From the NCBI GenBank assembly GCA_017479485.1, contig JAFVCC010000037.1, positions 1 through 61,030 of the forward strand: a DNA stretch of 61,030 nt. Reading direction: 5' to 3'. Shown here in pieces: positions 1 through 61,030 of the stretch. Made by a program: the position numbers and the translations under genes. The notes under the pieces were generated by a model. The model had not been told where the DNA came from and did not search any database. It worked only from the letters and a program-made list of their open reading frames with translations. How positions within the stretch are numbered: position 1 is the stretch's first letter; the number at the start of each line of letters is the position of its first letter. Source of the DNA: Bacilli bacterium (GTDB lineage Bacteria > Bacillota_I > Bacilli_A > RFN20 > CAG-826).

Positions 1-49
1 AAAGTTTAGAGGCCCCCCGCACCCCCCAACATGTTTAGAGCACTAAAAG

Positions 50-80
50 AAAACAAACGCCGCAAATCGGCGCTTGTTTT
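50..80. terminator. Intrinsic terminator-like hairpin downstream of the DnaB-like gene
   Basis: AAAACAAACGCCG-CAAAT-CGGCGCTTGTTTT, A/T tracts on both sides. Confidence 0.6.
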
Positions 81-93
81 GATGAAATTTGAA

Positions 94-750
94 TTAATTA
101 TGCTCGTAGATTTCCTTGATGTTAATCGAGGAGAAGTGACGCAGATCGTAGCCATCGACCAGGATGATGTGGACGATGTCATCGTAGCTGATGCGGGCAT
201 CGATAACGTTTCCTTTGCCAATGAACATCTTGATGACGTTATTGCCCTTAACCTTTTCGGCGAAGGAGTTAAGGCGCGATACTGCCTCTTCGAAGTTCGA
301 GGAGGAACCAACTTGAGACAAGAGAACGATGGGGATATTAAGTTCTTTGGCTAACTCGGCGAGATCATTGACGATTTGCTGAATCTGCTTGAGGTCTTCC
401 GTATCGCTTTCGGGCTTTGCATAGGTGGATTTGCGGAGCAAGTCGAGGTAGTCAATATAGACCGCGCTGACATCGTCTTTCTTGGCTTTAATGATTTCTG
501 TAACTTCCCTAAGATTTAGCCCCATCGCATCGACGATATTGAGGTGAAACAAGGTGGACCAACCTACGCCAAAATGCGAGATCAATTTGTTATAGATAAT
601 GGATTGGCAATACTCGTAAGAAAAGAAAATTACGTTTTTGCCGAGCTTCAATAATTCGCTGGCGTCGTAGACGGTGATGGTGCTTTTACCCATGTCGGTT
701 TTACCCGTGAGTATGGTCAAATAACCAGGTTCGGACTTAATGATTTCCAT
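94..750 (-). CDS. DnaB-like helicase C-terminal (RecA-fold ATPase) domain protein, stand-alone
   Basis: Walker A GKTDMGKS; VYIDYLDLL and LAKELNIPIVLLSQ resemble DnaB motifs; only 218 aa. Confidence 0.7.
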   Translation of the reverse strand: MEIIKSEPGYLTILTGKTDMGKSTITVYDASELLKLGKNVIFFSYEYCQSIIYNKLISHFGVGWSTLFHLNIVDAMGLNLREVTEIIKAKKDDVSAVYIDYLDLLRKSTYAKPESDTEDLKQIQQIVNDLAELAKELNIPIVLLSQVGSSSNFEEAVSRLNSFAEKVKGNNVIKMFIGKGNVIDARISYDDIVHIILVDGYDLRHFSSINIKEIYEHN

Positions 751-946
751 CGATGGTTTCTCCTGTGTTTCTATAATTATAGACGAAAAGAGTTTTTCAC
801 AAGAAGAAGCGGTGGAAAGGAGGGAGAACCTACTCGGATGCTGCTGTTGGTTTTTTGCCGTTATGGCAATGATCTAGGATCAGCAACGAAAGGCAGTTAT
901 CGTTAAAAAGAGGCGCCACGATCGGGCGCCCTTTTGACGAATAAGG

Positions 947-2446
947 TTATTTCTTCTTACCCTTAGAAGACGAATTTCGTTTCTTTGGCGCGGGTTTTGC
1001 AGCGCTTTTTAGGATTTTCTTCGCGGTGGATTTCGCTTTTCCTTTTCCATGTAGCGCGATGAGGATGATAACCAATAGAATCACTGCTGCACCTGCGATG
1101 ATGGCGATGACTAAAGGCATCGGCAAATTGAGTTTTGGCGATTCGCTTGGCGTTGAATCGGACTTGCCAGAATCCGAGGAAGATTGACCAGAACTCGATG
1201 AACTACTTGGAGTTGGAGCTGGGGCGACCGATCCGCCTTGATGAAGCTCATCGGTGCTCGGCTTGGCTTTGCCGCTAGGCGTGTTGTTATAGGCGGTTAC
1301 CTTATGGTTGGCTTCATCGTAAGTTGACGTGCCCCAAATGGCATCGGCCCACTGCGGGAAGTCAATGAAGGGGTTGCGGTTGCCGTCAAAGTTACGATAG
1401 ATAAGGTCGTTACGGTGGGCTTCATAGTCATCGACGGGGTCAAGTTTGTTCCAGACGAGCAAGTCGCGAAGTATGCCGATGCTGACGGCCTCTGTCGCGG
1501 TAGACATCTTGGTCTCGGTAGAGAGGGCATCGTCGAGCTTTAGATTGGGGTTTCCCGCGTCGATGGTGTCGTCATTCCCCGCGAGGTTGTTATAACGAGC
1601 GACCATGTAGAAGCATGCGCGGGCGATGTCGCCCTTATCGCAGTCTTGTGGTTCAAAAACGTTGACGTTATTGACTTTGCCTAGCGTAGCAGAGACACCA
1701 AGTAAATTGCCCGCGACGACGACAACGTCATCAATCTTATATTCGTTTTCAGCATTCTTTTCGATTTTGCTATGGTCGACGAACCCATAAGGGTTGTTGC
1801 TGTGCAAAGCGGAATTCACGTATGAATCGCCGGGCAATAGATGGTGTAAGTCGCCTCGGGCGCCTGGGAACGTGTGTTCTACATTGCCGGAGTCTTTCCC
1901 AAAGCCACGTGACTTGGGCCAAATATGCTCGCGATCGGTTCCGTTGTTGTTACCGTGTTTGCCCCATGCGGTTTGACGCGCTTTCTCCACGCCGGGATTA
2001 CGATAGAGAAGGTGGTTGTAGGGGTCGTGCTTTTTATATTTGTAACCCGTGATCGTGTTGGTATCTGGGTCATAGGTTCCCGCCTCTGCAGGAAGATCTT
2101 TTGCTGGGGAGAGTTCCCAGTCGCGGTCGGTGATCTCATATGCTTTCCAAACATTGTCCCCACTGTCATAGGAGTTATATTTTTGGCCTTCTTTGAGGAT
2201 GGGTTTCAGTGCTTTGAGCAAATCCTCGCCTTGGAGGTCTTTGCCGTCCAAAGCAGCATAGTAGTTACGAACATCGGCTTCGGGAACGGGATTGAGGTCG
2301 ATTGTGGTGGGGAGCTTAGCGATGGGATAGTTAGAAACCGAGGTCGCCGCATAAGCTTCTAGCGCCGGTTTATAAGAAAGAGCGCCAGAGGCGATGGGCA
2401 TGGCGGTCGCAAGTAGTAATAGAGGAAATGCAAAACGTAGTTTCAT
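947..2446 (-). CDS. Secreted endonuclease I family DNase with C-terminal membrane anchor
   Basis: Signal peptide MKLRFAFPLLLLA; REHIWPKS, DLHHL, NRNPFIDFP motifs; Ser-rich linker, TM helix, basic tail; start set at second Met. Confidence 0.85.
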   Translation of the reverse strand: MKLRFAFPLLLLATAMPIASGALSYKPALEAYAATSVSNYPIAKLPTTIDLNPVPEADVRNYYAALDGKDLQGEDLLKALKPILKEGQKYNSYDSGDNVWKAYEITDRDWELSPAKDLPAEAGTYDPDTNTITGYKYKKHDPYNHLLYRNPGVEKARQTAWGKHGNNNGTDREHIWPKSRGFGKDSGNVEHTFPGARGDLHHLLPGDSYVNSALHSNNPYGFVDHSKIEKNAENEYKIDDVVVVAGNLLGVSATLGKVNNVNVFEPQDCDKGDIARACFYMVARYNNLAGNDDTIDAGNPNLKLDDALSTETKMSTATEAVSIGILRDLLVWNKLDPVDDYEAHRNDLIYRNFDGNRNPFIDFPQWADAIWGTSTYDEANHKVTAYNNTPSGKAKPSTDELHQGGSVAPAPTPSSSSSSGQSSSDSGKSDSTPSESPKLNLPMPLVIAIIAGAAVILLVIILIALHGKGKAKSTAKKILKSAAKPAPKKRNSSSKGKKK

Positions 2447-2561
2447 GGCAAGTATTATGCGCGCAGGCACGTGGAAATAAAATAAGTTCGGGGAAGAAAA
2501 TCATGCAACATTTTTAAGTTCCCTTTAATATCTCGGGGGACAATAGAATCGGAGGACTACT

Positions 2562-4808
2562 ATGCGTCATCTCATAAAACATTATCTATTCACCCTTTCC
2601 TTGGCCGCGCTGCTTGGTTCATGCTCGGTAGGGGGCGCCTCAAGCGTTGAAAATTCAAAAATATCCGCAGAACCCTCTTCGAATACAGAAATTTCTTCGA
2701 TTTCAAGCGAACCGATTCCATCGGAAAGTTCGAGCTTAGAAGATAGTTCAAGCAGTGTTTCGACCGACTCTAGTTCCTCTGAGTCTAACGTTTCCACAAG
2801 TTCGTCATCTACGGCCTCGTCTTCCGATTTCTCTTCGTCGGCGGCTTCTTCGAGCTCCGTTTCTTCAGTGCTTCCTCAAGGCGGCGAAGGCGATAATACG
2901 GCCTTCACTATCGTCCGTGCTTCCGATTCTTTTGTGCCGAATTTCGATAACGGCATGTACTGGATCGATGAGGCTGGCGAGTATGACCTTAGCGGCACCT
3001 TGAGCGGCATGATCTTCATCAATGTCCCCGAAACCGATGATGACACTGGAGAGGTGACCCTTAACTTAAATGGCGTCGATATGTCTTGCTCCTATAATTC
3101 GGTCATCTACTGCCTTAGCGCCGATCAACTTGATATTTCGGCGAAGAAAGGTACGACGAATGTAATACGGGATGGTCGCGCCGTGGAGACGGAAGACGAC
3201 GAAACTCAAGGTGGTGGGGCGATCTATTCCAAGGTAGATACGAAGCTCAAAGGCAGCGGCACGTTATCGGTGATGGGTACCTACAATAACGGCGTCCACT
3301 CAACGAAAGATTTGGAAATTCAAAAGCTTACCCTTTCGGTTACCGCGGTCAATAATGCGATCAAGGGCAATGATTCCATTACGGTGAATTCGGGCAATAT
3401 CACCGCGATTTCTAGTGGCGGCGATGCCTTAAAGACTGAAGATAGCGACGTCTCTTCCAAAGGTAACCAACGTGGCGACATCACCATCCTAGGCGGTACA
3501 CTGAACCTATATTCTGCCTGTGATGGCGTCCAAGCGGCCCATGATTTCGTTTTGGGTACGGAAGGCGATGCGGGAGAAGAGCCTAAGGTCACCATTCAAA
3601 CCAATAAATTTTCGCCCTACACCAACGACTCGGATATCGCCTCGACATCGACCTCAACGATGTATCTCAAAACGACCTCGAATTCCTCCGCCTATCGTTA
3701 CGCGGTCCGTTTCTATAATGAGGCGGGCGAAGAGGGCGTTTGGTCGAACGCGACATATAAAACGACCCAGACTTCCGGAGGCCGAGGAAGAACGACCTAT
3801 TACATTTATGAGTTGGATCGCCCCTCCTCTTATTCCTCTTTCGCCGTCTATGCGTTTGCATCCTCTAACACGGAAAACTCAGTGGCCTCTAGCGTGGCAA
3901 GTTCTGCCGGCGCGGCGATCAACTCTTCCTACGATACCGTTTCGTTTACCATAAATGTCGGCCAAAAATCGATTTCCTTAGGCGGCTGGAGCAATTATTC
4001 TGCTTCCCAAGGCGGTGGCCCTGGCGGCATGCCGGGCGGATGGAACGAAGGCAATCAAGACAAAGCCGATGTATCCGCGAAAGGCATTAAGGCCCAAAAC
4101 AACATCCACATCCTAAGCGGCACTTTAAACATCACCGCCTATGATGATGGCCTCCACGCGAATTATGGCGAAGCCCTCGATTCCGGTGAATCCTCTACCG
4201 GCGATATTAATATCAAGGGCGGGACGACCACGATTTCCGCAAGCGACGATGGCGTTCACGCAGAGCGTTATCTCCGCATCTCTGGAGGCTCTATTACGGT
4301 CACTGATTCCTACGAAGGGCTTGAGGGGAACCAGATCTATGTTAGTGGCGGAACCGCGGTAGCGTACGCCAAAGATGACGCCGTTAATGCAGGCAGCGGT
4401 GAGAATAGCGCTGGCCTTCGTGCCTTAATCGAAGTCAGTGGCGGCCATCTATTTGCAGCGGTGCCGAGCAGCGGCGATACGGATGGCATCGATTCCAATG
4501 GCGACTTTGTCCAAACCGGCGGCGAAGTTATTGCTGCGGGCGTGTCGGGTCGCGGAGGGGCGGCTGCAATAGATACCGATGGAAGCGTGACAGTAAATTC
4601 GGGCACCCTCATTATCTTTGGTTCGAGTGAAAAGACCCCAAGCCGCGGTAGCGGGGTAACCCAGTCCAGCAAGTCCGGCTCTTACGGTAACAGCGCTCAT
4701 GTCGTGACGTTTGCTAACGGTACCGTTAACGTTGAGAAACTGCCGAGCTATTCCTATACGGTCTGCAACGCCTATAGCTCGCTTGGATCCATTTCATCCA
4801 TTTCCTAA
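2562..4808 (+). CDS. Cthe_2159/DUF4353-type carbohydrate-binding-domain lipoprotein
   Basis: Lipobox LGSC, Ser-rich linker, repeated beta-helix motifs (NNGVHS, NNAIKG, DGVQA, DDGLHA, DDGVHA, EGLEG, DGIDSNG). Confidence 0.8.
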   Translation: MRHLIKHYLFTLSLAALLGSCSVGGASSVENSKISAEPSSNTEISSISSEPIPSESSSLEDSSSSVSTDSSSSESNVSTSSSSTASSSDFSSSAASSSSVSSVLPQGGEGDNTAFTIVRASDSFVPNFDNGMYWIDEAGEYDLSGTLSGMIFINVPETDDDTGEVTLNLNGVDMSCSYNSVIYCLSADQLDISAKKGTTNVIRDGRAVETEDDETQGGGAIYSKVDTKLKGSGTLSVMGTYNNGVHSTKDLEIQKLTLSVTAVNNAIKGNDSITVNSGNITAISSGGDALKTEDSDVSSKGNQRGDITILGGTLNLYSACDGVQAAHDFVLGTEGDAGEEPKVTIQTNKFSPYTNDSDIASTSTSTMYLKTTSNSSAYRYAVRFYNEAGEEGVWSNATYKTTQTSGGRGRTTYYIYELDRPSSYSSFAVYAFASSNTENSVASSVASSAGAAINSSYDTVSFTINVGQKSISLGGWSNYSASQGGGPGGMPGGWNEGNQDKADVSAKGIKAQNNIHILSGTLNITAYDDGLHANYGEALDSGESSTGDINIKGGTTTISASDDGVHAERYLRISGGSITVTDSYEGLEGNQIYVSGGTAVAYAKDDAVNAGSGENSAGLRALIEVSGGHLFAAVPSSGDTDGIDSNGDFVQTGGEVIAAGVSGRGGAAAIDTDGSVTVNSGTLIIFGSSEKTPSRGSGVTQSSKSGSYGNSAHVVTFANGTVNVEKLPSYSYTVCNAYSSLGSISSIS

Positions 4809-4818
4809 TGTTGCAAAT

Positions 4819-4855
4819 AAAACCCTCGCGGATGTGTGATTCCACGAGGGTTTTT
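4819..4855. terminator. Bidirectional intrinsic terminator between convergent genes
   Basis: AAAACCCTCG...CGAGGGTTTTT. Confidence 0.75.
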
Positions 4856-4905
4856 GCTATAAATATTGGAGTTTTGCGCGGTTAAACTGAAAAATTGCAG
4901 AGATT

Positions 4906-5460
4906 TTACTGATTCAAAGTCAAGAAATAATCGGTCATTTCTTCTGGACTTTGCGCACACCTCTCATCGAACCAAAAAATGACTAAGGCGATGAGGCTTT
5001 CAAGGGCGCTAGAGATTTGCAGTTCCTCAGGAATAGGTTTTTTCGGGAGCACGCCTTCGCGAATGACGCGTTCCATCAAGGGGCGAATGTGCCTTCTTAG
5101 CCCATTAAGGAAACGGTCTTTACACGAGGAGTTAAGGATGGTTCGAATGAGTTCTTCTTCATCCTTAAGGTGATATAGGGTGTGAGTGAATAAATGCTTA
5201 TAGTCCAATATGGACTCGTGCGAAAAGTCGTGGCTCTGTTCTTCGTGAAGGGAATGAGAAAACACGTGCTCGAATATGGTGTCGAGCAACGAATCCAACA
5301 CCTCGTCTTTTGCTTTGAAGTGGGCATAAAAGGTAGAACGCGATATTCCCGACTTTTTCAAAATGTCCTCGACGGAAATTGAGGCAAAGTCCTTTTCTTT
5401 TAAGCAAACTCCGAACGCTGCGTATATAGCCGCGTCGGTTTTCAGAATTCTTTTGTCCAT
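4906..5460 (-). CDS. TetR/AcrR family transcriptional regulator
   Basis: N-terminal HTH ISVEDILKKSGISRSTFYAHF. Confidence 0.9.
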   Translation of the reverse strand: MDKRILKTDAAIYAAFGVCLKEKDFASISVEDILKKSGISRSTFYAHFKAKDEVLDSLLDTIFEHVFSHSLHEEQSHDFSHESILDYKHLFTHTLYHLKDEEELIRTILNSSCKDRFLNGLRRHIRPLMERVIREGVLPKKPIPEELQISSALESLIALVIFWFDERCAQSPEEMTDYFLTLNQ

Positions 5461-5563
5461 ATATCGATATTAAATAGAACATTGTGTTCGTTTTCAATGA
5501 AAAATATCGAACGAAATCCATAAAAATGTTTTATTTATCTTCAGTACTTGCTAATATGCCCAC

Positions 5564-6646
5564 ATGGTTGATGAAATCGCACACGATTTACGCGCACAGG
5601 TAATGAAACACAATGCGAAAAAGCGGGTGATTCTTTTCGTCTCGCTTGGTCTTGTGGCTGTTTTGTTCCTCCTTTCGCTGATGGTCGGATCCTCGGGCCT
5701 TTCGTTTGCAGAATCATTCCTTGCTTTATTTGGAAACGGAACCAATGCGGCGGTGCGTATCGTGCAACAAATCCGCCTTCCTGAGGCCCTTGCGGCGTTA
5801 ATCGCTGGGGCTGGTTTGGCCTTGGCGGGCCTAATGATGCAATCGACGTTAAAGAATCCAATGGCGAGCCCTTCCACGCTCGGCGTATCTAACGCTGCTG
5901 TATTCGGCGCAAACCTTTCGATTATTGCCTTTGCTGGAGGCTTTCTCGAGACGGGGAACAATCCTCAGGACTTCGCTTTAGGGGCGAATCCCTTCGCGAC
6001 GAGCACCATTGCGTTTTTCTTCGCTGCGATTTCGACGTTGCTTATCCTTGGGCTATGCAGTGTGCGTGGCTTTGCATCGGAAACCGTCGTGCTCGCGGGC
6101 ATTGCTTTAGGAACAATTTGGACGGCTTTTACGACGTTATTACAGTTTTTTGCTACAGATGTTGGCTTAAGCGCAGCTGTAATTTGGACCTTCGGCGATC
6201 TCGGCCGGGCGACCTTTACGACCGACTGGATCATGCTTGCGGTGGTGGTGGCATCTGGCGTCGTGTTTTATGTTTTACAGTGGCGCTTTAATGCTATTGC
6301 GGCGGATGAAGATGTGGCCTCAACCCTCGGGGTGAAGGTAAAGCTCCTCCGTTTCGTTTCTATGTTTTTAGCGTCCTTAGTCACGGCCGTCTGCGTCAGC
6401 TATTTGGGCATCATTGGCTTTGTTGGTATCATCTGTCCCCATGTGATGCGGCGAATCGTTGGGAGCAATCATCGTTTCCTTATCCCAGGTTCGATGCTTT
6501 GCGGGTCGATGTTACTTCTTTTTAGCAGCTTGATGTCACATGTTATCGGGCGCGGCACAGCGCTGCCCGTCGGTGCGATCACAGCCATCCTTGGAGGACC
6601 ATTCTTCCTTTATCTCATCTTCGCGCGAAAGGGAGGCCGGGTATGA
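5564..6646 (+). CDS. FecCD/BtuC-type iron or cobalamin ABC permease
   Basis: IRLP, NPMASPSTLGV, GIIGFVGIICPH, LPVGAITAILGGPFF; true start could be slightly downstream. Confidence 0.9.
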   Translation: MVDEIAHDLRAQVMKHNAKKRVILFVSLGLVAVLFLLSLMVGSSGLSFAESFLALFGNGTNAAVRIVQQIRLPEALAALIAGAGLALAGLMMQSTLKNPMASPSTLGVSNAAVFGANLSIIAFAGGFLETGNNPQDFALGANPFATSTIAFFFAAISTLLILGLCSVRGFASETVVLAGIALGTIWTAFTTLLQFFATDVGLSAAVIWTFGDLGRATFTTDWIMLAVVVASGVVFYVLQWRFNAIAADEDVASTLGVKVKLLRFVSMFLASLVTAVCVSYLGIIGFVGIICPHVMRRIVGSNHRFLIPGSMLCGSMLLLFSSLMSHVIGRGTALPVGAITAILGGPFFLYLIFARKGGRV

Positions 6647-7407
6647 TTGAACTCAGCCATCTTAGCGCGCGTTACCACAAGCGGAGCAGATACGTCCTTC
6701 AGGATGTCTCTTTTGCCATTGAGGACGCTCAAGTTGGTGTCTTGCTCGGCCCTAACGGGGCGGGCAAATCGACCCTGCTCAAGTGCATTCTGGGCTTAAT
6801 GCCATATGAGGGCGAGATCTTTATCGACGGCAATCCCTGCTCAAAAATGAGTAAGACGGAACGTTCCCGCATGATTGCCTATGTGCCTCAGAATCTATCT
6901 TTTTCGGCTTCTACCGTTTTCGATGCCGTGATGCTCGGCCGATTGCCTCACTTTGGATTTGTGCCGGATGAAGAAGACCATTTCATCGTCATTAAAACCC
7001 TGGATGAAATGGGGCTTGGCGAGATGGCGCTTCGTAATGTCACGGAGCTTTCTGGCGGCGAGCGGCAAAAGGTCGCCATCGCCCGCGCTTTGGCGCAGGA
7101 GGCTAAGATTCTCGTCTTGGATGAACCGACATCTAATTTGGATATTGCTGCGGAGACCGGAATCGCCAAAATGGTCAAAAATCTTGCAAAACAGCGAGGA
7201 TTTACATCGATTTTGTCGATGCATGACTTGAACTTAGCCCTGTCGATTGGTGATCGGTTTGCCTTTTTAAAGGATGGTTCGCTCTGCGGTTGGGGCGGAA
7301 ACGAGCTGATGAACGAAGGTATGATCGCGGATGTCTTTGGCATCAAAGCGTCGCGCGTACAAATAGATTCGCATGACTTTATTGTCTATGGAGGCAAAGA
7401 CGAATGA
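6643..7407 (+). CDS. ABC ATPase of iron/cobalamin importer
   Basis: GPNGAGKS, LSGGERQK, LDEPTSNLD. Confidence 0.9.
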   Translation: MIELSHLSARYHKRSRYVLQDVSFAIEDAQVGVLLGPNGAGKSTLLKCILGLMPYEGEIFIDGNPCSKMSKTERSRMIAYVPQNLSFSASTVFDAVMLGRLPHFGFVPDEEDHFIVIKTLDEMGLGEMALRNVTELSGGERQKVAIARALAQEAKILVLDEPTSNLDIAAETGIAKMVKNLAKQRGFTSILSMHDLNLALSIGDRFAFLKDGSLCGWGGNELMNEGMIADVFGIKASRVQIDSHDFIVYGGKDE

Positions 7408-8531
7408 AGAAACTTTTGATTATGTTACTACCTATGCTGCTTGGTCTATGCGCCTGCGGCTCGACTTCTGGAACTTCCTCTCCGGAAGGAATCAAAATCA
7501 CGGACATGATTAACCGCGAAATCACCGTCACCCCGGGCTCTTATCGCAGGGTGGTCTGCATCGGTGCCGGCGCACTTCGCCTTTATACCTATATTGGTGA
7601 TGTTTCGTTGCTCTCGGGTGTTGAAGACATTGATAACCTTTCTCTCACTGATCGGCCCAAGATGTTTGATGGCGTTGCCCGCCCTTATATGTTAGCCAAC
7701 CAAGAGACCTTCAAAACGCTTCCTAGCTGTGGCGTTGGTGGCCCAAACGCCCAAACGGCGGACGCAGAAAAAATCCTCGCCTGCAATCCGGATATTGTTA
7801 TTTCGGAATACGAAGACGTGGAAAAAGAAGACGCCCTTCAAAAGAAGCTTGGCGTCCCCGTCGTCACCATGAAGTTCTCCGGCTCCGACACCAACCTTTA
7901 CAATTCGCTTTCTTTGCTCGGAAAAATCTTTGCCAAAGAAGACCGCGCGAATGACGTTATCAATTTCCATAAGGAGCAGTTAAAACAGATTTCCGATAAG
8001 ACGAAGGATGTGGCGGATGCAGATAAAAAGGGCGTTTACATCTGCGGCCTTGGCAACTGGGGCACGACCAACCAGTATTTTACGGCTCAAAATTACGCCG
8101 CTTTCAACGTCGCCCACGTCAAAAATGTTGTTTCTGGTTTGCCTAACGACGGCATTCAACAGATTAAGGCAGAGGAATTCGTCTCCTTGGCGGAAAAGAT
8201 GGAAGTCATGATCTTCGATGCTGCGGCCGTGAAAAACATCAAAAACAAAGAATATGACTTCTCTCTTTGCAAAGCGTTTGAAACGGGCGAAGTTTATTTG
8301 CAGATGGCCTATAACGCCTATTACACCAACGTGGAGACCGCCCTCATCAATAACTGGTTCATCGCCAAATCGGTGTATCCTTCCCTTTTCACCGACCTGG
8401 ATATTGAGGCCAAAGCGAACGAAATCACGCAGAAATTCAATGGCGTCGCCCTCTACGACAAAATCAAAGCCATGCCGCAGTCCTTTGGCGGCTATCAGAA
8501 GATCGCGAATCCGACCGAGTTCTTCAAATGA
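7404..8531 (+). CDS. Periplasmic-binding-protein type lipoprotein (iron/cobalamin)
   Basis: Lipobox LCAC; ITDMINREITV, EKILACNPDIVI; operon context. Confidence 0.85.
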   Translation: MKKLLIMLLPMLLGLCACGSTSGTSSPEGIKITDMINREITVTPGSYRRVVCIGAGALRLYTYIGDVSLLSGVEDIDNLSLTDRPKMFDGVARPYMLANQETFKTLPSCGVGGPNAQTADAEKILACNPDIVISEYEDVEKEDALQKKLGVPVVTMKFSGSDTNLYNSLSLLGKIFAKEDRANDVINFHKEQLKQISDKTKDVADADKKGVYICGLGNWGTTNQYFTAQNYAAFNVAHVKNVVSGLPNDGIQQIKAEEFVSLAEKMEVMIFDAAAVKNIKNKEYDFSLCKAFETGEVYLQMAYNAYYTNVETALINNWFIAKSVYPSLFTDLDIEAKANEITQKFNGVALYDKIKAMPQSFGGYQKIANPTEFFK

Positions 8532-9121
8532 GTCATTCTAACGTCGAAGCGTTCTTCAATTCCGTCGCTTCCAAATGGGACGATTGGGCCAACGACGACA
8601 TGGACCGCGTCCGCGCGCTCTTCTCCCAGATCGGCATCAAGCCCGGCGATAAGGTTCTGGACCTCGCCTGTGGAACCGGAGTGGTGACGGAGCTGCTCCA
8701 TGAGTTTTCTCTCGCCCCCGTCCATGGGCTCGACATCGCCGAGAACATGATCGTCCGGGCCAAGGAAAAATATCAGGACAAGGATTATGCCTCCTTTGAG
8801 GTGGGCGATTTTATGTCTTATCCGGGAGAGAAGTATGATGCCATCGTCATCTATAACGCCTACCCTCATTTCCTCGATCCCAAAGCCCTCTCTTCTCGGC
8901 TCGCTGAAACTCTTAACATAGCGGGCAAATTCGCCATCGTTCATTCCTTGGGCCGGAAGCAACTTTCCGCACATCATGACCCCCTCGGTCCCAAGATCTC
9001 GCGCGACTTATTACCCGTTAGAGAAGAAGCGGAGTTCTTCAAAGAAGAATTTGAAGTTTTAAAGGCAGACGAAGGCGAAGATTTTTACCTCATTATTGGT
9101 GCCAAAAACGCCAACGTATAG
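8528..9121 (+). CDS. Class I SAM-dependent methyltransferase
   Basis: VLDLACGTG motif I; overlaps upstream stop. Confidence 0.85.
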   Translation: MSHSNVEAFFNSVASKWDDWANDDMDRVRALFSQIGIKPGDKVLDLACGTGVVTELLHEFSLAPVHGLDIAENMIVRAKEKYQDKDYASFEVGDFMSYPGEKYDAIVIYNAYPHFLDPKALSSRLAETLNIAGKFAIVHSLGRKQLSAHHDPLGPKISRDLLPVREEAEFFKEEFEVLKADEGEDFYLIIGAKNANV

Positions 9122-9305
9122 ATAGCCACCCATTCACTATCGGTAGGGTAATCGACGGAAGTTACATTTATAACTACCGAATTGCACATTAAATCTTTCC
9201 TAAGCCGCTAGAAAAGTGCTTAAAATATGCACGCCTCATTCAGCAAGCCCCCCAATTAGCTGGATGAGGTTTTTTCGCGATCAATTAGAGTACAATATAG
9301 ATAAC

Positions 9306-10238
9306 ATGGACAATTTAAACTTCAAAGAAATCATCATTAAAGACAACTTTTACCAATCTTCCTCGTTCTTTCCGATGCCGTTGACGTTGATCGGCACATT
9401 GAACGAGAACGGTACCCTTACTAGCTATGGCGCCTATTCGCTGATCTTCCCTTATTACATCGCGGGAAAGAAGTATTACGCCATGCTCCTTGAGTGCCGC
9501 AATACTTCCAATACAGCGCGCGGCCTATTAAGACATGGCAAGTGCACGATCAATTTCATGCCCTATTCCAAGGATAACTTCCAAACCCACGTCAACTGCG
9601 GCTTCCCTGGAGACACCCCCGAGGAGAAGATGAAAAACTTTAAGTTTACTCCTGTCGACGGCCTTTCTAAACGCGCGGATCCCCAAGGCAATTACCCGAA
9701 AATTCTCGATGAGGCGTTGCAAGTGTTCGAATGCACCTGGATGAAGGAACTCGACAACGCACAAGACGATAAGGTGCTCGACGAATACGAAGGACCCTAT
9801 CATGACTTCAATGGAGTCACTTCCAAATTTGGCGCGCACTTCATCCTCCGCGTCGACCACATCTTGACCAAAGAAAAGTATTACGACGCCATCGTCAATG
9901 GGGCGACGCGCGGCAATTTCTGCCCCCTTCCGACCAACTGGGGCTATCGCGATTCAAAGTATTTCTGGTGCTCACCGTATAAGAAACCACAAGCCATCGG
10001 CATCCCCAACCGCGAAGTGGACCTCAAATCGATTCGTTATGCCGCAGACCGCCTCAATACCGACGTCCAATTCACTGACGATGCATTAAAAACGATCGTC
10101 AAAGTCCCAAGACCTTTCCTAAAACTCGTTTTGCAGGGTTGCGTAAATTGGGCCAAGGAACACAATGTAACCGTCCTCACCGAAGTGGAAATGAAAATCA
10201 TCGCCGATAAGAGGGCAAACGAAAAGAAGAAAAAATAA
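9306..10238 (+). CDS. Flavin-reductase-like (split barrel) protein with small C-terminal helical domain
   Basis: PMPLTLIGT, NTARGLLRHGKCTINF, ALQVFEC; start set at MDNLNF. Confidence 0.6.
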   Translation: MDNLNFKEIIIKDNFYQSSSFFPMPLTLIGTLNENGTLTSYGAYSLIFPYYIAGKKYYAMLLECRNTSNTARGLLRHGKCTINFMPYSKDNFQTHVNCGFPGDTPEEKMKNFKFTPVDGLSKRADPQGNYPKILDEALQVFECTWMKELDNAQDDKVLDEYEGPYHDFNGVTSKFGAHFILRVDHILTKEKYYDAIVNGATRGNFCPLPTNWGYRDSKYFWCSPYKKPQAIGIPNREVDLKSIRYAADRLNTDVQFTDDALKTIVKVPRPFLKLVLQGCVNWAKEHNVTVLTEVEMKIIADKRANEKKKK

Positions 10239-10255
10239 AAAGACGGGGGTTCTGC

Positions 10256-10984
10256 ATGGATTTCACAACGAGAAGCGAGATGATACTGGGCAAAGAAAAC
10301 CTCGACTTACTCGCTATGAAAAGCGTCGCGGTCTTTGGACTAGGCGGCGTGGGCGGAGCCGCAGTAGAAGCGCTAGCGCGAGTTGGGATCGGCACGTTCT
10401 ATCTCGTAGACCCAGACTCCTTTAACCGAAGCAACATCAACCGTCAGCTTTTGGCCACGGAAAAGACCTTGGGCCAAAAGAAAGTCGATGTTGCGCGCGA
10501 GCGCATCCTTTCCATTAATCCAAACGCCAACGTCTTCACGTATCCCGTTTTCTATTTGCCGCATCAAGATACCGCTTTAGATTTTCACAAATTTGATTAC
10601 GTCATCGATGCAATTGATACCGTCACCGCGAAGGTGGACATCATCCGACGCTGCAAAGAAAACGGCATTGGCATCGTCAGTTGCATGGGGTGCGGAAACC
10701 GCATCGATCCGAGCAAACTTCGCGTCGAAGACATCTATCGCACTCACGACGATCCTTTGGCCAAAGTCATTCGCCAAAAGTGCCGCCAGATGGGTATCGC
10801 GTCTTTAACCGTGGTCTATTCCGTTGAAGAGCCACTTATCCCATTATTTAAAATCCAAAGCGATTCCGCGACGCGCCGTGATGTTCCAGGCTCCACCCCA
10901 TTTGTCCCACCGGTCGCTGGTTATCTATTGGCTCAAACGGCCGTTATGGACATGCTGAAATTCGATCCGAACAATCGAAAATAA
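10256..10984 (+). CDS. tcdA: ThiF-family tRNA threonylcarbamoyladenosine dehydratase
   Basis: GLGGVGG, SNINRQL, DAIDTVTAK, DPLAKVIR, PGSTPFVP. Confidence 0.85.
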   Translation: MDFTTRSEMILGKENLDLLAMKSVAVFGLGGVGGAAVEALARVGIGTFYLVDPDSFNRSNINRQLLATEKTLGQKKVDVARERILSINPNANVFTYPVFYLPHQDTALDFHKFDYVIDAIDTVTAKVDIIRRCKENGIGIVSCMGCGNRIDPSKLRVEDIYRTHDDPLAKVIRQKCRQMGIASLTVVYSVEEPLIPLFKIQSDSATRRDVPGSTPFVPPVAGYLLAQTAVMDMLKFDPNNRK

Positions 10985-11064
10985 CTTTCGCGAAAAACTT
11001 TTCACTCCTTTAAGTGGTTTTTAAGTTGCCTTCCTATCGTAGAAGCATACAGGGAGGGAACGAC

Positions 11065-12768
11065 ATGAAACACAAAACCTACCATTCCATCATTCTGCTG
11101 CTCGGGTGCGTCTTACTCGCCTCCTGCGGTTCTAATGGATCTAGTTCGACAAAGAACGTCTCAATCAGCGCGAATAGCGTCTCTATCGCTTCGGATACCG
11201 TCCAAGGAGATTTCTCACTCTCGACGGAAGATGGCTCCGTATCTACATCGGATAACGTTTACACGATTTCTGCCGCTGGCACATATACGGCGACCGGAAA
11301 GCTAGCCGACGGCATGATTTATGTTGCCGCGGGAGAAGAAGACGAAGTGGAAATCGTTTTTAACGGAGCGTCGATCACGAACTCCACAAATTCCGCAATC
11401 TTCGTCGAGAGCGCGGGCGAAGTCAAAATCAAAGCGAAGAACGGAACGAGCAATTTTGTTACTGATTCCCGATCGGAGCAAACCACTGAAGATGACTCTC
11501 AAGGACCTGCGGCCATTTATGCGAAAGCGGATTTGAAGCTTGCCGGGCAAGGCGCGTTAACGGTCGTCGGCGGATACAACAACGGCGTTCATACCTCCGA
11601 TGATTTGGAAATCAAAAATCTAACCCTAACGGTTACCGCGCCGAATAACGCGCTTAAAGGAAATGACTCGCTTTCCATTTATAGTGGGACCGTGAATGCG
11701 ATTTCGACATCTGGGGACGCATTAAAGACAACGAATTCGGATATTTCGAGCACGACTTCCAAGCAAAGAGGGAACATTGAAATCAGTGGTGGTACGCTTA
11801 ATCTCTATGCTGGCGGCGATGGCATCGATGCGGCCTATAACGTCTTGGTTTATAACGGTGTCAGTGAGGATGATCCTACCCTAACCCTCGTCCCGCAGAT
11901 TACGATTCGCACGAACAAGTATTCCTCCTATTCTTCGTCTTCGGTCTTAAATAGCGTCGTCACTGACCTCATGACGGTAGAGAACGTATATCCAGGTCCT
12001 GGTGGCGGTTGGGGTCCAGGCGGTGGAGCGGTACCGGGCGAAGACACAAAGACTGCGGATAAGGCTGATGGCTCCGCGAAAGGCATCAAAGCTGCGAATG
12101 CGATTTACGTACAAGGCGGGGTCACCGATATCGCTGCCTATGATGATGGCATCCACGCGAATTCTGGCGATGCCCTAGAAAATGGCTCCAAAGGCGTTGG
12201 ACTCATTGAATTCGATGGCGGCACGACCAACATCGTCGCTTCTGATGATGGCGTCCATGCCGATGGAACGATCAACGTGAAGTCGGGCTCGGTATACGTC
12301 AACGAATCTCATGAAGGGATCGAAGGCAATATCATCAACATTCTTGGGGGACGCGCTGTAGCTTACGGAACCGATGATGGAGTGAATTCCAGCAAGCAAT
12401 TAAACGTCAGCGGCGGTTACCTCTTCGCCGCGGTTCCGAGCAGCGGAGACACTGACGCGATCGATTCCAATGGCAGCATCTCCATTACCGGAGGCACCGT
12501 AATTGCCGCAGGCCCGAACAACCAAAACGCCGGCGCCGTGGATGCTGATGGAACGGTCACCGTAAGTGGGGGAACGCTGGTTGCCTTCGGTTACGCCGCG
12601 CCAAGAAACACGTCTCTAACGCAGTCATCGAAATCGGGTACCTACGGTGGAAAGGCATATACGTTGACGTTTACTAACGGGAAAATCGAGACAGAAAATC
12701 TTTCTTGGAGTGGCTATTCAAACTGCACTTGTTACAGCGAATTAGGTAGTATAACCAGCATTTCTTAA
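11065..12768 (+). CDS. Second Cthe_2159/DUF4353-type lipoprotein
   Basis: Lipobox LASC; same motif series as 2562..4808; start after GGAGGG. Confidence 0.8.
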   Translation: MKHKTYHSIILLLGCVLLASCGSNGSSSTKNVSISANSVSIASDTVQGDFSLSTEDGSVSTSDNVYTISAAGTYTATGKLADGMIYVAAGEEDEVEIVFNGASITNSTNSAIFVESAGEVKIKAKNGTSNFVTDSRSEQTTEDDSQGPAAIYAKADLKLAGQGALTVVGGYNNGVHTSDDLEIKNLTLTVTAPNNALKGNDSLSIYSGTVNAISTSGDALKTTNSDISSTTSKQRGNIEISGGTLNLYAGGDGIDAAYNVLVYNGVSEDDPTLTLVPQITIRTNKYSSYSSSSVLNSVVTDLMTVENVYPGPGGGWGPGGGAVPGEDTKTADKADGSAKGIKAANAIYVQGGVTDIAAYDDGIHANSGDALENGSKGVGLIEFDGGTTNIVASDDGVHADGTINVKSGSVYVNESHEGIEGNIINILGGRAVAYGTDDGVNSSKQLNVSGGYLFAAVPSSGDTDAIDSNGSISITGGTVIAAGPNNQNAGAVDADGTVTVSGGTLVAFGYAAPRNTSLTQSSKSGTYGGKAYTLTFTNGKIETENLSWSGYSNCTCYSELGSITSIS

Positions 12769-12782
12769 CCATTTCCGCAACC

Positions 12783-12817
12783 ACGCTGCCCTAATGCGTT
12801 CGAGGGCAGCGTTTTTT
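12783..12817 (+). terminator. Intrinsic terminator
   Basis: ACGCTGCCCT...AGGGCAGCGT followed by T run. Confidence 0.75.
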
Positions 12818-12896
12818 AATTGACGAAAGGGAAATAAAAAAACGCTTGGATATCGCTGTTGCTATATGAAGTTCTCTAGAACATAATAAAGTAAAT

Positions 12897-14282
12897 ATGC
12901 GTTACACGTTTTTCTTCGAGAGCGAGCATCCAAAAATCTTTGCGGCTATTGCGTCCTATAGCGCCGGTATTTTGGCGCAGCGTAGCGTGAGAAACATTCG
13001 CTATTTCAATGGAGAACTGAAATTTTTATTTCTTACTGCTGGCAGTTCCAAGGAAATATCGGTTCTGCTCGACGACGAACGCTTCGATATCGAGCAGTAT
13101 GATCTCGTCGAACGAAATGTGATTTCTTTTGCCATCCGTTCTTTGGCCCGCGCCGATGAAGTCGACGCCCAAACCGTGAACGCGAATTATGCGACCCAGT
13201 TTGCATTAACAAGCGCCTTCCGTACCTTGCAAGCTTTCCTTGGAGGCAGACGATACGTCGCGCTTTGCCGCGATATGATCGATATGAACATGGACAAGTG
13301 CCTCCGCCCTTATATGTATGAGGATTTGGTGAGCAACATGTTCGTTTGCTTTAACAAAAGCATTGGCAAAGACCTTTATGGATTACTAGATTCCATCAAG
13401 GAGACCCTTGAGGAACTCCATTTTGATGAAGAAGAGCTTCGTCGCATCAATTCCGTGGTCGGAAATAAAGGTTCCTTTGACGGATACCATCATTTCGCTT
13501 TGTCTGTGCTTGCCTCGGAAAAACTTGGACCCGCGATGCGTCACATGATTGTCGATGCTTATGTTCCGCTACGTTTCAACGGCAAAGAAACCTCGCCATA
13601 TCTTTCTTCGGACTTGTTCCCGTTCTTTTCCGACGAGGAATTATGCACGTTGTTGATGAACTTGCCTCGAGGCATGAAGGAAACGGTTCGTGAAATTTTT
13701 CAATTCCTTGGCCCTGATGCGGATGCTAAGTTTGCCTCCGCATATAGCAAGAACGTGAACAAGGATCCGGAAATCTTGATGTCTGCACCATGCTTCCCAA
13801 ACTTGCCCACAGAAGTCAAAGCAACGCTGGTGCGTGGAAAGGTGTTCACACCCAAGGCGTCAAATCTAGAAGTAATTCACTATTATGAAACCCTGCAAAA
13901 CGAGGACGAAAAAGATCAAATATTGAGGTTCTGCGAAGATTTTGGTCGTGACGAGTTAAAGAAAGCCTTGCTCGGTAAAGACTTTATTCCAAACCAGTTT
14001 AGCCTTGCAGACCTCGTCGCCTTATCGAGCCATGTCAACTATGGCAGCGCGGTTATGGCCCCGCGTATCAAATCCTACGTGTCGCGCTACATCAGTTTGG
14101 AGATGCCAAGCAATGACCTAGATCAAATTCTCTTGGCTTTAGATGGGGCGGAGTTTCTGCCGCTGATGCAGACGGCGATCTTCCGAGATTGCTTCTCTAG
14201 TCCGGTTGCCCGATTGATCATTGCCGAAAGATATGGCCTTCTGAGCCGTCTGGGTTTAAAGGAGTGGAAGTACCATGATTAG
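12897..14282 (+). CDS. Hypothetical protein overlapping the SNF2 gene
   Basis: 461-aa ORF, 8-bp overlap with next gene; no recognised motif. Confidence 0.7.
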   Translation: MRYTFFFESEHPKIFAAIASYSAGILAQRSVRNIRYFNGELKFLFLTAGSSKEISVLLDDERFDIEQYDLVERNVISFAIRSLARADEVDAQTVNANYATQFALTSAFRTLQAFLGGRRYVALCRDMIDMNMDKCLRPYMYEDLVSNMFVCFNKSIGKDLYGLLDSIKETLEELHFDEEELRRINSVVGNKGSFDGYHHFALSVLASEKLGPAMRHMIVDAYVPLRFNGKETSPYLSSDLFPFFSDEELCTLLMNLPRGMKETVREIFQFLGPDADAKFASAYSKNVNKDPEILMSAPCFPNLPTEVKATLVRGKVFTPKASNLEVIHYYETLQNEDEKDQILRFCEDFGRDELKKALLGKDFIPNQFSLADLVALSSHVNYGSAVMAPRIKSYVSRYISLEMPSNDLDQILLALDGAEFLPLMQTAIFRDCFSSPVARLIIAERYGLLSRLGLKEWKYHD

Positions 14283-17200
14283 TTCTTTTGTTCCAGAATC
14301 CCGTTGGCTGGACCTCGAAGGCGACATCAAGCAGGACGTCTTGCGTTATTACCGCGACCTTTTTGCCCGTGGGGTGGTCCACGTTTATTATGCCTTTGGC
14401 CAAAACGGTCTTCGCTTTGAATGCTATTACGAGAACGACTATGGAAGATGCTTCTTTTCTCTCGCTGGCGAGCTAAAATGCGCTGCGACTTCGTTAAGCG
14501 TTGCTTTAGCGTTATTTATTCGTGACCAAGAAGCGCATGCCGATGAGCCTTGGCTGCGGCGCTTATATGGGGCGGACTATGACACCTTATCGACGCTTGC
14601 TTCTTTGGGGCCGGGCAAGGCCAAGGGATATTTCGAGGCGTCTCAGAAAATCGACGAATTGGCTTACCGCATTGGCAAACAAACAAAACTAGCGACGCGC
14701 CAAAAGCCCAAACTACGCTTCGTTTTAGACCTCGGCGGGACCAAGACCAGCGTCTCGCTTCGAATTGGCTTTACCAAGCTATACATCAACCGCAAAACCG
14801 TCGCCTTCTTGCGCGACTATTATTCCGGGAATGCTCTGACGATTCAGAAAGAACACGTTGTTCTTCCTGCGGAATCTTTCTCTCCAGAAATCGAAAAAGC
14901 GCTGCAATTCCTCTATAACTCCGTTGCCGGAAGCATGTACTATAGCGCGAATTATCCCGCTGTTTTAAACGAAGACAAAACGGTTCAATTCCTCCTTTTG
15001 CTCCAAGGAATGGAGGTTGACCTTAATGACCTTCCCTGCAAAATCTCTTCCATCCATAGAGTTGAGATGAAGCTGAAAGGGGATGGCTCGATCGATTCCT
15101 CACTGCCTTTGCGGGCGAAGGGGTTAAAGTGCTACGGCAAGTATGGCTATATCCTGACTCCAGGCTGCGTTGAGCTTTATGAGTTCCATTCCTCTGCTGC
15201 GGCGGAAGTCTATTCCTTTTTCTCAGCAAACAAGGGGCTTCATGGCGCCTTCCTCGCAGGCGAACTGGCAAAAAAGGTTTTGCCGTTACTCGACGAAGAG
15301 GACCTCTCCGTCGACGAGGAGTTTGCTCTAGCCCACCCCATTCGCCGACCGCACGTCGATTATTTTGTTTCTCTCGACCTTGAAGGCAACTTGCTCTTTG
15401 AAACGAAACTGTTCCTTGGCGAAGAAGAAATCGACGAAGACGCCTTCCGGGCCTTTAGCATGGAAACGGCACATCGCCTTGAGGATTTCCATGAGGAGTT
15501 ATCTCGTCTAGGCTTCCCCGCTTCGGGTATTCGGAAAGGGGACGAGAGCGTCGTGGCTTTCCTTTCCTCTGATTTCTCCAAGCTGCAGACCATCGCGAAT
15601 GTGTATGTCTGCGAGGAACTGCAAAATCGTTCCGTCAGCGCGTCCCCAAACATCAATATCAGCGCGAGTTCGGGAGAAGACTGGTTCTCGGTGGGCCTAT
15701 ATGCGTCGGGCTATACGGAGGAGGAACTACTCGCGATTTATTCCGCTTTCGTACGCAAAAAGAAATTCGTTCGCTTAAAGAACAATTATGTCCTGTTCGA
15801 CCAAAACAACGAAAGCCTCGTTGCTTTGTCCGAAAGCTTCGCGCCGGAGTTGATTGGGAAGCAGCTCCCCTTATATCAAGCCTTGAAGCTCCCTTCTTTA
15901 GGCGGCGATACGGATGATGCGATCAAGAAACTGATCCACGACGTTCAGGACTATGGTTCTTTGGAACTAGGCCCTTTGCCTAAGCCCATCCAAGAGTCCA
16001 TGCGCCCTTACCAACATAGTGGCATCCAGTTCCTCTTTAACCTGTATCGTCTTGGCCTATCCGGCATCCTTTCGGATGACATGGGCCTAGGAAAAACTCT
16101 GCAATCCTTTGGTTTTTTCTCGCTGATCGAGTCCGATCAACCCATCTTGGTGGTTTGCCCGAAGTCCTTGATTTATAACTGGCTTGAGGAGCGGAATAAG
16201 TGGGCCCCTGAGATGGAAGCCCATATCTTAGTCGGCTCACCCAAGGAGCGTCAGGAAATTTATGCGCGCATGCGAAAGCCGGGCAAGGCGGTCTACTTTG
16301 TATCCTATGATACGTTGCGTAACGATATCGACGAACTCGAAGGCGTCACCTTCAGTGCCATGGTACTCGATGAAGGCCAATACATTTCAAACGCCCATGC
16401 CTTGAAGACCCGCGCGGTGAAGCAAGTGGAAGCGGACTCCCGCTTCGTTTTGACGGGAACTCCGGTTCAGAATTCTTTGATGGATCTATGGTCTATCTTC
16501 GATTTCCTGCTCCCCGGTTATTTCCCACCCGTTTCCAAATTCAAAGAACTCTATGGCGCGCTGGCCTTTGATAGCGATGAAGCTCGGGCGAGGCTGCTGG
16601 TTAAGATCAAACCATTCTTGCTGGGCAGGAAGAAGAAGGATGTCTTGCAAGAACTTCCCGACAAGGAAAATGTCACGATGTCTTTGGGCATGAACGATGA
16701 CCAGCTCAAAGTCTATGAATCTTATTTGGCTAAGGCCCGATTGCTCGTCCATGAGGGAACGGGCGCACGTATGAACCTACTCGCCGCGTTGACAAGGCTC
16801 CGACAGATTTGCGTTTCGCCTTCACTCGTGCTTGAAGGGGAATATTCCTCGGCGAAAGTGGAGTATCTACTCGAAGCTCTAACTGGATTAAAACAATCCG
16901 GGCGTAAAGCCATCGTTTTCTCTAGCTTTGTCAGCGCGTTAGAACTCATCGGAAAAGCCTGCAAGAATGCTGGGATTAACCCCGAATATATTACGGGCGA
17001 TACCTCGGCAAAAGTTCGCGTCATTTTGGCGGACCGCTTCAACAAGCCCGACTCCAATATTGATGTGATGCTCGTCTCGTTAAAAGCGGGCGGCACCGGA
17101 TTAAACCTCATCGGCGCAGACACCGTATTCCATCTCGACCCCTGGTGGAACCTCGCCGCGGAACGCCAAGCGGAGGACCGCGCTTACCGTATCGGCCAAA

Positions 17201-17358
17201 CCAACAAGGTTACGGTCTTTAAGTTAGTGCTTAAAAACACTGTTGAAGAGACGTTGCTCGACTTGCAAAAGAAGAAGGGCATCTTAATCGATATGGCGGA
17301 CGAAGCCTCTGTCGAAGGCGCCTTGACCGAAGAGGACTATCGTTTCTTACTTTCGTGA
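14275..17358 (+). CDS. SNF2-family (SF2) helicase/ATPase
   Basis: DDMGLGKT, LDEGQ, LTGTPVQN, LTRLRQIC, SLKAGGTGLNL, QAEDRAYRIGQ. Confidence 0.92.
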   Translation: MISSFVPESRWLDLEGDIKQDVLRYYRDLFARGVVHVYYAFGQNGLRFECYYENDYGRCFFSLAGELKCAATSLSVALALFIRDQEAHADEPWLRRLYGADYDTLSTLASLGPGKAKGYFEASQKIDELAYRIGKQTKLATRQKPKLRFVLDLGGTKTSVSLRIGFTKLYINRKTVAFLRDYYSGNALTIQKEHVVLPAESFSPEIEKALQFLYNSVAGSMYYSANYPAVLNEDKTVQFLLLLQGMEVDLNDLPCKISSIHRVEMKLKGDGSIDSSLPLRAKGLKCYGKYGYILTPGCVELYEFHSSAAAEVYSFFSANKGLHGAFLAGELAKKVLPLLDEEDLSVDEEFALAHPIRRPHVDYFVSLDLEGNLLFETKLFLGEEEIDEDAFRAFSMETAHRLEDFHEELSRLGFPASGIRKGDESVVAFLSSDFSKLQTIANVYVCEELQNRSVSASPNINISASSGEDWFSVGLYASGYTEEELLAIYSAFVRKKKFVRLKNNYVLFDQNNESLVALSESFAPELIGKQLPLYQALKLPSLGGDTDDAIKKLIHDVQDYGSLELGPLPKPIQESMRPYQHSGIQFLFNLYRLGLSGILSDDMGLGKTLQSFGFFSLIESDQPILVVCPKSLIYNWLEERNKWAPEMEAHILVGSPKERQEIYARMRKPGKAVYFVSYDTLRNDIDELEGVTFSAMVLDEGQYISNAHALKTRAVKQVEADSRFVLTGTPVQNSLMDLWSIFDFLLPGYFPPVSKFKELYGALAFDSDEARARLLVKIKPFLLGRKKKDVLQELPDKENVTMSLGMNDDQLKVYESYLAKARLLVHEGTGARMNLLAALTRLRQICVSPSLVLEGEYSSAKVEYLLEALTGLKQSGRKAIVFSSFVSALELIGKACKNAGINPEYITGDTSAKVRVILADRFNKPDSNIDVMLVSLKAGGTGLNLIGADTVFHLDPWWNLAAERQAEDRAYRIGQTNKVTVFKLVLKNTVEETLLDLQKKKGILIDMADEASVEGALTEEDYRFLLS

Positions 17359-17387
17359 TATTTTGATTCACGTACCCCCTCTTTTTT

Positions 17388-18401
17388 ATGGAAAACACCT
17401 TATCGAAAGCGTTGCTGGAATGGTATCAAAACCATGCCCGCATTTTGCCCTGGCGCAGCGACGTAACCCCATATCATGTTTTGCTTAGCGAAATCATGCT
17501 TCAGCAGACGCGTGTGGATACAGTAGTCCCATATTATCTACGCTTCATCGACCGCTTTCCAACGTTTCGCGATCTTGCGGAGGCGGAGGAAGCGGAAGTA
17601 CTGCTTCTTTGGCAAGGGCTTGGCTATTATTCGCGGGCGAGAAACCTCCATCGCGCCGCAAAGGAGGTGGTCTCCACTTATGGTGGCGACTTGCCCCGAG
17701 ACAAAGACTCGTTATTGCGCTTATCTGGCGTTGGCCCATATGTTTCTAGCGCGGTCCGCGCGATCGCTTTCAACGAGAAAGACGCGGCGGTAGACGGTAA
17801 TCTTATCCGCGTATATGCGCGCCTTAATGCCGCAGTGGTAGACGTCACGAGCGCGAAAACGAAAACTGCGTGCGGCGAGTATTTCCTCGCCCATATGGAA
17901 CAGCCCTCTTCGTTCAATCAGGCCTTGATGGACCTAGGAGAACTCATCTGTCTCCCTCATGGAGCCCCATTATGCGATAAGTGTCCTTTGAAGCAGTGGT
18001 GCAAGGCGTTTCAACAGGGCAACCCCCTAGATTACCCTCCGCCCAAAAAGAAAAACGAGGTGCGCCAAGTACGTCTTTCGGTCTTGCTCGTCACGCCCAA
18101 AGCGGGGCACGTCGCGATTCATAAGCGACCCGATAACGGTCTTCTCGCGGGTTTATACGAATTTCCAAATGTCGAAGGGAAATTCACCTTATCCGCCCTT
18201 CGTCAGCGTTTCCCCTCGTTAGAAAAAATCCAAAAAGTGGGGGTGGAGAAACATCGCTTCAGCCATATCCTATGGACGATGGACGTGTACCGCTGCGAGG
18301 GCGATATGCCGAATGTAATCGTCGTTCCCACAAGGGAAGTGCGACAAAAATATTCGTTGCCTACGGCGTTCGCAAAGCTACTTCCTTATTTGGAAGACTA
18401 A
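17388..18401 (+). CDS. mutY: A/G-specific adenine glycosylase
   Basis: SEIMLQQTRV, WQGLGYYSRARNL, HhH LSGVGPY, DGNLIRV, 4Fe-4S Cys cluster, NUDIX-like tail. Confidence 0.92.
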   Translation: MENTLSKALLEWYQNHARILPWRSDVTPYHVLLSEIMLQQTRVDTVVPYYLRFIDRFPTFRDLAEAEEAEVLLLWQGLGYYSRARNLHRAAKEVVSTYGGDLPRDKDSLLRLSGVGPYVSSAVRAIAFNEKDAAVDGNLIRVYARLNAAVVDVTSAKTKTACGEYFLAHMEQPSSFNQALMDLGELICLPHGAPLCDKCPLKQWCKAFQQGNPLDYPPPKKKNEVRQVRLSVLLVTPKAGHVAIHKRPDNGLLAGLYEFPNVEGKFTLSALRQRFPSLEKIQKVGVEKHRFSHILWTMDVYRCEGDMPNVIVVPTREVRQKYSLPTAFAKLLPYLED

Positions 18402-19033
18402 TCGTCCCTTTTGACCTTCTTCGGCTTTTTCAGGACAAGGTTCCATAAAATGGCGGCGACGGTAAGCGGGGCTCCAATGAGAAAAATCGGCCATAAGCTC
18501 CATCCCGCACCGTCGGACACGAATAAACCGAGGGTAATGTAGACGCTCGCTATTGCGGTCCAAGTCAATGCGATGACCAAAATGGGCCTCCATGCAGTTT
18601 TGCCCCAAATGGCGTTAAAAATCAGCATGACGATAAACGTCGCGGGCGCTCCCCAAAGGAAGCAGATCCAGCCAAAGGAGTTCCATTTGGCTTCACCGAA
18701 GACGACTTGCCCGGTGATAAACGCCATGATAGCGATGAGCCAAACGACCATGACTGCAAGACCGACGATGGTCCATTTGTTGGCAACACGCGCTTCTTCA
18801 TGGATCATTCCTTCCTGTAATTCGGGGTTATCGGTGACGAGATAGTCCAAGGTAACTCCATAGAAGTCACATAACTGCTTGAGCACCTCGATGTCGGGCA
18901 AAGTGTCACCATGTTCCCATTTCGAGATGGATTTATCGGAGTAATTAAAGCGCTCCGCGAGCTCACTTTGGGTGAGGCCACGGGCTTTTCTTAGTTCGGC
19001 CAGGTTTCTGGCGACAATCAATTTGATGGGCAT
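18398..19033 (-). CDS. XRE-family HTH regulator with C-terminal membrane domain
   Basis: LTQSELAERFNYSDKSISKWE followed by about four TM helices; start set at MPIKL. Confidence 0.85.
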   Translation of the reverse strand: MPIKLIVARNLAELRKARGLTQSELAERFNYSDKSISKWEHGDTLPDIEVLKQLCDFYGVTLDYLVTDNPELQEGMIHEEARVANKWTIVGLAVMVVWLIAIMAFITGQVVFGEAKWNSFGWICFLWGAPATFIVMLIFNAIWGKTAWRPILVIALTWTAIASVYITLGLFVSDGAGWSLWPIFLIGAPLTVAAILWNLVLKKPKKVKRDD

Positions 19034-19132
19034 ATGCAGGGTTTTTGCTGTGGCGAGGGGCTCGTATGGCAACAATTGTACCCAAAATTATCGACTCGGG
19101 TATAATTTCTCCCTGAAAGGAGGTTCTCATAC

Positions 19133-20980
19133 ATGTATAGCGACGAGAACAAGTCGTCGGTCCTAGCGAAGTTCATGAATCCCTTCGACTACGTGATCAT
19201 CGACACTTGCTCTCTAATGGACGAAGCGTTCCCGGAATGGATGGATGTCCTTCATAACGCGAAGGAATATCGGAAAAAAGAACAGGCCATATACGTACCG
19301 CGCCGCTGCTACGACGAATTAAAGAAACACGCGAAACAAACCAAGGACGATTCCAAGAGAATCGATGCTAAGCGTGGACTCAAGATTATCCGACATGATC
19401 AATGGTTCACCCATATGTTGACCATTACCAAGAAGGATAAAGCGGAAAACTTTGCGGACAATGCCATCTACGTTAAAGTTGGCGCCGATCGACTTTTTTC
19501 CAGGATACTCATCATTACCCAGGACAAATTCCTCGCGAGCGATCTTCGCGCCTTGAACTCCCTGAAGTCTCAATCGGGGAGGCCTTTAGAGGTGTGCAAA
19601 ATCATCGCGGGTGGACGTCTTGTGCCAAACCTTGGCGAACCTAAATCCAAAAGAGAGCCCAAAGGCCATTATGTGCCCGTAAAGGACCTGATGGCGCCCC
19701 AATATAAGGCGGAAGGGACATCGGAAAAAGATATCCTTGCCGCCGACCAGCGGTTATCCGCTGTCCTCAATAACGGGAATTATCCCGAGGAGCGTAAACG
19801 TCAAGACGTTCAAACGCAGATCAAGGCATTAGAAAAACTAACGGTCGCGGAGCGTAATGCCCTGCCCTTAGTCCTCTCCTTGCCTTCGCTACGCCGATAC
19901 TTGGTTACTGGAAGCACAAAAGAAGAAAAATCTGTCAAATCTGCGGAGAAAACGTTGCGAAAAGACGCAAAACCCGCTCCGATTGAAAAACCCTCACCCG
20001 TTACAAAACAGGCCGAATCTGCAAAGAAAATTGAAGAGGAAGCGAAGAAGGAAGCCCCCACAAACGCGGCAGCAAAGCCAGCCGTCGCGGACCGCCTTTG
20101 GTATGGTGCAGGAAAGACCTTCCGCGACGCGGTAATCGACTGCGCGAGCCATTACGGAATCATCTTCCGTGACCCTTCCATCGCCTATTCTGCGAAAGCT
20201 CATGGTCCCTTCGATTGGACCATGGGAGATTACGAAGCCATCATCGCCGCTGGCTTAGACGCGATGAAAGATGACTTGAAGATGCCCTTTACTTACCAAG
20301 GCGTTCCCATGTGGTCCCAAAAAGCGAGCGAAGAGCGGTATAAATGCTGGATCGACATCAACGCGAAACAGGATCTTCCCTCTCCTAAGGAAACGGAGGC
20401 GCCCAATCCACAACCAAAGCCGAAAGCCAAGCCTAAAAAGGTGAAGCCCAAAGTAGAAGCGGTGGAACCTGCGCCCGCTGAAGAGCCCAAGCAGGAGGCC
20501 CCAAAGCCGAAGAAACCTGCTAAGGCCAAGGCAAATGCCTCGCCGAAAGAGGAAGCGCCTAAAGCGGAGAAACCCGCTGCGAAGCCAAAGACCACAAAAG
20601 CGAAAAAGCCAGCGCCGAAAAAAGAGGAAAAACCTGCAGAACCCGCATCAAATACGGAATCTGCGGAGAAAATTGCTCCCGAAGCAGCCAAACCTGCACC
20701 AAAGAAGAAGGCCGCCAAAAAGCCAACAGCTAAAAAAGCCGATACGGAAAGCGAACCCGTTCCATCTAGCGAATCACCGAACTTGAAGAAAGCCATGGAT
20801 GCGGATCGCCGCCTCCGTGCTGTCTTGCCTAATTCAAACTATCCGCTCGAAAGCAAGATCGCCGACCTTAAGGCTCAACGAGAGTTGCTTAATACGCTTA
20901 CCGAAGCCGAATTCTCGAAGCTCAAATATGGGCCAAAAGAAATCGACGAATGGCTCAAAAGCAACGGCGGTAACCTTTAA
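19133..20980 (+). CDS. PIN-domain protein with Pro/Ala/Lys/Glu-rich linker and duplicated helical motif
   Basis: VIIDTCSL, YDELK, ADNAI, ITQDKFLA acidic PIN pattern; low-complexity C-terminal half. Confidence 0.75.
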   Translation: MYSDENKSSVLAKFMNPFDYVIIDTCSLMDEAFPEWMDVLHNAKEYRKKEQAIYVPRRCYDELKKHAKQTKDDSKRIDAKRGLKIIRHDQWFTHMLTITKKDKAENFADNAIYVKVGADRLFSRILIITQDKFLASDLRALNSLKSQSGRPLEVCKIIAGGRLVPNLGEPKSKREPKGHYVPVKDLMAPQYKAEGTSEKDILAADQRLSAVLNNGNYPEERKRQDVQTQIKALEKLTVAERNALPLVLSLPSLRRYLVTGSTKEEKSVKSAEKTLRKDAKPAPIEKPSPVTKQAESAKKIEEEAKKEAPTNAAAKPAVADRLWYGAGKTFRDAVIDCASHYGIIFRDPSIAYSAKAHGPFDWTMGDYEAIIAAGLDAMKDDLKMPFTYQGVPMWSQKASEERYKCWIDINAKQDLPSPKETEAPNPQPKPKAKPKKVKPKVEAVEPAPAEEPKQEAPKPKKPAKAKANASPKEEAPKAEKPAAKPKTTKAKKPAPKKEEKPAEPASNTESAEKIAPEAAKPAPKKKAAKKPTAKKADTESEPVPSSESPNLKKAMDADRRLRAVLPNSNYPLESKIADLKAQRELLNTLTEAEFSKLKYGPKEIDEWLKSNGGNL

Positions 20981-20985
20981 TCCCT

Positions 20986-21018
20986 AAAGCCACTGCGGCC
21001 TTCGCGGTGGCTTTATTT
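20986..21018 (+). terminator. Intrinsic terminator
   Basis: AAAGCCACTGCG-GCCTT-CGCGGTGGCTTT-ATTT. Confidence 0.7.
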
Positions 21019-21101
21019 ATTCGCGAGCGCATGAAGGTGCATAAAGTATTGCAAAAAACGCACCGTTAGTTATGATTCCAAACTCGAAAGAGGTTTAGAT
21101 T

Positions 21102-22835
21102 ATGAAAAAATTATTAATACTCTCTTCAGGAATGCTGATCTTCGCCCTTGCGAGCTGCGGCGGACAGGCGACCACCAGCACCTTGAACTCACCGACCGCT
21201 TCTTCGGCCGAACCGGTAGACGAAGTGCTCAAGCCCACCAACGATATCTCTTCGAACGTCGGTTTCAAAGCGGGCCGTCACGTCTTCCATAACTACATGG
21301 CCGCTCGTAAAGACTACAACGAAGGCATGTACACCAACTTTGGTGAAGCGTTCTTCCCTTCCTATGGGCACGCGAAGCTCCTTGTTGTCCCTGTTGTCTT
21401 CAGCGATAACGCGTCGACTCCGGAAAAACTTGCCGCGAACAAGGAAACCATGCGCAAAATCTTCTTTGGCGCGCCGGAAGAGACCACGTGGCAGAGTGTC
21501 CAATCCTATTATTATCAGTCGAGTTATCATCAGCTTCACATTGAAGGCGAGGTCGTCGACACCGTCAAACTCGATAAGACTTACGACACCTATACTTCCA
21601 GTAAGACTGCCGCAATCTATAACGACATCGCCGAAGAAGTGTATGACAAACTCTTCACTCTTGACGGCGCTCCTTTGAAAGGCAAAGAAGCGGACTTCGA
21701 TTCTAACGGTGATGGTGTGATCGACGGCATCTACATGGTCCCGGATTCCCACATCAACCACGATGATGGCGGCAGCCTCGGCTGGGCGTTCACAACGCGC
21801 CACGGCTTCAAGACCAAACTTGCTGCCCGTAAGAACCCGCAATGGGCCAAAATCGGCACCTATTGCTGGACTTCCATCGACTTCTCGCAGGAAACCGCTA
21901 GCGACAAGCCTACCTTAGAGAAACCCGACGCCCACACCTTCATCCATGAAATGGGCCACCAGCTCGGTTTGGCGGACTACTATGACCCCAATAACCAGGG
22001 CTCTTCTACCGCCGGTGGCGCGACGATGCAGGACCAAAACATCTGCGACCACGACATTTACTCCAAATATCTCTGGGGCTGGACCGACATGCAGGCCGTG
22101 ACCTCCGCGAATACGGAAGCGACCATCTCCATTACCCTCAAGCCGAGCAATTCCTCGGGCCAGGCGCTTCTTATCGCCGATACCTGGAATGGTACCTCTT
22201 TGGACGAATACCTCTTGCTTGAGTACTACACTCCAGAGGGACTTAACGCGCATGACACCGCGAAATATTATGCTTCTAAGGACCAAATTGGCCCTGATGG
22301 CGAAGGCATCCGCATCTGGCACGTCGATAAGACCATCCACGAAGCGCATATGGCCAAGAAGGATAAGGACACCATTGTCTACTTTGATCCCAACGGCGTC
22401 ACCGAGCTCAATACCCTTGGTGAGGCGCAAGATTATCGCTTCCCTGATGATATCTCACCCGAGGACGACGAACTCTATAACGAGGATCCCGACCTCAATG
22501 AGGACGATGACTTCTACTATTCGATGACGACGAATAACTCTGAAAACCACAGCGAATTCTACGTCAACGCTGAGTTGACCTTGATGCGCGCGGATAAGGG
22601 AGAAAAGACCGTCGGCGTCGTCATGACCAAAGATTCGCTCTTCGGCGCTGGTTCGAGCTTCGGCGCGACGGGAGACAAGTTCGCGGACTTCGAATTCTAT
22701 AACCCCGCCGTCGAGTTGGACTATAACTGCTCCGACGATGACTTCAAAAACGCCGCGAAGAAACAACTTCCCTATTCCATCCACGTGGATTCCATCGGCA
22801 ACGGCGAAGCGAAACTAACCTTGACCAAGAAATAA
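21102..22835 (+). CDS. M6 family (immune inhibitor A-like) metalloprotease lipoprotein
   Basis: Lipobox LASC; HEMGHQLGLADYY; DSNGDGVIDG; EYLLLEYYTP; GIRIWHVD. Confidence 0.85.
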   Translation: MKKLLILSSGMLIFALASCGGQATTSTLNSPTASSAEPVDEVLKPTNDISSNVGFKAGRHVFHNYMAARKDYNEGMYTNFGEAFFPSYGHAKLLVVPVVFSDNASTPEKLAANKETMRKIFFGAPEETTWQSVQSYYYQSSYHQLHIEGEVVDTVKLDKTYDTYTSSKTAAIYNDIAEEVYDKLFTLDGAPLKGKEADFDSNGDGVIDGIYMVPDSHINHDDGGSLGWAFTTRHGFKTKLAARKNPQWAKIGTYCWTSIDFSQETASDKPTLEKPDAHTFIHEMGHQLGLADYYDPNNQGSSTAGGATMQDQNICDHDIYSKYLWGWTDMQAVTSANTEATISITLKPSNSSGQALLIADTWNGTSLDEYLLLEYYTPEGLNAHDTAKYYASKDQIGPDGEGIRIWHVDKTIHEAHMAKKDKDTIVYFDPNGVTELNTLGEAQDYRFPDDISPEDDELYNEDPDLNEDDDFYYSMTTNNSENHSEFYVNAELTLMRADKGEKTVGVVMTKDSLFGAGSSFGATGDKFADFEFYNPAVELDYNCSDDDFKNAAKKQLPYSIHVDSIGNGEAKLTLTKK

Positions 22836-22883
22836 AAACATTGGTATAAGTGGTGGGGGTTCATGCCCCCACCTTTATTGACT

Positions 22884-23276
22884 ATGAGTGACCGTGCAAA
22901 ACAAATCTTAATTACCTGGATCGTCGCGACCGTGCTCGCGGGTGTGTATTTCCTATTATTAACATTCATCCCGCGCAACTTCACCTTGATGGGGTGGACG
23001 AACACCTTCTTTCTCACGGGCGCGTTTACCTTATTATCGGGCGGACTCTATGTGGTCTATTACTTTGGCGCGTTCGAGATGTTCCAATATGGCTTCATGC
23101 AGGTTTTCCACTACATGATGCCCAATCCTGGCCGAATGAAGCAAAAAGACTATCCGGAATATCGGCAATATCGTGCGGAGAAACGCAAAAAAGCCCCATT
23201 ATACCCATGGCCCTGGATTGTGTATGGCGCCATATTCATGCTAGGTTCGCTCATCTTCAGACTGCAGTTGAACTAG
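22884..23276 (+). CDS. DUF3899-like small membrane protein preceding opp operon
   Basis: Three TM segments, GAFEMFQYGF; DUF3899 genes commonly adjoin opp loci in Bacilli. Confidence 0.6.
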   Translation: MSDRAKQILITWIVATVLAGVYFLLLTFIPRNFTLMGWTNTFFLTGAFTLLSGGLYVVYYFGAFEMFQYGFMQVFHYMMPNPGRMKQKDYPEYRQYRAEKRKKAPLYPWPWIVYGAIFMLGSLIFRLQLN

Positions 23277-23387
23277 GGCTGTTTGTCAATGTAAGCGCTT
23301 TTATCAATTTTCAATAAAAGTTTCATTTGCCAAAAAGTATCGACGCCATCGGTACTTTTTTTGAAAAATAGAAAATATTATTTGTTA

Positions 23388-23415
23388 TTGACAAGTTCTT
23401 AACGTGCCTTATCAT
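23388..23415 (+). promoter_or_regulatory. Candidate sigma-A promoter of oppA
   Basis: TTGACA-16 bp-TATCAT upstream of AAAGGAG RBS. Confidence 0.5.
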
Positions 23416-23447
23416 TCAACCACTCTTCAAGAAAGGAGATATTACTC

Positions 23448-26210
23448 ATGAAGAAAAAACTTATTCTTCCGTTAGTGCTCTCTGCCGCTGCGTTTCTAGC
23501 CGTCAGCTGCGGAGCTCCCGCGAGCAGCAGTGTTGCACCGGCGGACTCTTCCGCAGATGCTTCTGGTGATTCCAACCCGGCTCCCGCTTCCTCCTCTGTG
23601 GAACCCGTGTACGAGCCTGCATATGATCGCGCGCAGCTCTACGAAGAACCCGGCTCCTTCGCTGATGTGAAAGGCGTCACCGGTGGTAGCTCTGCCGCGA
23701 CCTCGCTCGTCGGCGAATCTGTCGAAAACAAGACCAAGATCCTTGGCGCCCTCGAAAAGTACGCCATCGACAACAAGGTCACTGGCCTCCCCCTCTTCGA
23801 AAACGGCGGATACGTCATGTATAACGACCGTGTCGTCAAGGGCACCGAGAACTACATCGTCGGCTATGGCTTCGGCATTATGCGTGAAGGCAGACTCACT
23901 GCCGACCTCAAATCCGGTGAAAAGAGGAACTACTACCACACCTACGAGCCGAGTGATCCTCAGAAGATCAACTACCTCGACGATTCCGGCTCCCAGATCG
24001 GCGACCTCTATGGCAACGCTGCCGCTGGCTACTTCGGCACCAAGATGAACGCCAACAAGAACGGCTATGACTGGTACGGCACGCTCTCCAGCAAGAACCG
24101 CCCCGTCATGCTCGACGACGAGGGCAAAATCGCCGCGGATCAAGATGGCACCTCCGCCAAGTGGCGTATCTATCTCCGCACTGGCGCTGATGGCGGCGTT
24201 AAATTCCGCACTGCGTCCACCAATGCCGCCCGTGCCGCGTTCAACAATAAAGATGTCACCATCGACGATTACGTCAACGCGTTCAAGATCCTCCTCTGCG
24301 GCAAATTCGCCTACTATCGTGGCGCTGAGCTCGCTGGCCAGACCGGCTATTCCGGCATCGCCGGCGCCGCTGCCTACTACAACGCTTCCGCCGATGGCTT
24401 CGATTCCGACGCCGCGAAAGCTGCTTGGGATAAGGTCGGCATCAAGGCGGGCAAAGACGCCGACGGCGACTACATCGACTTCACCCTCATGGCGAAGACC
24501 AACACCTTCTACGCGATGTATAGCTTAGCCTCCAACCTCTACGCCCCAATCAATCTCGACTTCTTCAAACTCGTCACCGACAACTGCGCGCACCCCGAAT
24601 ACTATGGCGCGTTCAACGAAGACAAGTCCATGAGCCCTGTCGATAACTTCCTCTCCACTGGCCCGTACATGCTCGAGTCCTGGGAGACCGACAAAGCCAT
24701 CGCCTTCGCTCGTAACGACGGCTGGTGGGAGCGTGTTGAAGATCCTAACGTCTACAACATCCCTGGTATCTATAGCACCATCCTCGCCGCGATCAACACC
24801 AACCCGAACGCGGCCATCCTCGAGTTCCTCGTCGGCAACCTCGACTCTGCTGGTATCCCGACCGACTACCTCGACCAGCTCAAAGACGATGCTCGTACCA
24901 CTTCCGTTCCGGGCGACTCCGTCTTCAAACTGAACCTCAACACCTGCACTAAGGATCAGTGGGTTGAGCTCTTCGGCAAGGACGGCAGCGTTACCAAGAC
25001 TTCCGAATCCAACTATTGGAACGTCAAGCCCTGGATGTCCAACGACAAGTTCGTCAAGGGTCTCTTCTACGCCATCGACCGCGATACCTTCGCGACCAAG
25101 AATGGTTCTATTCCTTCCATCAACTACTTCTCGTCGAACTACATGTCCGACCCGCTTAACGGTATCTCCTACAACACCACCCAGGCCCACAAGGACGCCC
25201 AGGCGGAATTCTGGGGCGACACCATCTCTAAATATGGCTACAGCCAGCAACTCGCTTCCGAGGCCTTCTCTGGCGCCGTCGACGAGCTCCTTGCATCCAA
25301 AGACATCAAGGATGGCGATAAGCTCACCATCGACGTGTGGTGGATGTATCAACAGCACATCACCCGTTACCACAACGACATCGCGAAATACATCCAAGAT
25401 GCTTTCAATGACTCTGCCTCCGCCAAAGCGCATAAGCTCACCCTCGAGGTGAAAGGCGAAGCGGTCGACGTTTGGTCCGATGTCTACTACAAGCACCTCA
25501 TGGTCGGTCAGTTCGACCTCGGCTTCGGCTCCATCTCGGGCAACAGCCTTGACCCGCTCAACTTCATGGAAGTCTTGAAGTCCGACAACTCCTCCGGCTT
25601 CACCCTCAACTGGGGCCCCGATACCTCCAAGATCGACCTCAGCTACAACGGTGAGATGTGGTCCTTCGACAACCTCTGGGCCGCTGCGGACCATGGCGTT
25701 GTCACCTATAAGGGCGAATCCCTCCCGCCGATCGTCGTCACCTTCGGCAAGTCCGAATTCGATGGTGACGGCAACCTCGCGGTGACCTTCTCCTACCAGA
25801 CTGCGAAGTCCTACATGAAGGAAAAGGCCGAAACTGATCCGGAAGCCGCGAAACTCGCTGCCCTCGACAACGATCTCTTCTATTGCGAACTCGAAGCCGT
25901 CTACCTCACCGATGGTTACACCGCTGAACTCGACTTCGGCTTCGACGACGAGGGCAAAGGCGTTGCCTTCGATGACTATGAAGGCGCTGGCTACATCAAA
26001 GGTTTCACCTTCGCCCAGGGATCCAATAGCCAGAAGGGCACCGTCACCGTCACCCTCACTGCGGAAGCGCTTGCTTCCTTCGCGGATGATGAAGCGGAAG
26101 GCGTCATCTACTTCGGTGCTTACGGCCTTGCCGCTGTTGATGGCGTTGTCTCCGAAGGCGATGCCTACGGATCTGTCTATTACTACGACTCCAGCGTCGT
26201 CAACGAATAA
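23448..26210 (+). CDS. oppA: Oligopeptide ABC substrate-binding lipoprotein, oversized
   Basis: Lipobox AVSC; STGPYMLESW, FYAIDR, FDLGFGSISG; strong C-ending codon bias; operon context. Confidence 0.8.
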   Translation: MKKKLILPLVLSAAAFLAVSCGAPASSSVAPADSSADASGDSNPAPASSSVEPVYEPAYDRAQLYEEPGSFADVKGVTGGSSAATSLVGESVENKTKILGALEKYAIDNKVTGLPLFENGGYVMYNDRVVKGTENYIVGYGFGIMREGRLTADLKSGEKRNYYHTYEPSDPQKINYLDDSGSQIGDLYGNAAAGYFGTKMNANKNGYDWYGTLSSKNRPVMLDDEGKIAADQDGTSAKWRIYLRTGADGGVKFRTASTNAARAAFNNKDVTIDDYVNAFKILLCGKFAYYRGAELAGQTGYSGIAGAAAYYNASADGFDSDAAKAAWDKVGIKAGKDADGDYIDFTLMAKTNTFYAMYSLASNLYAPINLDFFKLVTDNCAHPEYYGAFNEDKSMSPVDNFLSTGPYMLESWETDKAIAFARNDGWWERVEDPNVYNIPGIYSTILAAINTNPNAAILEFLVGNLDSAGIPTDYLDQLKDDARTTSVPGDSVFKLNLNTCTKDQWVELFGKDGSVTKTSESNYWNVKPWMSNDKFVKGLFYAIDRDTFATKNGSIPSINYFSSNYMSDPLNGISYNTTQAHKDAQAEFWGDTISKYGYSQQLASEAFSGAVDELLASKDIKDGDKLTIDVWWMYQQHITRYHNDIAKYIQDAFNDSASAKAHKLTLEVKGEAVDVWSDVYYKHLMVGQFDLGFGSISGNSLDPLNFMEVLKSDNSSGFTLNWGPDTSKIDLSYNGEMWSFDNLWAAADHGVVTYKGESLPPIVVTFGKSEFDGDGNLAVTFSYQTAKSYMKEKAETDPEAAKLAALDNDLFYCELEAVYLTDGYTAELDFGFDDEGKGVAFDDYEGAGYIKGFTFAQGSNSQKGTVTVTLTAEALASFADDEAEGVIYFGAYGLAAVDGVVSEGDAYGSVYYYDSSVVNE

Positions 26211-26250
26211 TTGGAAGTGTTGATCCAACACTAACAATACAAAATGAAAT

Positions 26251-26281
26251 GGGGTGTCAACCTATGGTTGACGCCCTTTTT
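26251..26281 (+). terminator. Intrinsic terminator after oppA
   Basis: GGGGTGTCAACC-TAT-GGTTGACGCCC-TTTT. Confidence 0.75.
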
Positions 26282-26360
26282 CTATGCTATATAATGGCCT
26301 CCATCGACAAAAAGCCCTCGGTTTTTTTCGTCGACTATTCTAGAAGGAGGTTCTGAAATA

Positions 26361-27401
26361 ATGGTCAAGTACACAATTCAGCGTCTAGTCCTCGCGTTTG
26401 TCACTGCTTTCATCATTCTGACCGTCACGTTCTTCCTGGTAAAACTGCAACCCTTTGAGAAACCGGTTGCTACGACCGAATCCGCGGTTTATGCGTTCTA
26501 CCAGAATCAGGTTAAGCTCGGCTACCTGTTGGACTTACGGGAAGAGACTGCAGGCTATGGCGAATTGCTATGGAAATTCACCGACTCCGCTAAAGTGACG
26601 CACTATTTCTATGAACGCAGCTACGCCGAACAATATGGCGTATGGCTAAAGGGTCTTGTTACCCAATTCAACTGGGGTACCTCGACTTTCATTTCGCCCA
26701 ACGTTGATGCGATGGTCGTCATTGGCGAACGTCTGCCCACGACGATCATGGTCAATATTTGGCCGGTCATCATCTCGGTACCTGTTGGTATCGCCCTCGG
26801 CATCTGGGCCGCGTTAAAGAAAAACAAGCTCACCGATCACATCATTTCCACGTTGGTCATGGTCTTTATCTCCGTGCCTTCGTTCATCGTCATTACGTTG
26901 ATGATGTACTGGCTTTGCTACCAAAACCAGATCCTGCCTTCGCAGTGGCCCTCCAAGACCGCTCCGGCCTTAGAACGCTTCCAAGGCTACATCATTCCGA
27001 CCATGGCTCTATCCTTTGGCTCGATCTGCGGCTATTGCCGTTTCACCCGTGCCGAACTTACTGAGGTTATGTCGAGCGACTTCCTCTTATTGGCGCGCAC
27101 CAAAGGCTTAACCCGTTCTCAAGCAATCGTTCGTCATGCTTTGAAGAACGCTTTCGTTCCCATTCTTCCGTCGATTCTTGCGGAAGTCATCTCGCTCCTT
27201 GGTGGCGCGATGATTCTCGAACAACTTTATGGTATCCCAGGCGTTGGCAAACTGTACGTCACCGCTTTGAACCGCAAAGACTACAACGTCTTGATGGCGG
27301 ACATGGGATTCTACACATTGATCGGTTTGGTCTCGGGTGTCTTCCTCGACCTCTCCTATGGCTTTATCGATCCACGTATTCGCATGGGGGCTAGAAAATA
27401 A
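26361..27401 (+). CDS. oppB: Oligopeptide ABC permease
   Basis: RFTRAELTEVMSSDFLLLARTKGL EAA loop; YGIPGVGKL. Confidence 0.9.
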   Translation: MVKYTIQRLVLAFVTAFIILTVTFFLVKLQPFEKPVATTESAVYAFYQNQVKLGYLLDLREETAGYGELLWKFTDSAKVTHYFYERSYAEQYGVWLKGLVTQFNWGTSTFISPNVDAMVVIGERLPTTIMVNIWPVIISVPVGIALGIWAALKKNKLTDHIISTLVMVFISVPSFIVITLMMYWLCYQNQILPSQWPSKTAPALERFQGYIIPTMALSFGSICGYCRFTRAELTEVMSSDFLLLARTKGLTRSQAIVRHALKNAFVPILPSILAEVISLLGGAMILEQLYGIPGVGKLYVTALNRKDYNVLMADMGFYTLIGLVSGVFLDLSYGFIDPRIRMGARK

Positions 27402-29797
27402 TGGAACCGAGCAAATTCAATTATGTAGACTCCCAGGGTAATCAGCACGAAGTCAATCTCACCAAGGACGACTTCCAACTGGTCCAAAAGGACGTGGTCA
27501 TCTCCGACCAAAAGATCCAAAGCAAACCCACAACCTTCTTTAAGGACGCGCTTCGCCGCTTCCGTAAGAACAAATCCTCCGTCGCCGGTGCGGTCATCTT
27601 AGGCAGTTTGGTGGTTCTGGCCATCATCTTGCCGTTTGCGCTTCCTAGCGACATCGACACGGAGCACCCCGACGAATACCTGCTCGCACCGAAGCTCTTT
27701 GATGCGGGCGCCGGCTGGTGGGATGGCGGCAAAGAATACAATAACGTCGTCGTCAACGTCGACTGGGCCCAATACGACAAAGACGGAACGGTCGTCGCCA
27801 AGCCCGCGAACCATTCGATGGACCTCGTTATCGGTGGCGAAAGTGGCATTACCACTGGGCCCATCGAGTACGTCGACTCGGTCAACGCGTACGCCCATGG
27901 CGGCTACGCCCGTCTTAACGGCACGTATCGCGCGATTCAAGCCGAATCCTATTTAGCGACGGCTGCCGATGGCACGAGCACGCTGAAATTCAGCAAAGAC
28001 AAAACCTATATCTTTACCGCGGGCGAAGCAACCGAAAGCGGCACCTGGTCCTATTCCGGTGGCAAGCTGGAATTAAAGGATCCTGCGGATAATACTATTT
28101 CCGCAGAAGGCAATTCGTTAGCCTTCACCTATGTCCTTTCTAGTGACGATACGGTGACCGCCGACTTCACCATTGCCTCAAACAACATCAACTCTATGAT
28201 GCCTGTCGTCCCGCCCCAACTGATGTCCTGGGACGGCGCGACATTCGATTTCACGGATCAATCGCACAACTACGCCATCACCGTGGAAACCGTGAATCCT
28301 CTCGCGGACCCGGAATTAAAGGAAGCCTGGAAATACGGTGCCGAGGTGAGCTATGACTTGCTCCTTGAGTGGACCGACAACAACCAGAATCCTCGTTCCT
28401 ACCTTTTAGCGGATGATGTGACCACCTTCGGGGCCAAAACCATCAACCTCAACGATCATTTCGACGGCATCCGCGAAGAGATCGATAAAGATCCCTACGC
28501 TCAGTATGTGTCGGGCTATGTGCTTAAACCGCTGAGCAAACCGCACCTTACCCTTCGTTTGAACATGGAGGATAAGGGCGAAACGACCAATAACGTCGTC
28601 ATCAAAACCATCCGATTCACCTCGGCGGTAGAAGCGGACAAAGAGGACTTCGATGGCATGTCCCTCATCAACGCGAACGAGTCGCTTCGAATCACTCCGT
28701 TCGACAAGGATAACAACCCCCAGAAGTACTACTGGACCACTCTCAATGGTACCGCTTCGCTCTTCCACGCGAAGATCGTCCGCGGCACTTACCGCATCGA
28801 CACCTACAAACAGCATTTTGGCGAACGCTATGTTTCGCCTTCCATCGAAACGCTCCGTTCCTGGGCGAACAATGGCTGGATCAGCGCTGACTTCACCATC
28901 GCGGACCAGCTCAAAGACCTCTCGGGCGATGAGCTTGCCGTTGCCGCGCAGAAGTTCGCGGATTCGATCAAGGTCCTCGACCAAACCTATTCTCCCATCA
29001 TCATCGATGACGAGCATCGTCCCGTCGGTACTAAGACCGAAGCCGGTGGCATCAAAACCATCAACATCACGGTCTATGCCACCTATTGGAAAGTGCTCTA
29101 TCCTGGCCGTTCTTCCTGCCCGCGCTACCTCTTTGGTACGGACAAATACGGCAAAGACTTGCTCCACCAGGTCTTCGCAGGTCTTCGCACCTCGCTCATT
29201 CTCGGTATCTTGACCACCGCGGTGAACCTCACCATCGGTTTGGTCTATGGTGCCTTCGCTGGCTACTTCGGCGGATGGACCGATATCTTGATGGAGCGCT
29301 TCACCGATATCCTTGGCGGTATGCCGTGGATCGTCGTTATGACCCTCTGCATTATCAACATGGGTAACTCGTTCTGGGTGTTCGGCATCGCGTTATGCTT
29401 GACGGGCTGGATTGGTACATCGGCAACGACGCGTACGCAGTTCTACCGTTTCAAGAACCGTGAGTACATTCTGGCCGCTCGTACCTTAGGCGCGAGTGAC
29501 GGTCGACTGATCTTCCGCCATATCTTGCCGAACGCTGTCGGTACGATCGTGACCTCCTCGGTCTTAATGATCCCTGGCGTCATCTTCTCCGAAGCGACCC
29601 TCGCCTACTTGTCCTTAGGCTTGCAAGGCGTTGCATCCTTCGGCGTCATCTTGGCGGAAAACCAGGATCAGATGCAGACCAACCCGCACCTCATCTTATT
29701 CCCGAGCGTCATCATGGCTTTAATCATGATTTCGTTCAACTTGTTCGGCAACGGTTTACGCGATGCGTTTAACCCGTCCTTGAAAGGAGGCGAATAA
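27401..29797 (+). CDS. oppC: Oligopeptide ABC permease with very large extracellular insertion
   Basis: FFKDALRRFRKNK N-terminus; FGTDKYGKD; REYILAARTLGAS; RHILPN. Confidence 0.88.
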   Translation: MEPSKFNYVDSQGNQHEVNLTKDDFQLVQKDVVISDQKIQSKPTTFFKDALRRFRKNKSSVAGAVILGSLVVLAIILPFALPSDIDTEHPDEYLLAPKLFDAGAGWWDGGKEYNNVVVNVDWAQYDKDGTVVAKPANHSMDLVIGGESGITTGPIEYVDSVNAYAHGGYARLNGTYRAIQAESYLATAADGTSTLKFSKDKTYIFTAGEATESGTWSYSGGKLELKDPADNTISAEGNSLAFTYVLSSDDTVTADFTIASNNINSMMPVVPPQLMSWDGATFDFTDQSHNYAITVETVNPLADPELKEAWKYGAEVSYDLLLEWTDNNQNPRSYLLADDVTTFGAKTINLNDHFDGIREEIDKDPYAQYVSGYVLKPLSKPHLTLRLNMEDKGETTNNVVIKTIRFTSAVEADKEDFDGMSLINANESLRITPFDKDNNPQKYYWTTLNGTASLFHAKIVRGTYRIDTYKQHFGERYVSPSIETLRSWANNGWISADFTIADQLKDLSGDELAVAAQKFADSIKVLDQTYSPIIIDDEHRPVGTKTEAGGIKTINITVYATYWKVLYPGRSSCPRYLFGTDKYGKDLLHQVFAGLRTSLILGILTTAVNLTIGLVYGAFAGYFGGWTDILMERFTDILGGMPWIVVMTLCIINMGNSFWVFGIALCLTGWIGTSATTRTQFYRFKNREYILAARTLGASDGRLIFRHILPNAVGTIVTSSVLMIPGVIFSEATLAYLSLGLQGVASFGVILAENQDQMQTNPHLILFPSVIMALIMISFNLFGNGLRDAFNPSLKGGE

Positions 29798-29799
29798 TC

Positions 29800-31602
29800 A
29801 TGGCTGTCCGTTTAACTGATGAGCAGCGTGCTTTGATCGCCAAAGCCGCACGTCGTGGTAACAACGACGATATTGCGATCTCCGTTCGCAACCTCTCCAT
29901 CTCATTCAAGACCGATAACGGCAAAGTCCAGGCGGTTCGTGGCGTCTCCTTCGATCTCCATCGTGGCGAGACCCTCTGCATCGTCGGCGAGTCCGGCTCG
30001 GGCAAATCCGTCACCTCGAAGGCGATCATGGGCATCCTTTCGCCCAACGCCATCATCGAGGGCGGCGAAATCATCTACGAGGGCGAGGACCTGCTCAAGG
30101 TCTCCGAAGAAGAGTTCCACCGTATCCGTGGTCATAAGATCGGCATGATCTTCCAGGACCCGCTCTCTTCCCTCAACCCCATCGTCAAAATCGGCAAACA
30201 GATCATCGAGACGATGCTCATCAACTCCAACCAGTTGAAGAACCATTTCAATGAGCTCATCGCCGAAGAACTCGTCGCCTATAAAAACCTCGGCGCCATC
30301 CGCGACGCGGAAATCACCGCAGCAAAGAACGAATACAATCGCGTTGCTGGCGAATGCGCCAAGGAAGAAGATGGCATTAAAGACAAGATGGCGGAAGCCC
30401 GCAGTGCCAAAAACGCTGCAGAAGTGGCCTCTTTACGCGAAAAGCTCGCTGCGTTAACCGCGCAGAACAAAGAGAAGAAGGCTGCTGCTAAGGCCAAAAT
30501 GAACGAAGCCATCCTTGCCGCGAAAAATGCTTACAAGGAGCAGGCGCCTGGCTTAAAAGCCGCCCTCGATAAGCGCAAAGCGGAAGCCCGCATCGAGAAC
30601 AAGCAATACGCGGAAGGACTCCGTTCCGAACGCGATGCGAAACTCGTTGATCTGCAAGCCCGTCGCGAGGCGCTTCACATCACCGATGAAGCCAAGGCTC
30701 AAATCGCCAACTATGATGGTCTCATCCGCAAGGAGGAAACCGCCTACCGCTTTAAGTTCGTTCTGAATTTCTTCTTCAATAAGAGGAAGCAAGCTCTCCG
30801 CGCCGCCCATGAGGCGAAGCTCCGCGAGCTCAAGGAAGAACGCGCGAAATATGCGAAGGCGATCGATGCCCTCAACGCGGAAGAAGAAGCAATCATCGAA
30901 GATTACAACTTCCACGTCAAAATCACCAAGGCCATGGCCCGCAAAAAAGCGATTGAAGTCATGCGTGAAGTCGGTATCCCTCAACCAGAAAAACGTTTCT
31001 ATCAATATCCGTTTGAGTTTTCCGGCGGTATGCGTCAGCGTATCGTCATCGCCATCGCCCTTATCGCCGAACCCGACATCTTGATCTGCGACGAGCCGAC
31101 CACCGCGCTTGACGTGACCATCCAAGCCCAAATCTTGGAGCTCATCAACCGCCTCAAAGCCCGTCACAACATGTCGGTCATCTTCATCACCCACGACCTC
31201 GGCGTCGTCGCCAACATGGCGGACCGTGTCGCGGTTATGTATGCGGGCAAAATCTGCGAATACGGTACCGAGAGCGAAATCTTCTTCGATCCGCGTCACC
31301 CGTATACCTGGGCGCTTCTTTCCTCAATCCCCGATATCGATTCGAAGGAACGCCTCGAAGCTATCCCGGGCACCCCGCCAGATATGATCTACCCGCCTGA
31401 AGGCGATGCGTTCGCGTTACGTAATCGTTACGCGCTGGCCGTCGACTTCAAATATCAACCGCCGTTCTTCAAGATTTCGGAAACCCATTATGCCGCCACT
31501 TGGCTGGAATATGATGGCGCGCCCGATATCGAACCGCCGGCGATTGTGAGCACCCGTATTTACAATGCGCTAAAAGAAGAGGAGGACAGAAACGATGCCT
31601 AA
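29800..31602 (+). CDS. oppD: Oligopeptide ABC ATPase with charged helical insertion
   Basis: GESGSGKS, FSGGMRQR, DEPTTALD, HPYTWALL. Confidence 0.9.
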   Translation: MAVRLTDEQRALIAKAARRGNNDDIAISVRNLSISFKTDNGKVQAVRGVSFDLHRGETLCIVGESGSGKSVTSKAIMGILSPNAIIEGGEIIYEGEDLLKVSEEEFHRIRGHKIGMIFQDPLSSLNPIVKIGKQIIETMLINSNQLKNHFNELIAEELVAYKNLGAIRDAEITAAKNEYNRVAGECAKEEDGIKDKMAEARSAKNAAEVASLREKLAALTAQNKEKKAAAKAKMNEAILAAKNAYKEQAPGLKAALDKRKAEARIENKQYAEGLRSERDAKLVDLQARREALHITDEAKAQIANYDGLIRKEETAYRFKFVLNFFFNKRKQALRAAHEAKLRELKEERAKYAKAIDALNAEEEAIIEDYNFHVKITKAMARKKAIEVMREVGIPQPEKRFYQYPFEFSGGMRQRIVIAIALIAEPDILICDEPTTALDVTIQAQILELINRLKARHNMSVIFITHDLGVVANMADRVAVMYAGKICEYGTESEIFFDPRHPYTWALLSSIPDIDSKERLEAIPGTPPDMIYPPEGDAFALRNRYALAVDFKYQPPFFKISETHYAATWLEYDGAPDIEPPAIVSTRIYNALKEEEDRNDA

Positions 31603-33496
31603 GAAAAAAGCAAATCCTGTTGAACAACCGGATACCTTAGACGAAAAAGCCGTGGATGCCGCCCTTGATGCGCAGGAAGAAGACAAAAAGCCTGAGCCTG
31701 CTTTCTTGGGTCAGGATTCTGTCGACGATGCGACCAGCCAAGAGCTCCTCGCCGTCAACGAGCACTCTATCGGCCTTGAGCTTACGGACCAAGACGTCTT
31801 TGAGCACCGTGCCGGCACCAAGGTCATGGAGCAAAAGGACATTGATGAATTAGTCAACGAGACCTCCTTTGCATATCGGTTCAAAACGAACCGTGAGCGT
31901 AATGCTGCCAAGGCTGCTGCGAAAAAAGATCTCGATGCTGCGCAGGCGAAATTCGATGCTACTCCGGAAGGAGCCCAGCGCGAAGAGGCCAAGAAGGAAC
32001 TCGATGAGGCGATTGCGAAATATGTCGCCATCACCGATACTGCCGATGTCTATGCCGCGGAACAAAAGCGGAAAGAGAAGAAAGCGGTTTGGAACGAAGC
32101 CAAAGACGCCCTCCGCAAAGCCAAAGCTTCGAAAGACGAGCGCGCCATTGCCGCCGCCGCAGAGGCCTTTGACAAAGCCGATCTCGAATTTGGCAATGCC
32201 GATAGCGAATATGTTTCGGCCAAGCATGACTATGCGCTTCGCCGTTCGCACCTTAAGCAAAAACCCGAACTTCGCGAGAAGGACATCGTCCTCTCGGTCC
32301 GCCACTTGAAGATGTACTTCAAGCTCGGCTCTTGGCCCGATTATGTCAAGCTCAAAGCCGTCCACGACGTCAACTTCGATGTCTATCGCGGTGAGACCTT
32401 CGGCATCGTCGGTGAATCTGGTTGTGGTAAATCCACGACTGGACGCTCCATCATGCACCTCTATAACATCACTTCGGGCTCGATTTATTATCGTGGCTAC
32501 CGTATTGGTGCTGGTGACCGCTGGAACCGCAAAGAAATCAAATACTCCCGCATCCACGCGAACCAAGCGATCAAGAAGATCCAAGAGGAAGAAGCTGCCG
32601 CTAAGGCGAGCCTTTCCGAGGCAGAAGCCGCGAAGCTTCACGAAGAAAATGAGAAGCGTATCGCGGAAATCCGCGACCGCGACCGTCGTGTCCGTGCGGA
32701 ACAGCGCGCCAAGATCAAGCAGATTCATTACGATGCCAAGCATCCTTCCAAGCGCTTGATGTCGGAAATCCAAATGATCTTCCAAGACCCCGTCGACTCT
32801 TTGGACCCCCGTATGACCGTCGAGGACATCATCCAAGAAGGTCTGCGCATCCAAGGCCATCATAACCGCCGTAGCAACCATGAGAAGACCGTCGAAATCT
32901 TAAAGAAAGTCGGCCTTGTTCCGGAGCACGCCTCGCGTTATCCCCACGAGTTCTCGGGCGGTCAGAGGCAGCGTATCGGCATCGCCCGCGCGCTCATCAT
33001 GAACCCGAAGCTCTTGATCTGCGACGAGCCGATCTCCGCGCTTGACGTCTCCATCCGCGCGCAGGTCATTAACCTGCTCAACGAACTCAAAGAGGAGATG
33101 GGATTAACGATGATCTTCATCGCCCACGACCTCTCCACCGTCAAGTATTTCTGCGACCGTATCGCGGTTATGTATTACGGCAACCTTGTCGAGCTCACCA
33201 CTTCCGAAGAGCTCTTCAAGCACCCCTTACATCCTTATACCAAGTCGTTGCTCTCCGCCATCCCGCAACCGAACCCCTTCTTGGAGAAACGCAGGGTGCG
33301 TATCGTCTACGACCAGTTCAAGGCTCACGACTACTCGAAAGAGAAGCCGAGATTCCAAGAAATCTTGCCGGGTCACTTCATCCTTGCGAATAGCGCAGAG
33401 ATGGAGAAATACCGCCAGGAGATTGCGGATATTGATCGCGGCAACGTTGAGATTAAAAACGGTACCGCCGTCAAAAAGAAAAAGTCTAAGGAATAA
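31595..33496 (+). CDS. oppF: Oligopeptide ABC ATPase with charged N-terminal extension and insertion
   Basis: GESGCGKS, FSGGQRQR, DEPISALD, HPYTKSLL. Confidence 0.9.
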   Translation: MPKKKANPVEQPDTLDEKAVDAALDAQEEDKKPEPAFLGQDSVDDATSQELLAVNEHSIGLELTDQDVFEHRAGTKVMEQKDIDELVNETSFAYRFKTNRERNAAKAAAKKDLDAAQAKFDATPEGAQREEAKKELDEAIAKYVAITDTADVYAAEQKRKEKKAVWNEAKDALRKAKASKDERAIAAAAEAFDKADLEFGNADSEYVSAKHDYALRRSHLKQKPELREKDIVLSVRHLKMYFKLGSWPDYVKLKAVHDVNFDVYRGETFGIVGESGCGKSTTGRSIMHLYNITSGSIYYRGYRIGAGDRWNRKEIKYSRIHANQAIKKIQEEEAAAKASLSEAEAAKLHEENEKRIAEIRDRDRRVRAEQRAKIKQIHYDAKHPSKRLMSEIQMIFQDPVDSLDPRMTVEDIIQEGLRIQGHHNRRSNHEKTVEILKKVGLVPEHASRYPHEFSGGQRQRIGIARALIMNPKLLICDEPISALDVSIRAQVINLLNELKEEMGLTMIFIAHDLSTVKYFCDRIAVMYYGNLVELTTSEELFKHPLHPYTKSLLSAIPQPNPFLEKRRVRIVYDQFKAHDYSKEKPRFQEILPGHFILANSAEMEKYRQEIADIDRGNVEIKNGTAVKKKKSKE

Positions 33497-33504
33497 TCCG
33501 ACTT

Positions 33505-33550
33505 ACCCGGTTATCGTCAGTCCTCTCGGGATGTGACCTAGCCGGGTTTT
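33505..33550 (+). terminator. Long imperfect hairpin plus T tract after oppF
   Basis: ACCCGGTTA...TAGCCGGGT outer stem, inner GTCA/TGAC and TCC/GGA, then TTTT. Confidence 0.5.
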
Positions 33551-33693
33551 CGTTTGGATGCTTTCATGCCAAAATGGCCACCGAAAGATGCCGTCCGCAG
33601 ATTGTGATTAATTGGGCTAAAAATCAAAATAACACCGCTAAATCACGTATGAATTGCGAAACTTGCGGTGTTATTTGTTTAAATAGCGGAATA

Positions 33694-34164
33694 TTAGAAT
33701 AATCTCTGCAAATCCCTCGCGATTTTCTCAAATTGCATGATTTCTTCATCACGAAATGCGTGAATGTAGGGGAGATCGATATCGAGAATGGCATAGGTCG
33801 CGCCGTCGCGAAATAGGGGTATGCAGATCTCACTGGCAGCCTTTGCGTCGCAGCAAATATAGCCCGGGAATTTCATCACGTCTTCCACGGCGATGGTCTT
33901 CTTTTGGGCGTGGCATGCGCCGACGACGCCTTTACCAAAAGCAATCTTTTCGCACGCTGGCGTGCCTTGGAACGGTCCAAGAAGCAACCTGCCGTTCTTC
34001 TCAACGTAAAGCCCGACCCACGAGTCTTTCCCAAGTGACTCATGGAGCAAGGAAAGGGCATTGTATAAATGAGGCGAGCGGAGGTCTGGGCTGTCGTCGA
34101 GCGCGTTGATGGCAACTGAGGCGCTTTCGAGTTCGGGGAGAAGATTGATGTTTTCCATAAGCAA
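33694..34164 (-). CDS. GAF-domain protein, free methionine-R-sulfoxide reductase (MsrC/YebR-like)
   Basis: WVGLY, GPFQGTPAC, GKGVVG, ICCD, SEICIP, LDID. Confidence 0.8.
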   Translation of the reverse strand: MLMENINLLPELESASVAINALDDSPDLRSPHLYNALSLLHESLGKDSWVGLYVEKNGRLLLGPFQGTPACEKIAFGKGVVGACHAQKKTIAVEDVMKFPGYICCDAKAASEICIPLFRDGATYAILDIDLPYIHAFRDEEIMQFEKIARDLQRLF

Positions 34165-34330
34165 ATTGTATTGGGAAAATCGCTTTCTTCAAATTTTTTC
34201 GCCAATTGTGCTTTCCACCGTTATAAGAGATTAGGTGAAATGATTCGGAACGTTCACGAAGTATTTGCCTATGACGAGACCCTCTTATATAATAAGACGC
34301 CCTCTGGAAGGCAAAAGAAAGAGGGCCAAC

Positions 34331-34395
34331 ACTCTTATGACCACATGGTAACCCGCCAAGGTGGCCCATAGACCGAAACTAGGAGGTACAGAATC
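34331..34395 (+). promoter_or_regulatory. Candidate S6:S18 autoregulatory leader
   Basis: Outer stem TCTTATG/CATAGA, inner hairpins, unpaired CCCG, directly before AGGAGG of rpsF. Confidence 0.35.
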
Positions 34396-34683
34396 ATGGG
34401 AAAATACGAAATCATGTACATCCTTGTCCCGACTCTTGAAGAAGAGGCGCGCAAGGCTGAGATCGAGAAGCTCCATGGCATCCTCACTGCGCAGAAATGC
34501 CAGGTCAAGGAAGTCCGCGAATGGGGTCTCCGTGAATTCGCCTACCCGATGAAGAAACTCACCAAAGGCTACTACGTCATCATCAAGGTGTCTGCTGAGC
34601 CCGCGGGTCTTAATGAGTTCTCTCGTTTGGCGAAGCTTGATAACAACGTTGTCCGTTTCCTTGTCACTGTCGATAAAGACTAA
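34396..34683 (+). CDS. rpsF: 30S ribosomal protein S6
   Basis: YEIMYIL, WGLREFAYPMKK, GYY; rpsF-ssb-rpsR order. Confidence 0.96.
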   Translation: MGKYEIMYILVPTLEEEARKAEIEKLHGILTAQKCQVKEVREWGLREFAYPMKKLTKGYYVIIKVSAEPAGLNEFSRLAKLDNNVVRFLVTVDKD

Positions 34684-34701
34684 CTTTGGAGGAAAACAAC
34701 G

Positions 34702-35142
34702 ATGCTTAATGTCATCACCCTCGTCGGTCGCCTGACCCGCGACCCCGAACTTCGTAGGACCAATTCCGGAACCAGCGTGGGAGCCTTCACCATCGCGGTG
34801 GATGACGGAAGAAAAGGCCCGAACGGAGAACGTCAGACCTTGTTTATGGACTGCACCATCTTCGGCAACCAAGCCGACACCCTCACGAAATTCTTCCGCA
34901 AGGGGAATCTCATCGGCGTGTATGGCCGCTTGGTTTCTCGGAAATATACGAACAACCAAGGCGTGAACGTCACCGCTTACTCGGTGAATTGCGACCGCAT
35001 TGAATTCGTGGAATCCGCGGCGAAGATGAACGGCGCGTCTGCCGAAATGCCCATGGACAATGGCTTCTCTCAGGTCAATCCCGTCAGCGAAAAACAGAAC
35101 TTGGACACCATCGACGTCACCGACGATGATCTCCCGTTCTAA
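34702..35142 (+). CDS. ssb: Single-stranded DNA-binding protein
   Basis: LVGRLTRDPELR; C-terminal DDDLPF. Confidence 0.96.
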   Translation: MLNVITLVGRLTRDPELRRTNSGTSVGAFTIAVDDGRKGPNGERQTLFMDCTIFGNQADTLTKFFRKGNLIGVYGRLVSRKYTNNQGVNVTAYSVNCDRIEFVESAAKMNGASAEMPMDNGFSQVNPVSEKQNLDTIDVTDDDLPF

Positions 35143-35165
35143 GCTGACAGAAAGGAACATGTACA

Positions 35166-35390
35166 ATGGCTTTCAAGAAGATGCATTCCCGTCGTAAAGT
35201 TTGCTACTTCACGAAGAACCACATCAAATACATCGATTATAAGGATGTGGAGCTCCTTCAGAGGTTCATCTCTCCCGACGGAAAAATCACCCCGCGTTCC
35301 GCGACCGGCACCAGCGCCAAGTATCAGCGCCAGCTCGCCGTTGCGATCAAAAACGCGCGTTTCATGGGTTTGCTTCCCGAAGTGAAGTAA
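35166..35390 (+). CDS. rpsR: 30S ribosomal protein S18
   Basis: [22 protein letters not shown]; [18 protein letters not shown]. Confidence 0.96.
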
Positions 35391-35407
35391 TCTCTCGCTT
35401 GTTGTCG
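35327..35407 (+). repeat. Copy 1 of 81-bp direct repeat (rpsR 3' end plus downstream site)
   Basis: 78/81 identical to 36336..36416. Confidence 0.95.
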
Positions 35408-35662
35408 TCACACAGAATCGATCGTCCCGTTTTGTACAGAATCGATCGTCCTGACGACGAAGCAACACCACATAGAAAATCGACCTGGCTAACCGCTGGG
35501 TCTTTTCTTTTCGCCCGGCCCCGGTCGTCACACGTCGCGCGGCATCGATTCGAGTGAGCGAAACATAGTCGTCGTCGATTCTGGGTCCCACGGGTTGAAT
35601 ATGGGCCTCGTCGGAGAGAACCGATTTCGTTTTTTTTGGAGAATTGTCGTCGTCATGGAACA
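35403..35662. mobile_element. Empty mini-element 1 (260 bp): L1 35403-35463, R1 35605-35662
   Basis: Starts TGTCGTCA, ends ATGGAACA; no ORF; contains terminator hairpin. Confidence 0.7.
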
Positions 35663-35820
35663 ATTTGCGTGTTAGGACGAGAGCAATTCTCCTCGCTGAA
35701 ACCCAGCTGATTACCCCCAATGCACATCGAGCAATTCATAAATAAGACCGAGCGGTATTTGATTGACGTGCCAGCGAGATAATTGTGATAACATTTGATC
35801 GATAAAGGAGAGCTTCGATA

Positions 35821-36117
35821 ATGAGAGAAGAACTATTGAAAGGCTTGACCGAGGAACAAATCGAGAAAATCAAAAACTGCAAAGGTCAAGAAGAGATTTT
35901 GAAGATCGCTAAAGAAGAAGGTGTTGAACTCACCGATGACCAATTAGAGGCTGTTTCTGGCGGATGTGGCTTTGTTCAACCCACCAATTGCCCAGGATGC
36001 CAATCCACCAATTTCATTACAGCGGATATCAATATGGATGGCAGTAGAGTGACATATTATTGCAATAACTGCCATCGCAAATTTGTCTCTGATTCTGACG
36101 GCCCAAGAATGCTTTAA
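35821..36117 (+). CDS. Nif11/NHLP-like leader-peptide precursor with Cys-rich core
   Basis: ELTDDQLEAVSGG double-glycine leader (48 aa); 50-aa core with CPGC and CNNC; RBS AAGGAG. Confidence 0.75.
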   Translation: MREELLKGLTEEQIEKIKNCKGQEEILKIAKEEGVELTDDQLEAVSGGCGFVQPTNCPGCQSTNFITADINMDGSRVTYYCNNCHRKFVSDSDGPRML

Positions 36118-36335
36118 TCAAAAAGCTCTTTATACGAATAATGCTGGCGTTGTTCGCCCGTTTTCGATGTTTCTTTATATTCTAGTATGCTCCATTCGCG
36201 AGGAGATGTAGTGTTAATTGCTTTTCTCTGTTAACGGAAATCGGTTGCGTCAGCTTGGCGCGGATCCTTTGCTGTAGGGATAATGAAAAATATAGAAAAC
36301 CCTGCAAATCCAATACAAAATTGTGTTGGGCGTCG

Positions 36336-36416
36336 GCGCCAACTCGCCGTTGCGATCAAAAATGCGCGTTTCTTGGGTTTGCTTCCCGAAGTGAAGTAAT
36401 CTCTCGCTTGTTGTCG
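36336..36416 (+). repeat. Copy 2 of rpsR 3' end plus downstream TCTCTCGCTTGT site
   Basis: Encodes [20 protein letters not shown]; differences CAG/CAA, AAC/AAT, ATG/TTG. Confidence 0.95.
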
Positions 36417-36747
36417 CAGGACGAACCCGATTCCCCGATTTAGGACAAACCGGATTCACCTCGACGACGAAGCAAAAAGCGAATTAGACCGTCCATCGTT
36501 GGGCGGTTTTTTCATGCTCGTTCGCCCCTCGTCCTGGATCTATTTGAAACCATCGACGTCGAAGCTGCTTTATATACTTGTATATAACTCGTTCTGGCTA
36601 GCCCCGGGCGTCCCACGTCGAGCAATCGTCCTTCTGGCTGGCAAATTGTTAGCCGTCGTCGAAATCGCGTCACATGGCTCGAATATGGGCTTCGTCGGAG
36701 AGAACGAACTTCGTACTTTGCAGGAGAATGGTCGTCGTCATGGGACA
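36412..36747. mobile_element. Empty mini-element 3 (336 bp): L3 36412-36473, R3 36689-36747
   Basis: TGTCGCAGGAC...GTCATGGGACA; internal terminator and palindromes. Confidence 0.75.
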
Positions 36748-36810
36748 TGTGTTGTGTCAGGACAAGAGCAATTCTCTCCAACGAGACGAAGCTGATTCTC
36801 CCCGAAGCAC

Positions 36811-36852
36811 GAAGCAACAAATCAACAGGACCGTCCATCGCTGGGTGGTTTT
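36811..36852 (+). repeat. Terminator-like repeat M2, copy upstream of antiporter
   Basis: GAAGCAACAAATCAACAGGACCGTCC (26 bp) identical to 38222..38247, then hairpin and T tract. Confidence 0.85.
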
Positions 36853-37005
36853 CTTATGTTTCTCCTCTTGCTAGTAGTATAATTGGCTCGGGAATGATGT
36901 CTCCCATCTAGAAATAGAGAACCGCAATGAAGTGCTGATGACGTCTATGACTTGTTTTGTCATAGAAATCAGCGCTTTTGTTTCTATGGCAGATGGGGGG
37001 TATCG

Positions 37006-38196
37006 ATGAATATATTTCTGTCTTTGTTTATTATTTTTGGTGGTGGGATCCTCGGTGGGTTTTTATTTGAGAAGATCAAACTCCCCAAACTGGTGTGGTA
37101 TATCATTCTCGGGATTCTTATTGGACCATCTTTGTTCAATATCGTTGATGAAACGTTGCTGTCGGTTTCGTCTCATCTAAGGCAAATCGCTTTGGTCATC
37201 ATATTGACCAGGTCAGGCCTATCTTTGGACATTAAGAACCTAAAGAAAATAGGGCGACCTGCGATATTGATGTGCTTTTTACCCGCTTGTTTTGAAATTG
37301 CGGGCATCACGATATTTGGCCCAATGCTCCTCGGGATATCCTATTTCGAAGCCTTGCTTCTTGGCTCGGTCTTGGCGGCCGTTTCGCCGGCGGTAGTGGT
37401 TCCGAGAATGATTCGCCTAATGGAAGAAGGATATGGAAAAGAACACTGCGTGCCCGAACTTGTGATGGCGGGGGCATCTTGTGACGACATCTTTGTAATC
37501 GTCCTTTTCTATTCGTTCAAGAATCTGGTCGCAACGTCCACCTTTGACGCTTGGAGCGTCGGGCAAATCCCCATTTCGATCGTCTCCGGTGTCATTTTGG
37601 GCATCGGAGTAGGCTTCTTGATGGTTTTAGCCATTCGATACATGAAACTAAATAGAATCGTCCATGTCATTTTGATGCTCGGTCTCTCCTTCGGGATGCT
37701 CGCCCTCGAGAATGCCTTGAAACCGTATTTCAGCGTTTCGTCTCTATTAGCCATCATCGTCATGGCATTTGTGGTGGGCGTCTTTAAAAAAGAGGAAGCG
37801 AAGGAGATGCAGAAATCCTATAACGGCTTATGGCAAGGTTTTGAAATCCTATTGTTCGCTCTCGTTGGCATTGCGGTCGATGTTCGTTACGCTTTTTCAA
37901 AAGAAGGGGCAATCATCGTTGGGCTGGTTTTCATTGCGTTGGTATTTAGAAGTTTAGGCGTGTTTTGCAGCATAATTGCAACGAAATTCACTTGGAAAGA
38001 AAAACTATATATCGTCATTTCTTATCTCCCTAAGGCGACCGTTCAAGCATCGATTGGGGCGATTGCTTTGTCCGAAGGCCTTGCTTGCGGCACGTTGGTG
38101 CTGACCGCTGCGGTGGTGGCAATATTGATAACCGCTCCATTGGGTGCGATATTGATGGATAACCTGAAAAACAAATTGCTTAAGAGGGAGGCGTAG
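37006..38196 (+). CDS. Cation:proton antiporter (CPA1/NhaP-like)
   Basis: About 12 TM; LGILIGP, ILTRSGL, AAVSPAVVVP, GASCDD, PKATVQA; start set at MNIFLS. Confidence 0.85.
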   Translation: MNIFLSLFIIFGGGILGGFLFEKIKLPKLVWYIILGILIGPSLFNIVDETLLSVSSHLRQIALVIILTRSGLSLDIKNLKKIGRPAILMCFLPACFEIAGITIFGPMLLGISYFEALLLGSVLAAVSPAVVVPRMIRLMEEGYGKEHCVPELVMAGASCDDIFVIVLFYSFKNLVATSTFDAWSVGQIPISIVSGVILGIGVGFLMVLAIRYMKLNRIVHVILMLGLSFGMLALENALKPYFSVSSLLAIIVMAFVVGVFKKEEAKEMQKSYNGLWQGFEILLFALVGIAVDVRYAFSKEGAIIVGLVFIALVFRSLGVFCSIIATKFTWKEKLYIVISYLPKATVQASIGAIALSEGLACGTLVLTAAVVAILITAPLGAILMDNLKNKLLKREA

Positions 38197-38221
38197 TGAA
38201 CTTCGACTCTTTTATAGGCAA

Positions 38222-38265
38222 GAAGCAACAAATCAACAGGACCGTCCGTTTTTGAGCGGTTTTTT
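38222..38265 (+). repeat. Terminator-like repeat M2, copy downstream of antiporter
   Basis: 26-bp identity with 36811..36836. Confidence 0.85.
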
Positions 38266-38656
38266 CATGTCCGTCCCTCGTCTCGGACCTATTAGGAACC
38301 ATCGACGTCGAAGCTACTTTATATATTTGTATATAACGCGTTCTGGCTAGCCCCGGTCGGTCCACGTCGCGCGATCGTCCTTGTGGCTGGCAAATTGTTA
38401 GGCGTCGTCCGAATCGCGTCCTATGGCTCGAATATGGGCTTCGTCGGAGAGAGCGAAGTTCGTCCTTTCGGAGAGAATGGGCGTCGTCATGGGACACTTG
38501 TTGTCGCAGGACGAACCCGATTCCCCGATTTAGGACAAACCGGATTCACCCCGACGACGAAGCAACCCAGTCACTCGGCATCGGGAAAGAAGTCCACGGA
38601 TCGTGGCAACTCAAATTGAGATTAAGCCGTCCTTAATAATTGGGCGGTTTTCTCTT

Positions 38657-39448
38657 TTAGGACCCCGTGGATTCGTAACGCCTAGCGCATAATGTCCAAA
38701 TCAGCGTGGCGAGCGTGAAGAAGGCGATGGCTACCCCAACGATGATTAAGCTGAGCAAGTAGGGGTTATAGCTTCCATACAACAACGTATCGACCGGCAA
38801 AGAGATAAAGAGCCCAAAGGGGAAGATGAAAATCAGGATAAAGCGGACTGCAGCAGGGAAGATGGCAATGGGGTATTTAGCGTAGATGGTGAAGTTGTAG
38901 ACAATCTGAAGGAGCGGTCCGCTGCGCTTGAAGATAAACGCAAGCGAAGATAACGCGACTTTGAACGAGGTGATGATCAACGCGCCGAATATCGCGCCGA
39001 TAATCAAGACGAACACCGCCCCAAAGGTGACGGATACTTGCAGGTTCAAACCACAGATGACGATCATCGTTACGCCGACGATCACCTCGCCAAAGCCGTC
39101 GGGTTGGAACGTCTCCGCGAACATTTGGAAAATGACGGGGACGGGTCGCAGGAAGTGGCGGTCCATATCGCCAAGTTGAACGCGCCGATACGCCACCAAC
39201 CAGAATTCGTCGCTGAAGAGGTGATCAATGGCAATCGGAAGCATCGAAAAGCCGTAGAAGAAGCCGACTTCCGCGGGGGTATAGCCTTTTAATGAAGGGA
39301 TGACCTGCAAAATGAAGAAAATGGAACATAACGCGCAGGCGTTGGAAATCAAAAAGGAAAGGATGGAAATGACCGCGTCCTTCTTGTATTCGAGGCGGGA
39401 CAGCATGCTGCGCTTGATGCAGGTGAAATAGAGTTTGACGTACCGCAT
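38657..39448 (-). CDS. ABC-2 family permease (DUF990-like)
   Basis: Multi-TM; GDMDRHFLRPVP, AKYPIAIFP. Confidence 0.85.
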   Translation of the reverse strand: MRYVKLYFTCIKRSMLSRLEYKKDAVISILSFLISNACALCSIFFILQVIPSLKGYTPAEVGFFYGFSMLPIAIDHLFSDEFWLVAYRRVQLGDMDRHFLRPVPVIFQMFAETFQPDGFGEVIVGVTMIVICGLNLQVSVTFGAVFVLIIGAIFGALIITSFKVALSSLAFIFKRSGPLLQIVYNFTIYAKYPIAIFPAAVRFILIFIFPFGLFISLPVDTLLYGSYNPYLLSLIIVGVAIAFFTLATLIWTLCARRYESTGS

Positions 39449-39449
39449 G

Positions 39450-40289
39450 CTATCCTCCCTGCACCGTCACGAGTTTTATCGCGTGTTTGAAAAGTAATTT
39501 GCCGAGTAGTTCCAACGCAACGAGCCACGCCAACGCAATCAAAATCACCTTGGCGCATTCGAGGTAGTCGTATTTCATCATCAGAATCAAAACGGGGTTT
39601 TGGCTCATTCCCGCGAAGGGCATGTAGCTGACGATTTCGCGGAAGACGCCCGGAAAGAAAGCGATGGGAAGCAGCGTGCCCGACAAAAAGGAAACCACGG
39701 TTGTCTTCAAGGCGTTAAGGCCCCACGCCGCGGTGGTGTAGAAGCAGAGAATGCCGAAAATGTAGGAGATGGCCCCGTTTAATAAGCAAGCGAGGACGCT
39801 GGCGACTAAGAACAAGGCAAAATGAGCGATGAAATCCCACGCCGAAATCACGGGCAAATATCCGATGCCGATCAATACGCCGAGACTTCCGGCATAAAGA
39901 GGGAGGCCAAAGACGACCGCCATCATCAGGAAGGCCCCAAGGTTCGATGCGATGAACTTGCCTCGATAGGAAATCGGTTTAATCACGAAATTGCCGATCG
40001 TCCCCTCGCGCACATCGCGATTGATGAACCATAATGTGTCGTCATTGAAGGTGATAAACGTGAATATCGTCGTTAAGACGACATAGACGACCATTTCTTT
40101 GTAGGTGAATCCGTTGATGGAGGAATCGATTCCGCCTTCGCTGCTTTGGTAAACCGCGAGCCATAAGAAGACGAGACAGGCGACTTCAAAGACGGTCACG
40201 ATGGCCCAAGTGAGGATGTTAAAGCGATAGGCCATCATGTCCATGGCCGCCGCGCGGGCAAAGGGCTTATATTTTCTTAGCCTTCGCAT
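39450..40289 (-). CDS. ABC-2 family permease
   Basis: Multi-TM; DVREGTIGNFVIKP, FLSGTLLPIAFFP. Confidence 0.85.
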   Translation of the reverse strand: MRRLRKYKPFARAAAMDMMAYRFNILTWAIVTVFEVACLVFLWLAVYQSSEGGIDSSINGFTYKEMVVYVVLTTIFTFITFNDDTLWFINRDVREGTIGNFVIKPISYRGKFIASNLGAFLMMAVVFGLPLYAGSLGVLIGIGYLPVISAWDFIAHFALFLVASVLACLLNGAISYIFGILCFYTTAAWGLNALKTTVVSFLSGTLLPIAFFPGVFREIVSYMPFAGMSQNPVLILMMKYDYLECAKVILIALAWLVALELLGKLLFKHAIKLVTVQGG

Positions 40290-41277
40290 GCTCTTCCTCC
40301 TGTTGAGAGAGAATCTTCTTCACCACGTCTTCGATGGAAATGTCCGCAATTCTCATGTCAATTGCGTGATATTGGGAAAAAGCGTATTGGATGACTTGTT
40401 CGAGCACGGCCTTATCGGCGTCAAAGGAAAGGATGACTTTATCTTCGTCCACGGTCATCGTGACCTCGTCGGAAAAAGGTTTGACCGCATTAGGGTCGAC
40501 GATTGGTGGGACGGTCAACGTTAAGGTTTTGATGTTGCCAAAGCGTCGCTTTATATCTCCTAACGGACCATCATAGATGATTGATCCTTTCTCAATCATG
40601 ATGATGCGAGAGCAAAGGTTTTCGATATCCGCCATGTCATGGGTGGTGAGGACGACGGTGGTGTGGTATTTCGCGTTTAATGCATGGATGGCGTTGCGGA
40701 TTTTGTCTTTGACGAGGACGTCCATGCCAATGGTGGGTTCGTCGAGGAAGAGAATCTTAGGATTGTGGAGCATCGACGCGGCGAGGTCGGCGCGCATTCT
40801 TTGGCCTAAGGAAAGGGTGCGGACAGGTTGATTCATAAATTCATCGATACCCAGGACGGAGGATAAAAAGGTAATTCGCTCTTCGTAATCGGAATCGCTG
40901 ACTTGATAGATTTCTTTGAGAACCTTGAAGGACTCCACCAAAGGGATGTCCCACCATAATTGGGACTTTTGTCCGAAAACGACGCCGATGTCTTTGGCGA
41001 CGATGCGACGCTTAAGATAAGGTTCTTTCCCATCGACGAGGACTTTTCCGGATGTAGGCGTGAGGATGCCACACATCATTTTGATGGTCGTGGATTTGCC
41101 CGCGCCGTTAGAACCGATATAGCCGACAATCTCGCCTTCGGGGATATCGAAAGAAACATCATCGACGGCGCGAGTCTCCGTGTACTTACGGGAAAACAGC
41201 GTAGAAAGCATTCCAATAAGGCCTTTGCCTCTTATTGGCTTACGAAAAACTTTTACGAGGTTTTGGACTTGAATCAT
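40267..41277 (-). CDS. ABC exporter ATPase
   Basis: GSNGAGKS, VVFGQKSQLWWD, LSLGQRMR, LDEPTIGMD; start set at MIQVQN. Confidence 0.9.
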   Translation of the reverse strand: MIQVQNLVKVFRKPIRGKGLIGMLSTLFSRKYTETRAVDDVSFDIPEGEIVGYIGSNGAGKSTTIKMMCGILTPTSGKVLVDGKEPYLKRRIVAKDIGVVFGQKSQLWWDIPLVESFKVLKEIYQVSDSDYEERITFLSSVLGIDEFMNQPVRTLSLGQRMRADLAASMLHNPKILFLDEPTIGMDVLVKDKIRNAIHALNAKYHTTVVLTTHDMADIENLCSRIIMIEKGSIIYDGPLGDIKRRFGNIKTLTLTVPPIVDPNAVKPFSDEVTMTVDEDKVILSFDADKAVLEQVIQYAFSQYHAIDMRIADISIEDVVKKILSQQEEEHAKAKKI

Positions 41278-41565
41278 GGTGGGGTGCTCTTTGGTCGCTT
41301 CATTATACCTTATCAACGGAACAAGATAGAGCTTAGTCGGAGAGAGCGAAGTTCGTCCTTTCGGAGAGAATAGGCGTCGCCATGGGACAGTTGTTGTTGT
41401 GCCAGGACGAGAACAATTCTCCAAGATAATACGAAGAACGTTCTCCCCGAGACACGAAGCAAAAGCGAATTAGACCGTCCCTCTGAGCGGCTTTTTATGC
41501 TTTGGATATGTGGATTATCAATCACAAATCGAAGATAATTAACATGGTTAAGGAGGCTAAATAAA

Positions 41566-42555
41566 ATGAAAAACGAAATACTGATTTATAACCTTCCTGA
41601 TGGCGGGTCCAATGTCGAAGTGTACCTAAACGAAGACGATATTTGGATGACTCAATTAAGCTTGGCCGATATGTTTCAAACGTCAAAAGCCAACATTACG
41701 ATGCATATCCAAAACATATATAAAGAGGGCGAACTTCAGGAAGATCGAACTAGTAAGTGGGGCTTACTACTTCGAGACGAGGGAACGAGGGCCGTAAGAA
41801 GAAAAACCAAACTCTATAATCTCAAAATGATTATTGCGATTGGCTTCCGCACCAAAAGTTCCACCGCGACCGCCTTTCGCGTTTGGGCGAATAATATCCT
41901 CCAACAATACATGGTAAAGGGTTTTGCCATCGATGATAAACGTCTTGAGGACCCAACGAAGTTCGGAAGAGATTATTTTGATGAACTCTATCTTAGAATC
42001 AGGGCAATCCGCGCATCGGAAAAACGTTTTTACCAGAAAGTCTTGGATATTTATTCAACAAGCGTTGATTACAACAAAAACGATGAGCAGACCCTGCTCT
42101 TCTTCAAAACCGTCCAAAACAAATTACATTACGCTATTTCAGGCGAGACGGCGGCGGAACTCATTTATCATCGGGCAGATGCCTCAAAGGATAACATGGG
42201 TTTAACGACTTGGTGGGGCGAGCACGTTCAAAAAAGTGACGTGACGATTGCCAAAAACTATTTGTCCCAAGAAGAAATAGACTCATTGAACCAAATCGTG
42301 AACATGTATTTGGATCATGCGGAAAGAATGGCTCAGTCCAATATCCCGATGCACATGAGCGATTGGATTAACGTCCTGGACGAATTCTTGAAGTTCGAAC
42401 GCGCGGATATTCTTGTGGGGGCTGGGAAAATCTCCCATGCACTAGCGGAACAAAAAGCTCATAAGGAATATGAGAAGTTCGATGCTTCTCGCCAAATTGC
42501 GATGACAGCAAACCTTGATAAAGACCTTTTGGACGTCCTTAAGAAAAAGAAATAA
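41566..42555 (+). CDS. RhuM-family (virulence RhuM) DNA-binding protein
   Basis: IWMTQLSLADMF, IIAIGFR, FRVWA, YMVKGFAIDD, FFKTVQNKLHYA, IAKNYL. Confidence 0.85.
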   Translation: MKNEILIYNLPDGGSNVEVYLNEDDIWMTQLSLADMFQTSKANITMHIQNIYKEGELQEDRTSKWGLLLRDEGTRAVRRKTKLYNLKMIIAIGFRTKSSTATAFRVWANNILQQYMVKGFAIDDKRLEDPTKFGRDYFDELYLRIRAIRASEKRFYQKVLDIYSTSVDYNKNDEQTLLFFKTVQNKLHYAISGETAAELIYHRADASKDNMGLTTWWGEHVQKSDVTIAKNYLSQEEIDSLNQIVNMYLDHAERMAQSNIPMHMSDWINVLDEFLKFERADILVGAGKISHALAEQKAHKEYEKFDASRQIAMTANLDKDLLDVLKKKK

Positions 42556-42560
42556 TCACT

Positions 42561-43259
42561 ATGGATAAGAGAGAGTTAGGGCAAAGACTCAGAGCAATTC
42601 GAAAAAGGAGGGGTTACTCTCAACAGACACTCGCCGAAATGATGGGCTATAAAGATCGTTCCACGCTGGCAAAGGTAGAAAACGGCATAAACGACATAAC
42701 CATTGAAACTTTATATCGATACGCGGATGTTTTAGAAACTGACGTGGAAGAACTTCTCGGGATTAAGAAATCCAGAAAGATAATCCAGAATTGCAAGGTT
42801 TTTAGCTTTGAAACAGAAAAGATTAAAGTAGCGATTCGCGAAATCGAAAAGAAGGATTACCCTGCTGTGGCCTTTATCTGGCGCGAGGTTTTAGATGTTC
42901 CTACAACGGATGATGATTTGAAGAAAACCTATGAGAAGATGAGAGGTGATGACCGTTATCATACGCTGATTGCCGAAGTTGACGGAGAAGCAGTGGGGCT
43001 GGTGACGACGGTATTTAGTTACGCGGTCGGCCATCCCAACGGATATGTCAAAATCAACGGCCTTGGAGTGCGGCAAGAGTATCGACGCAAAGGAATCGGG
43101 AAAGCGTTGCTCGAGGCCGCGGAGCGGGTTGCTATCGACAGCGGCGCCCCATATATCGCTCTTGCGTCTGGCTTTGCTCGCGAAGAGGCACATGCTTTTT
43201 ATGAGGACAGCGGATATCAAAAGACGTCCTATTGGTTTAGAAAGAGATTAAATAAATAA
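42561..43259 (+). CDS. XRE HTH fused to GNAT acetyltransferase
   Basis: SQQTLAEMMGYKDRSTLAKVE; RRKGIGKALL acetyl-CoA motif. Confidence 0.85.
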   Translation: MDKRELGQRLRAIRKRRGYSQQTLAEMMGYKDRSTLAKVENGINDITIETLYRYADVLETDVEELLGIKKSRKIIQNCKVFSFETEKIKVAIREIEKKDYPAVAFIWREVLDVPTTDDDLKKTYEKMRGDDRYHTLIAEVDGEAVGLVTTVFSYAVGHPNGYVKINGLGVRQEYRRKGIGKALLEAAERVAIDSGAPYIALASGFAREEAHAFYEDSGYQKTSYWFRKRLNK

Positions 43260-43469
43260 TCGGCCGCGTCGGGCGATATCGATTCAAGCGAGTGAATTAT
43301 AGCATCTGTCGATTCTGGGCCACACGGGTCGAACATGGGCCCCGTCGGAGAGAGCGGAGTTTGTTCTTTTTCCGAAGAATTGGCGTCGTCATGGGAAATC
43401 TGTAAATAGTCGCTAATATATTATCAAATAACATTGGATATATAGGTAAAAATGCTAAAATATTAGCGT

Positions 43470-43760
43470 ATGGAAGAAGAAGCATTGCAATTTGTCACTT
43501 ACTATGAAAAGCAATTAGAAATTGCGAAACGTTTTATCGTTATTAGAAAGAGTAAAAAGGTATCACAACAGAGATTATCTGTTCTTTCTGGTGTGTCGTA
43601 TGCATCCATCCGAAGATTTGAAAAAACGGGTGATATATCTTTGGCATCATTAGTTAAACTTGCCTTAGCGTTACAACTATATGATGACTTGGATAATTTG
43701 TTTAAAAATCATCTGACTTATAAATCCATTGAGGAAATAATTAATGATCAGAAAGATTGA
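43470..43760 (+). CDS. XRE HTH antitoxin (HipB-like)
   Basis: SQQRLSVLSGVSYASIRRFE; overlaps hipA start. Confidence 0.8.
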   Translation: MEEEALQFVTYYEKQLEIAKRFIVIRKSKKVSQQRLSVLSGVSYASIRRFEKTGDISLASLVKLALALQLYDDLDNLFKNHLTYKSIEEIINDQKD

Positions 43761-44835
43761 GGTTTTTGCCAGCAAAATTAAAGTAGGCACCCTTGCTTTA
43801 ACAAACGATAATAGAGTGGCTTTTCAATATACAGATGAATGGGTAGAAAAAGGATTCTCGATTAACCCATTTAAACTCCCTTTATCGAAGCAACTTTTTT
43901 ATGCAACATCACCGCATTTTAAAGGTCTTTTTGGAGTTTTCGCAGATTCTTTACCAGATAGTTATGGCGAATTATTGTTGGACCGCTATTTGAAAAGAAA
44001 GAATATAAATATTAGTGACTTAACGTGTCTAGATAGACTTGCTTATGTCGGTTGTTCAGGGATGGGGTTATTGGAATATATACCTGATTTCAGTGAAGAT
44101 ACTGATAGAAGCAATATTGATTTTGATGCTGTTCAAAAAGATTGCATCGACCTATTAGATTCAAAAAAAGTCGATAACATTACTAATCTTTTTTCCTTGG
44201 GCGGATCTAGTGGCGGCGCGAGACCGAAATCATTAATTAAATATGATGGCGAGGATTATATTGTTAAGTTCTCTTCCAAATTTGATCCTAAAAACATAGC
44301 TGAACTTGAATTTAAATATATGTCTCTTGCCAAGGAAGCCAGAATTAATATACCTACAATCAAGTTGGTTACTTCTAAATCTGGCAATAAGTATTTTTTG
44401 ATCAAGAGATTTGATCGAGAATCCAACAAGAAGATTCATATGATAAGTGCGGCCGCACTATTAGAAGTCGATTTTAGAGCACCTTGTCTTGATTATAATG
44501 AATTAATAAAACTGACTAGGATAATAACGAGAAATGAAAATGATGTTTTAGAGATGTTCAGAAGAATGGTTTTTAATGTTCTAATTGATAATCAAGATGA
44601 CCACGCTAAAAACTTTTCATTCATCTACGATGGTGTAATCAAAACATATAGGTTATCTCCTGCATATGACATAACTCCGGGCAGGACATATTATGGCGAA
44701 CATACGACATCAGTTAACGGAAAAGGTAAAAATATAACAGACGATGATATGCTTAGGGTCGCGATTAATAACAAAATAAATCTTGCTACCGCACAACGAA
44801 TTATTGAAATGTGTAAATGCATTCTAAATAAATAG
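43744..44835 (+). CDS. hipA: HipA-family kinase toxin
   Basis: FADSLPDSYG, SSGGARPK, IKRFDR, NQDDHAKNFS, LSPAYD; AT-rich DNA. Confidence 0.9.
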   Translation: MIRKIEVFASKIKVGTLALTNDNRVAFQYTDEWVEKGFSINPFKLPLSKQLFYATSPHFKGLFGVFADSLPDSYGELLLDRYLKRKNINISDLTCLDRLAYVGCSGMGLLEYIPDFSEDTDRSNIDFDAVQKDCIDLLDSKKVDNITNLFSLGGSSGGARPKSLIKYDGEDYIVKFSSKFDPKNIAELEFKYMSLAKEARINIPTIKLVTSKSGNKYFLIKRFDRESNKKIHMISAAALLEVDFRAPCLDYNELIKLTRIITRNENDVLEMFRRMVFNVLIDNQDDHAKNFSFIYDGVIKTYRLSPAYDITPGRTYYGEHTTSVNGKGKNITDDDMLRVAINNKINLATAQRIIEMCKCILNK

Positions 44836-44878
44836 GAAACAACAAACCAATAAGACCGTCCATCACTGAGCGATTTTT
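44836..44878 (+). repeat. Terminator-like repeat M2 immediately after hipA stop
   Basis: GAAACAACAAACCAATAAGACCGTCCATCACTGAGCGATTTTT resembles 36811..36852. Confidence 0.7.
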
Positions 44879-44928
44879 AATAACCCCTGTTTGTTGAAAA
44901 AACATAAACAAATTTATATAGATATTTT

Positions 44929-45888
44929 ATGAACGATTCAGCGCCTCTAGCTTTATTGGATGAAAGCCAAATCAAGGACCTTATTTATGAAGTCCGCGGT
45001 CAAAAGGTAATGCTAGATTTTGATTTGGCCAGAATCTATGGTTATGGGACATCTGCTTTTAATCAACAAATTAAGAGGAATTTGGATCGGTTCCCCCAAG
45101 ACTTCTCCTTTCAATTAAGAAAGCAAGAATTTGAGTCCATCTTGCTATCACATTTTGTGACATCAAGTTGGGGCGGGAGAAGGAGTTTGCCGCGCGCATT
45201 TACCGAACAGGGCATATATATGCTCATGACCGTTTTGCATGGCAATCTCGCAATTGAGCAGAGCATAACGCTGATTCGTCTTTTTAGATCCATGAAGGAC
45301 TATATTGCGGAAACACAATCTTTAAGTTCGACCAACGAGGTCCTTGCTTTGACTAACCAAGTACGGGCAAACACGGAGGCTATTGCAAAAGTCGAAGGAA
45401 AACTGGAGATGGTGATGGATAGTTTTATCGACCCGTCCACCTATAAATCCTTCTTAATTATGGATGGCGAGAGAATCGAATCCGACATTGCTTACCAACG
45501 GATTTATTCTATGGCGAAGCAAAGTATTTATTTGATTGACGACTACATCGACGTCAAGACGATCCAGCTGCTCAAACCCTGCGATTCGGGCGTGCGCATC
45601 ATCGTCTTTTCCGACAACAAGGCCAGAAATTCGCTGACCCAGTCGTTCATCGTGGATTTTATTGCCGACCGTCCCGATCTCCATATCGAATTTAAAAAGA
45701 CCAAGGGAAGGTTCCATGACCGCTACGTGATTTTGGATTATCCCGACAAAACCCGGGTCTTCCACTGCGGAGCGTCCTCCAAAGACGGCGGAAACAAAAT
45801 AACAACGATAATGGAAGTGGAGAATCCGGAAGCCTATCTTAATTTGATTTCTGATATTCTCTCAAACGAGGAGCTGATTCTTCCGTGA
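44929..45888 (+). CDS. ORF6N-domain DNA-binding protein with C-terminal extension
   Basis: IYEVRGQKVMLDFDLARIYG, KRNLDRFPQDF, AFTEQGIYML. Confidence 0.85.
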   Translation: MNDSAPLALLDESQIKDLIYEVRGQKVMLDFDLARIYGYGTSAFNQQIKRNLDRFPQDFSFQLRKQEFESILLSHFVTSSWGGRRSLPRAFTEQGIYMLMTVLHGNLAIEQSITLIRLFRSMKDYIAETQSLSSTNEVLALTNQVRANTEAIAKVEGKLEMVMDSFIDPSTYKSFLIMDGERIESDIAYQRIYSMAKQSIYLIDDYIDVKTIQLLKPCDSGVRIIVFSDNKARNSLTQSFIVDFIADRPDLHIEFKKTKGRFHDRYVILDYPDKTRVFHCGASSKDGGNKITTIMEVENPEAYLNLISDILSNEELILP

Positions 45889-46622
45889 AACAATTGAAAG
45901 ACAAGGTCAAAGAAATCCGCAATAGGGAAGGCTTATCCCAAGAAGAAATGGGGAAGAGGGTAGGCTATACCAACCGAGCGAGCATCAACAAAATCGAAAA
46001 CGGCAATGGCGATGTCCCTTTCGATAAGCTGATTGACCTGATAAACGAGTATCTTCTTGAATTAAATGACTTAACGAACAAAGATGTAGTCGAATACTCA
46101 TTACGAGACCTTAAACTGGACGATTGGAAAGAACTGATCGTCGTCTATAAAGACGTCATGTGTGTCCCGTTCTTCAATTCGGATAATTGCCACGGCGATA
46201 TCTTCTATTATTCGACTGAGGAGCGAATGAAGAAGGCAATACGCTTTTGGATAGATTCTACCTCAAAGGGACACTTCGTCCGAAAAGTCATCATAGACAA
46301 CTCGAATAATCGAGCGATTGGAACCATCGAATATTTCATTCGGCAAAACGAGCCGAATTATAATGACGTCATTCTCCTTCGAGTAGATGTGCATCATTAC
46401 TATGAACAAAAGAAGGCACTCGTGAAGATCTTTAGGATCGCAATAAAAGAAGCCTTTTCCGCTTTTGGGAGGCTGCCGTTATTGACGAAAGGGTGGAGCT
46501 ATGCCGTGGAACGAAAAGAAGCTTTGTCCTTCTTGGGCTTCAAAGAGTGTAGCGAACCGCTCATTGGTCACGAAAACGAGTCGTTTCAACACTATTGGCT
46601 GGTCCAAAACAAAGACGTGTGA
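45885..46622 (+). CDS. XRE HTH fused to a GNAT-like domain
   Basis: SQEEMGKRVGYTNRASINKIE; C-terminal fold assignment weaker. Confidence 0.65.
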   Translation: MKQLKDKVKEIRNREGLSQEEMGKRVGYTNRASINKIENGNGDVPFDKLIDLINEYLLELNDLTNKDVVEYSLRDLKLDDWKELIVVYKDVMCVPFFNSDNCHGDIFYYSTEERMKKAIRFWIDSTSKGHFVRKVIIDNSNNRAIGTIEYFIRQNEPNYNDVILLRVDVHHYYEQKKALVKIFRIAIKEAFSAFGRLPLLTKGWSYAVERKEALSFLGFKECSEPLIGHENESFQHYWLVQNKDV

Positions 46623-46711
46623 TTAGCAAACCAATGGCTCGAATATGGGCCTCATCGGAGAGAACAGAGTCTGTTCTTTTTCTGAGAATCGGCGTCGTCA
46701 TGGAACATATT

Positions 46712-46780
46712 TGGAGTAGGACGGTTGTGCTTTGTCTCAGCTGGTAAAACGGTTTTCCTCACAAAGCATTAGTCGAAGCA
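46712..46780. repeat. Degenerate seventh left end
   Basis: TGGAGTAG-GAC start; CGAAGCA near expected offset; follows R7 after 4 bp. Confidence 0.4.
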
Positions 46781-46972
46781 TATGTGGGCGTTATTGAATG
46801 TAAAAGAATGGCATATATCTAAAAAGCCACAATCTAAGAAATTATCCAAAAATTCCTGCAGAACAAGGATATTTTTCAATTCATGACGGGCTTGGATTAC
46901 GTCGCTACAGCCTTCTTCCTCTTGTGTTAAGAATGAGATAAAGCGTCTATAATTTGGGCAAGGAGTTCCCCT

Positions 46973-47929
46973 ATGCCTCATTCTTCTGGCGGTGGGTCAA
47001 GCGGAGGCGGATTCCATTCTGGAAGCTCCTCCAGCGGCGGCCCAAGCTATCGTACCTCATCGCATTATTTCGCGGGATCGACCTGCTATGTTTACTATGG
47101 TCGTAACGGCCGACTTCATACCGTCTATACAAACAATCCAAATAGTCCGACGAAGAAATCCACCATCCTTACTTTCGTGATGCTCGGCGTCATGATGATT
47201 GCGGGTGGACTCGTTGCTTTCTTTGGGGGCTACCATAACCCCAGCAAATTACCAACGGACTATTCGACGAGCATTCTGATTCAAGATGAAACCGACGTTT
47301 TGGATGAGGACGACGAAGCCAAACTACGCAGTACATTCCAGGAATTCTTCACGGTAACGGGCATCTGCCCGAGCGTCCTTGCTGTCGATAACAGCGTGTG
47401 GAACACTCATTACGCCTCTCTTGAAGGCTATGCTTATGATGCCTACCTTGCTCGCTTCAAAGACGAGTCCCATTGGCTCATCGTCTATAGCGACGTCGGT
47501 GGCAGCCACGACAATTGGTCCTTTGAGGGAATGCAAGGAAACGACACCGACAGCATTCTCTTTACTTCCGTGACGGACCGTTTCAATGAATCCCTTTACG
47601 ATAGCCTTAGCGACAAACGGCCCGTCGGCGAATCCATCGAAACGGCATTTCGCCTCATCATGCCGAACATCATGGATAAGAACTATCACTTGGAACTCCC
47701 TCTTTTGATATTCGTTATCGTTTGGGAAGGCGCATTAATCGCCGTGTTGGTTCGCTCGATTCTGCAGTGTTTTCAGAACAAAGGAATGCAAAGCGGAACC
47801 AAAATCGAAGGTCAACCGACCATCAAAAAATGCCCGTTTTGTGATAATGAGTACGCGCAGGGGACGGTTATCCGCTGCCCGAAGTGCGGCGGCATGCTCC
47901 ATTTCGATGCATTCGGGCCGAAAGAATAA
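46973..47929 (+). CDS. Membrane protein with Gly/Ser N-terminus, TPM-like domain and C-terminal zinc ribbon
   Basis: Two TM segments; ILIQDETDVL; CPFC...CPKC. Confidence 0.6.
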   Translation: MPHSSGGGSSGGGFHSGSSSSGGPSYRTSSHYFAGSTCYVYYGRNGRLHTVYTNNPNSPTKKSTILTFVMLGVMMIAGGLVAFFGGYHNPSKLPTDYSTSILIQDETDVLDEDDEAKLRSTFQEFFTVTGICPSVLAVDNSVWNTHYASLEGYAYDAYLARFKDESHWLIVYSDVGGSHDNWSFEGMQGNDTDSILFTSVTDRFNESLYDSLSDKRPVGESIETAFRLIMPNIMDKNYHLELPLLIFVIVWEGALIAVLVRSILQCFQNKGMQSGTKIEGQPTIKKCPFCDNEYAQGTVIRCPKCGGMLHFDAFGPKE

Positions 47930-48088
47930 TCCCCGTATCATGTTGCAGCGCTAGCAATGCTGGCATTAGACAGCTCCATGTGGGCGGTTTTATCTTGGGG
48001 GGCAAGGACAAATCAGGGCGCGGTAGGCCCGCCAATTGAAGGCAGATTGTGCTTTATGTATATAGTGACGTACCCGATAATCAATGAT

Positions 48089-48766
48089 ATGACCGAGATA
48101 CAAGAATACTTATTGTCTCAAGCGGATCCGAAATACCGCGACTTTACCCTGCCTTTAATTCCAAATGTCGACGAAAAGACATTCATCGGCGTACGCTTGC
48201 CGGTTCTTAAGAAATACGCCAAGGAGCTCAACCAAAAACAACGGGAAGAATTCCTCTCTTCGCTTCCTCATCCATATCACGAAGAAAACATATTGCATGC
48301 CTTCCTGCTCTCAAACATGAAGGATTACGACGAATTTCTTCGTTATGTCGATGCCTTCTTACCCTTTGTTACCAATTGGTCCGTATGCGACGCCATCTGC
48401 AATAAATATTTGAATCGGCATAAGGAGTCCTTAATCAAAGAAATTGAGCGGTGGTTAAAAAGCTCCGAGGTCTATCGGGTAAGATACGCGGTCAAATGCT
48501 TGATGAATTACTACCTGGGCGAGGATTTTAAAGAAGAATATATTCAAAAGGTCGCCGAAGTAAAACTTGAAGACTACTACGTCAAAATGATGATTGCTTG
48601 GTACCTCGCGACGGGGTTAGCGAAGAATTACGACCCGTTTATTCGAGCCATTGAAGAACGACGATTTGATTCATCCATCCATAACAAGACAATACAGAAA
48701 GCCGTAGAGTCCTACCGCGTCAGTGAAGAACACAAACAGTATCTAAAGACATTAAAAATCAAATAG
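48089..48766 (+). CDS. DNA alkylation repair protein (AlkD-like)
   Basis: FIGVRLP, YHEE, NWSVCD, YYVKMMIAWYLA; start set at MTEIQE. Confidence 0.8.
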   Translation: MTEIQEYLLSQADPKYRDFTLPLIPNVDEKTFIGVRLPVLKKYAKELNQKQREEFLSSLPHPYHEENILHAFLLSNMKDYDEFLRYVDAFLPFVTNWSVCDAICNKYLNRHKESLIKEIERWLKSSEVYRVRYAVKCLMNYYLGEDFKEEYIQKVAEVKLEDYYVKMMIAWYLATGLAKNYDPFIRAIEERRFDSSIHNKTIQKAVESYRVSEEHKQYLKTLKIK

Positions 48767-48885
48767 GGGATACCTTTGAGCCCGCTTGTTGCATGGGAAG
48801 ATATATTCCTTTATGCGACGCAAAATATGATGGACAAAACTAGAAATCCCGCCAAAAAGCGGCCAAAATACTTTAAATCCAGCTT

Positions 48886-49590
48886 ATGGGAAAACAAAAA
48901 AGCGTTCAAATATTGGTTGATTATCTCGGTTCTGATCTTCCCTCTGAAACCGACCAATATCCCTTAGGGTCCGTTTTTGAACTATCGGTTTTAGCGTGGC
49001 ATCACGAGATGGAGCTCTCATCCATCGCGTTCTTTGACGTAGAAGGCAATGAGCCAGTGAAGCCCAAAGACCTTCAAATCAAGGAGCTGGATCGGAGTTA
49101 CAAAGACCTCTATTGGTGGTATCAGCGCGAAGAGGATTATCAAAGGATCGTTTCCTTCACAGTGACGCAGCCAACTCGCGTCGTCGCCACCTATACACGA
49201 AGCTCGAAGCGCGTGGTTTTAATCATAGACACTAAAGCGCTAGGCAAAGATATCGACTTAAGCGCCTCCTACTTGTATTGTCAGGAAATGACGTATAACA
49301 ATTCGAAATGTCGTTTTGAAGGCGGCCCCCGGTTTTATTTCGATCTTAAGGACGATATGACCTTTGGCCTTGTGGTTTCTGTTGGAACGAACGTGGATAT
49401 GGAACTTGACGGTGCGACTCATCATTGCACTATCCGTAAGAGAATTAGTGCTGGCTGGGATCTTCTGATTTTTGGGACGCTTGATGAAGATGATGGATAT
49501 GGCGACACCATCAAAGGGGAAGGCGAGCACATCTTACTTCAAAACACAGAATCCATAGTGCGTTTCTTACCGCAAGATCAAAAAGACTAA
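48886..49590 (+). CDS. Hypothetical protein
   Basis: 234-aa ORF, no recognised motif. Confidence 0.6.
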   Translation: MGKQKSVQILVDYLGSDLPSETDQYPLGSVFELSVLAWHHEMELSSIAFFDVEGNEPVKPKDLQIKELDRSYKDLYWWYQREEDYQRIVSFTVTQPTRVVATYTRSSKRVVLIIDTKALGKDIDLSASYLYCQEMTYNNSKCRFEGGPRFYFDLKDDMTFGLVVSVGTNVDMELDGATHHCTIRKRISAGWDLLIFGTLDEDDGYGDTIKGEGEHILLQNTESIVRFLPQDQKD

Positions 49591-49663
49591 AATCGATACT
49601 TTTTAGCTCACGCCCCTCTTCTTTTTTCTTGCGCATTGCGCGCGAAGGGTTATTGTTTCGTCT

Positions 49664-50701
49664 ATGGACAATTTTTATCGTAGGGCGCGCTTAGAAGAGA
49701 TCGATCAAATTATGGAGGCGGTCGAGTACTCCCGGGAAGTCTTAAGACTTCAAGGAAATGGGCAGTGGCAAGATGGATATCCCAATCGAGATGACTTCGT
49801 TGAAGACATCAAAAAGCGGCACCTTTATGTCGTGCCGAAAATCGGTGAACCTGATACCGTGGCTGGCGTTATGGCGATGACATATTACGAAGAGCCTTAT
49901 CACCATCTTTATGAAGGCGAGTGGCTCAGTGACCTACCTTACGCAGTCATGCACCGTGTTGCCCTAAAAAAGGAGTTCCAAGGCCAGGGCTATGGAAAAC
50001 TCCTTTTCAAAGCTTTTATCGAACAAGCAAGCAAAGAAGGCTTTCGATCCCTGCGTATCGATACCCATGAAGGGAACGCGGTGATGCGCCATCTTATCGC
50101 GAAAGCGGGTATGTCCTTATGCGGGCGTGTTGTCTTGCCTCCCAATAAAGACCGCATGGTCTTCGAACTTGTCTTGCCCGAAAATGTTGTTACACCGAGG
50201 ATTCTTGAGAATGAGCGGTTCTTTTTCCGTGAATACCAGGAAGAAGACCTATTCTCCTTGCGGCAAATCTACCAAGATTCCGAGAACATGAAATATTTCG
50301 GAGCGCCGTACGACGAGCGGATGATGCGCCGCCTGATGGATTGGACGCAAGAAAACTACCGTAAATACGGATTTGGGTTCTGGGCCATCATCGATAAGCA
50401 TAGCGGTGAGTTCATCGGAGACTGCGGACTATCCTTGCAAAACATCGACGGCGAGCTTTTGCCTGAGATCGGCTATCACATCAACCCAAAATACCATAAC
50501 CAGCATTACGCGACCGACGCAGCTCGGCTCGTCAGGGAATATGGCTTTGCGACATTTGGCTTCAAATCTTTATATGGCTATACCGTTGAAGCCAACCTTC
50601 CTTCCATCAGTGTCATGAAAAATAACGGCATGCATTTTTGGAAGAAATTCGAAAAAGGAGGGGAGATTTACGTGGTTTTTCGCGTAAATCGTGAAGAATA
50701 A
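49664..50701 (+). CDS. Tandem GNAT acetyltransferase
   Basis: QWQDGYP, FQGQGYG; second RimJ-like domain with EIGY and NLPSISVM. Confidence 0.85.
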   Translation: MDNFYRRARLEEIDQIMEAVEYSREVLRLQGNGQWQDGYPNRDDFVEDIKKRHLYVVPKIGEPDTVAGVMAMTYYEEPYHHLYEGEWLSDLPYAVMHRVALKKEFQGQGYGKLLFKAFIEQASKEGFRSLRIDTHEGNAVMRHLIAKAGMSLCGRVVLPPNKDRMVFELVLPENVVTPRILENERFFFREYQEEDLFSLRQIYQDSENMKYFGAPYDERMMRRLMDWTQENYRKYGFGFWAIIDKHSGEFIGDCGLSLQNIDGELLPEIGYHINPKYHNQHYATDAARLVREYGFATFGFKSLYGYTVEANLPSISVMKNNGMHFWKKFEKGGEIYVVFRVNREE

Positions 50702-50703
50702 TC

Positions 50704-51393
50704 ATGGATGACTATGCAAAACTAAAGCAGTTTTGGGACGGTGTGTTTAAAGAAAATGAAGAGACCCAGCCCTTGCAAGGAAAATGGGTTGAAGAAGAAA
50801 AATTCAATCAGGTGATCCGTACCTATGTGAAGCCTGATGGCATGGTTTTGGACTATGGCTGCGGCAGCGGCTGGGGGTTAATGGAAATTGCATTCACGGT
50901 CAAAATCCAGCAGGGTATTGGAATCGACGTCTCACCTAATGGGGTGAAACGGGCCAACGAAGTGGCGGCCGCTTCGGGCCTCTCGAACCTGTCTTTCTAT
51001 TGTGGCGACCAAAACCTCCTTTGTGGTTATCCGGAAATGTTCGACTTCATCTTGTGCGTCAACACTTTGGACGTGGTGCCCGACAACGTTCAAGCCGAGA
51101 TATTGGAGCGCCTTTCTTCAGCGCTGCAGCCTAATGGACATTTATTCGTTGGGCTTAACCCCGACTTTAGCGAAGAAGTTCTGACGGAACGACTTGGCAT
51201 GGCCAAAAACGGTCATTACTTCTATAAGGATGGCGTGCTAAGAGCCAATAAAAAGTCCGTCGAGGAGTGGCGCGAATTGCTTTCAAACTACTTTGTTGTA
51301 GAGGAAAACTTCACATTTAGTCTCAACGAACGCGAGAGACAATACCCGCGCGTGGGCTTTGTGCTTGCGCCGCGCTCGCGCGTCATTGCCTAA
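50704..51393 (+). CDS. Class I SAM-dependent methyltransferase
   Basis: VLDYGCGSG. Confidence 0.85.
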   Translation: MDDYAKLKQFWDGVFKENEETQPLQGKWVEEEKFNQVIRTYVKPDGMVLDYGCGSGWGLMEIAFTVKIQQGIGIDVSPNGVKRANEVAAASGLSNLSFYCGDQNLLCGYPEMFDFILCVNTLDVVPDNVQAEILERLSSALQPNGHLFVGLNPDFSEEVLTERLGMAKNGHYFYKDGVLRANKKSVEEWRELLSNYFVVEENFTFSLNERERQYPRVGFVLAPRSRVIA

Positions 51394-51423
51394 AAAGGGA
51401 AAAGCGATTAGAATTTCGCCCAT

Positions 51424-53532
51424 ATGGATAAATTGGCTTTAGTTTGGAATGAATTCTGGCAAAAGAAATGGGTGCGCAAAGTTATTTCCTTTGCCCAAGC
51501 CACTTTGCCGTACCTTTTGCTCCTTGCGGTAAGCTTCCTTCCCTTCGTTGTTTGGTTCAAAAACCCCGAATATCTTACTAATGGCGACGACATTACCTGG
51601 CACCGGGTCTATGTTTACGATTTGGTTTACGGCTGGAAGAATGGTTTTTCTGGCATTTCCACGGGCCATACACTTCTCGGCAACCTCGGATATAACATCT
51701 ACACGTTCTACGCTCCGATGAGCCACTACATCGTGGGCATATTGAACTTCATGGGCATGAGGATCATCGATGCCTGGAAATTGGTGTCGATTTTAAGCGT
51801 GTTCCTTTCAGGCGTTTGGACTTACCGTCTTTCGCTTCAGTTCACGAAGGACAAAGGCGTTGCCTTGGCCTTAGGGATGGCTTATATCTTTTCCCCATAT
51901 CGTCTCTATTGCTTCCTCTACCGCGCGGCGTTCTCTGAAGCCTTCGCCCAAGCCTTTATCCCGTTATTGCTGCTTGGCGTGTTCCGCATCCTCAAAGAGG
52001 AAAAAGCAACGATCACCGGTTATCTTTGCGCCGTTATCGGTGGGGCGAGTTTGATTTTGTCTCACCCTTTCACCGCGTTACTATCCGGAATTTTGGCCGT
52101 CTTTATGGTCTTGGCGAACTTCAAAAACTTGATCCGCATCGTGAAACAGAAAGCGACGTGGATCTATTTGCCCATATCGCTGGTACTGCTCGCGATGATT
52201 GTCGCCTTCTACATGATTCCTATGCAACAGGCGTTAAAGACGGGGTATTACCGCATGTCGGATGAAGTCGCGGTGTGGACGAGCGTCGAGCACCTGGTGA
52301 CCGATATCAAGAAGACCGAGCAGTTTGCTGGATACCTTTATCCCGTGTGGATCAATTACATTAAGGACGGGTACCCTGGCGAAACGGAGACGACATGGAC
52401 TTGGGACATCATCTTATATCTCTTTGCCGCCTGCGCCTCAATCTTGACGCTGGCCATCGCCAAAAAGAAGGACAAGACCTATCTTGGGCTATCTTTCGCG
52501 ACCATCATCTCGCTCTTGCCCATCTTCTTTGTAACCCGTGAAGAGATGCTCTTTGCCATGCCCTTATTCACGTTAACGATGGTGTTCATAACCCTCCGTG
52601 AAGAACGAATTAAAACATCTGAAACTTCACTGCTCCAAAATCTAAAAAACGAAGCAAAAAATCCAGAAATCTATGTACTTCTCGTCTCAATGGTTCTTTG
52701 CTTGCTCTATTTGTACGTGCCCTTTATGTGGGAGCATTCGCCGGAAATTCTCCGCAAATGCCAGTTCCCGTTCCGCTTCTGGGGCGTCTTCAACATGATC
52801 GCCGTGTTGATCGCTCTCGTATTCGCCCGTGCCTTCTCCAAATACCGCGTCACGAAGTATGTCGCGTTAACCCTTTCCATCTTGTGGTATGTCACTGCGA
52901 TGGGACCAGTGGATAAGCGCATCGTCTATAGCAACCATGGCGGCAACGCCGCGGAGCCAGATATGTCCATGGTTCAGAGCCTACGCAACATCGGCGTCAT
53001 GAACGAATACATGCCGCGCATCTTCTACGATACGAGCTATAAGTCCGACTACACCAACTCTCTCTATAACACCATCCGCAGGGAGGTTCTTGTTACTCGC
53101 AAGTGGCAGTGGGGCGCAGAGGACTATCACCTGCCGGTTTACCTCGAGGGAACTGGCGATGTGACGGTCACTTCCATCAATAGCCCCAATGGGGTGTTCC
53201 AAGTGACGGTCACTTCGGAAGACGCCCTCCTACAGTTACCGCAATTTTATTACGATGGCTATGTCGCGACGTTGTCCCAAGGATCCGAAACCTATAAGGT
53301 CAACGGCGAATATGTCGATGGACTCGTAAGTTTCCGCTTAAAGCAAGGCACCTATACGATGGACGTCGCCTTTGTTGGGCCGACATCTTATCGCGTCCTT
53401 CGCCCCGTCTTCTATATCGGCGTCGCCGGAACGGTTATATTCGCGGCGGCCGGCTACCTAATTCCTTATTTTATAAAGAAGAAAAAGAAGGACGAAGTCG
53501 TTGAGCTTCCACCCGAACCCGTCGCGGAATAA
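51424..53532 (+). CDS. Polytopic membrane protein, PTPS-related/GT-C-like
   Basis: GDD..WH, FYAP, FSPYRL, AFSEA, QFPFRF, LPQFYYDGY; many TM. Confidence 0.65.
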   Translation: MDKLALVWNEFWQKKWVRKVISFAQATLPYLLLLAVSFLPFVVWFKNPEYLTNGDDITWHRVYVYDLVYGWKNGFSGISTGHTLLGNLGYNIYTFYAPMSHYIVGILNFMGMRIIDAWKLVSILSVFLSGVWTYRLSLQFTKDKGVALALGMAYIFSPYRLYCFLYRAAFSEAFAQAFIPLLLLGVFRILKEEKATITGYLCAVIGGASLILSHPFTALLSGILAVFMVLANFKNLIRIVKQKATWIYLPISLVLLAMIVAFYMIPMQQALKTGYYRMSDEVAVWTSVEHLVTDIKKTEQFAGYLYPVWINYIKDGYPGETETTWTWDIILYLFAACASILTLAIAKKKDKTYLGLSFATIISLLPIFFVTREEMLFAMPLFTLTMVFITLREERIKTSETSLLQNLKNEAKNPEIYVLLVSMVLCLLYLYVPFMWEHSPEILRKCQFPFRFWGVFNMIAVLIALVFARAFSKYRVTKYVALTLSILWYVTAMGPVDKRIVYSNHGGNAAEPDMSMVQSLRNIGVMNEYMPRIFYDTSYKSDYTNSLYNTIRREVLVTRKWQWGAEDYHLPVYLEGTGDVTVTSINSPNGVFQVTVTSEDALLQLPQFYYDGYVATLSQGSETYKVNGEYVDGLVSFRLKQGTYTMDVAFVGPTSYRVLRPVFYIGVAGTVIFAAAGYLIPYFIKKKKKDEVVELPPEPVAE

Positions 53533-53543
53533 TCGTCCGAAAT

Positions 53544-53565
53544 AAGCGGCCTCAGGTCGCTTTTT
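53544..53565 (+). terminator. Intrinsic terminator
   Basis: AAGCGGCC-TCA-GGTCGC-TTTTT. Confidence 0.65.
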
Positions 53566-53632
53566 CATTTGTTTACGAATTTATTTGTATTCAAATGTAT
53601 TTTTATGTATAACTATGTGTAGGAGGTTAAAA

Positions 53633-54004
53633 ATGATTCAATGGTTCAACGTCAAAGAGCGTAACGGCGTCGCCTCGCTCTATGGCAACAACATCACCTT
53701 GAACACTACCGCCATGTATCCACTCGACTTCGCCTATCGCGTGCAAGTGGGGATCGACGAAGACAAAAACATCATCATTAAGCCTTTGTCGAAGAACACG
53801 GTCGAATCTGGTGTTTTGGATGAGTGCTGCTTGCTGAAATTAGAAATCCATAAGAGTTTTGCAAGGATTTCTTCCACCATCCTAATGAAACAGATCAGCG
53901 ATGCGCTGGGCATCGAACTCTCCAAAGTCCCCATCCAATATGAAACGAAATGGGACAGCGTGGAGAACGTGCTCATCGTCAACACGAAAGGAGGACCACG
54001 ATAA
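53633..54004 (+). CDS. Hypothetical protein, first gene of nfeD-SPFH operon
   Basis: AGGAGG RBS; stop overlaps next start. Confidence 0.7.
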   Translation: MIQWFNVKERNGVASLYGNNITLNTTAMYPLDFAYRVQVGIDEDKNIIIKPLSKNTVESGVLDECCLLKLEIHKSFARISSTILMKQISDALGIELSKVPIQYETKWDSVENVLIVNTKGGPR

Positions 54005-54456
54005 TGGAAGAATATATGTGGATCGTATGGCTTAGCCTATTCGTCGTCATGATGGGTATCGAAGCCATCGGGCCGGCCGTCGTATCCGTCTGGTTCGCCT
54101 TCGGGGCGCTCGTGTCCTTAATCCTCTCCCTAATTCCCAACGTTCCCTGGTGGGTCGAAGTCATCGTATTCGTCGTGGTCTCCGTCGCGACGTTACTGGC
54201 GCTGCGGCCCTTCGTCAAACGCTTCACCAAGCGGAACGATTATAAGAGTAACGTGGACGCGTTCGTCGGAAAGAAGGGCCGTGTCATCGAGGACATCGAA
54301 ACCCTGAACCCTGGCGCGGTGAAAATCGGAGATGTCAGCTGGACTGCCGTTCCCGTAAACGAAAACGAAAAAATCCTCGAAAACGAGGTCATCGAGGTTG
54401 TGGCCGTCAACGGCAACAAGCTCGTAGTAAAGAAAGTAGAAGGTAAAACAAAATGA
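54004..54456 (+). CDS. NfeD family protein
   Basis: N-terminal TMs, FVGKKGRV, VKIGDVSWTA OB-fold. Confidence 0.85.
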   Translation: MEEYMWIVWLSLFVVMMGIEAIGPAVVSVWFAFGALVSLILSLIPNVPWWVEVIVFVVVSVATLLALRPFVKRFTKRNDYKSNVDAFVGKKGRVIEDIETLNPGAVKIGDVSWTAVPVNENEKILENEVIEVVAVNGNKLVVKKVEGKTK

Positions 54457-55385
54457 TTGCTCTCATCATTGTCTTGTCGGTGCTTGCAGCACTGATCCTC
54501 GTCGTCATCATCACCAGCATCAAGATCGTCAAGCAGACCGAAAAAATCATCGTTGAACGTCTTGGTGCATACCGCACCACCTGGGGTGTTGGCCTCCATA
54601 TGCTCCTTCCCTTCTTCGATCGGATTGCCCTCCGCGTTTCGATGAAGGAGCAAGTCAAAGACTTCGAGCCTCAATCGGTTATCACCAAGGATAACGTCAC
54701 GATGCAGATCGATACCGTCGTCTTCTTCGTGGTCACCGATGCAAAACTCTATGCCTATGGCGTGGAGAACCCCATGAGCGCGATCAACTACTTAAGCGCC
54801 ACCACGCTCCGTAACATCATCGGCGAACTCGCCCTCGATGAATGCTTGACCTCGCGCGAAATCATCAACGAGAAGATGCGCAAGATCCTCGATGAAGCCA
54901 CCGATCCTTGGGGCATCAAGGTCAACCGCGTCGAAGTCAAAAATATCCTACCGCCCAAAGACATCCGCGAAGCCATGGAAAAGCAAATGCGTGCCGAGCG
55001 TGAGAAGAGGGAAAAGATCCTCCTCGCCGAAGGTCAGAAGCAATCCGCCATCCTTGTTGCAGAAGGCGAAAAGCAATCCGCCATTCTCCGCGCCGAAGCC
55101 GATAAGCAAATGGCCATTCTCCGCGCCGAGGGTGAAGCCGAGAGCCTCCGCCAGGTCAAACAAGCCGAGGCCGACTCCATCCGCATGATGAAGGAAGCCG
55201 AAGCAGAAGGCTTGAAGCGCATCAACGAATCCGCTCCGAGCGAAGCCGCGTTACAGCTCCGTTATTACGAAGCCCTCACCAAGGTCGCCGATGGACAATC
55301 CACGAAGATCTTCCTTCCTGCTGATGTAGCGAAGATTGGGTCGCTTGCCTCTGTGGTTAAAGAATCCATTAAAGACGGCAAGTAA
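54453..55385 (+). CDS. SPFH/band-7 (stomatin/QmcA-like) protein
   Basis: ERLGAY, QSVITKDNV, LRNIIGEL, PWGIKVNRVE, AEREKR. Confidence 0.92.
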   Translation: MIALIIVLSVLAALILVVIITSIKIVKQTEKIIVERLGAYRTTWGVGLHMLLPFFDRIALRVSMKEQVKDFEPQSVITKDNVTMQIDTVVFFVVTDAKLYAYGVENPMSAINYLSATTLRNIIGELALDECLTSREIINEKMRKILDEATDPWGIKVNRVEVKNILPPKDIREAMEKQMRAEREKREKILLAEGQKQSAILVAEGEKQSAILRAEADKQMAILRAEGEAESLRQVKQAEADSIRMMKEAEAEGLKRINESAPSEAALQLRYYEALTKVADGQSTKIFLPADVAKIGSLASVVKESIKDGK

Positions 55386-55514
55386 TCCGACTCAAACCGA
55401 TGGGGATATAGCTTCATCGGTTTTTTCCTCTGCAAATCCCCAACGAATTGGAACAACTGTATATTTTTGCGCGGTTATCATCTACAATTTCGATTCTGGC
55501 GGAGGAAGCACTCT

Positions 55515-56075
55515 ATGGCTGAGAAAAAGTTTAATTCCGATACGAGTCTGATCATGGAAATCATTCGATTCGTGGTGGTTGGCGTTTATGGCACGCTGAT
55601 TGACTTTGCGGTCGAAGGCTGGTTTACCTCGATGGTCTCCTCCCGCGTTGCCGGAGTGGGTACCATCGGCGCCTTCTTCATCATGTTCTTAATCTCGGCG
55701 CTTGGCTTTATCGTGGCGACGCCTGCTACGTGGTCCTTAACCTCGATTTGGGGCTTCCGCAACGTCACCAAGGAGTCGGAAGAAAAATCCAAATCCCTCA
55801 AAGGCATGTTCATCTTTACTTTCTGGGCGGTTCTAGGCTTGCTTCTTGGCGCGGTGATCCAATTCTTCGGCTACATGATCTGCCTTGAATGGAGCGGCTG
55901 GGGAATTAACATCCTCGGTGGCTTTAGCTTCGAGAAGATGTTCGGCGAAGGCGGCAATATCAACATCTTCTTCGCTTGGGCGACCGTCATGGTGATCCGT
56001 ACCGGCTTCACCATGGTCTTCAATTACCTCACCCGCAAGTTCTTCATCTATAAGGCCCCGAAAGCGGCGGAATAA
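55515..56075 (+). CDS. GtrA-like membrane protein
   Basis: IIRFVVVGVYGTLIDF; FNYLTRKFFIY. Confidence 0.7.
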   Translation: MAEKKFNSDTSLIMEIIRFVVVGVYGTLIDFAVEGWFTSMVSSRVAGVGTIGAFFIMFLISALGFIVATPATWSLTSIWGFRNVTKESEEKSKSLKGMFIFTFWAVLGLLLGAVIQFFGYMICLEWSGWGINILGGFSFEKMFGEGGNINIFFAWATVMVIRTGFTMVFNYLTRKFFIYKAPKAAE

Positions 56076-56096
56076 CACGCACACTCATGCACACAT

Positions 56097-56122
56097 GCGC
56101 TCCTTTAAAAGGGAGCGCTTTT
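56097..56122 (+). terminator. Intrinsic terminator
   Basis: GCGCTCCT-TTAAA-AGGGAGCGC-TTTT. Confidence 0.65.
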
Positions 56123-56139
56123 GCGATATGGTATAAGGC

Positions 56140-57594
56140 ATGAAAAAGTTCGGTTTTCTTTTGGCGTTAATTGGCCTCGCGCTGCCTTCTTGTAACGTGG
56201 CAACGCCAATCTTTTCTGCCTCGCCAAATTCTTCCGACCAAGTGCCGAGTATTTCTTCCACTGACGCTTCTTCGGAGCTAAGTCAGGATCCGGTTCCTTC
56301 TAGTGAAGAACCTTGGTCCTCTAGTTCAATCTCTTCTTCGAGCAACCCTTCTAGTTCAACCGGCACCTCTTCGAGTTCGTCTTCCTGGTCTACTTCTTAT
56401 ACTTCCGTTCCAGTTCCTGATGTCGATGAAGACCCAAAATGGCCAGTGGATTTATCCACGCGCGGCCAAGACTTCCTGGTTACTTTGGCTGCGTTAATTA
56501 AGCAAACCGGCGACACCGCGAGCAGGGATTCCGCGATTAGCATCGGCGCGAGGGCTGCAGCATATCCCAACGAGAACTCTTCTACGTTCATTCCGTTCTA
56601 CCGCGCACCTACCGATGCGAATAAGACAACACAAAGCGCATGCAACCGAGAACATACTTGGCCCGATTCCCGTGGCGGAGGCATGTTCGAAAATGATCCC
56701 GTGATGCTCCGCCCGACGCTTCAAAGTGATAATTCGGACCGTTCCAACTTCTTTTATGGTCTCACTGGCAAAGATAACAGGGAATGGGACCCAGCTTCTT
56801 TTGGCTATGAAGATGCCCGCGGCGAATCTGCTCGAGTGATCCTCTACTGCGCGACGACCTATTTTGATTTGGGCATCCGCTTATCCAACAATCCCAAAGA
56901 TGGGACCAAGCAAAATACGATGGGTACCCTGAAAACCCTCCTTGCATGGAATCGCGAATATGCCCCGACGGATTTTGAGCGCACGGTTAATGATCGCTAT
57001 GACAAAATGGGTTACCGCAGGAATCCGTTCGTGGATCATCCTGAATATGCCGACTACATCTGGGATAACGATGGTTTCCGCCCTTCGGAAAGCACGACGT
57101 GGCACGACAATTTCACCGATCTCGATAATCTCGACGGCAAGAAACTTGCGATTGTATCTGAAGATAATGCAAATGCTGGCAAGTATTACATGATGGGTGA
57201 CCAAGCCAAAGGCGCGACGATTCCCTGGTACATCACTCCGTACGAATGCCGCGTGGAGCAGGGGAAGATGACCTGCGATAGCAACGTGGTCTACTTCACT
57301 TTTACCAAAACATCGAGTGGTGCCTACAACATTCAGAACAAGGCCGGCGAATACCTCTTTGGCTACACGAATTCCAACGGTACAAAGACCTTTTATAGCA
57401 TTGGCTTTGGCCAAACTTCGGCCGATGCGACGGCTAAAGTCGATAACCCCGCGAACGTTTCTGCTGAATGGACCATTACCTCAAGTGGTAGCCAGATGGT
57501 GTTTTATACCGGTACCGTGTATCTGGAGTACTACAACGGTTCATTCTGCGGATTCCAGCACAAACCCTATACAAATCCGATGTTATTTCTATAA
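56140..57594 (+). CDS. Endonuclease I family lipoprotein
   Basis: Lipobox LPSC; NREHTWPDS, RGESARVILY, RRNPFVDHP. Confidence 0.85.
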   Translation: MKKFGFLLALIGLALPSCNVATPIFSASPNSSDQVPSISSTDASSELSQDPVPSSEEPWSSSSISSSSNPSSSTGTSSSSSSWSTSYTSVPVPDVDEDPKWPVDLSTRGQDFLVTLAALIKQTGDTASRDSAISIGARAAAYPNENSSTFIPFYRAPTDANKTTQSACNREHTWPDSRGGGMFENDPVMLRPTLQSDNSDRSNFFYGLTGKDNREWDPASFGYEDARGESARVILYCATTYFDLGIRLSNNPKDGTKQNTMGTLKTLLAWNREYAPTDFERTVNDRYDKMGYRRNPFVDHPEYADYIWDNDGFRPSESTTWHDNFTDLDNLDGKKLAIVSEDNANAGKYYMMGDQAKGATIPWYITPYECRVEQGKMTCDSNVVYFTFTKTSSGAYNIQNKAGEYLFGYTNSNGTKTFYSIGFGQTSADATAKVDNPANVSAEWTITSSGSQMVFYTGTVYLEYYNGSFCGFQHKPYTNPMLFL

Positions 57595-57630
57595 AACTTT
57601 GCAAAACCCCGATATTTTGGAGGAAAACGT

Positions 57631-58329
57631 ATGCCAGCAATCATTTTGGTCGGAGGAGGATCATCTTCGGGAAAAAGCTATCTTACCCGTGCGGTAAGCA
57701 AGGCTTTAGATCCGGAAAAAGTCACCCTTCTCACTCTCGATGACTATTACAAAGACCAGACCAACGTTCCGATGGAAGACCGCCTTAAGGTCAACTACGA
57801 CCATCCGAATGCGTTTGACTGGCCGCTTATGCGTGACCATATCCGCAAGCTCAAGGAAGGACAGCCCATTGAGAAGCCCATCTATGACTTTGTGAATCAC
57901 ACGCGCTCGGACCGTACCGAGACGATCGTGCCCAAAGATCTGGTCGTTGCCGAAGGCATTATGGCTCTGGTTGACCGGAAGCTACGTGATTTGGGTGATC
58001 TTTGCGTCTTCATCCAAGCCAAGCCCGAGCGCCGCTTCCTCCGCCGTATGATTCGCGATACACGTGAAAGGGGAAGAACGATGGAAAGCATTGTTTCGCA
58101 GTATTTCGCAACCGTTCAACCGATGTATGACGAAGTAGTGGAGCCAAGCTCCATCTATGCCGACCTTATCGTCAATAATGATGGTGTTGCCAACCTCGCA
58201 ATCGACGTTTTGACCGTCGTCTTTAACCAGCAATTAGAAAAAGTGAGCAAAGGTACGCTTCATAAACGGGCCATGTCGGATGAATTCACCAACGAGGTGT
58301 TCGCGTCCTTGTTCGCTAAGGAGGACTAA
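57631..58329 (+). CDS. udk: Uridine kinase
   Basis: GGSSSGKS, LDDYYKD, NYDHPNAFD, RRMIRD..ERGR. Confidence 0.92.
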   Translation: MPAIILVGGGSSSGKSYLTRAVSKALDPEKVTLLTLDDYYKDQTNVPMEDRLKVNYDHPNAFDWPLMRDHIRKLKEGQPIEKPIYDFVNHTRSDRTETIVPKDLVVAEGIMALVDRKLRDLGDLCVFIQAKPERRFLRRMIRDTRERGRTMESIVSQYFATVQPMYDEVVEPSSIYADLIVNNDGVANLAIDVLTVVFNQQLEKVSKGTLHKRAMSDEFTNEVFASLFAKED

Positions 58330-58330
58330 G

Positions 58331-58483
58331 ATGAGCCTTCTTGCAACTAGTTCAGTCATCGGCATCATTGTTTCTATTGCTCTGGTTGCCGTGACCATCG
58401 CCGTCTGCCTCTATCTTTATTCGCTGAAATCACGCGAACCGGGCGATTCGGAAGAAGAATCCAAGAAAAACGACGTCCAATAG
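58331..58483 (+). CDS. Small single-TM protein
   Basis: 50 aa, hydrophobic segment then acidic/basic tail; starts 2 bp after udk stop. Confidence 0.5.
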   Translation: MSLLATSSVIGIIVSIALVAVTIAVCLYLYSLKSREPGDSEEESKKNDVQ

Positions 58484-58547
58484 CCTCTATTACTTGCAAA
58501 AGTAATAAGATGTACTCGAAAGCCTGCGACACGCTTATAATTTCACT

Positions 58548-60620
58548 ATGCCAGAAACGAAGAAGAGCACTCATCGACGCAACGTCGCTATGTCCGACGC
58601 ATTGCGAGCCATGCGTATTCGCATGCTGCTTTTCACTTTTCTTGAAGTGGCGTTGATCGGCACTGCAATCGTTTTCTATTACTACGATTACCCCGTTGGG
58701 TTCCGCGCTTTCATGAAGGCGGATTACTGGGTGTTTGCCCTTTGTGGCGTCTTTGCCATCAACATTCTTTACCTTTGGGCTGCCGCGGCAAGGATGTCAA
58801 GCCTTCGTCATCGCACCGACCTTGATGCGGCTTCCATCATCGGCTCCGACGTCCAAGAGGCCTACAACTTTGGCGAAATCGGGCTCGTCGTCGTCGATGA
58901 CCGCGACACGGTTATTTGGGACAACAACTTGCTCAAAGACCGTCAGGTTAACTTGCTTGATATGAATATCTTGGAGTGGCAACCCGCCCTCCGCGATTTG
59001 AAAAATGCTCCGGCAGACATGGTGGTTAAAATCGAAGTCAACGGCCGTAACTACAGCGTGAAGTACCTTTCCGACGCCCGACTTTACATCTTTAAGGACA
59101 CCAGCGAATACGAATCAATCTTCAATTACTCTCGTGTCCACGCGACGGTCGTCGGCGTCATCATGATCGATAACTTCACCGAAATCGTCGGCAAAACCGA
59201 AGACGAAAACAACGACCTTGTCACCACGATTCGTCAGGAAATACTGAACTATTGCAAGGAAAAAGGCGTTTTGCTTCGTCGTTTCCGTAATGATTCCTAC
59301 TTCGCGGTTTGCAACTATGCATCCCTTCAAAAGATGGAAGAAGATGGTTTCTCCCTCCTCGCCAAGGTACGTATGCTGGGCAAAGGGCAAAACATCGCGC
59401 CGACCCTTTCCATCGGTTTTGCGCACGACTTCCCCAACGTCATCAAACTGAACGAAATGGCCAGCAGCGCGATCGATATGGCTATGTCTCGTGGCGGCGA
59501 CCAAGCGGTCGTATCGCGTTACGGCGACGACATTAAGTTCTATGGTGGTAAGACCGCTGCTTTAGAGAACTCCTCGGCGGTTAAGTTCCGCACCAACGCT
59601 GATGCGATCTTAAGCATCATCGGCGACTCCAAAGAAGTCTTGGTCATGGGCCATAATGACATGGATATGGATGCCCTCGGCGCTTGCATTGGCGTCTATG
59701 CGATGTGCCTTTACCTAAAGAAACCTTGCTCCATCATCATCGACTTGAAACGCACGGAGAAGAAGACTCGTGGTGCGTTCTTAGCCACGTTTGATAAAGA
59801 AACTCGTGACCGCATCGCCATCTCACCGCGCCAAGCCGAAGAACGTTTGGCTTCGGTTCCATCTGCGCTTCTTGCTGTGGTCGACGTTTCGGTCCCTCAA
59901 AACGTCATGGCGCCTCGCGCGCTTGAGAAGGCCAACAAGATCATCTGCATTGACCACCATCTCCGCGGCGAATCTTACTTAGAAAAGCCCGTATTCGAAT
60001 ACATCGATCCATCGGCGTCTTCCGCTTCGGAAATCTTCTCCGAGTTCATCCATTACGCTTCGGGCAACCCACGTATTGAAATCCCGAGCAACCTTGCGAC
60101 CACGATGCTCGCCGGTATCTTCCTCGACACCAACTTCTTCAAGTCGAACTCGGTCGGCGTGCGTACCTTCGAGGCGGCAGAAGTGCTCCGTGATTTTGGC
60201 GCTGACCCACGTCGCGCGGACGATTATCTGAAAGACGAATACGAAGAATACTTGCTCGTCAACAAGATCGCTTCGACCATGAAATCGCCTTATCGAGGCG
60301 TCATGTATGCAGTGTGCGACGATTCGGACATCATCGACCGCGCTACCTTAGCCAAAGTCGCGAACACCTTGATGGCCTTAAAGGACACCAATGCGGCATT
60401 CGTTATCGGCAAAGTAGGCGAGCGTGAGTGGCGCGTATCCGCGCGTAGCGACCAAACGATTAACGTGCAGTTGCTTTGCGAAAAAATGGGAGGCGGTGGC
60501 CATTTTACGATGGCGGCCTGCGCCTTCCCCAATTCCACTTTAGCCATCGTTGAAGGCAAATTGTTAAATACTCTAGCGACTTATCTCGAAGACGCTAGAA
60601 GCGATGCAGGAGGCAATTAA
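58548..60620 (+). CDS. gdpP: c-di-AMP phosphodiesterase (TM, degenerate GGDEF, DHH/DHHA1)
   Basis: SRGGDQAV, GHNDMDMDALG, IDHH, GIFLDT, GGGGH; precedes rplI. Confidence 0.9.
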   Translation: MPETKKSTHRRNVAMSDALRAMRIRMLLFTFLEVALIGTAIVFYYYDYPVGFRAFMKADYWVFALCGVFAINILYLWAAAARMSSLRHRTDLDAASIIGSDVQEAYNFGEIGLVVVDDRDTVIWDNNLLKDRQVNLLDMNILEWQPALRDLKNAPADMVVKIEVNGRNYSVKYLSDARLYIFKDTSEYESIFNYSRVHATVVGVIMIDNFTEIVGKTEDENNDLVTTIRQEILNYCKEKGVLLRRFRNDSYFAVCNYASLQKMEEDGFSLLAKVRMLGKGQNIAPTLSIGFAHDFPNVIKLNEMASSAIDMAMSRGGDQAVVSRYGDDIKFYGGKTAALENSSAVKFRTNADAILSIIGDSKEVLVMGHNDMDMDALGACIGVYAMCLYLKKPCSIIIDLKRTEKKTRGAFLATFDKETRDRIAISPRQAEERLASVPSALLAVVDVSVPQNVMAPRALEKANKIICIDHHLRGESYLEKPVFEYIDPSASSASEIFSEFIHYASGNPRIEIPSNLATTMLAGIFLDTNFFKSNSVGVRTFEAAEVLRDFGADPRRADDYLKDEYEEYLLVNKIASTMKSPYRGVMYAVCDDSDIIDRATLAKVANTLMALKDTNAAFVIGKVGEREWRVSARSDQTINVQLLCEKMGGGGHFTMAACAFPNSTLAIVEGKLLNTLATYLEDARSDAGGN

Positions 60621-60622
60621 AC

Positions 60623-61030
60623 ATGAGAGTCATTTTATTGGCCGACGTGAAGAAAGTCGGCAAGAAGGGCGAGACCGTCGAGGTTTCTGACGGCTACGGC
60701 GCCAATTTCTTAATCCCGAGAAAACTCGCCAAGCTTTCCACCGAAGCGAGCCAGGCCGAACTTGCCCGCGATAACGCGGCGGAAGCGGCCCACCAAAAAG
60801 AGCTTAAGGCCAAAGCTGAAGCGGTCGCCCAAAGGCTCGAAAGCATCGAGGTGAAGTTCACCACGAAAGTTGGTAAAGACGGTAGGATGTTTGGCACCGT
60901 TTCCCCTAAGGAAATCGTTGAAGGACTAGAAAAACAATGGGGAATTACCGTGGATAAACGGAAATTTATCGATAAATACCCCGTTAATGCTTTGGGCTAC
61001 ACTCGACTCAAAATCGAACTTTACAAAGGC
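60623..61030 (+). CDS. rplI: 50S ribosomal protein L9 (runs off window end; not in ORF track)
   Basis: MRVILLADVKKVGKKGETVEVSDGYGANFLIP...GRMFGTVS. Confidence 0.95.
   Translation, partial: MRVILLADVKKVGKKGETVEVSDGYGANFLIPRKLAKLSTEASQAELARDNAAEAAHQKELKAKAEAVAQRLESIEVKFTTKVGKDGRMFGTVSPKEIVEGLEKQWGITVDKRKFIDKYPVNALGYTRLKIELYKG

Follow-up and report, generated by a model that had tools for sequence, protein, structure and literature searches.

What assembles an ordered array of accessory genes behind a ribosomal protein gene when no unit of the array encodes the machinery to move it? The question is raised by a stretch of DNA of 61,030 nt from a Bacilli bacterium (GCA_017479485.1 JAFVCC010000037.1:1-61030; hereafter the window), in which rpsR, itself intact and not truncated, stands beside a stack of units that are bounded by transposon-like ends. 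The island probably consists of Tn7-type transposons that carry cargo, are not autonomous and use the 3' end of rpsR as their homing site, a reading to which we assign a probability of about 0.78.

Ends, units and cargo of the stack

The initial annotation had placed six left and six right ends in the stack, and all of them are there in a single orientation. The left ends open units 1 and 3 to 6 and the L2 segment, and the right ends (R1 to R6) close the same units and the right-end-only segment (Table 1). The first left end begins 12 bp past the rpsR stop, as had been stated, because the stop codon occupies 35388-35390. Elements start with TGTCGCAGGACGA... and finish with ...CGTCGTCATGGGACA; the left ends are of two related types, A (TGTCGCAGGACGAACCCGATTC) and B (TGTGYCAGGACRAGAGCAATTCTC), and the right ends share the consensus GAGAATnGnCGTCGTCATGGrACA, with E = 4e-16 to 6e-21 for the six copies under a sequence-only model. 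Left ends resemble reverse-complemented right ends (z = 9-11 against shuffles), and the termini, when read and aligned, are the inverted TGT...ACA that is typical of Tn7-like ends. An 8-bp tip is followed by two to three sites of ~22-24 bp opening with GAC, a layout that, judged from the sequence, matches that of Tn7, and an intrinsic terminator is built in behind the rpsR-proximal end.

The stack had been described as six head-to-tail units; the common orientation stands, but the plain tandem does not. The ends succeed each other in the order L R L L R L R L R L R R and therefore do not delimit six simple head-to-tail units, and the stack is instead partly nested or derived via a portable copy of the attachment site, rpsR'. 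In the L2 segment, no right end precedes the rpsR' copy, and the right-end-only segment probably represents the far portion of an outer element starting at L2; ATTTG occurs ahead of L2 and, one base off, also behind R6. The degenerate seventh left end after R6 has a tail motif in common with left ends in two other loci (G040 and L049). The pentamers at the internal junctions (CTTGT, TGTGT, CTTGT, GTTGT and TCTGT) are alike but not identical, which counts against Tn7-type homing; the target pentamer of the rpsR spacer, CTTGT, is seen again at the R3/L5 junction (38497-38501).

Table 1 Features of the window around the rpsR stack.
Feature	Position	Strand	Details
rpsR (ribosomal protein S18)	35166..35390	+	Pfam Ribosomal_S18, E = 2.6e-25
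12-bp spacer	35391..35402	+	final 5 bp CTTGT, target pentamer position
Unit 1, empty 260-bp mini-element	35403..35662	+	variant left end, terminator hairpin, arm, R1
Terminator hairpin of unit 1	35482-35502		
L2 segment with cargo	35668..36335	+	type B left end, CGT start
Nif11-like leader peptide gene	35821-36117		cargo of L2
rpsR'	36336..36411	+	copy of the last 64 bp of rpsR and the 12-bp spacer; 76 bp, 96% identity
Unit 3, empty 336-bp mini-element	36412..36747	+	type A left end, terminator, arm, R2
Unit 4	36753..38496	+	type B left end ... second tail and terminator copy, arm, R3
Fluoride riboswitch, unit 4	36881-36954		Rfam RF01734, 37.4 bits
Na+/H+-exchanger-family transporter ORF, unit 4	36952-38196		Pfam Na_H_Exchanger
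Unit 5	38502..41389	+	type A left end, ABC-2 transporter genes, R4
Three-gene ABC-2 transporter, unit 5	38657-39448, 39450-40289, ATPase within 40267-41424	-	
Unit 6	41398..43398	+	type B left end, cargo, R5 (GGGAAA terminus)
RhuM, unit 6	41566-42555		
HTH-GNAT, unit 6	42561-43259		
Right-end-only segment	43404..46707	+	ends in R6
hipB-like gene	43470-43760		right-end-only segment
hipA	43744-44835		right-end-only segment
ORF6N	44929-45888		right-end-only segment
HTH protein	45885-46622		right-end-only segment
Seventh left end, degenerate	about 46712-46790	+	other type (..GGAGTAGGACGG..GCATTAGTCGAAGC), after R6
gdpP and rplI	58548..61030	+	conserved right-hand neighbours of rpsR; Pfam, gene order in L170 and L171

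Two units of the window (260 and 336 bp) are empty, and an element of 335 bp that is nearly identical to the second of these lies behind rpsR in two other genomes (G024 and G392). None of them holds a transposase gene; with parent-type inverted ends and a target duplication they have the make-up of MITEs or TIMEs. The arm of unit 3 includes a TATATA palindrome, and Rfam detected no RNA family in any arm, its one match being the fluoride riboswitch. Across the arrays the cargo includes the fluoride-riboswitch transporter, ABC-2 genes, HipBA, RhuM, and TIR and HepT proteins; that of unit 4 was found again in many genomes, and the L2/Nif11-like module in strains L195, L196 and L198. A recurrent protein of 470 aa was considered as a candidate enzyme and judged to be cargo, with no Pfam hit and the look of a secreted or surface protein.

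The insertion site, its alleles and its distribution

Among 32 distinct junctions, the element end falls 38, 39, 40 or 41 bp from the conserved Met codon in the RpsR motif NARFMGLLP (4, 10, 17 and 1 cases, respectively). Its spacing from the stop codon varies between 5 and 14 bp, in step with how long the RpsR C-terminus is. Since the first distance is steady while the second varies, the site is measured from the coding sequence, as by TnsD at glmS, and the invariant distance from rpsR predicted by the initial annotation is real and sharper than proposed. The same end is proximal to rpsR in 32/32 junctions, which gives the single orientation and fixed distance known from Tn7. With the insertion point fixed relative to the NARFMGLLP codons, we infer that the recognition sequence is the 3' coding end of rpsR.

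An exact 5-bp duplication, as made by Tn7, flanks the insertion at 7 of 17 loci, where ~0.03 would be expected by chance. The duplicated pentamers (AGTTG, GGGGC, ACAAA, TGATG, CCCGC, ATTGT and GATGT) differ from genome to genome, and each matches the local spacer downstream of the stop. Empty sites with the 5-bp target in a single copy, as anticipated, exist in sister genomes: the empty allele in G407 and G398 reads TAA-TCTTGATGGGGCAGATGTGAC (TAA-TCTTGAT-GGGGC-AGATG), and the filled allele in G392 reads ...TTGATGGGGC, then the 335-bp element, then GGGGCAGATGTG, with GGGGC on either flank. In relatives free of insertions (L170 and L171), gdpP and rplI lie ~1.7 kb from rpsR.

The rpsR' copy is itself a landing site. 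Within the window, the left end of unit 3 directly abuts it, a corresponding copy in L195 likewise has a left end 12 bp past its stop, and rpsR' serves as an insertion target in at least three strains. Because the element holds a copy of the rpsR end, a second landing site travels with it. To our knowledge, a portable attachment site is undescribed for Tn7-like elements.

The ends occur in 21/401 RF39 genomes from eight genera (order RF39; the host genus is Candidatus Enteromonas), mostly beside rpsR, which was inside the fetched stretch at 9/17 genome loci and 10/27 metagenome loci. There are 1-12 ends per genome, and most elements bear genes. Elsewhere in the host genome just two more copies were found, both on contig C21, so the ends are not scattered genome-wide, a pattern that the initial annotation had named as evidence against homing. 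C21 was rejected as a strain variant of the rpsR locus, since its flanks differ. Cargo is as variable as had been claimed: at least six distinct arrays occur on contigs whose encoded RpsR proteins are identical. A search with the right-end pattern returned further arrays in genome and metagenome contigs, all with cargo only; two contigs were discarded as chance matches, the high-GC contig L105, whose 630-aa ORF is spurious, and the eukaryote-like contig L104. The hosts are uncultured gut and rumen bacteria with reduced genomes of 1-2 Mb.

The helper and the rival explanations

No unit of the stack contains a TnsB-type gene, in agreement with the earlier statement that the window lacks transposition genes, and tnsA, tnsB, tnsC and tniQ are absent from every element copy found. 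As no element encodes the machinery, a helper must act in trans. By analogy with the known Tn7 pathway, a TnsD/TniQ-type selector would bind the conserved last codons of rpsR and bring in an ATPase together with a DDE transposase of the TnsB type. The element would be inserted in one orientation, ~39-40 bp downstream of the NARFMGLLP Met codon, and 5 bp of the spacer, which is not conserved, would be duplicated. With a selector that reads rpsR, each newcomer would land between rpsR and the previous element, which would produce stacking, and adjacent elements could later fuse by deletion into multi-gene units. The grammar of the ends suggests that a machine of the TnsB/TnsC/TniQ type mobilises the elements in trans, and the helper probably resides on an autonomous relative that is rare or has escaped assembly.

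Of the five tests that had been proposed for Tn7-like homing, four came out in its favour; the fifth, an autonomous element with the same ends, failed in the host genome, the genus, the family sample, and viral and metagenome contigs. The rve domain (PF00665) had no match in the host genome, a 62% complete MAG; in 58 genomes of the genus, all its matches were in open frames of at most 520 aa, and those inspected were IS-like and without these ends. The same size limit applied in 14 end-bearing genomes, again with no such ends near the inspected frames. TniQ (PF06527) had no credible match in 401 RF39 genomes. Matches to Mu-transpos_C (PF09299) in 401 family and 399 class genomes were never at rpsR; besides compact Tn7-like elements, they comprised transposases of Mu-like phages and a false positive, FtsH. 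Three end patterns had zero matches in viral contigs, and an empty unit had none among plasmid and phage records. None of the ORFs of the genome and the arrays matched a TnsB/TniB/TniQ set in a phmmer search, contigs encoding the exact RpsR proteins (30 places) held no tns genes, and none of nine TniQ or TnsB homologue contexts lay beside rpsR.

These results are what would be expected if the elements were fossils, that is, if a Tn7-like family that formerly used rpsR as its homing site in this lineage no longer had autonomous members, leaving arrays that are now altered only through deletions, duplications and homologous exchange between strains via the conserved rpsF-ssb-rpsR and gdpP-rplI flanks. 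No helper was found in 58 genomes of the genus and ~400 each of the family and the order, the genus holds only decayed TnsB fragments, several ends are degenerate (L2 starts with CGT instead of TGT, R5 terminates in GGGAAA and C21 has a truncated right end), and the junction pentamers have drifted. We nevertheless consider this unlikely: right ends are nearly identical across genera (TTCTTTTTCGGAGAATTGGCGTCGTCATGGGACA) despite 63-86% identity of the RpsR proteins, the 5-bp duplications are perfect and lie in lineage-specific spacers, sister species have empty alleles, and arrays vary among strains with identical RpsR. Moreover, each species was represented by a single MAG among the searched genomes, and mobile DNA is often missing from assemblies of this kind.

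Far less probable is a mover of another kind, a DDE transposase of the IS21, IS3, IS481 or IS4 type whose bias to rpsR would come from a host factor or DNA structure. IS-type rve genes are frequent in the genus, an IS21-like pair was seen, one array contains an IS4-type gene, and IS21 ends also start with TGT and contain repeated sites. Against this, the IS21-like pair that was checked has flanks unlike the ends of the rpsR elements, such ends are missing around seven other rve matches, and three genomes (G000, G382 and G436) have perfect insertions yet no rve match. We also know of no IS21, IS3, IS481 or IS4 element that inserts in one orientation 39-40 bp from a coding motif, which is a further point against such a mover. 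We give still less credence to cassettes of a site-specific recombination system, integron-like or resembling the SaPI4 family, although the array looks cassette-like, the duplicated rpsR 3' end recalls an attL/attR duplication and rpsR is a known integrase hub (PMC8407400). The flanking repeats are only 5 bp long, genome-specific and matched to the local spacer, the TGT...ACA inverted repeats include repeated subterminal sites, rpsR is untruncated, and no integrase or resolvase domain was found in the 16 ORFs scanned (35.8-46.6 kb).

Within the Tn7-type homing reading, stacking raises a difficulty of its own. Like ends are stacked directly, which suggests from the sequence that target immunity is weak, absent or bypassed; classical Tn7 target immunity bars a second copy nearby, and stacking of like-ended elements, being contrary to it, counts against a Tn7-type mover. 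A possible but doubtful extension is that the system is a self-extending, transposon-built equivalent of an integron, made up almost only of transposase-less carriers that spread their own site, with a mover that is extrachromosomal (on an unbinned plasmid or phage) or invisible to current Tn7 profiles. If so, the missing machinery would be an rpsR-specific target selector and transposase system of a new kind, very compact or very divergent.

Relation to known systems

If the Tn7-type homing reading holds, a new and precise homing site for Tn7-type transposition lies at the end of an essential gene for a ribosomal protein in a poorly known gut and rumen lineage, and strain-variable accessory arrays can be built without a resident transposase in reduced genomes of 1-2 Mb. 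The helper, if found, would provide a new means of protein-guided insertion at a specific site, with a target sequence that is conserved across many Bacilli.

The closest candidates for relatives are compact Tn7-like elements of gut Bacillota, which occur in the same bacterial family (G833) and in gut metagenomes and encode a mini-TnsA of ~114 aa, TnsB of ~586 aa (PF27135), TniB of ~405 aa and TniQ of 290-450 aa, usually together with a resolvase. Like the rpsR elements, they sit 11-14 bp behind a gene 3' end and have a TGT end, a terminator hairpin and a TATATA arm; unlike them, they are autonomous, and they were seen behind tRNA genes and a methyltransferase-like gene, with rpsR in 0/9 contexts. 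The ends of the two groups were not significantly similar in an alignment z-test, and blastn and nhmmer comparisons of the units with the compact-family ends recovered the TATATA block only. Decayed TnsB fragments of the compact family are present in two Enteromonas genomes, one of which also has rpsR-element ends.

Non-autonomous derivatives of bacterial transposons are known as MITEs or TIMEs, for example the Tn3-derived TIMEs (PMC4133298). They share with the rpsR elements the lack of a transposase, the inverted repeats of a parent, mobilisation in trans and the possibility of mosaic cargo units, whereas the rpsR elements differ in being site-specific, low in copy number and mostly gene-bearing. 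In staphylococci, phage-inducible chromosomal islands of the SaPI4 family integrate at the rpsR 3' end, so that one gene end is a hub for mobile islands in Bacilli in both cases; the SaPI4 family uses a tyrosine integrase and a fixed 15-bp core overlapping rpsR (PMC8407400), whereas the rpsR stack has no integrase and shows variable 5-bp duplications downstream of the stop. With integrons, the stack shares an array in one orientation, promoter-poor accessory genes and growth at one end, beside a fixed site, but it has no integrase gene and no attC-like site, and its units are bounded by transposon ends and duplications.

Tn7 homes via TnsD/TniQ, and repeated insertion at one site builds genomic islands. 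The resemblance to the rpsR elements extends over the TGT...ACA termini, the 8-bp tip, several ~22-bp sites, the 5-bp duplication, the single orientation, the fixed distance past the coding end of a conserved gene that is left intact, and islands with relic ends. Known Tn7-like elements use attTn7 downstream of glmS as well as tRNA, comM and other sites, whereas the target here is rpsR; our literature search turned up no description of rpsR as a Tn7-like target, and two broad surveys do not mention it (PMC10293859, PMC8649781). The rpsR elements further depart from Tn7 in that one of them carries a copy of the attachment site.

Insertion at a fixed distance from the rpsR coding sequence

The stack of transposon ends behind rpsR described in the initial annotation was confirmed, with all six left and all six right ends at the positions it gives. 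The right ends share the consensus GAGAATnGnCGTCGTCATGGrACA and score E = 4e-16 to 6e-21 in a right-end model built from sequence only, and the left ends belong to two related types, A (TGTCGCAGGACGAACCCGATTC) and B (TGTGYCAGGACRAGAGCAATTCTC). Each end consists of an 8-bp tip followed by two or three sites of ~22-24 bp starting with GAC, and a terminator-like hairpin comes after the left ends. The left ends align with the reverse-complemented right ends well above shuffled controls (z = 9-11), and the two are therefore true terminal inverted repeats. Elsewhere in the host genome G000, a 1.7-Mb, 62% complete MAG of 149 contigs in which the window is contig C64, only two further right ends were detected, both on contig C21. 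At this second locus, a right end is followed by CTAAG and a type A left end; next come a nucleotidyltransferase-type pair and a truncated right end directly adjoining an unrelated gene. On its left side the locus is cut off by the contig end. The host belongs to Candidatus Enteromonas, uncultured Bacilli of gut and rumen, which we take to fall in the GTDB order RF39, family UBA660.

Four independent tests, covering the distribution of the ends, empty and filled alleles, the distance to rpsR and the variability of the cargo, favour site-specific transposition. With the right-end model, the end family was found in 21 of 401 RF39 genomes (1-12 matches per genome), which represent 8 genera and include 13 genomes of the same genus as the host. 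Scanning for the exact pattern yielded 17 loci in the genomes that represent species and a further 27 in contigs of rumen and human-gut metagenomes. Of these, 9 and 10, respectively, have rpsR immediately upstream in the same strand orientation; most loci without rpsR are short or begin within an array. The anticipated empty site was recovered in two genomes, G407 and G398, as TAA-TCTTGAT-GGGGC-AGATGTGAC, and its filled counterpart in G392 reads ...TTGAT-GGGGC-[335-bp empty element]-GGGGC-AGATGTG. Likewise, G422 carries one 1.75-kb element with CCCGC on both flanks, and G024 a two-unit composite between ACAAA repeats, followed by the native terminator. An exact 5-bp repeat is present in 7 of the 17 loci that have both a first left end and one or more right ends, compared with about 0.03 expected by chance.

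Over 32 distinct junctions, the left end starts 5 to 14 bp past the rpsR stop codon, a distance that follows the C-terminal length of RpsR (...EVK, ...YVAD, ...EAGQR, ...EVGAK). Measured from the Met codon of the conserved NARFMGLLP motif, the distance is 38, 39, 40 or 41 bp in 4, 10, 17 and 1 of these junctions, in line with the invariant spacing that had been proposed, and the rpsR-proximal end is always the same one. Insertion is therefore gauged from the conserved rpsR coding sequence and takes place in the spacer, which is not conserved. TnsD positions Tn7 behind glmS in like manner. The cargo proved variable as well: ten contigs from different samples that encode exactly identical RpsR proteins differ in what lies downstream, with at least six distinct arrays among them. 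One contig (locus L198) has the arrangement of the window, another (L194) lacks the first three units, so that the transporter unit comes directly first, and is otherwise 98% identical, and the remaining contigs open with other units. Array variation of the same kind was observed in a human-gut species.

At least three further, unrelated TGT-led end families (TGTAGTTTCCCGGGC..., TGTGGTCGCAGGGAC... and TGTCGGCGCGCAGGTCG...) occur 12-15 bp past the rpsR stop in genomes of the same genus (loci L153, L158 and L165-L168), including a filled allele in G170 with its matching empty allele in G431. Their cargo also consists of accessory genes without a transposase.

Anatomy and cargo of the stack

Read from rpsR outward, the ends follow the order L R L L R L R L R L R R; hence the proposed six-unit, head-to-tail tandem needs refining. 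The stack contains rpsR', in which the terminal 64 bp of rpsR and the 12-bp spacer are repeated with 96% identity, and a left end comes directly after it. The module R1-ATTTG-L2-Nif11 gene-rpsR' was found in other strains at distances of 1.6 kb and 5.7 kb from the genuine rpsR, and in locus L195 rpsR' likewise has a left end 12 bp past its stop. Thus, the element beginning at L2 brings along a portable attachment site, which has in turn been hit; the Nif11-like leader peptide gene moves together with it. The pentamer ATTTG precedes L2 and is present again one base after R6. This recurrence hints at an outer element of ~11 kb that would extend from L2 to R6 and enclose four inner units, a history complicated by L194, in which the inner array lies directly behind the real rpsR and ATTTG is the spacer end. 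The junction pentamers of the stack are CTTGT, ATTTG, TGTGT, CTTGT, GTTGT(TGT) and TCTGT, and R6 is followed by a degenerate left end that differs in type. Unit 4 contains a second left-end tail and terminator copy 3′ of its cargo; the arm of an empty unit comes next. In G024 the same cargo adjoins a short, 35-bp right end. These arrangements suggest that adjoining units may fuse by deletion, and the tail-and-terminator copies found at three places inside units, each directly 3′ of cargo genes, are consistent with such fusion.

Units without cargo measure 260 and 336 bp; the others are loaded with unrelated accessory genes. The fluoride riboswitch lies directly upstream of the Na_H_Exchanger-family gene and both travel as one transposon cargo; numerous genomes and metagenome contigs have this 414-aa cargo behind their rpsR as well. 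No transposase, integrase or resolvase domain was detected in the 16 ORFs scanned in the stack. One strain (L195) has a 495-aa IS4-type transposase gene (DDE_Tnp_1) within its rpsR array, probably an ordinary IS insertion.

The rpsF-ssb-rpsR operon terminates at the rpsR stop, and gdpP and rplI are the conserved right-hand neighbours of rpsR. In the window ~11.7 kb separate the last recognisable end from gdpP, encoding, among others, DNA-alkylation repair, GNAT, methyltransferase, NfeD/Band7, endonuclease I and uridine kinase functions as well as a 702-aa ORF without a Pfam match. Because the rpsR-to-gdpP gap in relatives is only about 1.7 kb, part of this region may be older island material whose ends did not survive.

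Positions of the ends, cargo and associated features (window coordinates unless another sequence is named)
Feature	Sequence	Position
rpsR stop	window	35388-35390
Left ends, starts	window	35403, 35668, 36412, 36753, 38502, 41398
Right ends, finishes	window	35662, 36747, 38496, 41389, 43398, 46707
Nif11-like leader peptide gene (L2 unit)	window	35821-36117
rpsR'	window	36336-36411
Fluoride riboswitch (RF01734, 37.4 bits) and Na+/H+-exchanger-family transporter	window	36881-38196
ABC-2 transporter, three genes (cargo)	window	
RhuM and HTH-GNAT protein (cargo)	window	
hipBA (cargo)	window	
ORF6N protein and HTH protein (cargo)	window	
Internal copies of left-end tail and terminator, directly 3′ of cargo genes	window	36807-36859, 38218-38270, 44832-44884
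Region between last end and gdpP	window	46800-58500
gdpP and rplI, begin	window	58548
Second end locus	G000 contig C21	about 12981-14484, minus strand
IS4-type transposase gene	L195	11215-12702
Decayed TnsB fragment	L249 (G821:C238)	14924-15388
Decayed TnsB fragment	L248 (G817:C69)	397-854

Candidates for the helper

An autonomous element with these ends, as envisaged in the initial annotation, was not found; the helper is the one part of that interpretation that is still putative. The rve domain is absent from the 62% complete host MAG, and in the 58 genomes of the genus its matches fall in open frames no longer than 520 aa, of which those inspected are IS-like and without these ends. No credible TniQ match was obtained among the 401 RF39 genomes, Mu-transpos_C matches in 399 class and 401 family genomes are never close to rpsR, and the ends were not found in viral contigs, plasmid records or phage records.

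A lead is provided by the family genome G833, which bears a compact Tn7-like set on a 5.2-kb contig (C65, L234): a 149-aa ORF that is the counterpart of the mini-TnsA of relatives, a 586-aa TnsB, TniB and TniQ. Its TnsB is missed by Pfam rve, PF27135 detects its homologues, and gut metagenomes contain more than 3,000 of these. The compact family (L234, L241-L245 and L250-L255) is made up of mini-TnsA (~114 aa), TnsB (~586 aa), TniB, TniQ (290-450 aa) and usually a resolvase. It lies 11-14 bp past a tRNA gene in L241 and L254 and past a gene with an RNA methyltransferase-like C-terminus in L250; in none of the nine contexts read was it at rpsR. Its elements are laid out exactly like the mini-elements, with a TGT end, a terminator hairpin and an AT-rich arm with TATATA blocks, whereas the end sequences have no detectable similarity. 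Decayed TnsB fragments of this family, with 58-78% identity to the G833 protein and one with an internal stop, are present in two Enteromonas genomes, one of which also has mini-element ends. Our best guess is that the cognate helper is a sister of the compact family with an rpsR-specific TniQ.

Relation to known systems

Apart from the putative helper, the Tn7-like, rpsR-homing interpretation is supported, and the family exists almost only as cargo-carrying mini-elements with a portable attachment site. Their ends, the 5-bp duplication and the fixed-distance homing in one orientation are those of Tn7-like elements, but the gene content that defines Tn7-like transposons is lacking; we therefore classify them as non-autonomous derivatives of a Tn7-type family rather than as Tn7-like transposons proper. 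Our literature search yielded no paper linking Tn7-like elements with rpsR, and neither rpsR nor S18 is named in two broad surveys of the targets and cargo of such elements (PMC10293859, PMC8649781). The SaPI4-family islands of staphylococci are known to use the rpsR 3′ end as a hub; they employ a tyrosine integrase, and their core is fixed and 15 bp long (PMC8407400). The mini-elements thus share the gene end with these islands but differ in mechanism.

Follow-up and report, generated by a model that had tools for sequence, protein, structure and literature searches.

Tn7 combines the TnsABC proteins with TnsD; its attachment site, attTn7, lies behind glmS, and the TnsD footprint falls inside the coding end of that gene. 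Islands of stacked and decayed Tn7-like elements are found behind glmS, and to our knowledge there is no report of a Tn7-type target fragment carried within such a stack. Genomic islands also accrete in tandem at tRNA and tmRNA genes, where each integration leaves a partial gene end that is a possible secondary att site. A further route to layered DNA is homology-facilitated illegitimate recombination during the uptake of foreign DNA, which has been described in Acinetobacter and Streptococcus pneumoniae. The literature yielded no paper joining rpsR with Tn7-like elements and none on miniature stacked Tn7-like elements. The rpsR gene is a hub for mobile DNA (PMC8407400): its 3' end is the integration site of pathogenicity islands of the SaPI4 family, whose direct repeats measure 15 bp (PMC8407400; PMC5341023).

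The window, a stretch of 61,030 nucleotides, carries a pile of small transposase-less elements behind rpsR and within this pile, about 1 kb downstream of the real gene, a second copy of the rpsR 3' end (rpsR'). The pile shares with Tn7-like elements the TGT...ACA termini with repeated subterminal sites in each end, the 5-bp target duplication and single orientation, an insertion point set at a fixed distance behind a conserved essential gene whose coding end contains the determinant, and the stacking of several elements together with end-only relics. It differs in its target, rpsR, and in gene content: TniQ/TnsD (PF06527) is absent from all 58 genus genomes searched, as are matches to the Mu-transposase C-terminal domain (PF09299), for which the control genomes were silent as well. 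By analogy, insertion behind rpsR would work like the TnsD pathway of Tn7; judged from sequence, the rpsR stack resembles Tn7 at attTn7 in behaviour but not in gene content, and is a candidate member only.

With SaPI4-type islands the locus has in common the target gene end and the gene-end direct repeats that flank inserted DNA. Those islands, however, have a core repeat of 15-18 bp, an adjacent integrase and circular excision, whereas the repeat described here is 81 bp long and imperfect (3 mismatches), no integrase is present, and the inserted units have transposon-type ends and duplications. Layered partial target-gene ends within one island, of which the related genome G006 has three layers, recall accretion at tRNA and tmRNA genes, but there an integrase makes the copies at element borders, whereas here the left borders are illegitimate joints inside elements. 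In homology-facilitated illegitimate recombination, a homologous anchor and an illegitimate joint likewise add foreign DNA and leave short overhangs of foreign or resident sequence; from the structure of the joints, such a process is proposed here for the origin of the fragments.

A second copy of the rpsR 3' end

The rpsR gene closes the operon rpsF-ssb-rpsR, with rpsF and ssb upstream. Positions 36336-36416 are identical to 35327-35407 at 78 of 81 positions (96.3% identity, E = 6e-34), a match first reported in an earlier note made from the letters of the sequence and confirmed here by BLAST and by direct reading. The pair is the only one of its kind in the 1.7-Mb assembly (BLAST). Its parts are:

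35166-35390, + strand: intact rpsR, encoding ribosomal protein S18 of 74 aa (Pfam Ribosomal_S18, E = 2.6e-25)
35327-35407, + strand: native copy of the 81-bp repeat, comprising rpsR codons 55-74, the stop codon, the 12-bp spacer TCTCTCGCTTGT and TGTCG of the left end L1 (read in the sequence; BLAST)
36336-36399, + strand: the rpsR' fragment, non-coding, corresponding to codons 55-74 and the stop codon, identical to the native copy at 61 of 64 positions
36400-36411, + strand: the 12-bp spacer TCTCTCGCTTGT after rpsR', identical to the spacer after native rpsR

The second copy begins with the third base of codon Q54. As the earlier note had it, two of the differences are synonymous (Q56, CAG to CAA; N63, AAC to AAT) and one exchanges Met for Leu (M67, ATG to TTG). 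The native rpsR tails of the other 51 genus genomes all have Met67, and its replacement by Leu therefore indicates that rpsR' is under no coding constraint; inspection of the open reading frames of the window revealed neither a start codon for rpsR' nor an in-frame ORF containing it. Both copies read TAA-TCTCTCG-CTTGT-TGTCG before diverging into the left ends L1 (TGTCGTCACACAG...) and L3 (TGTCGCAGGACGA...), and because of this common stretch an element end lies at exactly +12 bp from the stop codon in both, which reading of the two copies verified. CTTGT, the last 5 bp of the spacer after rpsR', recurs at 38497-38501. The two 81-bp direct repeats enclose a block of 1,009 bp that holds the element E1, the left end L2 and a peptide gene.

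Architecture of the stack

From 35403 to 46707 the window consists of a head-to-tail stack of units with TGT...ACA termini:

35403-35662, + strand: E1, a cargo-less element of 260 bp with the variant left end L1 and the standard right end R1
35668-35744, + strand: L2, a left end with the tip CGT for TGT and the junction ATTTG before it
35821-36117, + strand: peptide gene, encoding a 98-aa precursor whose leader is of Nif11 type (GG motif) and whose core is Cys-rich and zinc-ribbon-like
36118-36335, + strand: 218 bp of non-coding DNA, comprising the terminator of the peptide gene and about 150 bp more, ending with GGGCGTCGG at an illegitimate joint with rpsR'
36412-36747, + strand: E3, a cargo-less element of 336 bp
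36753-38496, + strand: E4, with a fluoride riboswitch and a Na+/H+-exchanger-family gene
38502-41389, + strand: E5, with an ABC-2 transporter operon on the minus strand
41398-43400, + strand: E6, with RhuM and XRE-GNAT genes and a mutated right tip (AAA)
43470-44835, + strand: hipB-hipA toxin-antitoxin pair, without element ends of its own (Pfam)
44836-46707, + strand: ORF6N and XRE cargo up to the right end R7, the left end being deleted here

An alignment of 11 ends revealed a grammar common to left and right ends, with TGTnnCAnGACGAnnnnnATTCTCC, a second ACGAAnnnnnTTCTCnCC and then GACGAAGC, and matches to the end profile (TGTnnCAnGACGA...ATTCTCC) occur solely in stacks. No transposase or recombinase encoded by the stack units was found with Pfam. 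E3 and E4, taken as a pair, have CTTGT at either flank, and the left end of E5 together with the CTTGT before it is 99% identical to 36407-36475. E6 is 91% identical to a complete element of G006, a genome in which the ORF6N element is also complete (flipped L017, 4016-5968). The junction 5-mers of the stack (TGTGT, GTTGTTGT, TCTGT, ATTTG) are not all equal.

Loss of ends is frequent in the stacks. L2 has no right-end partner between itself and rpsR', and R7 has no left end; in the Logan contigs L099/L100 the homologue of L2 (L2') likewise has a mutated tip, AGT. Between 43400 and 44900, hipBA is situated between R6, with its mutated tip (...GGGAAA), and the ORF6N element that lacks a left end, a region which exemplifies end loss by deletion within a stack. 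An 11-kb span from L2 to R7, with flanks ATTTG and T-ATTTG that match with a 1-bp offset, had been taken as one outer element with the fragment inside it. This candidate carrier was rejected: it is not one element, since R7 is the right end of the ORF6N element, which has lost its other end here.

Insertion behind rpsR across the genus

The ends of rpsR were collected from all 52 genus genomes possessing the gene, and in 38 of these a TGT-ended element follows at +10 to +14. A left end of the canonical family is present at +11 to +13 from the stop position in 24 genomes, other TGT-started families (TGTTCTCAGG, TGTAGTTTCCCGGG, TGTnnGCGCGCAGG and one more) at +10 to +14 in 14, and no element lies behind rpsR in the other 14. 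Among 61 genomes of the order, the ends occurred in 17 of 37 from the same genus (the window's own counted) and in none of 24 from other genera.

The spacer between gene and element is variable in sequence among species and the element starts are nearly constant in distance; where rpsR has a C-terminal extension, the distance is still counted from the conserved coding sequence. The variability of the spacer places the insertion determinant in the rpsR coding end. The proposal that the recognition sequence resides in the conserved 3' end of rpsR is supported accordingly, with ends 11-14 bp past the stop codon despite differing spacers.

Empty and filled sites could be compared directly. The empty sites of G004 and G030 read TAA-TCTTGATGGGGC-AGATGTG, and the filled site of G033 reads TAA-TCTTGATGGGGC, followed by an element of 336 bp and GGGGC-AGATGTG, with GGGGC on both sides of the element. 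Perfect 5-bp duplications were also found in G022 (CCCGC), at L061 (GATGT), in G009 (ACAAA, around a composite of two elements) and around E3 and E4 of the window (CTTGT); at several loci (L057, L019, L012) the flanks do not match. In two stacks the duplication takes in the first two bases of the tip of the resident element, so the cut position is measured from rpsR and not from the neighbouring element. Transposase-less TGT...ACA elements insert about 12 bp after rpsR, in one orientation and with 5-bp target duplications; they accumulate in head-to-tail piles and move as composites as well. Such insertion amounts to transposition with a 5-bp stagger, steered by a determinant inside the rpsR coding end.

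At least three further TGT-started families are present in other species (TGTTCTCAGGCTCTCGTCC, TGTAGTTTCCCGGGCTCGATTG and TGTnnGCGCGCAGG; L062-L094, L028-L034), with matching empty sites for them in comparisons of G079 with G015 and of G020/G065 with G013/G074. These families suggest a superfamily with one common target.

Search for the mobilising enzyme

The search for an enzyme covered rve, PF09299 and TniQ, with the incompleteness of MAGs and the existence of unbinned plasmids and phages as a caveat. There was no match to rve (PF00665) in the genome of the window; elsewhere in the genus no ORF with an rve match exceeds 520 aa, and the three that were examined proved to be of IS3 type, with no cognate ends nearby. 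The unknown ORFs of the stacks have no transposase match in Pfam or NCBIfam, and the ORFs behind sister-family ends contained nothing suggestive by eye. The right-end pattern is present at 16 loci in public genome contigs and 9 in metagenome contigs, and no transposase-carrying element was recognised among these 16 and 9 loci. All 16 genome loci derive from MAGs of uncultured rumen or gut Bacilli, labelled Erysipelotrichaceae, Bacillales or Ca. Enteromonas. All element copies seen are non-autonomous.

rpsR fragments in other genomes

Four rpsR fragments are known from three species: that of the window at 36336 (64 nt), a first and a second fragment in G006 (64 and 45 nt) and one in G073 (44 nt). 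A protein search recovered isolated rpsR pieces in the window and G006 only, on the contig of rpsR itself, and a nucleotide profile of the last 66 nt of the gene added the two shorter pieces, in G073 and as the second in G006. Neither BLAST nor this profile found further fragments in the genome of the window. All four lie inside stacks on a contig bearing intact rpsR, and each has behind it a left end at the canonical distance, some 40 nt away from the conserved TTCATGG motif. On its left side each fragment abuts the interior of another, truncated element, one without a right end. The lengths of 64, 45 and 44 nt constitute a natural deletion series for the minimal target.

The same parts lead up to the fragment in the window, G006 and L099/L100: first a left end whose tip is mutated (to CGT or AGT), then the peptide gene, then the 218 bp, with an identical joint between GGGCGTCGG and rpsR codon 55 in all of them. 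In G073 the same peptide gene is joined directly to the 44-nt fragment, a form derived from the longer one by deletion across the microhomology TCAAAAA. The second fragment of G006 is independent and lies behind about 110 bp of an E5-type left end, so that the layers of that genome are the intact gene, the second fragment and the first fragment. Comparison of the joints indicates that three of the four fragments have a common origin, as a unit of peptide gene, 218 bp and fragment; the joint of the second G006 fragment differs from the peptide-gene joint, which implies at least two independent fragment origins.

The idea that the fragment travels with element-borne DNA is therefore supported, as it belongs to a conserved module in at least three species. 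In the search for isolated rpsR 3' fragments proposed in the earlier note, the predicted left end at the canonical distance was there in four of four cases, and none of the fragments lay away from native rpsR. A landing pad at loci apart from the native gene, as that note had envisaged, was not borne out, the fragments being found only downstream of native rpsR, an outcome that the note had named as refuting its reading; this is a weak test, because a carrier that homes to rpsR would land there anyway. Metagenome contigs scanned for the joint of the 218 bp with the fragment gave 0 matches.

Origin of the second copy

The explanation that fits best, and in which we place moderate confidence, is that the 81 bp are a fossil attachment site, made up of an old rpsR 3' end and its 12-bp spacer with the stack that had inserted behind. 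Most likely rpsR' was displaced with this old stack by recombination, and it is not a proven self-carried landing pad. DNA from the vicinity of rpsR would have been taken up from another strain or species by recombination, with a first crossover within the conserved rpsF-ssb-rpsR region and a second join that would have been illegitimate or inside a pre-existing rpsR piece. The essential rpsR gene would thereby have been rebuilt from the incoming DNA, and the old 3' end and its stack pushed downstream. The module of L2 end, peptide gene, 218 bp and fragment is common to the window, G006, G073 and other samples; in the window it would have recombined with a native-type locus rpsR-TCTCTCGCTTGT-E3-E4-E5, the outcome being the 1,009-bp block of E1, L2 and peptide gene between two near-identical 81-bp copies.

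This history agrees with the comparison of the window with G006, in which identity is 97% for the peptide ORF, 92% for the 218 bp (with the identical joint), 96% for E4, which in G006 stands directly behind the fragment, and 73-75% for the fragment itself. The rpsR' of the window is 95% identical to its own native copy and has the same spacer, and this native tail is the closest to it of 52 native tails. A duplication left by inter-strain recombination, one of the alternatives offered at the outset, is thus the best fit, given a fragment 95% identical to its own gene and 73-75% identical to that of G006. The G006-type fragment has its best native match among the 52 genomes at 83% (G033), which means that its donor lineage is unsampled.

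The order of parts is also informative. The G006-type arrangement is fragment-TAGGTACCTCT-E4 and that of the window is native-like fragment-TCTCTCGCTTGT-E3-TGTGT-E4. Had E3 simply inserted into a G006-type module, the spacer should be intact and its last 5 bp repeated beyond the element; neither is the case, the right flank of E3 being TGTGT and not CCTCT, and replacement of a patch by homologous recombination fits instead. On this comparison, the fragment and spacer of the window have been overwritten by the host's own rpsR sequence, which agrees with homologous recombination and not with insertion of a unit. The suggestion that the fragment had recruited more units accordingly finds no positive support here, its neighbour E3 having no insertion signature and the patch having been replaced by own-type rpsR sequence. 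In G026 and G073, a cargo-less mini-element and then the same antiporter element are located directly behind intact rpsR, so the stack behind rpsR' can simply be inherited.

Three points weigh against the fossil site. Neither a recombination intermediate nor a polymorphic form was seen among the assembled sequences. The crossover that overwrote the fragment has to fall almost at the left edge of the 64-nt homology, no more than a few bases away, and with a partner of only about 75% identity this would be a poor substrate for RecA, though less so if the partner resembled it more from the start. The unequal junction 5-mers allow only part of the history to be reconstructed. All observations are also compatible with rpsR' as a usable target. 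We infer that rpsR' behaves as a portable patch of homology to rpsR, and it may still be recognisable by the targeting machinery. On this reading, fossil copies of the landing site record how accessory-gene depots are rebuilt: besides transposition unit by unit, recombination with its anchor in the ribosomal operon would pass whole stack heads from one strain or species to another.

Alternative explanations

It had been proposed that rpsR' is a portable landing pad, that is, a functional recognition copy of rpsR borne by an element and bound by the targeting machinery, behind which E3-E6 inserted once it had become a fragment. We regard this as unlikely, although several features speak for it. 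The fragment retains all 64 bp upstream of the insertion point, which may suffice by analogy with the TnsD footprint on glmS and which on the same analogy probably include the whole determinant. The left end behind all four fragments keeps its canonical distance of about 40 nt from TTCATGG, but this distance would be inherited anyway if the fragment was once part of an intact gene. The first element after the fragment varies, being E4 in G006, another in G073 and E3 in the window; against this, the spacers of the three module versions are wholly different, although successive insertions at a single site would have left the spacer unchanged. The duplication of CTTGT around E3 and E4 is perfect, with its left copy in the spacer of the fragment, but the right flank of E3 alone is TGTGT and not CCTCT, and the spacer has been replaced. 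L2 to R7 is not one element, the tip of L2 is mutated in both lineages, no fragment lies outside the stacks behind native rpsR, and the metagenome scan found no module joint.

A narrower claim, that rpsR' is a working mobile attachment site of an undescribed rpsR-homing superfamily with an enzyme not recognisably of Tn7 type, seems more doubtful still. If it held, stacks would grow at internal sites too and whole stacks could be seeded wherever the carrier goes, and a usable rpsR' would be a first example of an attachment site of the target-selector type carried by mobile DNA itself.

As a variant of the fossil explanation, the 1,009-bp block could have entered as a circle, by a single Campbell-type crossover mediated by RecA in the 81-bp homology, and could leave in the same way. 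The direct repeats, at 96% identity, bracket the block exactly, and their homology stops at the divergence of L1 and L3 and at the meeting point of the 218 bp and rpsR. Such looping in and out is nonetheless improbable, since a form without the block was not seen in four independent assemblies and the same three repeat differences are found in strains 1.5% apart. Their retention indicates that the repeats are not often homogenised or recombined.

That the repeats are attL and attR of a tyrosine-recombinase island in the rpsR 3' end, similar to the SaPI4 family, is very improbable. The gene rpsR is a known integrase target (PMC8407400; PMC5341023), and islands of this kind typically end, on the far side, in a partial copy of their target gene. 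Yet between the copies no ORF other than the 98-aa peptide gene is credible as a gene, and every large ORF from 35166 to 53532 has another Pfam assignment or none, with no recombinase among them. Phage_integrase matches were collected from 58 genus genomes, and in those checked for position (G000, G006, G009, G026 and G073) the tyrosine recombinases are located off the rpsR contig. This alternative, also raised in the earlier note, is not supported, since neither the DNA between the repeats nor any array contig contained a recombinase. The G006 fragment is 75% identical to its own gene, unlike an attL/attR pair, and the surrounding units have transposition-type 5-bp duplications of variable sequence.

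An integron-like cassette array was also considered and rejected, as there is no integrase near rpsR and the 5-bp duplications at empty and filled sites vary in sequence. The junctions formed by a right end, 5 bp and a left end are imperfect palindromes.

An assembly artefact, in which the rpsR loci of two strains were chimerically joined, might be feared of a source genome that is a MAG, 62% complete and in 149 contigs, but it can be practically dismissed because an independent metagenome contig of 19.6 kb (L095) and Logan contigs from additional samples and runs, which span 35378-36403, reproduce the same structure. L095 is 98.5% identical over 7,106 bp, has the order rpsR-E1-L2-peptide gene-fragment-E3-E4 and contains the same differences between the copies as the window, so the structure is stable between strains 1.5% diverged. 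All the genomes compared are MAGs, and many of their stacks stop at contig breaks.

Cargo of the rpsR stacks

The rpsR stacks are the main accessory-gene depot of this genus of uncultured rumen and gut Bacilli, with a cargo of toxin-antitoxin pairs, transporters, a fluoride-responsive exporter, RhuM and peptide genes.

The fluoride riboswitch of E4 (36881-36954; Rfam RF01734, 37.4 bits, above the gathering score) is directly 5' of the Na+/H+-exchanger-family gene (36952-38196), and this position upstream of the exchanger gene makes E4 a mobile fluoride-responsive exporter unit. E4 is present at 90-96% identity in G006, G073 and G026. An Rfam scan of 35000-47500 returned the fluoride riboswitch only, and the right arms of the elements, although conserved, match no RNA family. 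These arms (36520-36747, 38269-38496 and relatives) are conserved over about 230 nt, at 75-87% between species, which is far beyond the approximately 60 nt of repeated sites.

Another right end is found in the genome of the window on the 16-kb contig C21 (approximately 12980-14480), where the 5-bp junction CTAAG and a left end follow it, and MNT/HEPN-type cargo then leads to a right end that is truncated. This locus is not adjacent to rpsR on its contig and is either an insertion away from rpsR or a stack piece of a co-assembled strain.

The peptide gene matches Pfam Nif11 with E = 2.5e-4, below the cut-off, and its Nif11-type leader family is multi-copy in the genus, with members on contigs C8, C88, C99, C143 and C32 of the same genome. 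Only the first 60-70 nt of the 218 bp behind it are common to other homologues of the gene. Clusters that combine a radical-SAM/SPASM enzyme with C39-peptidase ABC exporters (L104-L112) contain more distant homologues, and for this reason the copy in the stack is regarded as an orphan precursor. In L102, a group II intron reverse transcriptase (1182-2510; RVT_1, GIIM) directly follows an 85%-identical homologue of the peptide gene and precedes an ABC-2 operon like that of E5.

Follow-up and report, generated by a model that had tools for sequence, protein, structure and literature searches.

A terminator-like module as the apparent boundary of cargo exchange between transposon-like units behind rpsR in uncultured rumen Bacilli

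Comparison of related assemblies by sequence indicates that the exchange of cargo between unrelated transposon-like carrier units is real and, for the antiporter, recent, and that it is bounded by M2, a conserved hairpin module of about 45 nt that stands on both sides of an antiporter gene in the window (the whole stretch of 61,030 nucleotides that was analysed). M2 is probably, on balance, a portable Rho-independent terminator whose same-orientation copies uncouple cargo from carrier by homology-dependent recombination. We regard the antiporter unit as an example of the modular evolution of transposons, with recombination taking place at a conserved module inside the unit.

Units stacked behind rpsR and their M2 module

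The genes rpsF-ssb-rpsR are followed in the window by about 11 kb of accessory genes, which encode a Nif11-type peptide, the antiporter, an ABC-2 transporter, RhuM with HTH-GNAT, hipBA, and ORF6N with HTH (Pfam families Nif11, Na_H_Exchanger, ABC-2, RhuM, GNAT, HipBA, ORF6N and HTH). Repeated modules separate these genes from each other and, within the metagenome-assembled genome (MAG, 62% complete), are limited to the window and to contig C21. The stack begins 12 bp past the rpsR stop codon, and in at least eight related assemblies, among them L042/L113, L111, L114, L130, L137, L138 and L139, the first unit likewise lies about 12 bp downstream of this codon. TGT...ACA termini of the carrier units were confirmed in related assemblies. 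The units are 0.3-3 kb long, are separated by spacers of 5 bp and include no transposase gene, and are therefore non-autonomous. An empty unit, made up of left (L) end, M2, arm and right (R) end, is present in the window, and the same layout lies directly behind rpsR in G227 and G024. The hosts are uncultured rumen Bacilli with genomes of 1-2 Mb that are labelled 'Erysipelotrichaceae' or 'Mollicutes'.

An autonomous transposase partner for these units was considered and not found. No match to rve (TnsB-type transposase) is present in the window's 62% complete MAG; rve matches occur in 37 of 58 genomes of the genus, and none of these genes adjoins unit ends in the 12 loci that were looked at. 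Neither the window nor any of the examined stacks contained a tyrosine or serine recombinase, an rve gene or a transposase. The MAG carries two recombinases of each class (tyrosine and serine) on contigs other than the window's, the tyrosine recombinase (PF00589) matches being on contigs C42 and C48 only.

Table 1 Features of the rpsR locus and of the stacked units in the window
Feature	Position	Strand	Evidence or remarks
rpsR (ribosomal protein S18), landing site	35166..35390	+	Pfam Ribosomal_S18, E 2.6e-25
Empty unit	36412..36747	+	L end (type I), M2 (36465-36517), arm, R end
Left end (type II), antiporter unit	36753..36810	+	Closest L end in L103
M2 copy 1	36811..36859	+	A-rich box and 5' stem (26-mer, 36811-36836), loop, 3' stem, T-run
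Cargo block start	36860..36880	+	TATAAT promoter region to 36883, overlaps first riboswitch bases
Fluoride riboswitch aptamer	36881..36954	+	Rfam RF01734, 37.4 bits (gathering score 34), E 9e-7
Na+/H+ exchanger family gene, 396 aa, cargo	37006..38196	+	Pfam Na_H_Exchanger, E 4e-45
25-nt spacer, stop codon to M2 copy 2	38197..38221	+	Cargo-linked in every two-M2 copy
M2 copy 2	38222..38265	+	26-mer (38222-38247), loop, imperfect 3' stem, T-run
Arm and right end, antiporter unit	38266..38496	+	Best matches about 90%, arms of empty units in L130 and G227
hipBA cassette, in place of the L end of the ORF6N unit	43401..44835	+	Pfam HTH_3, HipA_C, Couple_hipA
Decayed M2 copy, hipA / ORF6N gene boundary	44836..44884	+	

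In all, 56 distinct M2 sequences were gathered, those outside the window and contig C21 coming from about 35 related loci. The sources were the window, C21, 14 genome regions of relatives, 33 matches in a genome collection, about half of which are chance matches in unrelated phyla, and 12 metagenome contigs. Nearly all copies sit directly 3' of an L end (type I, II or III); what comes next is the cargo or, where a unit is empty, its arm and R end. The consensus, cacGAAGCAACAAACCAACAAGACCGTCCcacgtGGGCGGTTTTTT, consists of an A-rich box, a GC hairpin of 7-10 bp and a U-run. In 38 distinct copies the stem is paired in 97.1% of 342 cells and the T-run directly follows the stem-loop in every copy. 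The wobble position of the stem is UG in 29, UA in 6 and CG in 3, all of them standard pairs, and consensus copies fold at -13 to -17 kcal/mol. Covariation lent the hairpin no support, as the stem is almost invariant and double-sided changes were absent across the 38 copies. Viral contigs were also considered as a vehicle for M2 and were discarded, the single match being a chance one inside a coding region.

The anatomy of an intrinsic terminator, a GC-rich stem-loop followed by a T/U run, is found in M2. Because of this anatomy and of its position after the L end, we describe M2 as a fixed module of the left arm, with predicted termination activity. Given the landing site 12 bp behind rpsR, the transcript of the rpsR operon would stop at the first M2 and that of each cargo at the M2 which comes after it, so that each cargo likely uses its own promoter. 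The tolerance of a G-U wobble in the stem points to selection at the level of RNA rather than on a DNA site. M2 resembles known intrinsic terminators in its GC hairpin and T-run and in the A-rich tract upstream, and it resembles those that insulate mobile elements in its place behind rpsR and behind cargo genes and in the promoter that directly follows it. Unlike ordinary intrinsic terminators, it is a single sequence family with a 5' box that is conserved across many genomes, and it is a fixed left-arm part of a transposon-like unit that marks recombination breakpoints.

In the window, the 26-mer GAAGCAACAAATCAACAGGACCGTCC is found in two exact copies that flank the antiporter gene on the + strand (Table 1). 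No further copy with up to three mismatches is present in the window, and none of 100 shuffles contained any match. Both copies continue into a hairpin and T-run; a terminator scan of the window lists 36827-36852 and 38246-38259, and RNA folding of the two copies gave -9.7 and -8.5 kcal/mol. A third copy, which matches the 26-mer at 22 of 26 positions, begins with the first base past the TAG of hipA, and its hairpin is decayed (-2.1 kcal/mol). The earlier note had reported an exact 26-bp direct repeat on either side of the antiporter, a hairpin after each copy, and a related copy on the base after the hipA stop, between hipBA and ORF6N, and all of this was borne out. The 26-mer is part of a longer repeat family, D6, which has members at 36465, 36807, 38218 and 44832 and is also present at 41450 and, in an insertion-bearing version, at about 38555-38650.

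The 98-aa open reading frame at 35821-36117 includes a Nif11-like leader, a double-glycine motif (...LEAVSGG) and a Cys-rich C-terminal part, and possibly encodes a secreted or modified peptide precursor that is carried as cargo. Contig C21 holds two more units (12900-14650, minus strand) in the order paralogue of the HTH gene (45885-46622 in the window), R end, L end of type I, M2, HTH-nucleotidyltransferase, HEPN, a third open reading frame, arm and truncated R end; possibly they are a further part of the same stack or a variant of it. The sequence after the stack begins with TGT.GCAGGA.. (window 46708-46790; L139 from about 3100; L076 1323-1480), and in G005 this 'native' sequence carries an M2-like terminator. 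It may be an old unit of another subtype rather than the original chromosome.

The antiporter cargo on diverged carriers

The cargo block of the antiporter unit consists of a promoter, a fluoride riboswitch, the Na+/H+ exchanger gene and a 25-nt tail, and across nine assemblies it is near-invariant from the M2 T-run onward. An exact-protein look-up of the antiporter returned only one identical contig of 2027 nt, from a different sample and with the same context, which reproduces both of the window's junctions. Antiporter cargo between two M2 copies was found in at least eight other assemblies. The complete arrangement, form A (L end, M2, promoter, riboswitch, antiporter, 25 nt, M2, arm, R end), is carried by the window, L113 (G255), L111, L114, L116, L123, L135 and L138, and L109 carries an older relative of it with an antiporter 91% identical to that of the window. 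In form B the L end, M2, promoter, riboswitch and antiporter are followed by only the last ~38 nt of the R end (G024, G140, L129, L130, L134, L137 and L131), while L139 is a hybrid with an A-type 5' end and a B-type 3' end. The rpsR gene of L137 (metagenome contig Ga0326511_10098701) is 99.6% identical to that of the window, yet the first unit behind it is of form B, and the stack is therefore polymorphic within the species.

The cargo and its carriers differ in age. Across six full form-A assemblies the 1368-nt (1.37-kb) cargo is 99.0-99.6% identical, whereas the L ends of the same units are 63-86% and their arms and R ends 57-92% identical; the rpsR genes of these assemblies are 75-89% identical to that of the window. 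The L end in front of this one cargo is of type I, of type II or a hybrid, and the R ends that follow it are of at least two families (the L116 unit ends with ...CCGTCCTGGAACA). The arms of other antiporter units match the arm of the window's unit at only 87-89%, and the arms of empty units match it equally well or better. In L109 an MNT/HEPN cargo takes the place of the arm behind the second M2, forming an antiporter-M2-MNT/HEPN fusion, and this MNT/HEPN cargo has its own L end and M2 in C21, L103 and L130. A contrast is provided by unit 6 (RhuM and GNAT), which has one M2 and is 91.4% identical to its counterpart in L103 over L end, cargo and R end alike, having co-diverged as a whole. The ABC-2 cargo is about 80% identical elsewhere. 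Set against the co-diverged unit 6, a 99% identical cargo on diverged carriers must therefore be much younger than the carriers themselves.

Forms with and without cargo are bounded by M2 in two ways: empty L-M2-arm-R units as against filled units, and L-M2-MNT units as against antiporter-M2-MNT in L109. The proposal of the earlier note that genes may be gained and lost as M2-delimited cassettes, separately from transposition, is thus supported in part: cargo moves independently of the unit ends with M2 as the joint, M2-bounded alleles, which the note itself had made the test, exist in both kinds, and the cargo is younger than its diverged carriers. Of the two mechanisms that the note offered, site-specific and short-homology recombination, the site-specific one is not supported.

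Since all of these sequences come from metagenome assemblies or MAGs, and species that live together in the rumen carry almost the same cargo, the pattern could be an artefact in which the cargo of several co-resident species was joined to the wrong flanks at the short repeat. We find this very hard to credit. The M2 stretch of 26-45 nt is shorter than the k of 141 given in several contig names, so that the junctions should be spanned by k-mers; the same junction types recur in the independent projects RUG, RGIG, UBA and JGI; and the identical 2027-nt contig from another sample has both junctions of the window.

The perfect match between the two M2 copies is peculiar to the window. In the seven other assemblies that include both, the copies match at 23 of 26 positions: copy 1 reads ...AAACCAA[C/T]AAG..., whereas in copy 2 the sequence ...AAATCAACAGG... 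is linked to the cargo. In the window alone, copy 1 has the allele of copy 2 as well, its A-box being ATCAACAGG, which in other assemblies goes with copy 2. The identity at all 26 positions is thus a lineage-specific trace of interaction between M2 copies, and its simplest reading suggests that copy 2 has recently converted a short stretch of copy 1. All form-A units share one identical junction of the 25-nt tail with the A-box of M2, and this junction therefore arose once. Neither the perfect 26-mer as a hallmark of the junction nor repeated capture at M2 is supported by these comparisons. A decayed L or R end, which would point to the fusion of two stacked units, was examined as the source of the 25-nt tail and was not supported (p 0.014-0.97 across targets against shuffles, none surviving multiple testing).

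Breakpoints within M2 and the means of exchange

Among form-A units, identity collapses inside M2 on the left and on the right. Left of the cargo, the units become nearly invariant only when the 3' stem and T-run of M2 copy 1 are reached. To the right, they agree in the 25-nt tail, the A-box and GACCGTCC of copy 2 and begin to vary at the loop. Both limits of the conserved block thus occupy corresponding positions in the two M2 copies. The breakpoints themselves are spread over A-box, loop and 3' stem, and no single nucleotide serves all of them. Loops vary to the left and to the right (atcgct, cacgt, ctcgt, ctcgc, gttttt), the M2 copy 1 of L111 is identical to that of L114 although the L end is of type II in L111 and of type I in L114, and L116 and L135 have about 25 nt in common past M2 copy 2 before they diverge. 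The arms of the carrier units are themselves mosaic.

This mosaic structure, together with the single junction, is what might be expected if the two M2 copies were only the scar of one old fusion of two neighbouring units or of a single illegitimate join. On such an account the copies now simply act as terminators, exchange at M2 is no longer going on, and the mosaic results from transposition of whole units and from conversion of their ends by resident units, with M2 as the inner limit of backbone homology. A possible precursor exists in L130, where a one-M2 antiporter unit is followed by an empty unit, and the R end of the L116 antiporter unit is 99% identical to that of the neighbouring unit. 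However, the 25-nt tail has no detectable derivation from an L or R end, and conversion of the ends inward should leave a variable length of arm linked to the cargo, whereas linkage nearly always stops within M2. Nor is the cargo-M2-cargo fusion of L109 a product of end conversion. We consider a fusion scar unlikely, though it has enough in its favour to be taken seriously.

Sequence homology was also compared along the backbones, and the idea that M2 is the best patch of homology between them was rejected, the longest exact match having a median of 14.5 nt in M2 and of 21 nt in the arms and R ends. Plain homologous recombination therefore gives no obvious reason for right-hand breaks to start at the M2 loop. 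No two form-A units have arms that are more than 92% identical, so that every sampled lineage must have changed its backbone, which hints at a more directed process.

On a rival reading, M2 would be a dedicated attC-like site, and a specific recombinase, or an unseen transposase of the units acting on the hairpin, would cut out a two-M2 cassette as a circle and place it in any other M2. Both limits of the 99% block lie at equivalent places round the hairpin apex, and the block therefore equals a circle with exactly one M2. All eight units of the 99% clade have different backbones, right-hand breaks start at the M2 loop even though arms and R ends offer exact matches of equal or greater length, and the antiporter is both the sole cargo observed with two M2 copies and the sole one that is much younger than its carrier. 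In addition, two independent junctions that lack an L end, those of the antiporter and of hipA, start within 1-2 nt of the same A-box base. These points are opposed by the way in which A-box SNPs, loops and 3' stems assort differently, one pair being alike 25 nt into the arm, and by the lack of a tyrosine or serine recombinase or rve in the window and all examined stacks. M2 is, moreover, a plain hairpin of 7-10 bp with a U-run and has no attC-like R/L boxes or extrahelical bases, and its G-U wobble speaks for selection on RNA rather than DNA. No circle-type junctions were seen among the fetched loci. A dedicated site of this kind appears improbable to us, and we give equally little weight to the version in which the two-M2 cargo is a mobile cassette that leaves as a one-M2 circle and enters the M2 of other units through a hairpin-directed activity without an integrase.

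Homology-dependent recombination at M2 is favoured as the better fit than an integron-like site-specific system, because the breakpoints are scattered, no recombinase is nearby and the wobble is of the RNA type; it is from these patterns that we infer the enzymology. The site-specific alternative in the earlier note is unsupported on the first two of these grounds. In the scheme that we prefer, M2 belongs to the left arm of transposase-less TGT...ACA units that lie head-to-tail downstream of rpsR in rumen Bacilli with small genomes. All units carry M2 in one orientation, and recombination between two M2 copies would therefore separate cargo from carrier. It might do so by deletion between the M2 copies of neighbouring stacked units, by excision of a circle with one M2 that re-enters at another M2, or by gene conversion between M2 copies. 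In the antiporter unit, the second M2 after the cargo block is continuous with a normal arm and right end.

In integrons, gene cassettes are moved by IntI through recombination of attC with attI or attC, and Tn7 carries a class 2 integron near its left end. The antiporter cargo resembles integron cassettes in being bracketed by hairpin-forming repeats, in a conserved block that equals a circle with one site, and in its exchange among carriers that are transposons. Unlike integrons, the stack and window encode no IntI or other recombinase, M2 has none of the attC boxes (R''-L''/L'-R'), extrahelical bases or GTTRRRY core, the cargo has its own promoter and riboswitch, and the breakpoints are scattered instead of falling at one phosphodiester bond. 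In the minimal mobile elements of Neisseria and in mosaic Tn3-family transposons, which recombine via res, gene cassettes are swapped between conserved flanks, and the ages of carrier and cargo differ. The present units are similar to both in the swap of whole genes and in carriers and cargo of different ages. The flanks in those systems are kilobase-long genes (Neisseria) or a resolvase site with its enzyme (Tn3), and here they are a terminator of about 45 nt.

Tn7-like transposons, which use glmS, tRNA and other sites, share with the rpsR units the TGT...ACA ends, the 5-bp spacers, a fixed distance behind a conserved gene and variable cargo. The rpsR units differ from them in their size of 0.3-3 kb, in the lack of a transposase, in the use of rpsR as the site and in having a terminator module as the joint of exchange. 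A literature search for Tn7-like elements at rpsR found no paper that linked the two in the library searched. Homologous recombination has been proposed as a route of cargo capture in Tn7-like transposons, without being quantified, and its relative share was not addressed (Benler et al. 2021, PMC8649781). The rpsR units bear on the question of how Tn7-like and other site-specific transposons gain and trade cargo. Their fluoride-resistance-type cargo keeps about 99% identity between species with far more diverged carriers and rpsR genes, and a riboswitch-controlled transporter has spread horizontally among uncultured rumen Bacilli. With breakpoints that fall in a 45-nt terminator module, these units are a natural system for asking if a small insulator doubles as a joint for cargo exchange. 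The hairpin-directed reading, if it were true, would amount to an integrase-less, integron-like capture layer nested in Tn7-like units at rpsR.

hipBA, ORF6N and more distant antiporters

An intact L-M2-ORF6N unit is present in L131, and the hipBA cassette of the window fills exactly the place of that L end. Homologues of hipBA with 69-79% identity were found in many genera, and the homology ends at the stop codon. The junction of hipA with M2 was seen in the window and in no other assembly examined. In L099, at about 1378, an M2 T-run is joined directly to an ORF6N gene without its first ~20 codons, a joint that we take as a further rearrangement endpoint at the M2 T-run.

In G005 (L076, 1098-3300), G285 (L077) and G225 (L079) the hipA stop is followed at once by sequence like the 3' tail of rpsR, as confirmed by tblastn in G005 and G225 and read from the sequence only in G285. 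The order in G005 is rpsR, L end, M2-like terminator, hipBA, rpsR tail, L end, M2-like terminator, arm and R end, and the hipBA cargo is flanked by a direct repeat of about 210 nt. This layout is as would be given by Campbell-type entry of a circle. The window also contains a second rpsR tail, behind the Nif11 gene (36333-36402), and it is of the same form as the tail in G005.

Riboswitch-antiporter genes were also observed outside the rpsR units. In other genera of the same family, with lower GC (L059-L069 and L073), the antiporter has about 86% amino acid identity and is flanked on both sides by a different hairpin module, cgttaac-ACAGTAtcga...tcGGTACTGT-TTTTT (for example upstream in L060 and L064 and downstream in L069). 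In L060 and L064 this module lies directly 3' of the 3' end of a tRNA, and it is often preceded by two 22-nt direct repeats (..CACTTTAGTGTTCTGCCCCC). It looks like a second carrier family with a terminator-like joint of its own. Distant homologues of the antiporter within the genus (L071, from G286, and L072, from G241:C4; 76-79% amino acid identity) are preceded by R-end-like sequence (..ggagaatcgtcgctcgtggcgat..), and these copies may also reside in mobile units.

Follow-up and report, generated by a model that had tools for sequence, protein, structure and literature searches.

The window, by which we mean the whole stretch of 61,030 nucleotides analyzed here, carries the genes rpsF, ssb, and rpsR in that order (as read from its list of open reading frames), and directly downstream of rpsR lies a stack of DNA units bounded by repeated left and right ends. 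Six left ends start at 35403, 35668, 36412, 36753, 38502, and 41398, and six right ends finish at 35662, 36747, 38496, 41389, 43398, and 46707, each class in a single orientation throughout. The labels used in an earlier note on this DNA (R1 to R7) imply seven right ends, but six were found in the window. The features of the stack are as follows.

35166..35390, plus strand: rpsR, encoding ribosomal protein S18, the attachment gene; the first insertion lies 12 nt past its stop codon
35398..35402: target 5-mer CTTGT before the first left end, also present at 36407-36411 and 38497-38501
35403..35464, plus strand: left end of unit 1, with the variant site type CACAGAATCGATCGTCC / TACAGAATCGATCGTCC
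35593..35662, minus strand: right end of unit 1 (76.7 bits with the end model)
35668..35729, plus strand: left end with a mutated terminus (CGT for TGT) and without a matching right end nearby
36412..36747, plus strand: empty 336-bp unit consisting of left end, terminator, arm of ~170 bp with the palindrome TTATATAC-TT-GTATATAA, and right end
36753..36814, plus strand: left end of the unit carrying a fluoride riboswitch and an antiporter-like gene
38427..38496, minus strand: right end R4 (85.2 bits), given as 38438-38496 in the earlier note
38497..38501: 5-bp spacer CTTGT between R4 and L5, the same letters as the 5-mer behind rpsR
38502..38563, plus strand: left end L5 of the ABC-2 transporter unit, 99% identical to 36407-36475 (family D12)
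41320..41389, minus strand: right end of the ABC-2 unit
41398..41459, plus strand: left end of the RhuM / HTH-GNAT unit, following an 8-bp spacer
43329..43398, minus strand: right end with a TTT terminus in place of TGT
46638..46707, minus strand: last right end of the stack; the DNA beyond it is homologous to the sequence directly behind rpsR in the sister genome G051 (L018)

The final 74 nt of rpsR, together with the flank, recur as a second, noncoding, 95% identical copy at positions 36333-36406, inside the stack and immediately before the left end at 36412. Elsewhere in the source genome, the ends were found only in one array piece on contig C21 (12975-15962). This second piece lies in reverse orientation, has a left-CTTAG-right junction at 14407/14413, and carries nucleotidyltransferase-like and AbiE-like genes; its last gene is cut at the contig end by the start of an IS1595-like zinc-ribbon transposase.

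Right end R4 (minus strand, terminus at 38496) and left end L5 (terminus at 38502) converge within 38438-38563, with CTTGT (38497-38501) between them. Read on the minus strand, 38438-38496 gives TGTCCCAT GACGACGCCCATTCTCTCCGAAAG GACGAACTTCGCTCTCTCC GACGAAGC for R4, and 38502-38563 gives TGTCGCAG GACGAACCCGATTCCCCGATTTAG GACAAACCGGATTCACCCC GACGACGAAGC for L5, coordinates and letters that agree with the earlier note. Both ends follow the same order: an 8-bp terminus beginning TGT, a 24-bp block starting with GACGA, a 19-bp block starting with GAC(G/A)A, and GACGA again. The earlier note had placed repeated sites at positions 9, 33, and 52. In a position-weight scan, each end contained two strong sites, 17- to 19-bp direct repeats at offsets 9 and 33 that score 18 to 22 bits apiece, and the main site type is GACGA-N5-ATTCTCC. 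The third position did not hold up as a site: nothing at offset 52 exceeded the threshold of the scan, left ends having there only a GACGA half-site (common letters GA(A/C)G(A/C)ACGAAGC) and right ends a different, well-conserved block, GACGAAGCCCATATTCGA. Chance is ruled out as the source of the pattern, because TGT-N5-GACGA is found at 10 places in the window where 1.84 would be expected, and the full grammar, searched for with at most three mismatches, at 8 places where 0.01 would be expected. The spacing to which the note had drawn attention persisted as further copies were added: 27 distinct ends from nine genomes gave a 66-column alignment with zero gaps, and the grammar was kept without gaps among all 84 distinct ends collected, from more than 60 loci.

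The ends coincide with the boundaries of insertions. In genome G046 the site behind rpsR is empty and reads TAA TCTTGAT GGGGC AGATGTGAC (empty-site sequence, TCTTGATGGGGCAGATGTGAC), and in its relative G049 the same place is filled (GGGGC, 336 bp, GGGGC), a unit running from TGT to ACA lying between the two GGGGC copies and being followed by the same downstream sequence as in G046. The two genomes differ here by exactly one 336-bp unit and a 5-bp duplication. Perfect 5-bp duplications flank 7 of 49 distinct left-to-right units, against ~0.05 expected, and in six further units of the 49 the flanking 5-mers match at four of five positions (~0.8 expected). Matching 5-mers also enclose composite units, ACAAA in genome G009 and CTTGT on either side of 36412..38496 in the window, and right-to-left junctions are exactly 5 bp long in 20 of 28 cases. 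The duplicated 5-mer varies by host (GGGGC, CCCGC, GCTAA, TTATA, ACAAA, and others). Of 37 distinct occupied loci, 36 have the left end 11 to 14 nt past the rpsR stop codon, and in all 37 it is the rpsR-proximal end. Such boundaries are those of transposition with a 5-bp stagger whose position is set by the distance from a recognized sequence. A fixed insertion point combined with a variable 5-mer makes it probable that the conserved 3′ end of rpsR is read by a TniQ/TnsD-type selector, much as TnsD reads glmS for Tn7.

The same observations bear on two readings in which no transposase takes part. A right end, its spacer, and the following left end might together form a recombination site of the integron attC or dif kind, at which cassettes are exchanged by a site-specific recombinase. 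The junction does resemble inverted binding arms around a short spacer, and the cassettes do lie in one orientation behind a fixed gene, but the flanking 5 bp are a host-derived, variable duplication present as a single copy in the empty site, where the core of a recombinase site would be constant, and no integrase gene was found in or adjoining the arrays examined; we regard this explanation as highly improbable. Alternatively, the repeats could be immobile host regulatory or REP-like intergenic sequences bound by a host protein, a suggestion favored by their intergenic position near terminators. Against it, the repeats are confined to the rpsR flank and the one contig C21 piece, they bound presence/absence differences exactly, and 33 of the 58 genomes of the genus have none, so that this reading, too, can be given hardly any credence.

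In loci of several relatives (L024, L025, L004, L006, and others), rpsR or the last right end is immediately followed by a conserved native stretch of ~100 nt, TTCTCAGGCTCTCGTCCCCATCCCGTTTGGGGCAAGGAATCGTAACCTGGGCACAACGG, and then by a clean terminator; this stretch resembles a leader or small RNA belonging to the operon downstream. A supposed second family of ends starting TGTTCTCAG was rejected, as it proved to be native sequence downstream of rpsR.

Transposition by a staggered cut raises the question of the class of enzyme involved, and here the layout of the ends can be compared with known systems. Both ends of the Tn7 element on plasmid R721 start with TGTGGGCG, followed by GACAA at position 9; its sites lie at 9/73/129 in one end and 9/50/70 in the other, and it is flanked by the 5-bp duplication GTGCG. 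The general layout that the earlier note gave for Tn7 ends, an 8-bp terminus followed by repeated sites, is thus visible in this element. In the Tn402-type end IRi, whose sequence matched more than 5000 plasmid records at 100%, TGTCGTTT is followed by TCAGAAGACGGCTGCAC at position 9 and TCAGAAGCCGACTGCAC at position 32. The units in the window share with Tn7 the 8-bp TGT terminus, a first site at position 9 with GAC(A/G)A, and several direct repeats per end, and they share with Tn5053/Tn402 an 8-bp TGT terminus followed by direct repeats of ~17 bp, at 9 and 32 in IRi and at 9 and 33 in the window. The layout in the window, an 8-bp terminus with sites at 9 and 33, is of the same design as that of Tn7/Tn402 and closest to the Tn402 pattern. 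It differs from that of Tn7 in the number of sites, Tn7 having three spaced and four packed sites, whereas the window units have two per end with equal spacing on both sides. Arrays of TnsB sites have been used to locate transposon boundaries (PMC8649781), and the TnsB-site motifs in part of Table S1 of that study include none like ATTCTCC or GACGA. Use of rpsR as an attachment or homing site was not found in the literature searched.

No transposase, TniB, or TniQ gene was found in the window, in its 62%-complete genome, or in any array examined. Among ~70 scanned open reading frames of the arrays, the only transposition genes belonged to unrelated ISL3 and IS1182 inserts and to the IS1595-like insert on contig C21, and Tn7 TnsA-E gave no match to six-frame translations of all DNA collected up to that stage. 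In a profile search, TniQ was absent from 201 genomes of the family, and this absence is informative because, in a control, Tn7 TnsD matched the TniQ profile at 5e-23. Searches with the Mu-transpos_C and DDE_2 profiles, which had no positive control, gave no match, and integrase-core (rve) matches in the source genome and 63 relatives were limited to IS3 and IS21 elements with unrelated ends. In the corresponding control, however, Tn7 TnsB (from plasmid R721, L233, 21447-23555) matched no Pfam family and gave only a 1e-4 match to an IS481 model (NCBIfam); two newer families that cover Tn7 TnsB, PF27135 and PF27165, lie outside the Pfam copy searched. Because the profile library misses Tn7 TnsB, the negative outcomes with rve, Mu-transpos_C, and DDE_2 say nothing about TnsB. 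A TnsB profile built from 25 homologues did detect two decayed TnsB-like genes in the genus, in the sister genomes G051 and G044. The copy in G051, the closest relative of the source genome, is a 178-aa fragment that reaches only the region of the first catalytic aspartate (MLDSTACDIYLVND), and the copy in G044 is frameshifted.

The insertion sequences recovered in these searches offer a further candidate, namely, that IS3- or IS21-family elements of the genus, where they are common, gave rise to the units as miniature derivatives and move them with their transposases. Integrase-core genes do occur in many genomes of the genus, and IS21-type ends also contain several direct repeats. Their termini and repeats are nevertheless unrelated to those described here, the IS21 copy examined duplicates 8 bp, and the end model finds no end beside any such insertion sequence. 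Moreover, the ends do not track rve, 12 end-positive genomes having no rve match at all, and insertion sequences as a class do not home to a single place in a single orientation. An origin from IS3 or IS21 elements is therefore very improbable.

With the TnsB fragment set in a full-length frame to satisfy length filters, a search for relatives returned 731 proteins, the best of them 73 to 81% identical, 585 to 592 aa long, and carrying a precomputed HTH_TnsB domain. Most contigs with intact TnsB relatives, which come from gut Bacilli, encode in order a 114-aa open reading frame, TnsB/TniA, TniB, and TniQ; a serine resolvase usually lies no more than a few kilobases away. In L249 and L250 the TnsB gene is followed by neither TniB nor TniQ, and L257 has a short TniB, with no TniQ or resolvase called. 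Wherever the upstream DNA could be read, the operon was directly preceded by a left-arm-right unit or by its right end: the complete unit is visible in L245, L246, L251, and L255, and the right end and junction alone in L252, L253, and L256. Such a unit opens with a left end of the 8+24 grammar, continues through a terminator and an arm that contains a TTTATATA...TATATAA palindrome, and closes with an inverted right end, which finishes in ...ACA (...TCA in L251) and is followed by TATTG (TAGTG in L245). The operons are inserted at the 3′ end of tRNA-Ala genes (L245, L246, L251) and in the neighborhood of polA (L255, L256), and because the unit-operon junction is shared at such unrelated insertion sites, unit and operon travel together. 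At the tRNA-Ala site of L245, positions 8575-8605, just inside the left end, hold an inverted partial copy of the 3′ half of the tRNA (GGTCCGAACCGCCGACCTCCTCGTTGCGAAC).

The units before the operons are related to those in the window. The left end beside the TnsB-TniB-TniQ operon of L246 matches the left-end model derived from the window (E = 8e-8), and it is ~85% identical over 120 nt to window positions 35403-35520, the terminator behind it included. Site sequences differ among the operon elements (CACAAACTCGTTTATCC, CCCAACCCCATTTATCC, TCTAATTTCAATTATTCTC), with left and right sites similar within each, as would be expected for co-evolving pairs of transposase and site. Among the contigs examined, no operon lies beside the main site type, the accompanying units having other site sequences. 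The region upstream of the operon contains its own three to four direct repeats, AAAAGGGAAGATT, which could be the true sites of that transposase. Repeat and pattern searches did not find a far right end of the autonomous element, and for this reason the grammar-type left end is not proven to be the operon's own end.

The conserved arm of ~170 bp deserves separate mention. The perfect palindrome TTATATAC-TT-GTATATAA lies centrally in it, at 36563-36582 in the window and at the equivalent place in other units, and recurs at 9322-9343 of L251, in the unit before a TnsB-TniB-TniQ-resolvase operon; it may serve as the crossover site of the resolvase. Within the right ends of operon-associated units there is a motif, CGACATAAT, of which an inverted copy lies next to the start of the resolvase gene. 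A structured RNA in the arm was rejected (consensus fold energy of ~0, no covariation), as was an RNA guide (no shared word of at least 9 nt with the rpsR end beyond chance). With neither a conserved RNA fold nor a match to the rpsR end to explain it, the arm may be the res site of the resolvase, a role at which the palindrome and the CGACATAAT motif also hint.

These operons suggest a source of the enzyme, but the ends might instead belong to an unrecognized transposase or host enzyme, the neighborhood with TnsB-TniB-TniQ operons reflecting two element families that coincide at safe sites. None of the 30 end-positive genomes examined contains a cognate enzyme, the repeats upstream of the operons differ in sequence from the sites in the ends, and the main site type is without an adjacent operon, all of which would fit such an arrangement. 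Coincidence does not readily account for a left-arm-right unit joined to the operon by the same ...CA-TATTG at unrelated sites, the 3′ end of a tRNA gene and the neighborhood of polA; in addition, enzymes of the TnsB/TniA/MuA type are recognized by just this combination of 5-bp duplication, TGT/ACA termini, and sites that start at position 9, and TnsB-like relics are present in the genus. We consider an unrecognized enzyme unlikely. In our preferred interpretation, to which we attach considerable confidence, a family of nonautonomous DNA transposons has the 8+24+19 repeats as its cis-acting ends, and these most likely contain sites for a TnsB/TniA-family DDE transposase. The earlier note had already proposed such sites. 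What stands of that proposal is the end design of Tn7/Tn402 (5-bp duplication, site and orientation specificity, and layout), while the gene for the enzyme is absent from window, genome, and arrays. The connection of TnsB/TniA with these particular sites is a strong inference rather than a demonstration, because the searches found no far right end, the operons have AAAAGGGAAGATT repeats of their own, and none of those examined adjoins the main site type.

Beyond the ends themselves, the units resemble Tn7 in their 5-bp duplication, in the set distance and single orientation with which they insert behind an essential, conserved gene, and in their accessory and defense cargo. They differ from Tn7 in lacking transposition genes, and no TnsA was seen in the related operons. 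With Tn5053/Tn402, the autonomous relatives share the set of TniA-like protein, TniB, TniQ, and serine resolvase, and the 5-bp duplication is again held in common. Tn5053/Tn402 elements seek out the res sites of plasmids and transposons, whereas the elements in the window lie at the 3′ flank of rpsR and their autonomous relatives at tRNA 3′ flanks, and the window units lack all tni genes. A further difference concerns repeated insertion. Stacks hold up to six like units, which suggests that immunity against a target already occupied by these ends is weak or bypassed; such stacking of like ends is not easily reconciled with the strong target immunity that Tn7 and Tn6022 show against an occupied site (PMC11014353).

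Ends of this type are present in 25 of the 58 genomes of the genus, in five genomes from four other genera of the family, and in ~45 metagenome contigs. The hosts are uncultured Bacilli known from metagenome-assembled genomes (MAGs) of rumen and gut, ruminant and human, and no copy was found in the plasmid, phage, and viral collections searched. Several observations speak of mobility. Contigs of near-identical strains in sheep-gut metagenomes lack exactly one unit, their sequence jumping from 41372 to 43382. The empty unit at 36412..36747 is 80 to 88% identical to copies in other species, 336-bp units remain ~81% identical even between hosts whose rpsR identity is only 60 to 75%, and the divergence of the elements is weakly related to that of their hosts (r = 0.37). 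Empty backbones, 327 to 345 bp long and without coding capacity, make up 24 of the 49 units. Like miniature inverted-repeat transposable elements (MITEs), the 336-bp units are noncoding, end in inverted termini, are flanked by a target duplication, and outnumber any autonomous copy; unlike them, the rpsR units are tied to one site and one orientation, are often loaded with cargo, and lie head to tail in stacks instead of being dispersed.

As cargo, the units of the window carry a Nif11-type peptide, an ABC-2 transporter, RhuM with an HTH-GNAT protein, HipBA, an ORF6N protein, and a fluoride riboswitch with an antiporter-like gene, and arrays elsewhere carry TIR, Cas4-like, and AbiE proteins. 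The riboswitch, at 36881-36954 (Rfam RF01734, 37.4 bits, E = 2e-7), immediately precedes a 414-aa gene of the Na/H-exchanger family (36952-38196) that recurs in 14 loci, and the commonest cargo of the units is therefore probably a fluoride-resistance module. Across the antiporter unit (36755-38558), summed contig depth was three to five times that of the flanks in two sheep-gut metagenomes (runs X5 and X6), which suggests that the same antiporter cassette is present in several organisms or strains of both samples. The same Nif11-type leader peptide with a cysteine-rich core is encoded both at 35821-36117 in the window and at 12207-12497 of L047, an rpsR stack in a genome of another, low-GC genus (G292), so that different genera share cargo.

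Taken together, the preferred interpretation would run as follows. The 8-bp TGT terminus would be the point of cleavage and joining, and the two direct sites of ~17 to 19 bp, 24 bp apart, would most likely be bound by a TnsB/TniA-family DDE transposase. Insertion proceeds by a 5-bp staggered cut, the duplicated 5-mer being whatever the host has at the insertion point, which a TniQ/TnsD-type selector would choose. The units of the window, both empty 336-bp backbones and carriers of cargo, would be moved in trans, with relatives that encode the 114-aa protein, TnsB/TniA, TniB, TniQ, and serine resolvase as the likely helpers. Given that a left-arm-right unit precedes the operon and moves with it, the left end and near right end of autonomous relatives could be mobilized on their own; the abundance of empty units and the existence of stacks would then be accounted for.

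The arrays invite comparison with those of integrons, in which accessory cassettes that are unidirectional and promoter-poor likewise accumulate behind a fixed point and vary in content between strains. The rpsR arrays differ in being built by transposition with target duplication rather than by attC x attI recombination, in having no integrase, and in that a unit may hold several genes on either strand. We tentatively suggest, as a possibility less likely than not, that they represent a transposition-built counterpart of the integron: a detachable left-res-right module of TniA-TniB-TniQ-resolvase elements, situated at their attachment-site end, may have given rise to the empty 336-bp vector and this in turn to cargo-loaded rpsR stacks exchanged between species. 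The hosts would be gut Bacilli with reduced genomes, mostly cells that no longer hold the transposase, and the cargo would include fluoride resistance, toxin-antitoxin pairs, defense genes, and transporters.

The end grammar is ordinary for the Tn7/Tn402 superfamily. What sets the system apart from those of the Tn7/Tn5053 kind is its homing to rpsR, the stacking of cassettes without a transposase, and the detachable left-arm-right module on autonomous relatives. MAG surveys can miss a helper element, and the standard profile libraries used here did not detect even the TnsB of Tn7. In gut Bacilli, units that are almost always transposase-less and often empty form cassette-like stacks and spread between species. 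With exact termini, a two-site layout, and a candidate tniA-tniB-tniQ-resolvase partner, the system is testable, and if the helper operon moves a mini-element to the 3′ end of rpsR, a compact site-specific insertion tool for Firmicutes may be possible.
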